From: Balanoglossus misakiensis
Taxonomy: Eukaryota > Animalia > Hemichordata
Direction: 5' to 3'
DNA: 64,000 nt
Assembly: GCA_040954595.2 (NCBI GenBank)
Contig: CM082589.2
Span: forward strand, 1,727,910 to 1,791,909
Position 1 is the stretch's first letter. Each line of letters begins with the position of its first letter. The translations under genes were made by a program, and so were the position numbers. The notes below the pieces were generated by a model. It searched no databases. It saw only the letters and a program-made list of their open reading frames with translations, and was not told the origin of the DNA. This document shows, piece by piece, positions 1-64,000 of this stretch.

Positions 1-1995
1 GCCATGTCAGTGAAATTGTTCTCTTATCGATAGAAATGTTCTAGTTTCAAACAAAAAACTAAGATACGTCTAAAGAATATTGTACTTATGAGATAATCTT
101 TGCGCCTCAAATCACGACAAGCTATACACGCGAATCAGGGACGTCGGTCTGCCGACTGGGAAATGTTCCCGATTGATTTTGGCGGGATAATGGTTGCGCA
201 GACGACACATACGTTTCTCTTGTCAAAAGCTTGGTACGGTGAATACACCTATCGCCCGCGTGCATTCTATTCAGCGGAGCAACAAATTATGCACGTATGG
301 CGGTATTAAAACCGAACAAGATTAATGAGGGACTGACAAAGCCGTGGCGACCTTTGCAGAATTGAAAAAAAATCTTAAAATCGGTGGATTCATGTTTTTT
401 TATCGCAGAGGATGCTGCCCCAAAGCAGATAACGATATGTGTACAAAATACGGTTGCATTTGGTCGTACGGCATATTGATGGTTTATCGTTTCCCTTGGC
501 AATAAGAAGTATTAATAATCACGAAATATTTACTGGCCGCCAAAGGCTCTTTTCCCTTTTGGAATTTAGTTCATGACACAGAGCTGGTTTGTTGTGTTGG
601 ATCGAGAAATGAATGAAAGCAATTTGACAGTGAATTCTCTCCTGTAGGCATGTTTATATTTTGTTCATTGGCGCGCTTTTACATGAATTGTATTGACATA
701 TCTAACCGGGCTTTTTTGTCGCTGGTTGGCAGAATATGAGAAAAGGCAGAAATTTGGTCTTCCGCTTCTATGATTGCATGTTAATTTCACGCAGTGAAGT
801 TCGGGTGGAGAACTGCTCGCGTATAAATAAAATATTAACGCAAAGCACGGAATTTTCCACGGTAGCTAACGTTTTCATCATGTGAAGTACTCGCTGGACG
901 TTTCTACATTTTTGTTTCGAGAATGGTAACACATGATACGGGGGCTTTAATACAACTACGCATGGTTTCGTTGTTATGTCTATTTCCAGCGAGGAATAAA
1001 ACTGAAAAATACCCACCCAGAATTCGATTCACGACGAAAAAGCAATAAGCCCTTCGCAAATTCCCAGACAAAATGTTGGAAAATTATTGTTGACAGACTC
1101 TAAAGACTCCACAGAAATTGTTCCCCTGGGGCCAGTAACCTGTAATCTATTTGCAATCGAATAATGTGTGTTAAGATGGTGGGGCGTCGTCGGTCCCATT
1201 ATTAGTGATATAAATTGCCGTAGTGATTTGAAGCAACGTTCAGAGAGCTTTGCTTTGTCTCCTGGGAATACACACACTGGCGACTTCGCAACCTCTCGCG
1301 AGATTAGACTCCATTTCGTGCGAGATTACGAGTTTGGGCTGAGGATGTTTCTTTCATGGCAGTTTTTTTTTCCATTTCCTTTTTTGGTTATCTGGGTTAT
1401 TTTCTCGTTCACAATATTTCTGTTTTGATAAAATGTTTTGAGTATATACAGATCTCGAAGTCACGTTTTTGTTATACCGACTTAATATGGGTCATTATAG
1501 CAAATTTCCATTACAGCACTTGTGGGCGGTATTGCAAATACGTAGAGCCAGAATTGACGTACGAATTCACGACAGGCCTAAAGGTGGCGCTCTTGATGCA
1601 ATATCGAAAGTTAAAAAATTCACTCACACCGCTGTGGGCGCTGTTACTACAACTTTTGTTTTTGGAATCCATGGCAATGAGTCAGAGTTCTGAGACACGT
1701 GCCAGACACGCCAGAAACGTCTTTTCTTTCGAAAACATCCGCTGCTCAGGCCGCTGACATCGTAAAATACTGAACTTGCGGTCGTTAATACCAGTGTGTT
1801 TTCTATCCGTTCCCGTGGAAACTACAGAAGTTTGTTGCCGCCATTAAAACACCCTGTCACAGATGTTTGCAGTAGAGAATAAAATAATCTATGATGGGAA
1901 TCCGCGGTGTCTCATCTTGATGTTGGTCGCTGGCGGCGCATCAAATGATTTGGGGACAACGATAGAAATATGTCTTATCCTCGACAACTAAACCT

Positions 1996-1996
1996 C

Positions 1997-2027
<31 letters not shown>

Positions 2028-2092
2028 CCAACAACAACCAACAACAACAACTATAACAACAAAACCACCACCACCACCACGACCACCATCAC

Positions 2093-2167
<75 letters not shown>
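1996..2167. repeat. Compound trinucleotide microsatellite (CAC)n-(CAA)n-(CAC)n-(CAT)n
   Basis: Read directly from sequence; explains the poly-D/G/C/W ORF 1995..2189. Confidence 0.95.
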
Positions 2168-5100
2168 ATTGCAGATATTTTAAAGTCAATGCCCTGTGTT
2201 ATGTCAATGCACCAGTCTCCCCGCCCTGCTAAGTCTCCGGGTGTCGAATTCGGGGTCATCGTGATCTCCATGGGTACTGTACAATATATACCACCCGTCT
2301 TTTTATTACAGTTTGCAAATTTGCATATGGATAGAGTTGCATATCCATATTTTCATATTTCACGCAGTACCTCGGTTCAAGAGATCTCTCTGACCGTAGT
2401 TCACGAGGGAATTTTACAGATCACATTTGAATATGCCAAGCTGGTAAACTCAGAAGAGATTTAACAGGCTCCGAAACTGGAGCTTCGATCTCAAATCTGA
2501 GTAGTGCGAAAACGACCCTAGTATGATATGCAAACGTCGCACTCGGATGTTTGTGGGATTAAACCTTCAATATCACGATCCTGCAGGCTGCGGATTTTTA
2601 CACTTACACCAACCCGTACGGTTTAATCCTGTACTCGGGTCTCTTTCGTACAGAAATATGGTCGGATATGACAACAAGAATAGCAAGTACTCGTGGACGC
2701 ATAATTTGCTTTGCCGACTTCGACAAAGAACGTTTTATCAGTGCCACGAAAATATTGGTTTATGTCTGCTAAACTTGATTTTCGTAATTTAAAATATTGC
2801 CATGCAGATTTGATATGTAAAATTTTGAAGGCTGATCAATCTAAGGTGTCTAGTCCATTATTTACCGACAGTTGATTTGATTAGTTTCTGAAGCACCTTA
2901 CTGGAGTAAACAAATATATGGTGTACCAACGGTTAGATTTATAGGGATTTCGTTTTTGGAAAATTTGTCCCAGGGGAGCAGTAAAGCTTAAATACCTGTC
3001 GTTAAGTCAAGTTTACAACTTGAAGCAGAACGACAGTAGTGTTCTTGGGACAATTTATCAAATGGAACAAAATTTAAAAGGTGAAAAGACGTTGCATCCA
3101 CCCTTCAAAAACACGTTTTATGATCAAATAAATTGTACGTCCCAACCGTTCGGGTACATAACTTAATTTATGGGTGAATGTAATATTACTATAGGGGTGA
3201 GTTCTGGGTTACTGATTCAGCTTGTTCAAACAAGCAGGGTTTTCTCAGGGCGACACGCGAATCGGGGCAGTATTAATCAAAATCCTGGCATGTTTCAATC
3301 GTATGATTAAACCAGATCAAATGCCAGAGCTCTCTCGTGACAATGTTCGCTTGTTCATGTGCACGCGGAACTTAAGTATTTTTCATTAAACTATTCGCGC
3401 CTTTTGCAGGATTTTTTTTCATGTGGGCCCTAAGTTCGTGTTTATACAATCCTCACATGAATATTCGCAGCCAGGGAAAATACCGACGAGAAAGGGATTT
3501 GAATTAAAACACGACTTGACATGTAGGTCTGCACGTTTCAGGTTTAGGCCTGTGCTAATCGAATTATCGTGGAAAATTTAAACATTTTCGCTGACACTTT
3601 CACCGAATAGTCATTACCCAACACACCCCTCTGCACGTAATTATTTTGTCACCAATATCTCGACATGATGAAATCTGAATCGACGCCAAGTTCTTATCTC
3701 GCCAGCAGATATATCCTGCCTCCTATAACGGATTACTTACCCGTCGCATTTCAAGTTGACCCATTTCCCGCCAACGGAGTAGTACACGACAATTTCTGAT
3801 GCACATTTCCCGCCTTTTGGCTTTATCACGGTGATGGCGCAACGACGACACTTGTACACCTACAACACAAATATAGAGCTTGAATTTAGATTTATGCAAA
3901 CTATTCTATCGGGTATACTGAATCTTTTTCAATAATTCTTTTATTTCCGATATACTATATCTCAAATCGCAAAGGAAATTGAAAAGTCCACGCAGTTGCC
4001 TGTACCGCTGCACAACGCCATTATTCAACGATGATGAGCAATTGGGAGGGAATTGTAAGTTGTCAGAGTCGCTCAATACAACGAATGCCCATGCTGTATC
4101 TGGAAACATTCACTTTGGCACGAAATTACATTTCAAATTCCGGGTGAAAATTCCCCCCATCTGTAGAAGTCTGTTTGCGATCGACTTGGGAGTACACATG
4201 ACAAAGGCCCTGTCATTGATAATGTTAATATGTTTGTGCTGGCTTTGTACAGTTGATTCACCGGGCGAGACCTCGCTCGCTAACAAACATTCTTGTATAG
4301 TTATTCCGCGCATAGTTCCCCAACTGTCCAAGGACGGCGGACAACCTCTGTTCAAACGACTGATGCTCGTTCTTTTTTTTTAATTCGTGAGACCCAGTTT
4401 TGGGTGTTTCGCCAGGAATGTCATCCGGCTGGCGCAGTTAACTTGTCCGCTTGCAAAAAAATCTCCTGAGCGGTCCCCCGTTTTCAAAATTCAATTAAGC
4501 CGGAAAACAAATAAAAACGACAGTTTTTTTCCATTTAAATGTCCATAATCCCGGGATTGGGATGTACATTTTCTCTAACTCCTAATAACATGTAGATATG
4601 TTTGTTAGAAGTCTGCAACAGCAGCTATGCCCTTTAAAAATATCATATTGATATTCCAGATAATATTATTTAAATTGTCATATGTATTACATCATTAGAA
4701 AGACAACACATTATAATTACATACGTATTATCATGATATATTTGCTTTAATTACGTAGCAAGAAAAGCGTCACCGCGTATTTTATTCTATGAATGCAAAA
4801 TTATCGACCGACACTTTTGTCTTCAAATCTGGAAAGATCACGTTGTGTGTATGTTTTTCTCCACATGTCAAAGGTCAGTCATTCAGATGTGTGTCGCAGT
4901 GGTGATAACAAGTGAAGGCCGCCATAATTGCCATTGTCGTCATGAACATTTTTGGCGCGATTGTTTGTTGACGAACAGATTGATCTAATTTCTTTGGCGC
5001 TATTCCACAAGCGTGCACAAACGACGCCAGACTCACAATCCCAATTTACAGACCTGACGTTATAGAACTGGCTGTAGTGATGTATCCTGAATCACCAAAA

Positions 5101-7030
5101 CCCACTGTTACAATCATTACGATTTGTTTTGTTTTGCTCTATACTTAGTCTCACCCAACCGAACGTGCATGCATAATCGAAATATGAATGGCGTCAGGCC
5201 GTGAATATTAAAAAAATAACATGTCGCTTTGTTTTGTAAGCTGATTCAATGTTTCTGCAAGTTTCAAGGTAAGCCGCGACATCGATCGCTGACATCTAAC
5301 GCTTTCGAAAGACCCTGTCTGTCACAGTGGCAAGTCTGACAGGGATTCTGGTGTTTTGTTCCAACAAGTATCGTTGTCTATAAATTTAGCCAACCTAAGA
5401 GGTCACCAACTCGCAGTTCACCGTTAAGAGGTGCATATCTTTGGTGCTTCGGGTATTAGTATGCACGAAAATGAAAGAAAGGGATTGTTTTTCGCTCAAA
5501 ATGACATTTAATTAGCCGTTTTACAAAGGGGACCCTGTTGAAGATTCAGCAAAACGTGATTAGTGAAGATATTAAGATCTAATCAGAGGGCGGGAATGTT
5601 ATCGTCTGATTCCTCAATGCGCTTGCGCATCACTCTGTCTGGATTGTCACTAAAATGAACGATAAAAACACGCGAACCAAAAAACAAACAGCGTATATTA
5701 AATTACCCAAAGGTTAGACCATCCAAGATTGATGGGAGGCCTGAACTTGGATGGTCAAATGTAGTGGGTAGAGATACATGCGCGCGCAGTATAGTACACC
5801 CCATCTGAGTCGCCGAGAGGAAATATAAAACTTGGCGCGCTTTGCAGTGATCAGACGACACCTGCAGTTGTGGCATGCTGTAGATGTCAAACACATCTGC
5901 CGGGTAATTTTCATTGCACACATAACTCAGGGGAAGGTGAAACTGTGTCTTGAACCCCGGGATTACATTTTTCATCTGGTTTTGAGACTGGTTTCCCACC
6001 TCATTTCTTAATCAGTCCCTGATATATTGGCGCCCTTTTTTGCAAATATCTGTCAGCACAAAATGTTGATAAATATGAATGAAAGGCCCTGATAAATGGA
6101 ACTGTGGAAAAGAAATTAGCGCACATGTATGTGTATATGTATTCCCACTATAATTTACTTTCCGAATCTATATAAATACTTTATTTAAACCCGAAATCAA
6201 TACTGCACATTGATGTGTAGTCCGGGCTAAAGCGTCGCACTCAGAATTAAACATGGCGGCGTTTCGTGTCCATGGTGAAATTTCCGATACGCGGGGTGGC
6301 CTTGAGCATGCAAATTCCACCCGCCTTGTTCGATTACCGCTTCGCTTCCAACAACTCTCTGCAGTCATACGGGCGATGTAAATGCCGAAAGTGAGATTAA
6401 TGAAACAAGGTTAAGAGGGTCATATTTTTCTTCCGTCGTAATGTTTCTCAAATGACTTTTAAGTACTCTGGAATCGAACTCTCATTGTGACGGGTGCCAT
6501 ATTGGATTTGGGACAGGTGTGTCAACCCACGTGACCTTTGCCGAAAGTACCGATTGGCTCCCAAAAGGAATTAGCTGCTTTTAAGGCATGTTTCGATCGA
6601 TACACCTACAAAATCTGGACCACACACTGCCTTCTTGCTGTGCAAGATCATTATGTGGTTTGCATCGATGGGGAACGGAATTATTCTTTGTGTTAATACA
6701 CTTTGAGCCTTCACTGTGCACTATACGCATGCTCGCGCATTGCCACCTTGTGAACATGTCGGTAACACGCCGCCAACTTCGAAATCCGCGGTAAAAACCA
6801 ATCAGATTATGTGTGCAGATCACGTTCGTGTCGAAAGGTAACTTTGAAAAAAACTCGGTTAAATATTTAGATTGGAGTAGGCCTTCAGGACTTTGTAGGA
6901 GTCTGATAAAAACATGTAAACATGGTATACAGTCACATATGGTGAGCGTTTGGTAAAGAACAATGAGCATAGTGAAAGTAAAAAATATTTATACTGCTTT
7001 CAGCTTTCACTGAAAATTTCACCTGGCAAA

Positions 7031-7107
7031 TGTCCGGACGGACGGACAGAATAAGAGGCCAATCCATTTATAGCCCCCTCTCCCGACTTTGCCCGCGGGG
7101 ACAATAA
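7031..7107 (-). mobile_element. Probable 5' end of a non-autonomous Helentron/HINE (DINE-1-like) element
   Basis: Minus strand reads TTATTGTCCCCGCGGG...GGGGGCTATA...CTGTCCGTCCGTCC. This is a terminal CCCC/GGGG inverted pair followed by a (GTCC)n tetranucleotide run, the layout typical of HINE 5' ends. The other end was not located. Confidence 0.4.
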
Positions 7108-10100
7108 GTTGTTGACCTTGAGCAATGACTACGAAAAGCGACTCGACAGTTCTCAAATTGAAGTTTAAATTTATGTACAACGATAACCTTGGGGATTTTT
7201 GATGTGGAATCGATTTTCAAGCATTGTTTTCGGTAGATATTTTTTTTAAATTGTGTTCTTCAGTTCGGATGGAAACTAAAACGGAGTTAAAGACACGGTT
7301 GCGCGATTTCGCGTCCAGACTAGTCGCATAAGCGCTGTGCGTATTGAAAAAAAAACACCGTTCCACACCGAGGCTTTTAATACAACTTGAATTTTCGTTG
7401 AATTGGTGTTTCTATATGCAAAACAGGACCCAACCCGTTTGTTATTTTAACACCGCCTGCCGCGGCAACGACGCATACCAGCAATAACAACGGGCACCCG
7501 GCCGTCACATTGCCTCTGTTTACCATTCGGAATTAATCACAAATCTCGCTGTACAATTAACTCAGGTCCGCGGGAACAATTCCATTTCGTTCGCCAAATC
7601 ACCGACTTGTGTCACGTGACAGGCCCACTGCGTGAAGCGCAAATACCCTACAGAAATGGGTTTAGCGCACACGCGTCAGTGGACAACGCCAAGTTCACAT
7701 GCATTATTAACATGCGTCAAATCTGCATCTGACGTTTGTAGGTGCAATATATTGCCTACGGGGTATGGCAACGAAATTTTCAACTTGGCAGTTTCTACCT
7801 TTCAGAAACGCACTGCTATTATCCCAAGCTGCTTTGCGATCCGCCGCACGCGAGCGACCAGCTAGGATAATCCAGATGACGTGAATTTAAAAAGTAATAA
7901 AACAGGAATAATCTGTAGTGTCTTTTTGTAATTAACCCCAATTGCAGACATGCGCATAATCGCCGCTTCTAAAGTAGTTTCATTATCTTGGGGTGTTCAC
8001 CTATTTTTGCATTCTTTCGATGTTATCTGCCTTCACGTTCTTTGCTGGTAACTATCGGCGAAAGCCGTTGTGAGAAAAAAAATCCTAGGTACTTGCCGAA
8101 AATAGTAAACAAAGAAAGAAACGTAAACAAAACACAATATATTCGCGGCCACAAATAATACCCGTTTTCTTGACAACCGAAAAGGGGGTTTCTTTTGTTA
8201 CCATGACAACTGGGAAATTTAGAGGCGTTTGTGGGTGTCGCTATGCAAACGAAGGGAAGGTGAAAACGACACCGAACGAACGGGAACACAATACGCGACA
8301 CTGGGAACCCTGTAGGAGTTACTCGGTCTCCACGGGGCAGCTTTTTTCTGCGCTGCACCTATTAATAAACAGGCGCTCAGTGTGAGCCAATTTCCACCGG
8401 TTTCTCCATTATGTTGGCGGTCTTTGATGACGGGTATGCGTGCTACCGGTGTGAAAGCGAAAACTGGCGACGTCATCTTAATAAATAACGAGGGGGAACT
8501 GACACGTAGCTGCTGGCGGACACCGTGGACCCATTTTGGGGTGATTCGTTACAACGACATTCCTTAGTGTTTTATGATCGATCAACCCCCGTTGAATATA
8601 ACAGACCAGTTTTCAAACATCCGTCCGTATCTAATATTTCGGACTATCGATATCCTTTAAATATTACCCAATTTTCAAAAGGGGTACATTATATTTCGCA
8701 AAACAAGGAGAAATTGAACATTTTCCCGAAAATTTCCACTGCCACCATAATAATAGGCCCGCACCTCTGTGTGATACTGCGTGGATCGTTGCCAAGTATA
8801 GGCCCCTTTTCGCCTTGTAGTATTCCGCTGAACGTCTTTGCTGATGCTATATTTACTGCCTCGCGCACTGTAGTTCTGAGAGTCAAATTCTAAATAATTA
8901 ATATCGATGAACGATCTTTAATTCACGGCGGGACGGTGCCCTGCTACTCAACGGATATACAGCAGACGATCATTTCAAGAACGAGAACTCTCTGAGCGCG
9001 GGAACCAGAATTTCTTCGTTTTTCTTAAAATTTCGACAGAAACGTTCAAAGTCCGGCGGTTGTAAAACAATACAATAAAGGCAATGGGTGTCAGTTTCAT
9101 ATTATTACATAAAACATGTAAATATGACCAAATTTTGAAATATTTGAATACAAAAAATGTAGTAACACTCGAACTTGACGTCCGAGACAACGGCGCGACG
9201 ACATAAAATGTACAGTGAAAAGATGTAAAGAAATGCATTTTGTCGGTGAATAGGGAGGGAGATTTGGTGTAGTCTTTCACAGGATTATGAACCACCCGGT
9301 GCTTTTTACAACCGACGAAAAACCAACAACAGCCCACAGTATGAACACAAAAGACGACGAGTAATTGAATTCGCTATAGAACTGTTTGCGCAGGTATTAA
9401 GCATAAAACGCAATGTAGAATATTCAATGGCACATTTTCCAGGCCCCCGAAAAATATAACAATTCGATATATTTTTTTCTTCCATTGTGTGACTGAGTCT
9501 GTCTCCGACTATTTTTATGCAAAATGTTGTACGATTTAGTGATGATTTCACAGTTTCGACCCTTTTATTATTTTTGCGTGCATATATTAATCATTTTTAA
9601 ATGCCAGGATGATTTTGCGCACTAGGGGCGGTGTAGGTTTCGCCCGGGTTATAAGGGGACCCTAGCGATAGCGTCTCCGATACCGAGAAGACATACCTCT
9701 TGTTGACCATTTTGGGGATGGTATGTGATCGCAATGCGGGGCTCTAAACATACATGTCAAGCGAAGCACACGCGACTGCTCTCGGTCGAAAACCGATTTA
9801 CAGAGGTATTCCGCCACTGGCGGTTGCAATGTGTTGAAACGACAGCGAGAGATGGGGCGCAAGCTGTCGCGGTTATGATGACCAGCCCGAGCGACGTACG
9901 TATTACCGCTGAAAATCGTAACAGGCACAACCCCTGACCGCACAGAGAGTACACAATACAGTGGGGGTGTTTATGGTGTTTGAATCAGTGTTCACACACG
10001 TGTGTAAATTTTATCCTTTGCGATCATTGCGAATATGTTTTCGAATGTGACCTCCCTGCCGTGTCTGGAGTAATAAAAGAAAGGAGATATTTCTGTCACG

Positions 10101-13100
10101 GATTTCTTGACGGGAGCACACGTCGATATTTGTAGCTCCGCCAAGTACAGAATATGCAGGTCGTTTTCTACAGGGTCACATCGAAGGTACACCTTAAAGC
10201 AAAACTTAACCCAGGTATTGTCAAAACCGGAATATTTTCCCTGATATGGGACACACGCCCTCCTCGATTCGTGTAATTTTATTCCCTTGGCCCCCTTCTG
10301 TACCCCAATGACGTCACTCGTGGAACCACTTGTACCCCTACGCATGCTCAGATGGGTTCAGACGTGTACCCCTGAACAAAAAACAGACACCATTGCATCG
10401 CACCGGCGTAATTAGTAGATTTTTTTGGAGAGCACCGGTTCTCGCTGGACGACACCTCACCAAAATTTGGCAACCTGAAAAAACACCTTCTAAACGACAA
10501 GCTTCAAGTCCAGCCACAGAAAAAAAATTCGCGACGTCGATCGCTCGGAGCCGCAAGAGGTACACGGACGGTTCCCTCCTTGTCAACAGTGAGAGAACGC
10601 AGTACATACACTGCACCTATTTTTTTTTTATAAAAAAAAACCTCCGATGTCCACGAAGTCTTCTCGGCGTAGGAATCTGAAAGCGGAGGTAAGATATATC
10701 CACCACAGTCGGCATTTCCTTCTTTTGTTGAAGTAAACAACGAAAATCACTAACCAACACGCAGTGTCGCTTGAAAAGTATTTTTCCCCGTCTTAAAATT
10801 GAGACCTCATTTGATATGCAAGTACTGACCGCTAGCACTATACAGCTGATTTCCCCGCTCGTACCATACTTTCACGTTCGATATCGATGATACCCTCTAC
10901 AAATATGGCGCCTGATACGGACCCAAATATTAAATGTCATTTCGCCAGCCTTTGCCGGGTTTTTCGATCAAAATTAAGCAATTTTACAACGGGTCTAGCT
11001 TTCTTGAGTGAGGTTTCATAGTCCTCCTAAATTGTCGGCTTTTGTCTTAACCGTATTACGCAGCGATAGGGGTTGCCATATCGCCAGCGCAAGCGGGGCC
11101 TACAATTTCGCATTAGGGGTGATGACGTTTTCCCCATACATATTATAATAATAGAAACCGCCGATATTCCCCGAGCCCCAGTTGATATGCAAATATATTC
11201 ATAAGCGATCATGATTATAGCTTTGTGCTCCGCGGCCCACATTGTCTGGCATATTCATAACATTCGCGAAGGACGGCCTTTATCCCAATCTATAAATTAT
11301 GTAAATCACAGGGACAAATTTTTTATGTTAATACGGTCGATTCCGCCTAGCATTGCCGATATTCGTTCCGCTGAGTGGGGCCCGAGCGCACAACAAGAGG
11401 TATTAGAATTTCGGGGAGAAAGAAAAACGCTGCGACAAATTCTCGCGGATTTTAATATTTTTAAGTGATATTTTTAAAAAGAAAAAAATGAATTTTTAAA
11501 TTAATGTACGTAAACATTTAATATAGCTTTACGACGGATGAATATTGTGTACAGCAACCCTCGCAACTAAACTAGAATGACCTTTATCCAATACTTTTCA
11601 TAATTTTGTTTATGAACCGCGGTGCGTCTCTGTGATATGCATGAATATTAAAACAATATGTCCGCATACGTTAATGGCTTGATTGGGGATATCAACCTGG
11701 CCATTAGTCGCCGATTCGCCGTGGGCTTCTGCGATATATCATCTTCCAAATTTTCATAAGGGTCTGTGTTTATTTTCCGGAACAGTATGCGCGTGTTTGT
11801 ACGTATCAAATATGTGACACGATAAATATTTCACATAGTTCATCGTATATTTTTTAAAGTTTTATTTTACCCGTTTAGCAATGTTTAAGTGTTTTGGTAG
11901 CGGGGCTCCAGTTTTAAATTTACGACAATATCACGTTTTGTTGAGATTTCTTGACGAGGCCAAGTTTCTGGTTGAGAACCACCCTTAATATAAAATTGCC
12001 CCAGACAATATTTCTTCATGATACTTATGCTGCGGGGAAAAACATTTGCGGACTGGATCGCGGAACGATAAAACCTTGATTATCTCTGCACGATCGGTCA
12101 TTCGAATCGTGAACATGTAAATGGAAAATGTTAAGCATCGTGTGAACTTTGGCCTGGACGCACGACCATGACGATCTTTCCTTTGTTCCAAGATTTGTCG
12201 GCGTGTGGTCGGGAGACAAAGAACGCGGTCTAATTATTTCTTAATGTCCAAAAATAAATGGTTGCCGGAACCAAATCTTCCCATTACGAAGATCTCGACT
12301 ATTAATTACTTGAGCATGGTTTCAGGGAGGTACCTACAGGACCCCCCCCCCCTCGGGGAGAAAATTTTCCAGAGCTGCTAAAAAGCTCTGGCCATAAGGG
12401 CCTATTTCTTCTGGACACGCTGACCCAAAGAGATGTACCAGCGTTTGTTTAACCATGGGGGTACCTCCATGGTTTTACCCTTTCAACGCGTACGCCATAG
12501 TCAAGTTGTCGTCATCATTCAAAAATTAAACCCTCATAAAAATTTCCTCACTTTTTCCTTAAATTTTGAGTCAAACCTGAAGACAATGGAAAATTCTGTC
12601 CACTTGGTCTAAAATTACGGGAAAATGGAGGCAAAGGGAACAAAAATCGGTGAAACTGTTGCACCACATTTTGACAGAAAAAAATGTGGCATTGCTGGTG
12701 ACTACTTGGGTATGGGCGTTCGATATATCAGTCAGAACATTATTTCTGAGAAACGGGTGCATTATTCACTTTGTTCATACCCGGTACATCTTCTATCTTG
12801 TCTTGCGCCATCACTGTGTGAATATTGCTTTTGTGATAACCGGGCATAATGAAAAACTTGGATAATAGTCTGTCGTTCAGTGGCCGGGGGATTTACGTAT
12901 TTGAAAGTACATGTACGTAACTTCGAGCTACAAAGGGTACACGCGAATGTAATTACATGCAGCACTTTACCCCCTTTGTACGTGTCACATCGGGTCAAAA
13001 GGCGACACCCCGCAGCCTAACAAAAGATTCAGTGTCCATGAAATACGTGCACAAAGACGCAACTGCAACCATTGTTGCTAGGCGCGCTTCTTGTGCCAGC

Positions 13101-14100
13101 CTTCAATCTTCCTGCGCCTGCGCGATTCTCTGTTTGTTATTAGTGACGACAAAATTAAAGTATTTAAAAAACGTCTTTTGGGAAATATAGTGTCACGTTC
13201 GTTAATTTTAAGGTACGTGTACGCGGAAGAATATCGGAAAGTACATAGATGAATCGACGCTAATATCCCAGCGCCGAAATATCTCGAATATTAAACAGAG
13301 AAATTATTTTCGGAAGTGTTCTATATTAAAAATCAAAATCATATATATATTGATAATTTTGACGCGTTCTCTAATAGAATCCCCACAGTGCGATCAGGTG
13401 ACTTTAAAAGACATAAATGCATAGAGGCGATAGACTAGACGGCTACAAGTGTCTTTTATAAAGTCGACTGGTCGTGTTCTCTTGTTTGGGGGCGACTTTC
13501 ACAACGCGATACCCGGTCAGGCTACTCAAATACGAGGCGAACTATTTGTTTAGTCTTTGGCCTGGTGTCTTTTTTTCAAGACGAACGCACGTCTGGTACG
13601 AAAAAAATGTTTTCCACAGAGGAAAAAAACTTCTGCAATCCGACTGTTATTGCGTACGAGCGACACCTATTATTTTCGTGGGTCAAACAAGCGCCTTGCT
13701 GGACCCTTCGTCGCCAAGGTTACCGCATTGTTTCATAATTACTACAGTGTCCTTTTCCGCCGTGAGAGGCGCATCCACCGCGGTGCGCGAAATCTTTTGT
13801 TTCATCTCTTTTAGTCTAGACATCAATTATGTATTTACCACGCACAAAAAAACTCTGGATGTGTTCTAGAGCAAATTACGATGTAATCTGTTCGAATGCT
13901 CTGGTAATTGTTATTACGATTCTGAATTACGACAGTAATAAAGAGAAGAAAAGCGGTTTTCGTTGCTTCAAATGAAAATACTAGTACTAGTAGTCTACAG
14001 ACTATATCCTGAAATTAAAAAAAAATCTTTTTCTTAACATCCATTAAATGTTTTAATATTCCTACATTTGTTCACAAATTCAACATATAATATTAAAAGA

Positions 14101-14136
14101 GGGAGAGAGGGGGGAGGGGAAGAGAGAGAGAGAGAG
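14101..14136. repeat. (GA)n / G-rich purine microsatellite
   Basis: gggagagagg...agagagagagagagag read directly. Confidence 0.85.
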
Positions 14137-14468
14137 CGTAGTTTTGACGACCTGTCCTACCGAATTACGTTACAAGCGCTGGAATTCGACAAGAATCGTA
14201 AATTATTCGGCTAATACTTAGCTTAAAAACACGGATAAAACCCCGACTTCATGAAAATGCGTCCGTGCAGCGAGGCGCAGATGCAACACGAAGGTCACGG
14301 GGCCGCAGGGTAGACAAACGCCGATCATCGAAGTACCCCTGTCAGCGAAATAAATGCTATAATCGCTTGCGACGCCCGGATAATTGACGAGTCGTACCTC
14401 CGAACGCAGTGTCAACATTTATTGTTCGGACCCTTAATATTCTTTGCTTTTATTTGCTTGGATTCTAG

Positions 14469-17400
14469 GACAACGAGTCTCTCACGAGCGGCGACACAGA
14501 AGTTAGCGAGCCAAGTGTGAATTCAAGTGGCGACCTAACAGCCGACAGTCCTCAGCCAATGGATTTCAAAAATGGAGGTCAGCTGAAAGACGTTTATTAC
14601 TTTATTTCATCTCTGTTTTGACGCGATACAATTCATTGTTTTCATCATAATATCGCCTCAAAGAATGTTTTTGTTCCTTCTGACCTTGTCTCATTTAAAC
14701 TTGCGTGGCGATCGAAGAATTATTTATATTGGTGAATTGTTCAGTGTTAAGTTTCTTTTTCGTGTCCCTCAACGTTTATGTAAGGAGAGACGGTTGTATG
14801 ACAGAACAAAAGAAAACATTTGAACAATAACTAAATTTTATTTCAAGGTTTTGTGTAAACTGAGCTCCTACCAAGAATGTAACTATTATAGTGCACATGG
14901 CGCAGTACAAACTATTGCTGACATTTTTGCTGTATTTCACCCCCCCCCCCCCCGAAACGTACATGCGCGCGTGCGACCACGCAAAACTTGCGCGTCTTCC
15001 GGAACAAGATAGTCGCTTTCTATTGTTGAAGACGACGCACAACTGAACAATAAAAATGGTGCCATTGTTCTTAGGCAAAGGCATTGTCTCCCTCAATCGA
15101 TTTTGTCCTCTTACTAAATGCAACAATATCTTCATTAAATTTTAATTTCAAACCGAACTGAAGGAAAAGGACAACTCTTTTTATGGCCACATCACCTTCA
15201 AAATATAATGAAATAATAGAACGTCTATTTACACCCATCGAATAAATTACACTGACTCCCAAGTTCAATGGGAGTGCCTCAGGCCATAACAACTCTGTTG
15301 ATTTTGTTAGCGTATTACGACAGATTCAATATAATTCATTTCAAAAGACCAATTACAATGTAAATGGGCCGACTATGTTGGCCTGTTAGCAGCAGTCAAT
15401 TTCTGGGCAGTTGAGGGTACATTTTCTTTTGGCAATATTTGTGAATTTGATTAATTTTCTCAGACAAAAATATTTCAGACAGAAGTGTATCCCAACAACA
15501 TCAAATCTATCTCACTGAAACGTTGAGTTAATTAAAACAAATCCAAATATTCATGATCAGTTTTAAGATATAAGAAATTAATAAATAACCCGTTTCTATG
15601 AATATTTTTTACTTCACCTATAGATGACATTACAGTGAATGGTAGTAGGTCATCTTCACCGAGTAAAACGAAAGACACATTATCAGGGGCACTGGCACTA
15701 GATATGTCCAACGGGGAAAATTTTGACAGGTCACACACTTTGACCTTACGGAGCTCAGGGTCAGAGGTCAAAACAGACATGAACTATGAGGTGAGTGTCT
15801 TGCCATTTTCTGGGCACTGGAGGAAAGAAACCACAAACACCAAAAGAGCAGACATTGCTGGACGTTTCAGAAAAGAAATATATTCTTGTCTTTATTTATT
15901 CATAGTGTGTTCAGTTAGCTTGACCAGCAACCAATGCCATAAATTGTATGACATATAGTGCACTTCAGTCTTTCGAGCACAAAAATTATCATTTTCATCA
16001 CTGTCACCATGGTAACTCTCTGCTGGGATTAACATCAAAGTTTGCTTTTCCTTGCGGTTGGCAAAGTGCCAGCTTGATGTTGCTCCCAAATTCTCCCTTT
16101 CTTATCGTCATGGTGACTCTCAAAGAGAAGTCCCTTTTCTGGGATATATCTGCCATTCTTTATGCCCTTCCGCACGGACATCTCATCTAACTCTCTTACT
16201 TTTTCACTAGGCATCGACAAACGGACACCTCAGTTACATCGGAGCAGTGCGACAGACAGAAACGCCGGAAGACCTATCAGTAGGGCGCGATGACGACGAT
16301 GATGGGGACGATGACGACAGCGACAAACTTGTTGACACACCACCCCATGGGGTTGACCCAGAGAGACTCAAGGCTTTTAATGTAAGTGCAGACTAACGTA
16401 TCAAAAACACCAACTTTTTTCTGTATGAGGACATCTTTTTACTGTTAAGTGTTCAGAAAACTTAGCTTGGTGGAACATCGACCCAGATGCATTCAAACTC
16501 AGACATTGTATCCAGTTATGACTGTTTTTGCCCCTGTGTCTATTTTTAAGTTAAATTTTCCTTTATCACAAGGTTACCTTTAGCACGGATGTAGGTTCTT
16601 TACAAATTGGGCGATTGGGAGGCAATGAAACAGGAAACTGTGCGGATTTCAGTACGTCGACAAACAAGAAACACACACGCACAAATGTAACCTTTGGATG
16701 GAGAAGGTCACATAGAGATTATTTTTAATTTCAATTTTCTCTATTCTTGGTCTTCTCCATGGTAACAGAAAGGTTTACTTTCAATTCCGGCCACAGTTTA
16801 CCCTCCTGTGCAGCCCACAAAGGCTCATGTAGTTTCCTGTCCATGAATCAGTATCCCCAATGGATTGCTACAAAATCCTCCAGCCAAGTAACATAACAGG
16901 ATGTGCGTGTCACTAATTTTAGTAACTCCGATCACCTTGTACACGTACAAACAAGCAGACAGTCAGTTTAAAAATAATGGATTCAATCGTGATGAAACCT
17001 GATTCGTCAGATTCATCAAATCTGTTGTTTTCAAAACTGTGGCAGATTGGTGCTTCGTGAAGCCCTGTCGGCGGCCATATTGGGGTTTTGTTCCTGGCGG
17101 CCATATTGGGGTTTTGTTCCTGGCGGCCATATTGGGGTTTTGTTCCTGGCGGCCATATTGGGGTTTTGTTCCTGGCGGCCATATTGGGGTTTTGTTCCTG
17201 GTTTTCATCAGTCGCTATAGATACATCTGATGACGCGCAGAGTTTTTGCATAAATTGTATCCTGAACTTTGACCTTGACGTAACATCTCATTTTTATTTC
17301 TCTATTTGTAGATGTTTGTTCGTCTTTTTGTTGATGAAAACCTTGATCGTATGGTACCGATTTCCAAGCAACCAAAAGACAAAATTCAGGCGATAATCGA

Positions 17401-19456
17401 CGCATGTTACCGACAATTCCCAGAGTTGCATGAGAGGGCACGAAAGAGGATTCGAACTTACCTAAAGTCGTGTCGGAGGATGAAACGAAACAGGGATGCA
17501 AATGGTCTGGATGTGGTGAGTAGGTCCATCTTAGTCCAAATAAGGATAGCACTTCTTCCATATATGGGCATTAAAATGCTTGACCTTGTGCCACCTGTCA
17601 CCAAATAAGGGCAGGGAGTATAGGAGAGTGTTAGAGCATCTTTCCCAAATATGGGTTTTGAGGTGATCAGTCTTGGAGTACTTCCCCTAATATGGGCAAT
17701 GAGTCTTGTATTACTTGCTGCTGAATAAACCTTGCAGCACCTCTTCAAAATGAAAGTACTTTTGTATTTATTTCTTCATTCCACCATTTTTAACAAAATT
17801 AAAAGTAAGATATAAACATAAGAACAAAATAGAAAATACTATGAAAAGAATTGATAAATAAAATTACATAAACAAAACGTGAAATGAAATGAAATACAAT
17901 TTTTTTAAAATATAAAAAATAAAGTGAATATAATGTACTTAAAAATCACAAAGAAAGCAGTGGTATTAAAAGTAAAAAAACTTTAAAAAGTAATAATAAA
18001 ATAACATTATTTTCCATTTAAGATACAATTTGCCTTCTTGAACCTTATTCTTGATTTGTTCGAGACATTAAAACGGATCTAGACATCAGGAGAATTCTGG
18101 TTTCCTGGAGAATGTTTGGATCATTACAAAGAAACCTTATTAAACTGGACACCTATCTACTATGAACACTATCTGTACAACACCCCTGTGAACTGAAGTT
18201 TCACTGCCCGTTTCGCATTCAGTTTCAGTGAGGGTTCACAGTGAGCTCATTCTCAAAATTGTTGACTTGTTATTCTGTTGACAGAGACCGACCCCGCCAC
18301 ACCTTACCTCAGCAGCAGCCGAAAGTATTTTGTCTGCGGCGTGTCAGAGCGAAAGTGAAAACGCCAAGAGAATGAGGCTCGAGTTGGAACAACAACAACA
18401 AGTGCAACAGGTAAATAAACAACTCGGTAAACAAAGTAAACATTATAAAGGCCCAAACCAGCAAACCAAATCATGTACCTTTGTGAAATTGCCCATGACT
18501 ATTGACAATATGTTTATCATCACAACGTACGTGAAATAAAAGACAACATTGATACAATCCATATTTGTTGGGTGAAGCGTACAATTGGGGATATTGGTGC
18601 AAATAACATTACACTTTTTCTCTTCTACAGACAGAGATTGTCCCCACAACACAGAACCATTACACCCATGACCTCCTAAGGCAGGAGAGAAGACCCACAG
18701 AGTTCAAATTTGCAAACGGAGGGGTGTACGACACTTACACTGCCATGCCACCTCCGTCAGCTGCACCACATCATGCAGGGATTATCCAGCACGCACAAGC
18801 TTTAACAAACGGTAAGGCTGTGCCAACTACTGATCACACCCCCTGCACATATGCCAATTTCAGATGAACTCATGAATTATCTTTGTCCTATTTTGCCTGA
18901 AGGGAGATATTTATAGACACATCAATAAGGCATTACAATCCAATATTTGATAGTCTCTGCCTGAGGCACAGGTTTTCAGAAAAATAACTTCTACACGCCT
19001 ACTTATTTTTAGCTTCAACCACCAGTGTGGTGAATTGCTTTGAAAATTAAAACAATATGGGTGTCTCTGTCAGCCATCTTGTTTTCAAGACAGTTAATTT
19101 TTATTTGTTGTCAAATTTTAGAATAAACCCAATAAGTGATGATTTTTAAACTTCATTTTGAGGGGAAAACTAACAGAAATGTTATCATTTAGGGTTAACT
19201 GTTTCATTTTTTTAGTGTTTTTGTTGTTTGTAAAAAATTTGTGTGAATTTTTTCCCGCCACTGATTTGTTGTCGTCTCTCCCTCCACTGAAGGTCCAACA
19301 GACTTAAGCATGAAAAAGAGCAGCACTTCCAAGCCACAGCTGAATGCATCTGAAGTCCAAACCATCAAACAACTCATTGCAGGATACAGAGAATCAGCGG
19401 CATTTTTACTCAGGTCTGCAGACGAACTGGAACAGCTGCTCCTCCAAAGCAACTGA
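14469..19456 (+). CDS. NOL4: Nucleolar protein 4 / NOL4-like orthologue, 3' part (N-terminal exons not found in window)
   Basis: Phase-compatible GT-AG exons 14469-14577, 15624-15790, 16211-16381, 17312-17515, 18285-18410, 18631-18811, 19293-19456 (TGA). Translation has the NOL4 hallmarks [91 protein letters not shown] and GPTDLSMK...[21 protein letters not shown], plus CtBP-type PxDLS motifs (PEDLS, PTDLS). The first listed exon is the least certain. Confidence 0.93.
17070..17199. repeat. Minisatellite, 5 exact copies of 26-bp unit GGCGGCCATATTGGGGTTTTGTTCCT (NOL4 intron)
   Basis: Copies at 17070, 17096, 17122, 17148 and 17174; accounts for the repetitive ORFs at 16919-17396. Confidence 0.97.
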
Positions 19457-22154
19457 CCTTGCCACCCCCTGTCGAAACATAAACATTGTACGGCCCGGCT
19501 GTCTGTCCCTCAGGACGACTGTTCCAAAATGATTTGGAATGAGGGAAGGAGGACCTCTCATTGAGGGGCACATAATTAATGCATGCTGAACGAATGCAAA
19601 AATGTGAATTAAATGAATTTGGAGTTTCTTTGTACATTGATTCTGTATTTCTGCTCCCTTTTCCACATTTTTTGGTAAAAAAATATTTGTTTTTGTATGA
19701 AATTCACTTGCCGAGGGAAAAGGGCAAAAAGTGGGTCAAAAGTTCACTTAATTTTTTCTATGCCAAAGAAAGATTTGTTGTACTTTTTTGTTCGACACAT
19801 GGTGTGCACGAACTATTTTTGTTGGCGCTGAAACTGAAATGACCCTGATATATCTGAGGTGCTAAACTTTGACACAAAGTTTAGTAGCCAGTTACTGCCA
19901 CAGTTATTTTGATCAGTTTGATTGTTCACATGCTGAGGGGAAAATAATTAATCAAATTTGGCAGCAAGTCTGTTTTAGTTTGATGGATAAAAAATTGACT
20001 TGAACCTTGATTATGAAAAGGTCATTCTTACATATGTCAATCAATACTGTTAATATTGACTTACTTCTGTAATGTGCAACTTTTCACCATAAAGAGCTGT
20101 TTTTTGTCTTTTCTAAAATATCTTCAGTGCAATGCAGTTCTAACGAGTAAAAAACAAAACTGGCGTTAAGTGAAAAAGTGGATGCAATTTTTGAAGGAAA
20201 TTTTCAAACAATTTAGTAAAACAGTGGAATATTGAGTTTTTTAAAAGAAAATTCAAGTTTGTTTCGGGTGATCAACCCTTTACACCACACTCACTCGTGT
20301 ACATGTATGTTTTGTGCAATATATTTATTATTTATTTTTTTCTTCAAGCATGATGTGCAATAGATCTTAAACTGGTTTGTAAATTCAACAGCATATATGC
20401 GTGTTTTGTGGCCTGTAAGCCATGTATGGTACATGTCTTATAGAACTCACAGTTGTACATAAATGTAGTTTACTAGTTTACACAGATATTAGTTTTTGTG
20501 CATTTTCGGTGGCTGCTTGTCTGAACATAGATCAATCATGCTTGCCACTGGTGAAAAAAACAACTGTATAATTTATTTATTGTTTTGTGGAGACACGCGA
20601 TTTACCTTTTGAAATTATTTATTTATTTATTTATTTGCATCTGGGTTTCATGGTGCATTTGCCCGATGTTTTGGCTGAGAATGGCAACTTTTCCAGCTTT
20701 TCAAAGAAGCATCAACTGTCTCCATCTAAGCAATGTTACCTGGAGATCTTAAAATATTCAGGGCGACCAAGGAAGTACTCATTTCTAAGATTTTGTGCAT
20801 ATTTGCAATTTAAAGGGAGTGAAACAGATAGTTTGGTTTTAAGAAAGTATACCAGTGATATCAACAACTGCTTCCAGAAAGAAAGAAAGTTTGTTTTCTT
20901 CTCAAAAGTGTTGTTTAATCCTAGTTCCCGCTAAGGATAAGCGTTCTTGACTATGATGCAAATTAATTAGTGTTGCGATAGACAAAACATTCATGCAAGT
21001 TAGACGATGAAGATCACTATAGAAACCCATCCCCTCTGTGTCAGAAACTAATCCTAAAAATGACTTCTCACTCACCTCCATAACTTTTGGATTTCACGGC
21101 TTTTGGAGGATTCTTAGAGAAACTTAGAAATCAGCTTTTTTGTGTGAAAGAAGCCACTTGCGTTTTTCAAATATGGGTCAAAGGTTAAGGGTCAATCGTC
21201 CCAGTGTGGATATTCTAGCGTTTCAGAAAATCACTTCTCTGCGGAAATTTAACTTTTTAAGTTGTGTCCTTTGTAAAATTTATTTTTCTCCACTGCCATG
21301 ACTGTTAAACTGCCATGTTCATATTGTAAATCCAAATGCACATTCCCTTTAGTGTAATCACCCTTTTCAACCTTCACATTCGGTGCTGAGCCCAATTTAA
21401 CCCCCCACTGGGCCCCATCAGTTACTAGCGCACGACACATAACTATTGAAACTTGAAAAAACTTAGACTTAAAAGGAATTTTCGTAGAAATTTTGAATAA
21501 ATAAATAAATAAATAAACAAACATGCATGGAAGGATACGTTTCTACAAATAAGAAAGATGCAAATTTTTTATTTAAGTGTTCTTATAGAGTTTAATATTA
21601 ATATATCATAACCGAATGTATTTGAAAAGTATTCAAAGTTGATAATATTGTATTATGTCTATGATAATTTTCTGTAAAACTTGTGTATTTATTTGTATTT
21701 CTTGCAGAGACAACCAACTCAGAAATAAATAAATGTTTGAATTCTCTTCAGAAATAATTGTCTCAGTGTGTGTGTGTATTACAAAACCCCCAGGCCATAG
21801 AATAGCTGCTACCATGTTGGATAGTTTTCTTGAAAGAAGTCTCGCCTTTTGTGTGATGTTGGGATCTGTTTTCTCTCCCGTAAACGTTTCTGATGGATTG
21901 ATCGAATACACAATTCCAGCGACGGATTTAGATTTGAGAGGATTTCAATGTAATTACCCCAAGGTGCAAATGACATCTGATGCATGTGTGTACGATTGTA
22001 AATCCTTTGGATAGCTACAATCATTCAATGCCATCTGGATGCAAAAAATGAACACCAATAGGATTAAACCTTGCAAAGTACACACATCCATACAGAAGAG
22101 ACAAACAGACAATTGTTACCCTGGGCATAAAAGCCATTAAATATACCTCTACTC

Positions 22155-22307
22155 CAATCTGATTAAAATCAGATGTAGATTTGGTTCAATCTTTACATCT
22201 GCTGGTTCTTTACTGTACGGTTCTCATATATCTGCTGTATCTGGGAACAGAAGAGCAAAGCTCCAGAAGATGTAAAGATCGAGCCAACTCTGATTTTAAT
22301 CAGATTG
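22155..22307. mobile_element. 153-bp fold-back MITE with 19-bp perfect TIRs and 10-bp target-site duplication
   Basis: TIR CAATCTGATTAAAATCAGA at 22155-22173 and its reverse complement at 22289-22307. Further imperfect inner inverted arms. Direct repeat ACCTCTACTC at 22145-22154 and 22308-22317. Confidence 0.85.
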
Positions 22308-24038
22308 ACCTCTACTCCTGATTCTAATCTTTTCTTCTAATTTCATTCCTTATTCCGTCTTCAAGCAAATCACAACAGCATTTTGAAGGACATTAATCGA
22401 AAGAAAAATATTCTGAGAAATGCATGATGGAAATAACAGTCAGGCAATAAGGCAGCTGCTCTATTAGCAGTCCACAGGTCGTGCAATTGCTTCTGTTGCT
22501 GGTTGTCGTGGCTTCTAGTGGGAGGCCAGTGACAGACGCCAACAAATATGGCCCACAGGCGGCAATTCTTGCATCTGGCAATAAGGCCATATGTGTACAC
22601 CTGTGACCATAAGATTTTCAAGTCGGGACAAAGGACATATTGAACTGGAAAATTCAGTTTTGACACCAGAGGCCCCGGGGGCTCTAAGTTTTTGCATTAT
22701 TTTCATTTTTTATTTAAACTAATGAATGTAAATGTACTCACTGTGCAGTGTGTAAACACAGTTTGAACCAAATGGATAAAAAATGTTCATCCAAAGAGTT
22801 CACCCGAAAATAGACAATCCAATATGGCCGCCTCCATGCCAGGGTGCAAAACATTTGATATTCCGTTGAACTAATATTCAACGGAATAAAGATACAGACA
22901 TCATGGTCTCAAACCACTGGGACAGGCAGCACTGAATATCCTCCACTGTGACAATGCTTTTGCTTTTTTGTCTTTAAAGAAAACAGTGAAATTTATTGAA
23001 ATTCCCCCATTCCATAACAAACAAAGGCTATATTGTTTGATGGATAAAAACTCGGGGAATGTCTGAAAAAATCAGAAGATATTCTGAGATCCACAAATGC
23101 CCAGTTTATGGCTTGATTCAAGATTCCACAATCAAAACAGCAACACTGAAAGATGGGTGCAATCCATTTTGAAATCCATAAAAACTGATCCACATGTACT
23201 GCAAAATCCTCATCCTTAATGCGACCATTACTTGTGTTTGATAATAACTGATTTTATCACTTGGACTGGGGTTGTAAAACCGCCTTCGCAAAACCACATT
23301 TTGTGGTGAGTAAAGACCAGCTTGCAACGTGATAAACACGGCAATAGCCGAAGGGAGAGACAACTCCCATCTCTCTAGTCGTCAAAAACCCCAAAAATTT
23401 TTATTCAAACACATTTACTGACACAACTTCAATAAATCTTCCCACTGAAAATATGAAACACTCCATAAGTTTTCTTCATTTTGCCACAAGTTTCAGAGGG
23501 GGTATGATTAAATAACTCAACTGCTGTGCAGTTATACAGATAAACTAGGTTATAGATAGAATAACAGTCTCTACATACAACATTTGATGCACAGCAGTTG
23601 TGACTGCTAATAAGATAAAAGAAACACTATCACTGGATAACCTTATCAGTATTTTGAAATCAAACCACTGTGCTGACCAATCATGAGGTAGCTTTCATAT
23701 GAGTTTACTGGGTGTGGTGTACGACAGACAGGCTTGTGTTGATTCTGGAACTTTTGTAAAGCGAAAAATATTGTTTCTTCATTCCGCTTAGTAACACAAT
23801 CCATATTCTGTTGCTTCATGAGAATTTCATAAGCCCTCCCCCATCACAGACAAAAAACAATCAAGTTTAGTTAACCAGAATACGTTTTCCATTTTGTTAT
23901 GAAACTCACATGGGTAGATACTGTTCTTGACTTGGCCTTCACATCTGACACGTGTTGAATTCTCTCCGACACAACTCCAGTACCCATGGCAACATCCGAT
24001 CATCCAGAACCATCACCCTGTTACCTCGGTAACCATCC

Positions 24039-26952
24039 TCACACATCCATGGACAGTATCTGTTTTCCAGAGGCATACGGTTCCATGGCCGCAGCAATGG
24101 CTGACTGGTAGTCAGAGATCGGAACCAAGCGATGTTTTGGCAGTTTCAATTTGCCAGCCTGGCTCAACTTACAAAGCTCAACAATCATGTTCTGGGCTTC
24201 TGCGGCTGTAAACAAAATTATAAAATGAGAAAATATCAAAACAACAGCACCTGCAAATTCTGATATCTTTATTTTTATATTCTACATATCACTTGTAAAC
24301 CCAATGTATTTCATGTCAACTGACACATTATGAGTTGCGAGTATTTTATACGAATACGTAGCTATTCTAATCTGTATCTCAATACTTGACGTTTCTGTTT
24401 TTGCGAGAATCGTTTGTTCACTGGTTGCATGGAATAATTCATCAATATATGTACTATTTAAATAATATGATTGATGAAAATCTCTAATAATTATTTTCTG
24501 TAGTTCCAATTATAAATACACAACGTGTGTTCCATATAATAAATTAATGTGACAAGTTAAATCTGGCTAACCACAGGTGACACAAGATGAAATGAACGAA
24601 ACTGATAAACAGCTGTTTGTTTGTTTACTTACAGCTGCCATGGCGATCGTGCCACCTTGACATCCAATGACCAACAATTCTCAGATCATTGAAGATGAGA
24701 AAGCCGGTTGGCACGGTAATGGGTTGCCGTGACATTCCTCCATATGTCACCATGGTGCCTTGGTGTCTGTTGAAGAAAAAAAATTAATTAACCTTTGACT
24801 CTTCACCTCTGACCTACAGTTATACCAGTATAACCTGTACAAATATTTGATTTCTTTTAAGTTATAGACTTGTGGTTTTTGGAAGAAAGTCACTAGTCAA
24901 ACGAAAGCTTGGAAAATATTTCAAAAGATCACTGGTGGCGCTGTTTAACACCCCTCAGTTTTTGTGCTGAATATATATCAATTTATTTCATGTATTACAG
25001 TATATCAATGGATATTATGGTATTACAGTTATGATGAATATGATACTTACTCTAAGAATTTCATTAACGTGATCGCAGCTTTTCCACCAACAGCATTCAA
25101 TGCAAGTTTGGGTTTGGGAAGAGTCTGTGTTAAAGAGAGAACATAATCTTGAAAATTCAGTCAATCACAAGATTTTTATCACTCACCTAGGTAGCAAAAA
25201 TCCGTACATGTATACGAAAGCATGATTGAAAACTCAATAAGACTGGCAAATCTCCCAAGACCTCTTTGCACTGACACTAACCTTCATAACTCTATTGAAA
25301 TCTTCCTTGTGAGTATCCACCACCACTTCAGTGGCACCTATCTCTAGAAGATGTGTTTTCACTTCATCAAGGTTGGGCCTGCAAGTAACAGAACAGACAG
25401 TGATACACTATGCACTCATGTAAACACTATTGAGAGCAGTGAAAGCTTTGGTCATTTCGAGTTGTCAAATATACAGAGAAATGAGAGTCTTGATCACTCT
25501 ACCTGTCTCGGATGATATTGACAGTCTTGATTCCATTCGCTGCAGCGATCTGTATCACAGCCTGTCCACATCCACTATTGGCTGCATTCTGGATGACCAC
25601 ATCGCCTACAAACAAACGGATCAAAATTGCAATAGGTGTAGAAACTTAATGCATGTAAATCAGGATGCCACCTCTATGGACTGTAACCCTACCTGGTTGT
25701 AAGTTGACATGATCCTTCAACATTCTGTAAGCCGTGCAGTTGTTTACTCGGAGAGTGGCTGCGAATAACGTCGGTGTTCCCTCCGGAATTTTCAGCCAAT
25801 CATCTTCAGGGCGGACGACATGAGTACACCATGTGCCTGGAGAAGAGATGATGACATGATTGGATCTGTGGTTGTGGAAATTGACATCACAAAACATGAA
25901 AATACTGTGCACACACATACATGTACTAGTATACGTACAGAGGTAGACATAGATTGATGCATTCACAATTGAACTATGCCACATCCTGGAAAGGTCTAAA
26001 AGCTACCCTGGAGTAAAAGCAATTTCCCAATATTTCCAAGAATTGTTTCTGGGAACGTGTGTGAAAACTGTGGGAGGGGGAAGGGGGGACTTACACCAGC
26101 ATTCCATAAACCTACCAATTCCGTTGACACCAGGAATAACAATGGTTCCTGGCTTGAGTTTTGTCACACGCTTTCCAACTTCGACCACTTCACCGACACC
26201 TTCGAAACCAGCGATGGCTGGTAGTTCTGGTTTGATAGGATATACGCCTGTAGAATTTGAAATTAACAGTAATTGTCATTTTCATGCTCAGTATTCATCT
26301 TGTCATCAAAGCCTGCAAGAACGTAACTAGCAATGTTCTTGTTGCCAATTTGTGTTTGATTTTATATGATATCTGAGACACATTACCTTGTATAGTGTTG
26401 ATATCAGCTGGATTGACGGGTGCAGCTAACATCTTCACCTTCACAGCATTTGCTGGCAGTCTCGCAGGAAGGGTTAATTCAGTTTTCCTGTTTTGAAGGA
26501 GATAAATTAACCAGCTTTGTAAATTTCAGTGTGTGATGGCTATTGACCATGAGATATAATCAAGGTTCTACTAAAAACATACGCAAATAACAAATAAACA
26601 TCACTATAAAACATAAATGTAATAAATTAGTAAACTGTATTTCAAATACATGTATATATATTACTTTTTGAGTAAGTTTTTGTCACTTTCTCTTTCCTCA
26701 GTAGGAAGCACGTGTATTGCAACTTGTGCGTACATTTCCATATATGTAAAGTAAAGACCCCACACTTTACCTGATAACTTTGGTTGGGTCACCATATTCT
26801 GAATATTTTAAGGCACATGGCTCTATACCAGTGCTGCACTTTGCAACGGTCACCCTCAGAAGATCTCGCCTTTTAAGAAGCCTGCTACAGCAAAATATTC
26901 GGGTTTCAATTGGCATCCAACAGAACAGGCGTTTCGCGAAGGGCGCAGCCAT
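24039..26952 (-). CDS. MECR: Mitochondrial trans-2-enoyl-CoA/ACP reductase (MDR superfamily), complete, 377 aa
   Basis: Exons (minus) 26771-26952, 26387-26487, 26116-26247, 25693-25836, 25503-25605, 25282-25378, 25051-25124, 24633-24766, 24039-24205, total 1134 nt, all GT-AG and in phase. Arg/Leu-rich N-terminal presequence. Motifs [20 protein letters not shown] (catalytic Tyr), [46 protein letters not shown]. Confidence 0.96.
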
Positions 26953-27973
26953 TTTGAATATTAATTAGATTAAATATAAGTGCAGTGCTACGAAAGCGCG
27001 CCCTCTTACACACGACGTAAAATTACTTTGTTTTTGTCAAATACACTGCTACAGTAATTAATATTGACTACAGAATTTTGAATTTGTTTGGGCTCTGATA
27101 ATATTACAACTCTGCTTTATGCGAATAAACAATTTGAGAGACATGACGTAACAGGTTTATTAGAAATGGGATAACGTTTTGTGTAACAAACGGACAGACA
27201 AACACATATTGTCACAGATGCTGTATTGTATTAAAGTTGGTGACATCTGACGGAAGATACAAAATCTTTGTTTGTAATATGACAGATTTTGAATCCAATC
27301 TGTTAAATCACTTTAGCATCGCCGAAGGCTATCGATCACTGTCACTCTTTCACGAGTTTGAAGCGGCCGGTGATCTAAATTTGCACTCATTTGAACATAA
27401 TTAGAAGTACAGACGATATATCTCTTCCAAGTTCCTCACAGTAACACAAATAATTAGAAGCAACGAAGTCTGATTTTTAAAACCTTTATTAATTACCCAT
27501 CACAGGGAAACTCCGAAAACATGGCGATTTTAAAAACTAAAACTAAACCTTGCAGACGCCTTGACTGCATTGCAGTCATAAAGTGACCAACCTGCACCCT
27601 TCACATGCACTCCGATAAATTTTTTTATCACCATGACATTTTCTTTCCCAGGAACTTGACAATTACAAATAAATACTTCACCAATCAAATCATGCAATCG
27701 TACAATTCTTCTTGTCTCGTCATATTTTATTCTTTCGATCGACAAGAAACTCTTGGCTGAAAGTCAACTTCACGAGTTCAACATTGTGCATGGAGCACCA
27801 AAGAGAGAACATCACCGAAAGATAATGAATAATTGTATTTCACACAACCACGTATGTTAATGTTGAGGTCGTCCATTCCATTCCAATGCAGGTTTTTCAT
27901 GAATGTTGTTGGCAAGATTTCAATCGTCCCATTTCAAATGTGTTCACATTGGTGGTCAGACTTATCGTCGACT

Positions 27974-30900
27974 TCACTCCTCTGTACAAAGGTGGAAAAT
28001 TTACAATTAGAATATAGGAAATTCTCGGACTTGAAGGCACTCTCCCAGTAAAATTTCAAACTCTGAAATCACTGAAATCAAAAAATCTCTCGGCGCATGG
28101 AATTCTCTGTCTGTCTGCCTCTCTCTCTCTCTCTCTGACTCTCTGTCTGTCTGTCTGTCTGTCTCTCTGTCTGTCTCTCTGTCTCTCGCTCTCTCTCTCT
28201 ACTTGGCACTCAGATGAAAATAAGAGCTTCATAATCCTTCTCTTTACTTCAAACACTCACCCGTTATGGTGACACTAAATTCACAGGAGGCACAGTTGCC
28301 GGACGAATCACTGGCTGAACAGCTGACTGTTGTCTCGCCTTTTGAGAACTCTGACCCGCTGGACGGTGAACAGATGACGTTGACGGGGTCTCTGGAATCG
28401 TCGTTGACTCTTGGATCATCCCAGGTTATGCTCTCACCTGATTTTGTACTTTCTATGTCTTGAGGGCAGGTGATAGTCGGAGCAGTCGTGTCTGTTGGTG
28501 GAAAAGGGAAATTTGAAAGGTGAATGATGGAATTGGCCAAGAAGAAGAAGAAGAAGAAGAGGAGGAGGAGGAGGAGGTGGTGGTGGAGGAGGAGGAGGAG
28601 GAGGAGGAGGAGGAGGAGGAGGAGGAGGAGGAGGAGGAGGAGGAGGAGGAGGAGGAGGAGGAGGAGGAGGAGGAGGAGGAGGAGGAGGAGGAGGAGGAGG
28701 AGGAGGAGGAGGAGGAGGAGGAGGAGGAGGAGGAGGAGGAGGAGGAGGAGGAGGAGGAGGAGGAGGAGGAGGAGGAGGAGGAGGAGGAGGAGGAGGAGGA
28801 GGAGGAGGAGGAGGAGGAGGAGGAGGAGGTGGTGGTGGTGGTGGTGGAGGAGGAGGAGGTGGAGGTGGTGGTGGTGATGATGATGATGACGACGACGACA
28901 ATACAAGTTCTTTGAGCATACGCACATTAATATTATAATACGGAATTAACAAGTTCATCTTGCGTGCATGTGTGCGCAAATCAAATATTTGCTCAGCGAC
29001 ACAATCGACCGTTTTGTGATGACACCCCGGGCATGTAATTGACAAACTCCACATACATAATGATTGGATAATAACTACAATAGGATGAATATAAATAAAA
29101 TACTGTTTTGCACAACTGTTACGGATTAATAGTCATCAGTCTGCCGACAGTATACAAAAAGCTGTCACTTACTGATCAATCGAAAAGGCTTTGGAATAAA
29201 AAATGACATTAAAACGTGGACTACAAAATAATGTGTCAGTGCAGATGTCACGCGAATATATGGAAAGCAAAATAAAAATAATTTCGACAAATTTGATATT
29301 AAAAAGATTAATGAACGTATGTTTATGGCAGACAAATGAAATCAGTGCACTTTATTTTTGTCTTTGGATGTCATTTCTGGACCGATCAGCGCGACAGCTG
29401 TGGCAATCCACCGTCGCGACTGTTGGCCAGACTGTAGCCAGACCCTGCGATATAATCGCCAGCGTCGAGATAACTGTAAGCCTGCTGCGCCAATAACTGT
29501 CAAAATACGACTGCTATCATCATGTCACGCGCACATTTGGTGTTTCCGATATCAGCGTCGGTTTTGGTGCACGGCAATGAGGTTTTGCGAGTATATATTT
29601 ACCTTCGTTGCTGTCAGTCCAAGGACTGAGATCCATTTCTGGGATCTCACTGCACTCGACACGGTCGCCATCAACTCCGGGCATTAGAAACACGTCTGCC
29701 TGTACTTCAGTAATATCAGTGTTGTCACAAATAACTCGAGCCAGACTTGCCTTCTTCAGTTCCACGACTTGATCCTGGGTGAATACGCCTTCATTTTCGT
29801 ACCAAAATCTGAACAGTTAGACAGGGTGGGGAAATAAAAAAGATTATCTTAAGAAAGATCATTTTTGTCATTATACATATGTTCAAATAGACGTTACAAA
29901 GACACCATAATCAAATCATTCCTAATCATACCAAATGACACATGCTTCAAATGACACATACTTTAACTGTGTTACTATATACGATGCGTCATCAATTCAG
30001 ACATATATTTACTTCTTAGAAAGACAAAAGTGTGCACATGAAAGTACTTAGACCTCATTTATACCTATCTCCTTCCTTAAGGGCAAGGAACTGCCTCTTC
30101 AACAGACAAGTGAAAGTTGGTCCCAACAGACTTCCGGGGAGTGGATCTTCTGCTAGGGCACCGATATACAAATCAACATTATCAGGACTGCCATACAGGT
30201 GTTGAAGCTTGTCTCGGATGGCTTTGTTGGTGATGTCATCACTGAGATCGGCAAAGGACTCTGCGTTGCTCAATCGACACTTCTTCCGCCATTTTGTGTA
30301 ACCAGGGAGACCATGATCACGTCCACGTTGAAGGTTCAGCGCCATCAGATCCAAGGCTATGGCGTTCGAGAGTTCAAAGAGATGCTCTGTCAGTTCATCA
30401 GACATGATCTCGTCTGGTGTGAGATCCTTGGCGGCAGTGCTGAAAAAGCCTCTGAGGATAGGGTCTATGCCTCCTTCTTGGACGATGCGCCAGGGCTGGA
30501 AGAAAACCTTGCGCAGGGGCAGGTTGCCCTGTTCGATCGGTTGGTAGTCTGGACCCAACCTGGGGAGGATGGGTTTCACAGTGGAATGGCCGTACCTGTA
30601 AGCTGCTGTTGCAAACATGTTGAAGACTGAGGCATCTTCATCGGGGTTGTACCCAGACACTCTTTGGATCCTTCTTGCTGTCGCGTCACCCAGGACCTTC
30701 GGCAAGTAGCCGTCATAAGAGATGTGTTGCATCAGGGCGCCAATAATCTTTCGGACTTCTTGGTAGATGGTCTCATCGTCCCAGCGTGGGTTCAGATCAG
30801 CTAGGATACCGGCCAATCGGTTGTGTTCTCTGATAAACAAGGTGTGAAGGGACGTCAAGCCTATAAGCTCGTTCGCTCTCACATCTCCCGCCATGAAACA

Positions 30901-32489
30901 AGGAACCGTTTCACTCTTGTCGTCGCTCACGCAGCCCATTCTTGCGTCTTCATCGTAGGGGAGGAAGGGACGCGATCCTTCTGCAGTCCCTACTTTCATT
31001 GCGCCTTTGTCAAATTCTCTCAGTTTGTCAGCAACCGATTCTGAGCTACCATAGACCTGAGAAGCATCGATGTATGACGTGATGGCGTTCATCTGTTCGC
31101 GTGGGACGACTTCATCGAGATAGACAGAGAAGCTTCCAGTTCCACAAACTGCGCTGGATCTGGTGAACTCCATGCACTCTCGGTCAATCCTGGGATCGTT
31201 CGCCGGGACGGGGATTGGGAAGCATGGAGGATCATTGTCACAGATCTCGCTGCACTTGGAACCGTCTTTGAACGACACCGAGCTGGGACTGGCAGGTGTG
31301 AGATCGACATCGTGATCGAGAAACTGGCCCCAGAGAGACACGAGGTCAGTCAGTTCTTCGTGGTCGGTGACGTGACTAGTGCTGCCGACTGTAGTAGACA
31401 CCAGGCGGGGGCTGGGCTTCTTGTTTCCGCCATACGTCATCTCGCTGTTCCAGCCGATGGGTTCGTTGAAGTCGTTTTCATACTCGGCCTTCAGGAGGCG
31501 AGCAAACGGTCTCAGAGCAGCTCCTTGGTTCGGCTTGCCAAGATTGTTGCAAGTGCCATCATAGGTACGATACTTGGCGTGGTAGCACATATCCTCGCAC
31601 TCCACTGGTTGGTTCAGGCTACTGCAGCCGGACAGTTGAGCAATTTGTTCAAGTAAATCTGGAGTCAGTTGGTCTTCAAAGTCAACATCTGCTGGCAAAA
31701 AAGGTACAGACGAACCTGTCTATAATGGCCAGTCAAGGGACTTTCATAAACCGGCCTTTATATACAGGTCAATTAAAGCACATATGAATTGCACAGGGAC
31801 TGTAACAAAGTTGCCACTATACACATAAGTCTCGACAACACACCTCTCGAAGAACCATCACAAAAAGAGTAATTTACGATCTTTGCTTATCACTCACCTC
31901 GCCTATGCATTCCATCACTGTCCCGGTCTTTCAGCTTCTCAATGACCGATTCAAAGATTTCTTGCGATCTGGCCACTTCTATCATCTCCTCGGAAGGGAA
32001 TCGGAACAATCGGATCAGATCACCTGGACTGCTGGGTCTGGGGTTTTCCAAGATGGCCCTTTTCGTCTCGTGTATCGCTCTATCCACAGTGTTTATAGCA
32101 TCGTGTATAGTCTGGTCAATGAATGGGTCTCCTGTACTGGGGAACGCTGAGTCTATTTCGCCTGTGATCAATGGAATAAAATACATCAATTGTTGAAGAT
32201 AACTGTACTTTTCTATTGTTCTCTCCACACTCTAAACAATGCAATTGAATTTTATTATATTATTCAGCAGAGATTGTCGTTTTTGTACAGATCGTTTAAA
32301 AACTTAGCGACTGCTTTTCACCTGAACAGTCACAGTAATGCACCCCCTTTTTTCATTCTATTTACTTTAATTTGTCTACTTAAGCGACGGGGTGACGCCC
32401 ATGTATCAAATAATGCAAAAGACTGCCTTACCAGAACAGTACACCGATGCCACGGCGAGCAGTGCAGCGATCCCGAAAACGGATGCCAT
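27974..32489 (-). CDS. Peroxidase A: secreted peroxidasin-derived heme peroxidase with C-terminal HYR domain, ~797 aa
   Basis: Exons (minus) 32432-32489 (signal peptide MASVFGIAALLAVASVYCS), 31898-32161 (propeptide GDPFI..TVDRAI..DLIRLFRFP), 30065-31691 (WGQFLDHD, ITSYIDAS, GDVRANEL, RYGH, NLQRGRDHG), 29603-29808 (FWYEN..LARVICDN), 28261-28491 (HYR), 27974-27981 (terminal micro-exon, ..EE*). If the last intron is unspliced the protein ends GECLK* at 28244. Confidence 0.93.
28105..28200. repeat. (CT)n/(CTGT)n microsatellite in last intron of peroxidase A
   Basis: Read directly. Confidence 0.9.
28539..28899. repeat. Long compound (GAA)n-(GAG)n-(GTG)n-(GAT)n-(GAC)n microsatellite; pure (GGA)n ~28585-28829
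   Basis: Read directly; source of the poly-L/P/E/R ORFs. Lies in the intron upstream of the peroxidase A HYR exon. Confidence 0.97.
31705..31769. mobile_element. Remnant of a Tc1/mariner-pogo-type MITE end in a peroxidase A intron
   Basis: Begins TACAG..AACCTGTCTATAATGGCC. Inverted arms 31714-31730 and 31753-31769 match at 15/17. Family assignment is by resemblance only. Confidence 0.45.
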
Positions 32490-32942
32490 CGTTCCCTGTG
32501 GAGACAATTGAATGTAGGACACTTCAATCTAATCACATACAATTGTTGACTTAGCATTGGATTCACGGCAATAGCTAAAGGTGAAGGGGCGGTTCTGGTC
32601 ATAGATCAGGGAAATAAATTAAGATAGAAGGTATGATAAAGTACATTTGTATTGTATTTAAAAGTATGCAATGAGGTGAAACAGTGTCTCTCTCAACGCC
32701 CCCTGTCTGTGCACGTGTGTCTCTCTCTCCCTCTCTGTCGACCCTCCCTTCTCTATACATCTCTCTCTTGACCTCTCTTTCTACACCTCGACCTTGACTT
32801 GTCGTGTCAAGATGTCCGTCTAGTCGATAATGTTGCGGAAACTTATCGGTTACGGTCACTGACCGAACTGAACGTTGGTCACGACTTGACAGAAAGAGAC
32901 AACTTTAGTTACAGTACTCAACAACACACCCCGGGTCGTATG

Positions 32943-32950
32943 CTTTTATA
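32943..32950 (-). promoter_or_regulatory. Candidate TATA box (TATAAAAG) for peroxidase A
   Basis: CTTTTATA on + strand, ~450 nt upstream of the ATG; the ATG exon has its own acceptor at 32496-32498, implying a 5' UTR exon. Confidence 0.45.
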
Positions 32951-35610
32951 CAGACGATACTAACATGTCATTAAGTACAAGGACACGACAATTAAAACTT
33001 TATGTCTACATACCTGTCTCTGCGAGTCTGGAAACTGAAGTAACTCCACCCTGTCGACACTCTCCAAATTTATGTCGCCGATCTCAAATTAGCATATGCA
33101 AATTTTCTAATGCCTAAAGATAACGGTCGACGTGACATGTACAGAACTGTCAATCGTGTTGCAAATGCCATATGTGACCAGATTTATTTCTTCTTCTCCC
33201 TAAAATTTACTCATACTTTTAAAAACGTGTATTAGTTCTTGAGGCCGTCTGTATTTTCTCAACACCACTAGATAACATATAAAGTAAAATCAGCGTGAAA
33301 AATATTAGTAAATCAAAATTGGCCACATTAAAGAGTGTGTCATATATTTGATCTTTACATCAATTTCCAAAGCCATCTCATTCGACAAGGTCACTTTAGC
33401 ATCTAATATGCACATAATGCATTGGATAATAAAGAATTAAATCAGAGAAAGATTATTCTTAAGCCTCGGCAAACAAAAGTTCAGCGCAACTGGATGAATA
33501 GTTTATGAAAATGAGTGTTTTGACAAAAATAACACGAATTTCTAAAGTTTACACGTTGCAATAAAAATACCCAGGACCCAATAAACAACATTTCATAGAA
33601 ATGGGACAATTTCCTCAAATCAAAACAAGACTACGACAACAATGCAGGTATTATTTTATATTTTATATAACTTATCACTGATACGTTAGTAACCCCTCAA
33701 CAATAAAAAAATGAAGTATTTTCACGCAACTGTATTGCATGTTTTTCAATTATATTTTCCGTCAAACACGAAAGGACATCCAGTTTGTATCTTGAGTGAA
33801 ATATTGGGGGTGGGCATTGATTCGTGCACATGTGCGTAAATAACAGCTCGTTTTACGGAAACAGACATAAAACGTAAATAGTAGAGTTCGCCCTAAGATT
33901 GAATTCATCGATCATTTTATATGTCATTTGTCTTAAAATAGCTGCGCTGGGACTCTATTGTAGCAGAGCAATCGCAGGCACGAATCACGACGATACAAGA
34001 ATAGACCGTTTTTCCGGTTTCCACGAGACCTTGCGAGATCTCAACTGCCTCGAGTTTTCGCAGTCAATTTATTATTTATAAGTTATACGCACTTGCTAAG
34101 TGATTTGCTGCAGCAGCTAACGAGTTCATAAAAGGGTAAAAATCAAAACACTAAGAAACATTTTAGAAAGTGCTAAAACCGATATGGGAGGGCGTGTACT
34201 TAATAAAGTATACAAAAACTAATTAAATATTTCGCCACCGCTGGGGGATTATAGCAGCTGTGATGAGGCAGCTGACGTCAGATTAGAAAGCGTGTTACAA
34301 TGTATTTGGATAAATTACCAAAAGCTTAATTTTGAACCCTGGAGAAAAGATTCTCTGACTACTCATAGCGGATTCCTCACCAATGGACGCGGTGTGTGCG
34401 CATGCTCACTGTTCGTGAAGGCCACGCATTGGACGACAGAATAACGGGTGTTAACCATGGCGGCCAACAGTAGGAAACAAAAAATCTCATAGAAAAAAAT
34501 GGCATGTCAGGTTGAAAAACTCGGTCGTGTGGGGGCGCTCGCACTGCTGTGCGAGTTTGATGTATGACTAATGCGCATTACAATAAAACAAAATGGTTTA
34601 GTATAGCAAAGTTATCAAAGTTATGCTGTGTGATGTTTTACTTAGGGCTTATTGCAAAAAGTTCCTAATAAATCTCAACAGGGCTGGATATTTAAAGGCT
34701 GACGATCGTCTGATGCGCATGTGCGTCACTTCGTGTGTACAAACTTTCCGTCCAATCCAAATATTCTGCAAAGTTTGCGTTCGACGTATTCAAATAGTGG
34801 ACTACTTTCGTATCATTGTGGAGAGACTGTGATTATGCGAATAACAGAATCGGAGTGACAAAATAAAATTCAGAATTTGCAAGGCCAATTTTTGAAATAC
34901 ATACATACTCAAACACAGACTTTTCCCGCGTCTTAAATCAGTTTTCAAAGGTCTTCCTCAGTTCGAGTATACCTCACACAAAGCGTGAATGATATTCAGT
35001 GACAATGGATCTCGTCTGGCGATTGTTTTCGTTTTACACATTCCAAAAATAGAAAGGCTTCTTTTGGTAAGGCACTCCCCTTAATGTACCACTGACAAAG
35101 GATGTGAAAATGGCTTCTTCGTTAAAATAGTTGTGATGCAAATTCCAGTTGGAACAAACTAAACTAAAACGCAACAACACAAATTACTCTGACCATTTAG
35201 GCCACGACAAGCAGAGGAGCAACAGAGGACCGCACAACAGGTAAGAAATGTCCGTTTTGAGTTTTACTCACTACATTGTATTCACAAAGTGGGTCATTTC
35301 ATTTTGTAAAAAAAATATCCAAACGGCACAGTAGGCAACACGAAGTCAAACAATTAAAATTATGCCACGCGGAGACAGGGGAAGGGGTTTAAGGATTTCC
35401 TGCGCAAGGTAGTACAAATAGCACCAGCAGAACATTTAGAAGACAAACGTATAACAATAATGATTTAGTTTTGATGGATGTACGGCCATTTTGATCTGTA
35501 CTTCTTACACTACGCGTGCGCACACCGGTTTAAAAAAAACTGAGATACATTTATTTTGATTACATGTGCTTATAATTATTTGTATTACTAGTATTAAACT
35601 TTCAGCAACC

Positions 35611-38600
35611 ATGGAGTTGCGTCGGATCACATGGTGTATATTTATTATAGGAAGTCTTTCGGCGATCATAGGTAAGTGCTATCTACTACAGATGATATTG
35701 TAGCTCTATGGTGAGAGCACAGGACTGGGGTGAGGCGTTGGCTATGAGCCCCCCCCCCCCGCCAATTTATACCGCTGGCTGCGCTGTCCTTTTCTTGTAG
35801 TAAGGCGCAGCCAGTGGTAGAATTTGGGTCAGGGGAGTAGGGTTAGGGCTTTGCAGTGAATCAAGGTTCTCATAGTCGGCCCTCATAGTGTGGGCATTTT
35901 TGCTACGTTCGCGAAGAATCACAGTACCCACGAAATAAGACAGCACTCAGAATGATGATTGTTGTTTGTTGTTTAAACCCCTCTAAGATGCTGATGACAA
36001 TGGACAAGGTGTCAATGACGCCATCATTCAACATGCATTGGAACTGGGCAGGAATGTCGTGGATCGAGCCATCGCTGAAACAACAACTGCATTATTTGGC
36101 GGAAAGCCAGCGAGCTCCAGTGACCTCCTGAGACTGTTCAGGTTCCCAACTCCGGAAGTTGTTGAAATTGCCAGGGCAGATGAGACCTTCCACGCTGCCC
36201 TTGATATTATCAAAGATTACGATGGTATTCAGTCAACCGTGGGTCGTGAAGGGCATGTGCAACCGAGTAAGTACAAGAAATCTGAGGTTCTACTGGTGCC
36301 TATTATATAATGTACATGTATATATGTATCGAACACATGTGGGAAAATATTGCAGTCATACTACATTATGAGATACGCCTAAATTATTCAATATACTTCA
36401 GTTTGGATTCATTTTCATTTAGATTAATCTAATTTAATTTACAGACTTAAGGGAAAAACTTACAGACAGAAACATCCGGGATATTATCACACTCTCTGGA
36501 TGCAAGGATGTTGCAGATGTCACGTGTCACGACTCGTGCGCACATGCTAAGTACCGTTCGATCAACGGCTCATGTAATAACCTTGAAAAGCCAACCCAGG
36601 GTGCTGCTTTGACACCCTTTGCCCGCCTCCTCCCTCCCAAATACGACAACCGCTTTAATGAACCAGTCGGGTGGCAAGAATCCGCGAACCCCCTGCCCAG
36701 TCCGCGCCTAGTGTCCAGAGTTGTCGGCTCGACTGATGACCTTACAGATGATGGCGACAGAAGCGCCTTCGTCATGCTTTGGGGTCAGTTCTTTGACCAT
36801 GACATCAACCATACTCCCCAGAGTCCAAGTTCGGTGGCGTTCAACGATGGGACGAAGTGTAGCGAAACCTGCGAGAACAGCTTTCCTTGTTTCCCCATAC
36901 CTGTACCGGCTGGCGATCCTCGGATACACACTGAATGCCTTGAATTTATCAGGTCCAGTGCAATGTGTGGGACTGGATACAAAACTCGGTCAGGCAGGTT
37001 GGTGCCAAGGCAACAGATCAATTCTATTACCTCATACATTGACGGCTCGCAGATTTACGGCAGTTCGCAGAGACTTGCAGATAACCTAAGAGCACACGAC
37101 GGAAAAGGGAGTCTGAGAATCAATGATGAAAAGGAGGTTCCAACTGGAAGACCACTACTGCCCTTTGACCCCGAATCTCCACCAGCCTGCTTGAGTGAAA
37201 GCAGTTCCAGAGAGGTCCCCTGTTTCCTTGCTGGTGATGTCAGAGCCAACGAGCAGGTGGGTCTGACCAGCATTCACACGCTGTTTCTCAGAGAGCACAA
37301 CCGTATCAGTGAGCGATTGTCTCAACTCAACCCTCACTGGGACGATGAAAAACTCTACCAAGAAGCTCGCAAGATCGTTGGTGCAGTACTTCAACATATT
37401 ACTTATGACCACTATCTGCCCAAGGTTCTTGGGCCAGAGGGCATGCTCCAACTGGGAGACTACCAAGGTTATGACGCCAGCGCAGATGCCTCTATCGCAA
37501 ATGTTTTTGCCACGGCCGCTTTCAGATTCGGCCATGGCACTGTCCAACCGATACTCCAACGGCTCCAAGCAAACTTGCAACCCATCCCAGAAGGCAACCT
37601 TCCTCTTCATCTGGCCTTCTTTCAACCCTGGAGACTTGTCGAACAAGGCGGCATTGACCCTATCCTTAGAGGCTTCTTCGCTACACCCGCCAAGCAACTC
37701 ATTCCAGACGAGATAATGACAGACGAGCTGACAGAACGTCTCTTCGAGATGGCTGAAGCCGTCGCCTTGGATCTCATGGCACTCAACATTCAGCGCGGAC
37801 GAGATCACGGATTGCCATCTTATACCCAGTGGCGCCAAAAGTGTGGAATGCGGAAACACAGTTTCCGTCAAATGGGTCGGGAGATCTCTGATGAACATGT
37901 TATGGATAAACTGAAAGAGCTTTACGATAACCCCAGCAGAATAGACCTGTTTATCGGTGCTATGGCGGAAGACGCTCTCCAGGGTGGAATTCTGGGTGCA
38001 ACATTTACATGTTTGCTGGCAACTCAGTTCAAAAATTCAAGAGCTGGAGACAGGTTCTATGCAATATTTTCATTCTTCCTCAATGTACTCAAACAACTTA
38101 GCAATGTGGGGGGAAATATTACTAAATCCCGACTGGGAATGTATGGGGAAGTTTCATCTACTGAGCTTCCACGTGAACCACACGCTTTTTCGCTATATTG
38201 ACAGAAGTTGATGTCACATATTTTACCGATGTAGACGCGAACAGCGGTTACACTGGGATTTTTTTCTTGGAACATGGATGGTATTTCTAATAATCACCGA
38301 CTTTCATTTTTTTCAGATTTTGGTACGAGAAACCTGATGTTTTCACCGAGTCTCAACTTGCTGAGATCAAAAAACATTCACTTGCCAGGATTATCTGTGA
38401 AAACACCGACATCAATCAAGTTCAGGAAGATGTCTTCTTGACCCCAAAGAATAACAGACCACTCATTGATTGTAGTGAACTGGACAACATGGATTTGAGT
38501 TTATGGGCCGAACCCACTGGAGGTAAGTTGACCAATTGTGTTGATATGGCCGTACACAATATCTACAAGTCGATATTTTGATCTGTGTATAAACTGCTAT

Positions 38601-38990
38601 TTCTACTTCACCGCCTTCAAATTACAACCGTGTGGAGATTCATAGCCCTGAGCCACTGATAAACATTGAACATTTTAGCGTTGGCTGCTTTACACAGTTG
38701 CATCTCTCCATATTTCACAGTTGTTTGCATCCATTTTGTTTTCATAATCAGGTCCGACGCCACCAACCATCACGTGTCCTGGTGACATCACAGTAGACGG
38801 CAACCGGAAGGGCGCGACTGCAACCTGGGAAGATCCGTTGGGGACTGATAGCACCGGAAGTGCTGCTGACGTCACATGTTCCCATACTAGTGGTTCCAAC
38901 TTCCCGCTGGGAGTTACACCGGTGACTTGCTCAACCTTTGACCTTCTGGGAAACTGTGCGTCATGCTCATTCGAAATCACGGTCGATTGA
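35611..38990 (+). CDS. Peroxidase B: secreted peroxidasin-derived heme peroxidase with C-terminal HYR domain, 797 aa
   Basis: Exons 35611-35671 (MELRRITWCIFIIGSLSAII), 35988-36266, 36445-38053 (WGQFFDHD, ITSYIDGS, GDVRANEQ, FRFGH, NIQRGRDHG), 38317-38522, 38752-38990 (HYR PTITCPGD..W.DP..GNCASCSFEITVD*), total 2394 nt. Probable 5' UTR exon ending at 35240 (CAG|GTAAGA). Confidence 0.94.
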
Positions 38991-39169
38991 TTTAAACAAG
39001 ACTGACAGACTGGCCAATCAAGATATGGCGTATCGAGAAAAAGCTGTTTCCATGACAACAAGACTGTAGGACTTTCTGTCTCATGACTTCCTGTCACATG
39101 GCTTCCTGTCAAATGATGCTTGCTCTCTCCTGGGACGCCGCCCAGCAAAACTAATCATGTTGTGTTATG

Positions 39170-39175
39170 AATAAA
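39170..39175 (+). terminator. Poly(A) signal AATAAA for peroxidase B
   Basis: First AATAAA, ~180 nt after the stop codon. Confidence 0.5.
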
Positions 39176-39936
39176 GATTACTAAAAATCAACAGGCACGG
39201 TTGTATGAGACGAAATTACTCTTTATATTAAGTATGCGAGTTTTTTCTGATTTAATAAATTATGGTGTGCGAGGCAACGGAAATTTCAATGAAGATAACA
39301 CAATGAATTCTGGAAAGTCGCTCTTGAAATTCAAATCGGGCGCCTGTACTCATAAGTTGGTAATTGGCAAAGCCATGTAAGCCATCTCTTATCGCGAATA
39401 TGCAAATTGTTTTTGTCCAACTATTGCGTCATGAGTGACACTTTTTCTTTGCTTCGGCTTTGATGAATGAGTTGTCACATTTTATTAATCGGTCAGTTTT
39501 TTGCTTTGACAGTTATTTTAGCATTGTACTATACTGTCTATGATTGTACCAGCCGTCAGTAATTGTGCGCTGTTGGTCTTTACTGGGTAGCCTATAAAAC
39601 AGTCACATCACACAGACTGTGGTACAAACAATATGAAACCATATGTGGCTTGACATCATTACTGACCCTCGTCTCACACAATTCATCTTTTAAAAAACCT
39701 TAATTCATCTTTAAAAAAAAACTTAAATAACACAAAACAGACATTTGGAGAACTACAAATGCAAAAAGGGTCGTGAAAATGTGCCACCTTTGTTTCTGGG
39801 GTATTACAAATTTGATTGGCACTCGTTAGTCTATTGTTCGATGATGGAATTTGACTCAGTGTATCTGTGCACAAACTGACAGATTCGCAAATTCGCGATG
39901 CATTCCACGGTCCCTTCACCACCTGGATATTTTACA

Positions 39937-39944
39937 TATAAAAG
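39937..39944 (+). promoter_or_regulatory. Candidate TATA box (TATAAAAG) for peroxidase C
   Basis: Followed ~75 nt later by a strong donor CAG|GTAAGA at 40019/40020. The ATG exon has an acceptor at 40997-40998, consistent with a non-coding first exon. Confidence 0.55.
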
Positions 39945-41003
39945 CTTATTACGGCTTATTACCCATCACCCTCCCACACAACTACAAGTAACATCATTCG
40001 GTTCCGGATCGTTGAACAGGTAAGATCGTACTGTCTGTGTCTTAAGTTCCCCGGCCCCTTCAGCATGGAATCATACAAATTTCACCGTATACAAAGTCAC
40101 ACCTGAGATAACACCAAACATCCTGTCTTTACTTGGCATCGCTATCATTTTCGAAGGGCTTTACTTGTCAAGTGTGATTTTCTTTTCTCTTGGATGTTCT
40201 GTACTTGACTGTGCCATCAACAACTTTTTTTTCAAATTGGTCGGACTCGTTTTATTTTACCGCGACGTGTTTCCTATAATAAGAGGCAGTTTGACAACCC
40301 AATCAACTTGTCTAAAACTAAAAGCCCGAAATTGGCCAAAGTCACACAGTGCAAGTGCCACCAGGAGCCATCGTTAATTTCCGAAAGCGAGAGAACTTTT
40401 TTTTAAGTGTGACCAAGAAGATGTTTTTAAATGCGCGCCAAAAGCAGTCAACAAGAAAGGTTAACAATGAATTGAGAATGAGTTTGATAATTAACACATC
40501 GTTATATTTGTGACAACGGGTTTTAAATTGTTTCTGCTTCAAGTGCGTATTATCGCGCGTCGCGTCGGACCAATCAAAAATACTCATTTCGGAGTTGATT
40601 GTTTTCACACCTTGGGTTAAAACAAAAGATAAAATTCTCAGTTTCGATGATGTCAGTCTCATTAACGGGAATTTGCTTACAAAGTAGTCACACATCAGTT
40701 TTTATTGGGTCCTGGGGATAATCCACTCTTTCAACGCCATAATGAACTTGCCGTCAGTTGTCTCAAAATTAACCTGGTAACGTTTTTCACATTTTTGTTA
40801 AACTTTGATTATGTCGCAGCTTGGGTGCGGTGCGGTGGGTGGGGTTTGGGAGTGGAGGGGATGTTCGAACCTGTCCTGGTTTGTGCAAGCGGCGTCGTCT
40901 CTCATCTCGAGGCAAGATCGCTCTCAACTACGAAGCGAGTGTCTTGCTCATAGCCAGTCCATTTGTAACTTCGGATTCCCCCCTTTCATCTTTTTCAGAA
41001 ATC

Positions 41004-44000
41004 ATGAAGCCGTATGCGTTAGTTTTAGTGATTCTGTTCTGTACAGGTAAGCGATGGATATTATTAACCATAAACGCTGTCTAATGCGTTCAGCAGGTAA
41101 AAGTTCGATATGGTTAAATCTAGTGATGGCATGATTCGCACACGTCGATAAATTACAGACAAGAATGGACATGATCTCTGACATCTTCCTAACCTGTGAC
41201 CATAGGTTTCAATACAGCCAAATTCAAAAGCATAATTCGTATGTCTTAAAACTAAAACGTTCTGTGCGTTTTGTCATGTCCCAAATTTATCTGGTGCTGT
41301 GGATAAACGATGCTTTCCAATGAGATTTATGACAAGTTGCACACACGCTGTAAAAGTATGCTACATCTGCTCACGAAACATAAAGAATGTTCACTGTTAT
41401 ATTCTCTCTTTTCAGAAATCGCTACTGGGCAGGATGTGGACGACGACATCATACAAAATGCAGTCGAAATGGGCAGAAACGCTGTGGACAGAGCGATTAT
41501 GGAGACCCAGCGAGCTTTACTGGACAGGAAACCGAAGAGCTCGAACGATTTGTTGACACTCTTCAAGTTTCCATCTGCAGACGCTGTTGAGATTGCAAGG
41601 GCGGAAGAAACCTTCCAGGCGGTTCTTGAAATACTTTCAGACCATGACGTTGGGGGCGCTGGGTCTGCCTTGTTTGGGTGGCCAACAGGTAGGAGTACGA
41701 TTGGTTTTCCTTCTCTACTGCATTACAGACCAAATAACACGAAACTTTCCCAAAGCGACTGCAAATTTTACTGCACCATTCATATTCTTTATATATTAGT
41801 ATCCTATCATTTACAGATGCGAATAATGCACACCCTCTGACGGACAAACTCGTTAAGAAGATCATGGAGTTGTCTGGATGCAATGACGTCACCAAAGATG
41901 TCGTCTGTCAAGACCTGTGCAAGTTTTCTGAGTATCGTACACCTGATGGCACGTGCAATAATCTGGACAAGCCCACCCAGGGAGCTACCCTGACCCCATT
42001 TGCCCGATTTCTGGATCCTAAATACGAAAACCACTTCAATGATCCAATTGGATGGGGCGACACGGCAGGTGGTCCAGAATCTTTGCCGAGTCCTCGCCTG
42101 GTTTCCAATGTCGTTGGTTCAACTGATACCATTACAGACGACAGCGAACTAAGTGACTTCGTCATGGTTTGGGGCCAGTTCCTTGATCATGATCTTGACC
42201 TGACACCCCAGAGTCCAAGTTCAGTGGCGTTCAAGGACAACGTGAGATGCAGCGAAACTTGTGAAAACAGCGCCCCCTGTTTTCCCATTCGAGTCCCAGC
42301 TGACGACCCACGCATACGACATAAACAATGTCTTGAATTTATAAGGTCTAGTGCTGCATGTGGTACAGGATATATCACTGGCTCGGGCAGGCCTGTGCCC
42401 CGGGCGCAGATAAACGCAATCACATCATACATTGATGGCTCGATGATATATGGCAGTTCAAAAACCCTCGCAGATAAGCTGAGAGCTTTCGATGGAAAGG
42501 GTCGACTCAGAATAAACGAGGACAGAGAAGTACCATCTGGTGGAAACAGTGGAACAAACGAAGAAGAAACATCTGGCCGACCATTGCTGCCCTATAACAC
42601 CGAATCTCCATTAGCCTGTTTGAGTGAAAGCAGTTCTAGAGAGATCCCCTGTTTCCTTGCTGGTGACGTCAGAGCCAACGAGCTGTTGGGTTTAACCAGC
42701 ATTCACACGCTGTTTGTCAGAGAACACAACCGTGTGAGTGAGAGATTATCTGAACTCAATCCTCACTGGGACGATGAAAAGTTGTACCAAGAAGCTCGCA
42801 AAATCGTTGGTGCTGTAGTTCAACACATTTCTTATGACCACTATCTGCCCAAGGTTCTTGGGCCAGAGGGCATGCTCCAACTAGGAGACTACCAAGGTTA
42901 CGACGCCAGCGCAGATGCCTCTATCGCTAATGTTTTTGCCACGGCCGCTTTCAGATTCGGCCATGGCACTGTCCGCCCGATGGTCCAACGGCTCCAAGCG
43001 AACTTGCAACCCATCGACGAAGGAAACCTTCCTCTCCATCTGTCCTTCTTTCAACCCTGGAGACTTGTCGAACAAGGCGGCATTGACCCTATCCTTAGAG
43101 GCTTATTCGCCATCTCCGCTAAGCAACTCATTCCAGACGAGATAATGACAGACGAGCTGACAGAGCGTCTCTTCGAGTTGGCTCAAACCATCGCCTTGGA
43201 TCTCATGGCTCTCAACATTCAGCGCGGACGGGACCACGGATTGCCATCCTACACCTCTTGGCGTCGGATGTGCCAGGTCGGTCGGGGAGATTCCTTCAAC
43301 CAACTGAAAGGCGAGATCTCCAACCAGGATGTACTTGATAAATTGAAAGACCTTTACAAGGAGCCCAAAAATATTGACCTGTTTATTGGCGCCTTGGCAG
43401 AAGATCCACTCCCTGGTGGCATTCTTGGGCCGACGTTTACATGTTTGCTGGCAACTCAGTTCCAAAAGACAAGAGCAGGAGACAGGTAAATGTGCCGAGG
43501 AATGATGCTTGCCAGATTCATAGGTTTAGTTTGATTTGGTTGCTATGGTTACATGTGACTGTTATTCTGTGGCCGTTAATATTTCGAGTCGATCAGCACT
43601 GGCTTTCTGTCTGAACAACACACTTCAAGACTAGAATAGCTGTGAAACTAGATATACCAACTGATTGTGGCGACACACTCTGTAAATGTTTAACAGTTCC
43701 AACCAAATTTCTAGGCGCATTTATATACAATGTAGTACGAATAGTATAGTTTTAATTACAAATTCATGCATGTCTATTTTACAGATTTTGGTACGAGAAT
43801 CCGGGTGTGTTTAGTAGTTCTCAACTGACTGAGATCAGAAAACAATCACTTGCTCGAATCATCTGTGACAACACCAATATCAACAAAGTCCAGTCAGATG
43901 TCTTCTTCAGCCTTACCACTGACAGACCCCTTCTTAAGTGTACTGATATAGCCGGAATGGATTTGACACTGTGGACTAAGGATGTTGATGGTAAGCGGAC

Positions 44001-44348
44001 TTTTAACTTAGTTATCACTGATTAGCCAATGTGGAAAGTTACTTGTGGACTGTGGTCATGAAGTTCTATGGTAGATATAGTGATCTTGTTTCCATATATG
44101 ACGCGTCTTTTTTATATCCAGGTGAGACACCTCCCACCATCGTGTGTCCAAATGACGTCACCAAGGAAGGCAACGGTGGAGGGGCGAGAGTAACATGGGA
44201 TGATCCAGTTACCTCTGCTGCTGACGTCACATGCTCCCATACCAGCGGTTCTGAGTTCCTGCCTGGAGTGACAACAGTGACCTGTTCGACCTTTGACCCT
44301 TCTGGAAATTGTGCTTCCTGTTCCTTTGCAATCACTGTTACTATATAA
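41004..44348 (+). CDS. Peroxidase C: secreted peroxidasin-derived heme peroxidase with C-terminal HYR domain, 805 aa
   Basis: Exons 41004-41046 (signal MKPYALVLVILFCT, continuing EIATG in exon 2), 41416-41688, 41817-43485 (WGQFLDHD, ITSYIDGS, GDVRANEL, FRFGH, NIQRGRDHG), 43785-43990, 44122-44348 (HYR), total 2418 nt. Confidence 0.94.
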
Positions 44349-44754
44349 CATGGGTGGGTACTGTCCACGGTGGAGGGGAAGCATATTCGATGACGACAGA
44401 AATAATGTAACTTTTGAACATACTAAGTTTGCGAAAACGCACCCCTTGTCCGAAATAGGACATGCGGTTAGGGGAATAAAAGTTAGATAAATCCTATTTC
44501 ACTTTGTGTATGACTTAGAATCTACAATGTACAATGTATGTATGTATACAACCATTGAACTAACTATTTCATGCAAACCTGGGCTTAAATAAACAAACAC
44601 ACGAAGGTCTCATTCTAGTGTCTTCTTTATTTGTGGAAACATGCCAGCATAATATTTAATATTGGAATCTACTTTCAACTGCTTGTTTCCCACGGGATCG
44701 GAGAGTCATATTCTCTGCAATAGAAATAGAACACACATCGTTAATATTTAGGAC

Positions 44755-44914
44755 ACATACATACATACATACATGCATACATACATACATACATACATAC
44801 ATACATACATACATACATACATACATACATACATACATACATACATACATACATACATACATACTAGTACATACATACATACATACATACATACATACAT
44901 ACATACATACATAC
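44755..44914. repeat. (TACA)n tetranucleotide microsatellite
   Basis: Read directly; gives the YVCM-repeat ORF 44656..45021. Lies in the predicted 3' UTR intron of peroxidase D. Confidence 0.97.
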
Positions 44915-45021
44915 GACAAATGCTTAGCCACTAAGTGTGTATTTGTTTTGTTTATAGCAGTTGAGTTTGTATTCACGGATATAATAACAAAAAACAAAAG
45001 TCGTTTTATCGCACTCACCAT

Positions 45022-48000
45022 CTACTCTATGTGTACGTTGAAATCACAGGTTGAGCAGTTACCGTCTGTGTCAACAGAGCTACAAGTAACTTTTGTCACT
45101 CCATTTTCAAAGATTGCTCCACTTGTGTGGGTACATATAACATGGGCGTCATCATCGGTTACTGGGTCATCCCAATCAGCAATGCCAGCCCCACAAGATT
45201 CGGCTTGTACTGTGACGTCACCAGGACACACAATAGATGGAGCTGTGCCACCTATCAATAGAGCAAATGTATTATTGATTGACTGGTTCAGCACCACGTG
45301 ACGTTTGTGAATGATTTACTGTCTTTGACACTGCCACAATGTCGATTGATTGATTGGTTGGTTGGTTGATTGACTGACTGACGGATTGTTTGATTGATTG
45401 ATGGATGTATCGATCGATTGATTGATCGTATGATCGGGGCATTACCTATCATTCCTTCTGTCCACGCTGTCAAATCCATTTCATTGATAGCACTGCAATC
45501 TAGAAGAGGCTTGTCAACAGTTGGAGTCAAAAAGACATCCTCTTGGACTCGAGTGATGTTAGTGTTGTCACAGATAATTCGAGCAACTGATTGCTTTTTG
45601 ATCTCAGCAAGCTGGGAGTAAGGGAAGACATAAGACTTCTCGTGCCAAAATCTGGAGGGGAAAAAGATAATGACATTGTTTTATTTTGTGAATTTCCATA
45701 CAACATGATGCATCATTCGGGTTGAAATAAAACAATAGAGTTACTTCTGATAGGAATGACAAGATTCTCCAAATTAAATATTTAATTACTTGCAATTTGT
45801 GTATAACTATTGAGCGTGACAGTTATCAAAACAGACATGTTTTCTGACAAAAAATGTTTCCGGAAAATGTCAGGGATAATTACCTGTCGCCAGCTCTTAA
45901 ATTCCTAAACTGGGTTGACAACACACAGGTGAACGTTGGACCAAGAATGCCTCCAGGAATAGCGTCTTCCGCCATGCCACCAATAAACAGATCGACGTTT
46001 TTGGGATGACCATACAACTGTTCAAGTTTGTTACGAACATCTACATTTGAAATCTCTTGCGCCAGATCATCAAACGTGTTTCCAGGTTGTAGGCCACACA
46101 GCTTCCGCCAGCTGCGATAACCTCGAAGGCCGTGGTCTCGTCCGCGTTGGATGTTGAGAGCCATGAGATCTAGGGCGACAGTTTCGGCCAATTCGAAGAG
46201 ATGCTCTGTCAGCTCGTCAGTCAGTATCTCGTCTGAAGTGAGTTGCTTGGCAGGTTTGGCGAAGAAGCCTCTCAGGATAGGGTCAATGCCGCCTTGTTCG
46301 ACAAGTCTCCAGGGTTGGAAGAAAGCGAAGCGGAGAGGAAGGTCCCCTTCCATGATGGACTGCAAATTGTCTTGAAGTCGTGGAATGATTGGTCGGACGG
46401 TGCCGTGGCCGTATCTGAAAACGGCCGTGGCGAACACGTTGGCTATGGATGCATCGACATCAGGATCATAGCCTTGGTAGTCGCCAAGCTGTTGCATGCC
46501 CTGCGGTCCCAGAACTTTAGGGAGGTAGTCATCAAAGACAATGTGTTGAAGTACAGAACCGACGATTTTGCGAGCTTCTTGGTACAGCCTTTCATCATCC
46601 CAGTGAGGATTGAGTTGAGACAATCTCTCGCTGACACGGTTGTGTTCTCTAAGAAACAGTGTGTGCATGCTGGTCAGACCCACCTGCTCGTTGGATCTGA
46701 CGTCACCAGCAAGGAAACAGGGAACGTCGTTGGTGGCACTGTCACTCAGGCAGGCGAGAGGACTATCGGGGTCGTATGGCAAGAGTGGTCGACCGGTAGG
46801 AACTTCTGTTTCCGCATTCACTTTCAGACTCCCCTTGCCATCGCGTGCTCTTAAATAATTTGCCAGTGTCTGTGAACTGCCGTAAATCTGGGAGCCATCG
46901 ATGTATGATGTAATTGCATTGATTTGCTCTCTGGGCATCACCTTGCCTGATGAAGTGAAGTAGCCGGTACCGCAAACGGCGCTGGACCTGATGAAGGTGA
47001 GACACTCTTCTTGTATGCGGGGGTCTCCATCCGGGATCTGGATGGGAAAACAGGGATTGCTGTTATCGCAGGATGCACTGCACGCCACCCCGTCCTTGAA
47101 AGACACTGAACTTGGACTCGCAGGAGTGAGATCAATGTCATGGTCGAGGAACTGGCCCCACAGCATGACAAAGTTGCTCCGGCTAACATCAGTGGTGAAC
47201 GTGTCAGTTGAGCCAATTTCTGTGGACACCAGACGGGGACTGGGCAAAGCTGGACAGCCATCGCCCGCATCGTTCCATCCGACGGGTTCATCTATGAAGT
47301 TCTCGTAACGTGCAGGCAGGAGGCGTGCAAAGGGCGTCAATGCAGCCCCCTGGGTGGGGTGTTGCAGGTTATTGCACGTGCCATCAGCGGTGCGGTACTT
47401 TGCATGTAGGCACACGTCTTCACAAGAAACATTTTTGTGAAAGGCACTGCATCCAGAGGCGTCCATGACTTGATCTACAACTTCTCGCGTTATCCGTTTT
47501 CCTGTCACTGAAAAATTAAACGGAGAAATAAACATCCGATTAAAACCTTAATAATTCTTATTTTGGATATTTTTCATAATTTTCCTCCAATGCATCAACT
47601 CTGGTTTCTTGTTATACCCTGAACAGCTGTATGAAATGTAGGTCTATATGAGGAACGACCATTACTGTTGATAAACAATATTCATAGTCAAAGATAGTGG
47701 TCTGCTCTCAGATGAAATTTGACAAGCTAGCAGGATACATGAAGTTTTACGTTGTCTGTCTGTCTCTTTGTCTGTCTGTCTGTTTGTTTGTTTGTTTGTT
47801 TGTTTGTTACCTGAGCGTCGTTCACGATCGGACATCACGCCTCTGGCGTCGCGGTCTCTGATCATCTCCATGGCTGCTCCGAAGACTTCATGAGACCTGG
47901 CTATTTCGACAGCTTCACGGGTCGGGAACCTGAAGAGCATCAGTAGGTCGTTTGGAGTTCTCACTTTTCTGTCCCGTAAAACGTTCTGGGTTTCCATAAT

Positions 48001-48426
48001 CGCTCTGTCGACGGTATTTCCTCCAATTTCCACGCAGTCTTTGATAAATTCATCACTTATATGCTGTCCATACGTGATATCTAAGTAGGAGGAATAGATA
48101 TGGTTTCCATGGTTATTTCAACAAACTCAATCTTTACACCGACAGTTTATTTCACTATTGGTTGTAATTCAACGCAGGGTTCGCCCTTTCCCTAGCACCC
48201 AGCAACCAAGTCTATATTGTCAGCCCAAAAACGGACCACTCTGACCACGTTGATGCTACCCTTGGTGCTAAATGGTACATTTAAAGTAGATTTGCAACAA
48301 CAACATACAAAAGCATGGCACATACTATCATTTTTTGTCAGGTAAAACAAAACTGAAGAACAAATTCTTACCTGAGAATATCAGAATACCAACCAGTGGA
48401 TAAATCCACATGCGAAACAACTTCAT
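45022..48426 (-). CDS. Peroxidase D: secreted peroxidasin-derived heme peroxidase with C-terminal HYR domain, 794 aa
   Basis: Exons (minus) 48372-48426 (GCCACCATG Kozak; MKLFRMWIYPLVGILIFS), 47811-48080, 45884-47507 (WGQFLDHD, ITSYIDGS, GDVRSNEQ, FRYGH, NIQRGRDHG), 45446-45651, 45022-45251 (HYR), total 2385 nt. Confidence 0.94.
45343..45432. repeat. Degenerate (GATT/GGTT/GACT)n tetranucleotide tract in peroxidase D intron
   Basis: Read directly. Confidence 0.8.
47753..47808. repeat. (TGTC)n-(TTTG)n microsatellite abutting the donor of peroxidase D exon 2
   Basis: Read directly. Confidence 0.88.
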
Positions 48427-51400
48427 GGTGGCTGCAAAAGATAATTCGAAAGACAGTCATTTCTATTGTAAGTTGTATTGTTTATATACGACGAGGACAA
48501 ATTATGCTTTCGCAATTATTATACAGAGATTTTGTTATTCGAGATGTTTTGAGGAATTTTTGGTTTTAAGTGAGGTTTTTTTTATCATTTCTGTTTTCTC
48601 ACAGTCACTCCACTCGCACCAGCGTTTATACTCACAACAAGCTCAAATGCCAAACTTTCGAAACAGTGCAATTGTAGCACACTACATATTTTTTGGCCGT
48701 TTGGGTGGGAAAGTTGCAGAAGTTTGACTGGTCAGATGTGTCTCTGGTACATGCATTTCTACACATGGAAGACAAAATCTGAGTGCGAGCGCGTCTCACC
48801 TGGTCTTGAATGCAGACTTGTCTAAACGGTGCCGGGATGAAATATACCAATTGCTTGGAAGACTGGCTGTCACTCCTCCTGGTCGGTAGTTGTGACTAGA
48901 CTGATGGAAAATTTATGAATTCAGTTATGTACTGGGATTTCATGACCCGGCCGACAATATGGCAGAAATAAAAGAAGCGGTATGCATGAATAAACTTATG
49001 GCAGGGTGTTAAAATAAGCATTGTTAGGGTTTTAATACTAATCTGCTTTTCAAGGAATGAGTTTGTTTTCAACGTTTTGAAGTCTTGCGAAATTGTTTAT
49101 GGTGATTCGAAAAGTTATCTATGTCGAAAATAGAAATGATTTTACTAAGAATATCACGACACTGTTGATCCGCTAATGTTACGAATGGGCTGTCTCTGGT
49201 GCATGTCCAGTGAGCGTGCGCAAACTGGGAATTTGGGGGTTTTAAATTATGCAACGTGGACAAGTCGTGCATCTGTCACAAGCATGCGCACGCATACTCG
49301 CATTTGCTCTGATCACAGTCCCTTCTATCAAAGAGGGACTGTGCTCATCAACAAACATATAAGACATTTCTTTACGCGGAGAAATTCTGCACTCACTTAT
49401 TTCCGCATCTCCTGTTGTTTATGTAAACAAGTAGATAAATATCAGCAAACGACAGAAAGTGAAAATATAAACGTGTCCCTTTTGGTGGGAAATGTTTCAC
49501 CTGGAATTTGACTCGCATACAAAACCATTGGCCTATTAAAATAAATGTATCTGGGACAAGGGATCAATATTCATTAAATGCCACAATGTGGCAGAATGAT
49601 TTTTAAGAAGATCAGACTCACCATTCGTCGGGACGCATCCACAAAGCACACGAAGCTTGACCAGATGTGATGAACTGATCATACCCCCGGGGGTATTGAA
49701 ATTTCGTCATCTTCAACGAAGTCATCATTTTGGTAGTGTTTTGTATCTTTAAGACTGCGTCTGCCATTCTCTCTATCGGCCTGTCTGTTTCTGTGACGTG
49801 TCTAGAATCTCATTGTGAACATCACCGCTAAATACTGCTCCATTCCAAATCTGTTTCTAAAGGGACCACGCATTATAAAAGTACGTATGGTCAGGCTTTT
49901 GGGGTATTACCGTGGTAGCGACTTTCGTATACTATTTGCATAGCAAAGCCAAGATTCGCCATATGTTTCTATTTGAATATATACGTTTTTTCGCCGTTTT
50001 GAATTGTTTTCTGCCGCCGATTTGATTTTCCCCGAGGTTATTCCGCTGATTATTTTAGTAATTATCAGCTCAGGTTTCTTTCACACAGGCTTATTTCACA
50101 CAACGTGTCACAGTATGGCAGGAAATCCTTCAATCAACTGCGACTTTGTTCCAAATAGAGCGTCACGAGTTAAGAGACGAGAGTGCATTGTACCTTGTAC
50201 TAGTTAACCGATATGTCACTGACAACCGGTCGATGACCAATGTATAACAACACAGAAGTACAAAACGGGTGATGATGACAGATTGTCTAAAATAATATGA
50301 GTAGATGTGGTGACGATGATATCTGTATCATCAGTCTTTTTATAATGTCCGTTTTTTTGCTGTAAACGAATCCACACGTGTCACTACCGCGACCTCGCTG
50401 CTGATTGGTGAAGTCGATGGCAGACAACAGATGCTACACCTGCAATATGCAGATTCACGGTATCCAGGTTTGTTGATATCATTCCGCTCATGTACAGCCA
50501 TGGCGTTGAAATTTGTTTGCCATACTGTACTTGCTTCCCCTACGAGGCAACACACGCGTGGCCTCCGGGGAAGGGGTGGGGGTACTTCAATAAATTTGTG
50601 GTAGGGGTATTGCAGTCCTTATGGTTTTAGCTTACTTTTACCCAAAGCTAAGTTTATTTCGGGCGGGGTGGTGGACCTACCTCCATCCAGAACGACTTCT
50701 TCAAACCATGCGGACCGAACAATGGTCTTTCCCGTCGTTTACATCATGCCAGGTAGATAGCTCTGGTTGTAGGCGGGGCTTTTGAGTCACTGGAATGACG
50801 TAGTGGTGCAGTGGTGACATGGGTCGCTTGCTTGACAATAGTGTCCCATTTTCAGCGGGAGAGCATCCAGACCATGCCAGACGAAGACTTGAACTCCATA
50901 CATCTGCAATTCGCGATGATTGAGGTCGCACTTGACCACGTGATGTGGCCGGAACTTGAGAGATGCTTAGATGGTGGTGACCATGGTCGTCTGTGGGTAT
51001 CCCTAAAAATAAGACTCCCGGCCAGACTTAGATATATATAAAAATTGGGATTAATTTTTATTTAATAACTGTACGGATGTGTGCAAACTCAAGCATGTGA
51101 AGTGCACATCACTTGTCGAATCCGATACGCCAACAGCGCCGCTACCGACCGTGTTCGGTGACTCTAAAGAAAATGTGATGACGTATCTTTTCATTGAAAT
51201 CACACAAAGTTGAGCTGGTTTGGCGAGGCTGTGATATTTAACAGATAATTTTCCCGGCAGCGACTCTCTGTTTTAATTGAGCTCAATGTTCAAGCATCAT
51301 GTTAATTACTACAGGGCTGCAGAGTTTTTTACGTTTGCACTAAAGGACGAGACAGGTCCATATACGGTTACCTTTACTGTCCCGGCATAAATACTTGAAG

Positions 51401-54400
51401 CATAGAGTATTACAACTGATCGCTTTGTGATAGGTATCTATGCCCAAATACAGGCCTTGACTCTTTGTACAGATAGGATGAATCATTCGCCAGAGTGACG
51501 TCATCTCTTGGTATCATTACCTTTGTAGACATATGGACTCAGGTAGAGGTCAAAGGTGAAGGGGTCTGCGGTATCTGATTCGCCAGACTATTATTGCAAT
51601 GTGTTTTAGGAAGTAATATGATTGAGAAAAGCTTCACACCAAACGGTTTGCCCTAAGCCCCCTTCAAATTCCATGGGTCAGCATGTGATTCGTGTGTCGA
51701 AACATACACTTCCGCCGGAAACAAGATTGCACATAGGTGTACATGAAAATCAACCTGTCACGAAGTCACCTGCTTACACATCAAATGTTACTCGAGGACT
51801 TGTAACTGTATACAGCTATAAGCAAACATTTGACAAAGAGCTTATCTTCTTAAATTGTCACCCCCTTTTATTTCCGGGTCCGACCTCAAGACCTTTTAAG
51901 GAATTTGGCCGGTAATCTTTCACTGAATTGTCGTGAGCTGACTCTAATTACAACCCCAAGCACCAACATTCGTTTGAATAATGTGTTGGTACTGTGGGCT
52001 GCAGAACAGCGCCATCACTGGATATACTTATTTCACACTCGCCAAGTTAAACTTCCATGTGTTAATGAAAAGAAAGGTAGAAGGGAATCTTGGTGTTTCC
52101 ATCCCGACAGTAAGGAAATGATGCGTCCAAAGAATTTTATAAGTGTTTGACAATTATTTGGACTGTACATTTCATTTTCATTCAGTTAATATTGTTCACT
52201 GTTCGACTTATGTAAACGTTAAAATTACGCTCATTCTTTTACAATGCTTATCGACGAAAACACAGATAAAATCTCGCATTTTTCGCTGGAGATTAGTCTA
52301 ATAGAAGTTCTGGTGTAGTGCGCTGGCGTGATATGCCCAAACCCGTTAATGAATATTCATGAGTTTATGTTAAATGAACCACACCAAAGTTGTATTGAGT
52401 TCAACGAATGCCACACCTCCACGGCGGACAGCGTTAGAGTGCTATAGGTTGCAACTGTCGTCAGTTTTTACTTCGAAAACCAAACATTTTCTTCAGGTAA
52501 GTCCAGTTCCTTGGTATTCCTGTCCACAGAGATATGTCGGAGTTTGTGTACTGACGTGCTGGGTACTTCGGAAACCTTGACGCTTGTGTGCGAATTTTTT
52601 CAATTCATTCCCACGTAGACTGTGGTGCTGTGCACAATGGGAAAAGCCAAGCCTTCAACTGAAGTGGGTTACTGGGGGGTTGCTCAGTTTGGAACGTGAC
52701 TGTCTCTCATACAGACAGTTGACTTAACCTATATAGTAGTTACCCCCATGTCTTTGGAGCCTCCAAACGTGCGAGCCTACAGCAAATAAGTTTTGTGCGA
52801 TAAATTAAAAATGTGCAGCTGCTCTGAATTCAGGAGGGAAGATCTTCTACCGCAGTGTACTATAAACAAGTACCTGCTCATTTAACTGGTAGAATGTCAG
52901 AGTTAATTTAAGTGTCAAAAGACCATAGAGAGTTGTCACTGTGTCACTAACTGTATATGAGTGGATGGATGGAAACCACACTCCGATATAGCCCGGATAT
53001 TTTTTATTTTTTAAAACTTTCTTCCGCTCTCACAATACATGTACGCGTCTGTGCGTACGCCGAAAGTTAAAGCAATATATGATGCCCTGATGTTTCGGAC
53101 CGGACAAACCCGATTGCTGGGTCTTGAGTGTGTAGGATGCGTGGGCGAATTTTTTTTTCGCTGCTCTTCTGTACTTTGTCCGATCAAATAACAACGCGGT
53201 GCAGTGACCTGGTCAGTGACGGTTCGCGACGTCTGGTTCGTATTAGCATGCAAGAAAAAAAGCTCTTTAAGTAAGGCTACCGTTTGACCTCGATCCCGGA
53301 AAAACCTACATAGCTGTGAAAACCGAGTGGCATTGAATCTGGTTGCTGGAGTTTGGTCGTCAAGGTTACCTCCATCTGCATCTGCACGACGCGCATCTTT
53401 TGTGCACGCGCATCTTTTGCGCAACAGATATAAACGCATGTACCGGACAGCGTCAAGAATCTCCAGCATGATTGCAGAACTTTGCTAGCTAAACCCATCG
53501 CTATTCCGCTCAATCATATCCCCGCAGAAACGACCTTCGTACTTTAACGGGAACTGGTCAGTCTGTCAAATGTCAGTGAGCAGGGGGCGTTGCTATGACA
53601 ATGGCATTGATCGCACAGACCGCGGAGAATTGACGTGTCTGTGAGTGGGATGAGATATCCGGAATACGATCACCAAGCGACACGAACAAAAGAGCATTCA
53701 AAACACAAATATGAAAGTATTACATGACTGTAAAGTATAACATCGCGACACTCAAGGGGCGGAGACTCAAATATGCACGAAAGACCATAAATATGTAATT
53801 CTAATAACACAAAAAGTATTGTAAATTTTCAGATTACCAGACAAAGCGTTCTATTGTCCAATTACCTCTGTAAGGATCGTGTCACAAACAAGTGAATTAT
53901 TTGACCCTTGACCCAAATTTCATTCTTACATGACTTTTGGAAACTGGCCGGACTGGTTCTGTATTTCGGTTTTGGATCTTTCAAATATGAAAGTTGCTAA
54001 AGACGGATATAACAGTATCTTATCATCATCATGCATGTGTTCTGTTAATCAAATTAACAAAGAATGATGAAGAACCAATACAGTAAATCAAAAGGAATGT
54101 TGACGTCATCCAATATTTCTGTTTCATGGTCATGCACACAGATTTCCTTTGTTGTAAATTTAATGATGCATCTGTTTTTACCGACAAGTGACTTTCGCCT
54201 GAAGCATTCCATGGCATATGTTCAAAAATGACGCCATCAAAAAGTCTGGCAAGATAATTGTTTTCTCATATAAATGGTCTGCACATGGCTTTTGTGAAAG
54301 ACAGGCGAATAATAACGATGAGTCAAGTGAGTCTAACTGCATTCAGGAAGTGCTCAGGGGTTAGAGGTCAACTCGGTTGACCTGAGCATCTGATGAGTAA

Positions 54401-57400
54401 TGGTTTTGAATCCCATTCCAGTGCCTGTTTTATCGCGCATTGTTTGTCAGAATCAGGGTCGGAATGCATGACTATGTCCGAGTCTTCAACGTTCTTCGTG
54501 ACATATTAATATCAACAGGTGTTTTTTGTGACTTGGGAATCGTCAAACTCTCTTCCGCGATGATAGTTTCGCGTAAATTTTCAATGGGTTCGTAAAACCC
54601 GCAACTTCTGCAAAGAATGTACGCCTACGCAGTCTTCTCTGGTTTGACAGCCTCAGGCCCGGGGGTACAACTTACGAATATACACAATGTAGTACATGAG
54701 CGTGTGACATAACATGGCATTTTTGTCGCATTGCGTGCGTCGTTGGTGTGTTTTCTTGGGGGAATGGCAACCATTACATTGAACTCGACTAAATGGACCA
54801 GACGATACAAGTGATTGTGTAGCTGTACGTTCAAATATGTTTATGCATTCCCATTTTTCCAGGTTTCTGAAACAGACGCGTCTCAGTCTGCATGAGTAAG
54901 AGATATTTAAAGTTGCCTGTCGACATTATTGGTGTCAACATTTACCCAAAGTATCTAGTTACTCAGACGAGTCAGACCAGCAAAAGTGCGCAAACCCTTG
55001 CCGTGGTGGAGTCACACATAAAACTCCAGACAATGTCATTAATTTTTTAACAGCTTGAATTCGCGTTAATAAGCTTATTAAGAAAGGCTACCCTGCAACT
55101 TTTCTAGTTCATAGTTTCCGTGAAAACGCAATCGGATTTCCAACGAAGATTAGATATCACTTTGCTGTTTTCAGCGTGACTGTGTTTCCTTATTTGCTGG
55201 TCTATTTTCTGCCGTGTAAATACACGATCGCGATTTGTTTTGACTCACGGTCATCATACCACTGTGGTACAGCGACCTCCGGCGACCTCGACTCTAGTGA
55301 CTCGCTCGATGAAAAGAGATCACATGATTGGAGGTAAACCAATCAGAATTCGTCTGGGTTTATCGACCCTGGTCCAACCCCCCAAAGTAAAGTGTCTGCA
55401 CAATCGCAGACGGAAATACATTATCGTGTGCGCATGTGTCAGCCCTGTTAATATACACTGCGTTTTGTTGTTTTCGTTAGATTAACGACAACCTCGATAG
55501 GAAATACGCGTGCTAAACATACACGGTAAGTGGCAATGTTTGTGAACGTTTTCTCTCCGATATGGCTAGACAATAACTGTTCTGTATTATCTATGTCGAG
55601 TCTATTTGCTGTGTTTTGCAAGGAGCACACACCCTCCATTCATTAATAGACACTCCTTAAAAGAATTCTGCGTCGCTTAATTTTTAAGCAGTGCATATTA
55701 ACGGCCACCGCAGACAGTTTGGCCTTAACGCGTCGTATCTGTCAAACACGCGTCCGTTCTGCGCATTAACGTGCGCGACACTCCCAATGCGATCAAGCAC
55801 GTCTACATGACACGTGAGCGTGGTTGAGCTTCTTTTATCATCGTTCTGTCATTATTACAATGTCCATGTAGTCCTTGTGGCGGGAAAAAGCCATGTGAAT
55901 GACATTGGTTGATCAGATTGCGGGATGTTTGCTTTTGTATGTGATCAGAACACCAGTTAAAAAGTCTGACTGTCATTGTCATTTTGGTGACAGTTATTTC
56001 ACGATCAATCATGGTGTCCTGGATAATAAACGTGGTGATTAACAACCAAAACGTGATACGAACAAGGAAAACGGATCAATTTCGTGGGTCAAAAGTCGAG
56101 TTTCCTAGAGTGAAACATCCAAGTTTGCAAATTTAGCAAACGCCAGTGTTCACCTTAATGACAAGGTGGCGTAAATCGTGGCAGTGTTATTGATGTGATA
56201 CAAAGAAGGACTGTTTATTTGCTAGCGACCTTGAATTTGCTTGTATAGAATATTTGCACTATTAGTAAAGCTGTCTGTTGTCTCGGAGTCTGCGTTGTTG
56301 AATAGATGGCCGATCATCCGAATATGCAAATCCAGCCCTCTGTTGACTCTTCGTTAACTGTTAACCGTTTTACATGTTAGGATAAAAGCTTTTGAAACCG
56401 GAAACAGAGCGTAAACATTGGACTATCAGAAATTGCTTAAATTTCCCACAATGCAGCGCGCGGGGTGTCAGCCTTGGACGATCATCTGTACAGCAACGTG
56501 CTGGATATTATGCACATGCTGCATGGTCTATGAGTAACGTGGTGTCTATTTTCCCTTTCCTTGGGTCTGGTAGAAGATATTCTAGACTGTGAGCGCAAAA
56601 GAGCTCAAATCTTTCAATTCTGTTACCGAAACATAGCAGAGGGGGTGTGAACTTGCACTGAAAAAAAGTTGTAATGTTCAACTCCAAGGTTAGTGACCTC
56701 GAGTGCGCATAACTCAAGAATAACGCCGCATGACGTCATCCTATATTTTCACTGGATCCGACTCGAGGTCGAAATTCACCAAAACAAATAATTCGGACTT
56801 ATGGTGGCGAAGGACAGGATTATAGTGTAATGTGAACCCATTTTTCAAAAGTGTTAGGTTTGTTGCAAGTTGGACAAGTTTTGAGAAGTTGAGGCTTTTC
56901 CTGAAAGCAGACGTTGATAGACATGTATAATCTGGACAAAGGGGAATCGGTTGAAATCAGCAGGAAAATGAAACGCGATTACAGAGAAATAAACACCACA
57001 TCATAAAAACATGAGGCAAAACTGTGTGCGTGTATCATACATGAACTACTGAACTCGTCAAAACGTCAAATCGCGGCCAAAGTTCAGGTGCCAAAAGTGG
57101 CAAAACTGAACACAACAATGTGACGTCAAGATCACAAGACTGGTAGTGATTGACAGCACTTTGGCAGAACTGTTTCATGGCCTTCAAAATTTGAAAATGT
57201 CGTCTGCTGCGTAGGCCTATTTGCTGCATTTAGCAAAAGTCATGTTGTAAACACGAACGCTGTGTTTTTGTTGTGCGATGTCTCGCCTCCGGTTGCCCGT
57301 ACCGTCACGGTATCAGGTAACATTACTCATCGCGGTGGTATTTGTGGTAAACGACAATCAATCGTTTAAAATCATGTGCAGCAATTAAACAAGGTCAATG

Positions 57401-60400
57401 AATAAAGCTGATTGAAAGATATCGACCTTCGCATGACCTGACATGCGATCAATGAATGCAAGGTCAACACAAATGACGACTTTAAATTTCTGCTTTCAAA
57501 ATGCACATTTTGAGTGTGAAATGAACGCGCCGATTAATTTCATTCATCAAATGGTGTTTATTGAAAGTAGTTAGACTTTCGGGATCTACAGTTTTATGGC
57601 CTGAATTCCTTTATTGGAAAAAATAAGGATTCCGGTGGTTCACAAAGACGGTACACAAATAACGACGTCACACATTGTTTACGCTCCGACCTTATCCAGT
57701 TCATGAAAACAATGGGCGTCCCGAGGGCCATGTGCGCATAAGTAGACTGTTTGTTTTTTGTGTCGTGATTCGAGAAGATATCATTTAGCATGAAATACGA
57801 TTTGAACTTAGGTGTAAAGTTTTAATAAATTTTCCTATACAGCCATTTTGCTGTCATGGCCGTCTCCCAGGGCAGATTGACTGTAGCGCGCGATACGGCA
57901 TATCTAAAAACCAAAGGAGCCTTTGTAGTTGATTGAAAAAACACTGGACGGGTCAGACTTTGATTGCATACATGTGCTAAACTCTGTTTTTTTCCACAAA
58001 GGACTTGCTTGAACAGCGACGCACATTTCATTTTATGGGAATTGGGTCACAACCCCGATAGCCCATATATCACAGTGAACTGTAGTATGTGATGAGGGAT
58101 TAGAGAGATTATATTAAAGGGACATTAACTGTAACTGAGGAACAGCCGATGTTATTGTCTGCAGATGGATTCTGGTCCGGACTTGATTTCATTTTTCAAT
58201 AATAACAGTACTTACTCTGTACTGTACACATCGAATGAGAACCTCCAACAGCAGATATTACACAGGAAAAAAATTCCCGATAAAATAGTCAAAGTTACAG
58301 CACGGTTACTAGCTAATGGAGCTTGTAATAGAATTCCCCTGAATTAGCCTATCTTCGAAGGTTATGCGTGACTGTATTATGTTAAGGGATTAAAAGTATT
58401 CGAAAAGTTTACGAAAACGAATGAAATGCCGATCGACATCTGTTAAGTGTCGTCAGAACCACCGAGGTCACATCATGAACATTCGATGTTTCCGTTCACC
58501 TGTTTCCGAAAGATAAAAGTTGCGCGATTTGCAGAAGTCGTCGAGAGTGCCAGAAATTATCACGGCTGACTGTGTCCTGGAAACCTTCATTTAAGAAAGA
58601 CTTACACAAGGTCTACAGAAATTCCAGGCGAGTTTGATAGAGGTTATGTCTAATTTGCTTCCAGGCATATTTGCAATGATGTCTGCCTAGTTCCGTATTT
58701 TTGGTAATAGGCCTGTAAGTTCGTGGTATGTGTGAAGTCTCTGAGCCCGCCATCTGTGACCCTACAGTGCCGTGGTGTGTACCGATGGATTTTCATTCTC
58801 TGTTGGGGTATATCAAACAAATTCGTTGTGTGCCTAAATGTTTACTTTTCAGGAACGAAACAAGATCTCAGAATGGTGGCTGTGTTCGCTTTTGTCCACG
58901 CCCAAACTTGTGTATGAAATATTTTGTCCCACGTTGACCGTTTGTGCGTCCGACGCTGCGTGGAAGATTAGAATGCTTTGCCTGATGTATCTGGCTGTCT
59001 GTCTGTCAGGCCATCTCTTTTTTATCGAAGTTACGCCGTATTTCTTCAGCTTACTGCACAAGTTCTTGCATTGTGATCAAGACCTATAGTTAGCAACCCT
59101 GCCATGGCCGGTCACTGCACTCGAAATAGTGCGATCATTCTGGAAATTGTTATCCTCATTTTTGTCGACCAGACAGGCAAACTGTTTACTGTGTGTCTTT
59201 GACAGGAGATAACTCAGTCTGAGAACAGTGATGTCAATCATATGCATCGCCGTAGTTGACAGTGCTTATAGTATAGGTTTGTACAGACGAGACGACACGC
59301 GACGATTAGTGTAATGTTGTTTGTCAAGTGTCGTCCTAGACCATCTGAACTGAACTATTCTTACTTTCGTGAGGAGAAGGTTGTTTTTGTTTTTTGAATC
59401 TCGCTGCTTTACTGAAACGTCATAAGTGCGTGTGCCTCAGCACGTATTCGAACTTCCGTCGAGGCCAGCCAGCCCTACCGAATATACAATTACAAGTGAT
59501 CAGCGACATAGCCTAAAACAGAACGCAACTTTTACCAGTACATGTACGTTAATTGAGGGAAAGGGAAAATGTTATGCAAATTTATTTTGATTTCAAATCG
59601 TTCCATCTTGAAGAACTTCTGCGTTTGTTGATTCCGGTCCTAATCAGGTAAAAGTTCAACGAACTGCGACTAGGGTTTGTTTACATCTGTGTTCAGCTCA
59701 AATGTCGAATGCGCAATCGTTAAAAGCGACGTCGACGACGGAGCTGTTTACCCATACTCTATGTACAGGTCATTCTATAACCATGCAAAGGTTCATACGA
59801 TAATACATGAAGTAGGTCATTCGTTGCAAACAACACAATATATCTACTCAGGTGGTTATAAGTAACGTCAGGTCACCTAACCTACAGCTGAGCCTACGCC
59901 CCTCCATATAATACACATCAAGTGTAGGCTTTCAACGAACAAACCTTGTTCTCTGCGACTGGAGACGCATAAAACTGCGAAAATAGAATCAGAACTGTAG
60001 TGCTCGTTTGATTTAGTTTTCTTTTGCGCCTATGCCTACTTTTTTGTCAAATTGGTAATTTGATTAAAATATGTACGAGGCTCAAAGGCGACACTTAGAA
60101 TATTGAAATATGTGAAAGATTTGCAACCTTATCAGATATGGTGTATAGGTTAACATGACATTTCACTTAAAGTGGGCCGTGTAAATAGTGATCTCGGTCG
60201 CCGAAATGGGAACAAAATGTGGAACTTGGTCCCTACACTGATGGTAAAAATATAAAACTAAAATTTCCCAAAATTTAAGTTCTCTCTGGACCATGATGAT
60301 CGCGTGTGAAAGAAGAATTCGCTTCAATTTGTTCAGAGGATCAAGTTATGTGCTTGTGTTTACGGTACTTAAATCCCACCTGTGACTACCATTATTAGAC

Positions 60401-61984
60401 CAGCTGTGACCAAGTTAGAGGGTCAGGAATTTAGGTCACTTTGGGATGCTTGGATACCTGCGATCACATCAAACGAGCTTACTTCCCTCCAAAGAACTTC
60501 GTAAATCATTTCTGTGAAACCAAGGGCTAAACCACATGTACATGTAGTCGTCGAGAGCAGCGGGTAGTTGCATTTTGAGCTCTTTGGTGCGCAGCTGTTC
60601 AGAGACGCGAAATTCAACCCCTTGTCGCACCATGCCATTTATACGAATGTAACATTAGTCAGTTCTGTGAAAGTCTTCAAAAACTGCAGGACATGTTACC
60701 CGACCGAGCAGCCCAAAAGTTTAATCGCGTTCTACGAATGTCTCGAGTTCTCGTCTCTTCGGGGTAGCATATACAATAAACAATCTAAAATACCCGGTAC
60801 CCTGGATTGAAAATCCATGAATTTGTGAAAGCATGCGCAATGTGGGAGTATGCGTTAAACCAAACTTAAAAAGGAGGAACCTGGCATCATGAAATTCGTG
60901 CGGCCGACTGGACATAACAACTTCCGTAAATCGATCGACACATACCTATCATAAATTTCCACTTTTCGCAATAGTATAGTTCAAACTTCGGACGGCGGCT
61001 TGGATCGACCTTTGTGTTCAGGTCAACTGGCTGTTGTTCTTGTTGATGACAACAATGGGGCGTATGTTTATTGCACTGCGATTAAAGTTGGCGTCAGTTT
61101 TATGGTGGTCCATGAAATCAATTCAGACGACGATGAAATGTCAGCCACAACACATGCGTTTTTATCACGATCATATAACTTGAGAGGGCTACTATGGATT
61201 GAAGTATCCGTCGTGGATACATTTTATTTTGTTCAGTTTGTTCCGCAGTTTTACAGACTATAAATCAACGGTGGCCAGTTGTGGTACATCATTCGAAGGA
61301 AATGAAAATGTAGAACTGTAGGCCTACTCTTTGGCCAATATATACACGACTTTGCACCTCACAACTGCCAGAGTAGATTCTACATTCTTGTAAGAAAGTT
61401 TTCGATATCATACGATTTCCTGTACATTTTCATTCCTTTTTGATCGATCAATATCGTGCACGTGGTCTCAGACCATGAAATTGGCTCAGCTTTGATTTGC
61501 GCCCTCTATGGCACACTGCGAGAGGGATAAAAATGTCAAAAGATGACGTCAGCGCAACCCCATGATAATCATCTCGATCCTGACACGAAGTGATGTACAT
61601 TATAGAGGCGTTATAGATAATTTACTTCGGTATAGTTTGATCATTGACTGGTCTTCTGTCTTCTCTCAAAGACCACGATCGATACAGGTTTAAAGGAATC
61701 GTTTCTCTCTGACAGTTTTATTTTAACATTTATGCATCACTGAAAATGCACCGTGAATTTATCAAATCAGTGTTACTGCAAGCATTTTGATTTTTGTTGA
61801 GTTCTATGTTACCCATCATATCCAAAATTCCAACCGAGTATCAAGTCTGGAATCGATGTCTACATCACTAATGTGATGTACGTTTCTCTGGTAACGTTTC
61901 TTCTAGTTTGGTTTATTAATTGATTTCTGTGTTGTCTGTTTCATTTTAAAGGCTTGTAAACCGTAAATATTTCAAGCGATTATC

Positions 61985-63314
<1,330 letters not shown>

Positions 63315-64000
63315 TAAATGTTACATTTTACAAATAAATCATTATATAGATTCATCACACTTCATTCACTTCACATACTTACTTTTTAAATTCATTTTCC
63401 AGTAACCCTCCTTAATATATCAACAGAACATTCTAATACATGTATATGGTAGCTGGGTGTATTCGAGAAAGATATAGTTACACCGCTAACACCATATCTT
63501 ATGTTTCTTTAGGAAAATCTCATGCGCTTCTTTAAGATTCATAGATTCCACTAACTTTGTATCTTACATAATTACTTGTAGTTCTCACATTTGCATATAT
63601 TGAGCTTATTAAAATACAGTATTGCTATGCAGTCATATAGTCTTGGCAGCATAAACGTAAATGGGCTCCCTAGCTGAACATAAGCAGGTTAATATAACTG
63701 AGGCTTGTCAGCATACATGTAGACATAAATGCATAAGCCTCCCTAGCTCGAGCGAGCCAGGGTTACCGTGACAAAACCAAGCAAAACAGGTGATTTTAGC
63801 GACAAAACTAGTGCATGTTTGTGCCTGCCTGCGATTTCTGTATTTAAAATATCTGAGAATTTGTTGCTATGCGATGTGATGCAGGGATTGATGCAGTCAA
63901 AACTGGTATAGTGCTTTGAATTGTGGTTTGAATGAAAAATGCGCAAAGCTGAATAATTATGTATGTCACAGCCAAAGCAATGAGCTGAAATACAATTGAT

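What the first reader, a model, noticed from the sequence alone, without database searches (positions are those of the whole stretch)
27974..48426. Four-gene cluster of secreted 'peroxidasin-core + HYR' heme peroxidases: an unusual domain architecture
Seen: four intact paralogues (A-, B+, C+, D-) in ~20 kb share the same exon plan. It runs signal-peptide exon, propeptide exon, ~1.6-kb catalytic exon, a 206-nt exon of identical length in all four, then a HYR exon. Known: the propeptide and catalytic sequence (VDRAI..DL..LFRFP..ARS.E.F, SGC..C..C..KYRT.DGTCNNL, GGIDPILRG, LTE.LF) is peroxidasin-like. Canonical peroxidasin is LRR-Ig4-peroxidase-vWC, TPO ends in CCP-EGF-TM, and MPO/LPO/EPO/ovoperoxidase lack a C-terminal adhesion module. 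HYR is the Ig-like repeat of echinoderm hyalin and SVEP1/SRPX. Inference: a lineage-specific family in which the peroxidasin engine lost its collagen-IV-targeting modules and gained a HYR anchor, then expanded. I do not know of a characterised peroxidase-HYR protein, but cannot search to confirm novelty.
Basis: partly seen in the sequence, partly recalled or inferred. Interest (0 to 1): 0.9.

Follow-up and report, generated by a model that had tools for sequence, protein, structure and literature searches.

The report
Acorn-worm peroxidases with clamped HYR tail
Four intact neighbouring gene models encode heme peroxidases that end in one HYR (Ig-like) domain, a layout whose only animal matches here are acorn-worm proteins; they are likely secreted bromide-oxidising enzymes whose tail is predicted to be disulfide-locked to the enzyme, and they would be testable candidates for making the worms' unexplained brominated compounds.

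Summary
Four stop-free gene models (A-, B+, C+, D-; 794-805 aa) each give signal-like leader, propeptide, An_peroxidase and one HYR; exon 4 is 206 nt in all four; the window has no LRR/Ig/vWC sequence. The layout is not unique to this genome: it is already in databases for Ptychodera, Glandiceps and Saccoglossus (15 of 392 peroxidases examined), including a Saccoglossus 'TPO-like' RefSeq protein. These form one strongly supported acorn-worm clade. Descent from peroxidasin is plausible but unproven: AU tests reject neither a peroxidasin (p=0.15) nor a TPO/MPO-sister origin (p=0.51). All catalytic residues are kept and MPO's Met243 is absent, so bromide/iodide/thiocyanate oxidation is likely. 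New here: the cysteine that links peroxidasin trimers (C736) and locks TPO's CCP domain (C146) is kept, its peroxidasin partner C1315 is gone, and the HYR carries an extra cysteine (14 of 15 family HYRs, 0 of 618 other repeats) that is lost together with it. HYR therefore likely replaces that partner. No RNA or activity data. Appended modules are common in this superfamily, so 0.9 is too high: a new variant, interest 0.5.

The parts
27974..32489 (-). Gene A, 796 aa. Coding exons 32489-32432 (signal-like), 32161-31898 (propeptide), 31688-30065 (catalytic), 29808-29603 (206 nt), 28491-28261 (HYR), 27981-27974 (last 2 residues + stop). Orthologue of P. flava XP_070556075/6 and Glandiceps XP_077991438
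   Evidence: tree 99/97 and 100/98
35611..38990 (+). Gene B, 797 aa. Exons 35611-35671, 35988-36266, 36445-38053, 38317-38522 (206 nt), 38752-38990 (HYR). Weak intron-3 donor at 38054
41004..44348 (+). Gene C, 805 aa. Exons 41004-41046, 41416-41688, 41817-43485 (12-aa insert), 43785-43990 (206 nt), 44122-44348 (HYR). Sister to B
45021..48426 (-). Gene D, 794 aa. Exons 48426-48372, 48080-47811, 47507-45884, 45651-45446 (206 nt), 45251-45021 (HYR). Nearest to P. flava XP_070556084 (74% over the catalytic exon)
28261..28491 (-). HYR exon of A: five Cys, the fifth (residue 784) at the start of the last strand
38752..38990 (+). HYR exon of B (fifth Cys 787)
44122..44348 (+). HYR exon of C (fifth Cys 794)
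45021..45251 (-). HYR exon of D (fifth Cys 784, plus an extra Cys 738)

Best explanation
The four gene models encode paralogues of an acorn-worm family of heme peroxidases with an intact active site and one C-terminal HYR domain; they are likely secreted, soluble enzymes that would use H2O2 to oxidise bromide (also iodide or thiocyanate) for brominating and antimicrobial chemistry in body secretions, with the HYR predicted to be locked onto the enzyme by a disulfide. Shown: domain order; all catalytic residues; no transmembrane stretch; absence of LRR/Ig/vWC and of MPO's Met243; the cysteine pattern; family monophyly. Inferred step 1: the hydrophobic leader directs secretion. Step 2: heme is ester-linked through Asp and Glu as in LPO/EPO/peroxidasin; without the sulfonium link it favours bromide over chloride (established family knowledge; about 0.8). 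Step 3: the spare cysteine before the KYR motif (peroxidasin C736 = TPO C146) pairs with the HYR's fifth cysteine (about 0.75). It most likely does so within one chain, like TPO's POD-CCP bond, so the enzyme would not trimerise the peroxidasin way. Step 4: lacking the Ig domains that bring peroxidasin to collagen IV, it releases HOBr or brominates small aromatics outside basement membrane, in epidermal or pharyngeal mucus (about 0.45).
For: Distal Gln, ester Asp, distal His, Ca-binding Asp and loop, distal Arg, ester Glu, proximal His and Asn are present in all 16 family domains; the Met243 position holds L or Q (Q against MPO's M). The AF2 model of the P. flava D-relative has pLDDT 89.5 and pTM 0.87 and matches proMPO at E 7.7e-54; its tail folds as an Ig/PKD-like sandwich (best Z 8.1). 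Of 15 conserved peroxidase-part Cys, C736-eq is kept in 14 of 16 family domains; C1315/1316/1319 are absent in 16 of 16. C736-C1315 makes peroxidasin trimers (PMC8533639; PMC10657184). Cys146(POD)-Cys756(CCP) locks TPO (PMC9986399), and rodent TPO spacing shows this is the same position (offsets 593-645 vs human 596-648). The fifth HYR Cys is in 14 of 15 family HYRs and 0 of 618 repeats from 18 HYR-only proteins. Glandiceps P0009 (no HYR) and P0275 (2-Cys HYR) both lack C736-eq. Across 39 chosen peroxidasin, TPO/MPO and family proteins, spare Cys and a C-terminal partner Cys agree in 38. Ig domains mediate collagen IV association. Enteropneusts hold abundant bromophenols, haloindoles and bromoquinones whose source is unknown (PMC6315191).
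Against: There are no expression, localisation or activity data. The covariation is borderline once kinship is allowed for: 6 independent pairs, sign-test p 0.03-0.06. The rows were hand-picked, and the scoring rule was corrected after a first pass gave 33 of 39 and p about 0.25. One amphioxus model (P0419) breaks the rule. Two family members and a P. flava isoform (XP_070556076) lack the HYR or its fifth Cys, so the clamp is dispensable. No coordinates were returned, so the bond distance was not measured. Halogenase genes and activity have been reported in bacteria from an enteropneust, so the haloaromatics may be symbiont-made. Peroxidase domains alone can still form some sulfilimine bonds.
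Confidence: 0.5

Rival explanations
1. Soluble counterpart of thyroid peroxidase: sister to chordate TPO/MPO, with HYR standing where TPO has its CCP domain, iodinating tyrosines in pharyngeal or larval tissue.
For: AU p=0.514, with the constrained tree 0.39 lnL higher. Same spare Cys and a module 14 residues after the domain-end Trp (TPO: 10). NCBI names the Saccoglossus member 'thyroid peroxidase-like'. The best Atlas structure row is thyroid peroxidase, aligned over query 26-790. Soudi 2012 places some hemichordate proteins closest to chordate peroxidases.
Against: No EGF or transmembrane segment. Identity is higher to peroxidasins (43-50%) than to fish MPX (38-39%). The uninterrupted catalytic exon ending at GDR is also seen in 17 unnamed peroxidasin-type ORFs, whereas vertebrate TPO/MPO are intron-rich there (recalled). 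Four or more paralogues suit a defence or chemistry role better than hormone synthesis (inference).
Confidence: 0.15
2. Extracellular cross-linker: the enzymes harden mucus, burrow lining or egg coat by dityrosine or similar bonds, with HYR binding a hyalin-like matrix.
For: HYR repeats build very large proteins (18 HYR-only proteins with 20-57 repeats). The chemistry allows one-electron tyrosine oxidation (family knowledge).
Against: A single, probably clamped HYR gives little avidity, and no binding partner is known. Some members lack HYR.
Confidence: 0.17
3. At least one paralogue is the peroxidase-type 'luciferase' of luminous acorn worms, oxidising brominated hydroquinone with H2O2. This is compatible with the best explanation.
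For: [quoted passage not shown] P. flava luminescence uses a polybrominated quinone and riboflavin (PMC4208949). The B/C/D subclade holds only window and P. flava genes (99), and both luminous genera cited are Ptychoderidae.
Against: The evidence is circumstantial only. Any peroxidase, including Duox or peroxinectin types, could fill the role. It is not known whether the window's species is luminous, and the family also occurs in Saccoglossus and Glandiceps.
Confidence: 0.13
4. Peroxidasin helper that cross-links collagen IV, with HYR substituting for the Ig domains.
For: HYR is Ig-like. A bare peroxidase domain can form some sulfilimine bonds. An origin from hemichordate peroxidasin is not rejected (p=0.153).
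Against: Full-length peroxidasin is retained in relatives. The trimer partner C1315 is lost, and monomeric peroxidasin cross-links less well.
Confidence: 0.05

Closest known systems
Peroxidasin (PXDN; peroxidase-cyclooxygenase subfamily 2)
   Same: Propeptide, catalytic residues, all 15 core Cys including C736, 43-50% identity, one large catalytic exon ending at GDR
   Different: No LRR, Ig, coiled-coil tail or vWC; no C1315; HYR instead; own clade outside the eumetazoan peroxidasin group in the best tree (85/97, not firm)
Thyroid peroxidase (TPO) and amphioxus/ascidian TPO-like proteins
   Same: Signal-propeptide-peroxidase followed directly by a small beta module with five Cys; the same spare Cys (146)
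   Different: HYR instead of CCP; no EGF, no transmembrane anchor; orthology unresolved
LPO/EPO/MPO
   Same: Soluble pro-peroxidase plan and fold (proMPO 5mfa)
   Different: No Met243 sulfonium residue; keeps the spare Cys and a C-terminal module, which the MPO-type proteins checked lack
Saccoglossus NP_001161670/ACY92669 'thyroid peroxidase-like' (794 aa; very likely SkoPxd01, PeroxiBase 7615, by species and length) and P. flava XP_070556075-84, Glandiceps XP_077991654, XP_077994498, LOC144445911
   Same: Same family and architecture; 51-69% identical to the window models (XP_077994498 not in that table)
   Different: Auto-named 'peroxidasin-like' or 'TPO-like'; the Soudi 2012 text has 0 occurrences of 'HYR' or 'hyal' (figures not seen)
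Bacterial multi-domain peroxidase P0384 (cluster named Maricaulis sp.)
   Same: Holds both PF02494 and PF03098
   Different: Four HYR and Big domains lie before the peroxidase; it is far away in the tree; an independent fusion

Membership tests
Animal heme peroxidases (peroxidase-cyclooxygenase superfamily) | An_peroxidase domain with distal Gln/His/Arg, Ca site, proximal His/Asn | tested here: met
Animal heme peroxidases (peroxidase-cyclooxygenase superfamily) | Asp and Glu for heme ester links | tested here: met
   D826-eq and E980-eq in all 16 family domains
Animal heme peroxidases (peroxidase-cyclooxygenase superfamily) | Halide oxidation activity | not testable with these tools
   needs recombinant enzyme
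Peroxidasin | N-terminal LRR and Ig domains | tested here: not met
   No tblastn hit better than E 0.96 in 64 kb; only 2.0 kb between B and C and 3.1 kb between divergent A and B; database relatives are 782-835 aa without them
Peroxidasin | C-terminal vWC | tested here: not met
   also not listed for Glandiceps, Saccoglossus and echinoderm peroxidasins, so weakly defining
Peroxidasin | Trimer cysteines C736 and C1315 | tested here: not met
   C736-eq 14 of 16, C1315 0 of 16
Peroxidasin | Nests within the peroxidasin clade | tested here: inconclusive
   polytomy; grouping with hemichordate peroxidasin not rejected, p=0.153
Peroxidasin | Collagen IV sulfilimine cross-linking | not testable with these tools
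   needs assay
Thyroid peroxidase | CCP-EGF-transmembrane tail | tested here: not met
   Pfam gives HYR only; top 19-residue hydropathy after residue 30 is at most 1.2
Thyroid peroxidase | Cys146 equivalent present with an odd Cys in the next module | tested here: met
   the bond itself is inferred
Thyroid peroxidase | Groups with chordate TPO/MPO | tested here: inconclusive
   AU p=0.514; support 19 in the 46-row tree
Myeloperoxidase | Met243 sulfonium link | tested here: not met
   L or Q at that column
Nematode 'short peroxidasins' (Soudi 2012) | Peroxidase domain only, with Gln/Asp/Glu replaced | tested here: not met
   residues intact and HYR present
HYR domain (PF02494) | Score above gathering cut-off; Ig-like beta sandwich | tested here: met

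The most novel reading that the evidence does not exclude
This is the acorn worms' own haloperoxidase family: its members make the bromophenols, bromoindoles and bromoquinones of enteropneusts, and the ptychoderid-expanded B/C/D branch includes the peroxidase 'luciferase' described in 1963, for which my searches found no gene. It also shows one cysteine acting as a reusable socket that has captured three unrelated partners: peroxidasin C1315, TPO's CCP, and HYR.
Probability: 0.3. Interest if true: 0.8.

Novelty: new variant of a known kind. Interest (0 to 1): 0.5.

Why it matters
It defines a third branch beside peroxidasin and the chordate TPO/MPO enzymes, so the Saccoglossus gene labelled 'thyroid peroxidase-like' cannot be taken as a TPO orthologue without further work. 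It gives named, expressible candidate genes for two open questions: whether acorn worms make their halogenated aromatics themselves (stated as unknown in PMC6315191), and what the peroxidase-type Balanoglossus luciferase is. The cysteine pattern gives a cheap, sharp structural test and a general rule for how these enzymes acquire tail modules. If the enzymes prove to be ordinary mucosal peroxidases, it is one more domain shuffle in a superfamily that has many.

Tried and rejected
Own-genome search: no genome is held, so a separate peroxidasin was checked only in relatives. RNA: no RNA holder was listed; this is no evidence either way, and read laying was not used. A HYR-region homologue search returned 1 hit among 26 candidates and was uninformative. 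No solved HYR relative was found by sequence. The first AF2 model from 11 sequences failed over the peroxidase (pLDDT 42) and was used only for its HYR part. The careful 46-row tree did not finish; I used its quick tree and a finished careful 25-row tree. The first covariation pass mis-scored three CCP tails and two MPO-type leaders and was redone. Scripts had regex errors and were repeated. The Atlas showed no cluster of 50 or more members with both domains, which says nothing on small families. Earlier findings: none. Ten literature searches listed no paper describing a peroxidase-HYR family; most subscription papers are outside that library. Soudi 2015 was not held. Rejected: chance or mis-joined HYR exon (four copies in register, same order in three genera); pseudogenes (open frames, dN below dS); retrocopy origin (four introns, and a large catalytic exon also seen in peroxidasin-type ORFs); upstream LRR/Ig exons.
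Full report
1. Observation. Reading both strands and splicing at GT-AG sites gave four stop-free models: A (-, 796 aa, six coding exons), B (+, 797), C (+, 805) and D (-, 794). Intron phases are 1,1,2,1 in all, exon 4 is 206 nt in all, and identities are 54-71%. Pfam gives An_peroxidase on exons 3-4 and HYR above its cut-off on exon 5 of every gene. A profile from non-window relatives finds exactly four HYR exons in the window, and the LRR, Ig, vWC and tail parts of four full peroxidasins find nothing (best E 0.96). dN is far below dS. No genome and no RNA run were available, so splicing is predicted. It is backed by five full-length database relatives that align block by block to the same exons. 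One of them carries an NP_ accession, which by my recall marks a transcript-based RefSeq record.

2. What it is. The nine best hits to D's catalytic exon are Ptychodera flava, Glandiceps talaboti and Saccoglossus kowalevskii proteins at 59-74% identity, seven of them listed as PF03098+PF02494. Among 415 proteins in hand, 392 had a peroxidase domain and 16 also had HYR. Fifteen are records of these three species, counting isoforms and alleles, and cover Ptychoderidae, Spengelidae and Harrimaniidae. The sixteenth is a bacterial protein with the domains in another order. These were top-ranked lists (120+120+150), so distant examples could be missed. The P. flava records have consecutive accessions XP_070556075-84 on contigs of one length, which suggests a matching cluster there. 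In a careful IQ-TREE (25 rows, mixture model) the family is one clade (100/99). Gene A groups with P. flava 75 (99/97) and then a Glandiceps gene (100/98); C and D group with another Glandiceps gene (98/97). The A versus B/C/D split therefore predates the Ptychoderidae-Spengelidae split. B and C are sisters (99) and share an 85-94% identical tract in mid exon 3 against 46-77% over most of the rest, as gene conversion would give. The window is most likely a ptychoderid other than P. flava (inference from these trees). Glandiceps and Saccoglossus also keep an Ig-bearing peroxidasin (P0134, P0131).

3. Origin is unresolved. The family, eumetazoan peroxidasins (85/97), chordate TPO/MPO (98/97) and a brittle-star tandem peroxidase form a polytomy above sponge peroxidasins. 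Holding the family with hemichordate peroxidasin costs 13.4 lnL, p-AU 0.153; holding it with TPO/MPO gives p-AU 0.514. In favour of peroxidasin: higher identity (43-50% vs 38-39% for fish MPX); 17 of 110 hit proteins, all unnamed, run uninterrupted through the catalytic region and stop or leave register at GDR like exon 3 (my count by eye from the 39 rows printed; their status as genomic exons is inferred); and the Glandiceps peroxidasin lies on a contig of the same length as three family records. In favour of TPO: the tail arrangement below. Soudi et al. 2012 (PMC3533774; abstract, passages and the first third of Results read; figures not held) list a 794-aa SkoPxd01, the length of NP_001161670, and describe hemichordate proteins in a clade nearest the chordate peroxidases; the text never mentions HYR.

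4. Chemistry. All catalytic and calcium-binding residues and both heme-ester residues are present in all 16 family domains aligned; the MPO Met243 position is L or Q. A deep-alignment AF2 model of the P. flava D-relative is confident (pLDDT 89.5, pTM 0.87) and matches proMPO and LPO; the tail is an Ig/PKD-like sandwich. There is a hydrophobic N-terminus and no later membrane stretch (no signal-peptide predictor was available). By family knowledge such enzymes oxidise bromide, iodide and thiocyanate; peroxidasin and EPO make HOBr (PMC10657184, passages).

5. The cysteine clamp. The family keeps 15 peroxidasin cysteines in the enzyme part. Seven pairs are accounted for by MPO/LPO-type bonds (pairing recalled), leaving C736-eq, which is present in 14 of 16 domains, while C1315/1316/1319 are absent in 16 of 16. 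In peroxidasin, C736-C1315 builds trimers (PMC8533639, passages). In TPO, Cys146 of the peroxidase domain bonds Cys756 of the CCP domain within the chain (PMC9986399, abstract and passages), and rodent TPO spacing shows Cys146 is the same position. The family HYR has five Cys. The one three residues before the last is in 14 of 15 family HYRs and in 0 of 618 repeats from 18 HYR-only proteins (17 of 650 domains lacked the scored tail motif and were dropped). It starts the last strand, right after the final hairpin turn of the model, at the end of an Ig-type fold nearest its N-terminus (inference). Glandiceps P0009 has no HYR and Ala at C736; P0275 has a two-Cys HYR and no C736-eq. Over 39 hand-picked proteins the two traits agree in 38 (30 both, 8 neither, 1 exception), with 6 independent pairs and p 0.03-0.06. 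A first pass with faulty patterns gave 33 of 39 and p about 0.25. The bond is thus well motivated but not shown, and docking could not be run.

6. Likely role. Collagen IV association runs through the Ig domains, which are absent, and peroxidasin is retained in relatives, so basement-membrane cross-linking is unlikely. Enteropneusts accumulate bromophenols, haloindoles and bromoquinones of unknown origin, with proposed roles in deterrence, luminescence and microbial control; bacterial halogenases from one species are the stated alternative (PMC6315191, Introduction and passages). A 1963 paper title reports the peroxidase nature of Balanoglossus luciferase (reference list only, PMC8944799), and P. 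flava light involves a polybrominated quinone (PMC4208949, passages). I commit to a secreted bromoperoxidase of body secretions (0.5), against cross-linking (0.17), TPO-like iodination (0.15), luciferase as main role (0.13) and collagen IV work (0.05). PMC6562550, PMC11304627 and PMC10083991 (passages) added nothing on this family.

7. Novelty. The sequences and their Pfam architecture are already public under automatic names, and one is probably in a 2012 phylogeny. Ten searches of the open-access library listed no description of the family as such. Tail modules are common in this superfamily: Sushi-EGF, C1q, C-lectin, ShK, PAN and PKD. Verdict: a real, ancient, acorn-worm-wide variant of a known enzyme kind, with a specific testable structural prediction and links to two open questions. 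Interest 0.5.

Noticed in passing
window 35605-35610, 40998-41003, 32490-32497, 48427-48433: All four ATGs lie 5-6 nt after an AG acceptor with a pyrimidine tract, and strong donors lie upstream (near 33013 -, 35240 +, 40020 +, 48800 -), suggesting a conserved non-coding first exon.
   Followed up: no
window catalytic exons of B (36445-38053) and C (41817-43485): A central tract of about 240 codons is 85-94% identical between B and C, with exact runs of 44-61 nt, one shared with D; it looks like gene conversion.
   Followed up: partly
window 45018-45012 (-): Gene D has a GTGAGT donor just after its stop codon, at about the place of gene A's intron 5, hinting at a retained 3' intron and a phase 1-1 shuffled HYR exon.
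   Followed up: no
gene D residues 34, 193, 738; P0001, P0002: D and P. flava relatives carry extra cysteines in the propeptide, a surface loop and, in D and P0001, the HYR; possible further disulfides.
   Followed up: no
P0008 versus P0124 (P. flava XP_070556076/5): The gene-A orthologue has an annotated isoform ending just after exon 4 without HYR, which would leave the spare Cys free.
   Followed up: partly
P0126 (Glandiceps, 1647 aa): Two complete peroxidase-HYR units in one model, the second with its own leader; probably two tandem genes fused by the annotation.
   Followed up: partly
P0125 (Amphiura filiformis, 2500 aa): Four tandem peroxidase domains forming another non-peroxidasin branch in a luminous brittle star; position unresolved.
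   Followed up: partly
window 17312-17605 +, 26006-26275 -, 62218-63314 +: Flanking genes: NOL4-like helical domain, an ADH_N (GroES-like dehydrogenase) exon, and two thymosin-beta repeat exons.
   Followed up: partly
window 28540-28900 and 44750-44910: A long (CCT)n run sits in intron 4 of A directly before the HYR acceptor; a (TACA)n run lies between the convergent 3' ends of C and D.
   Followed up: no
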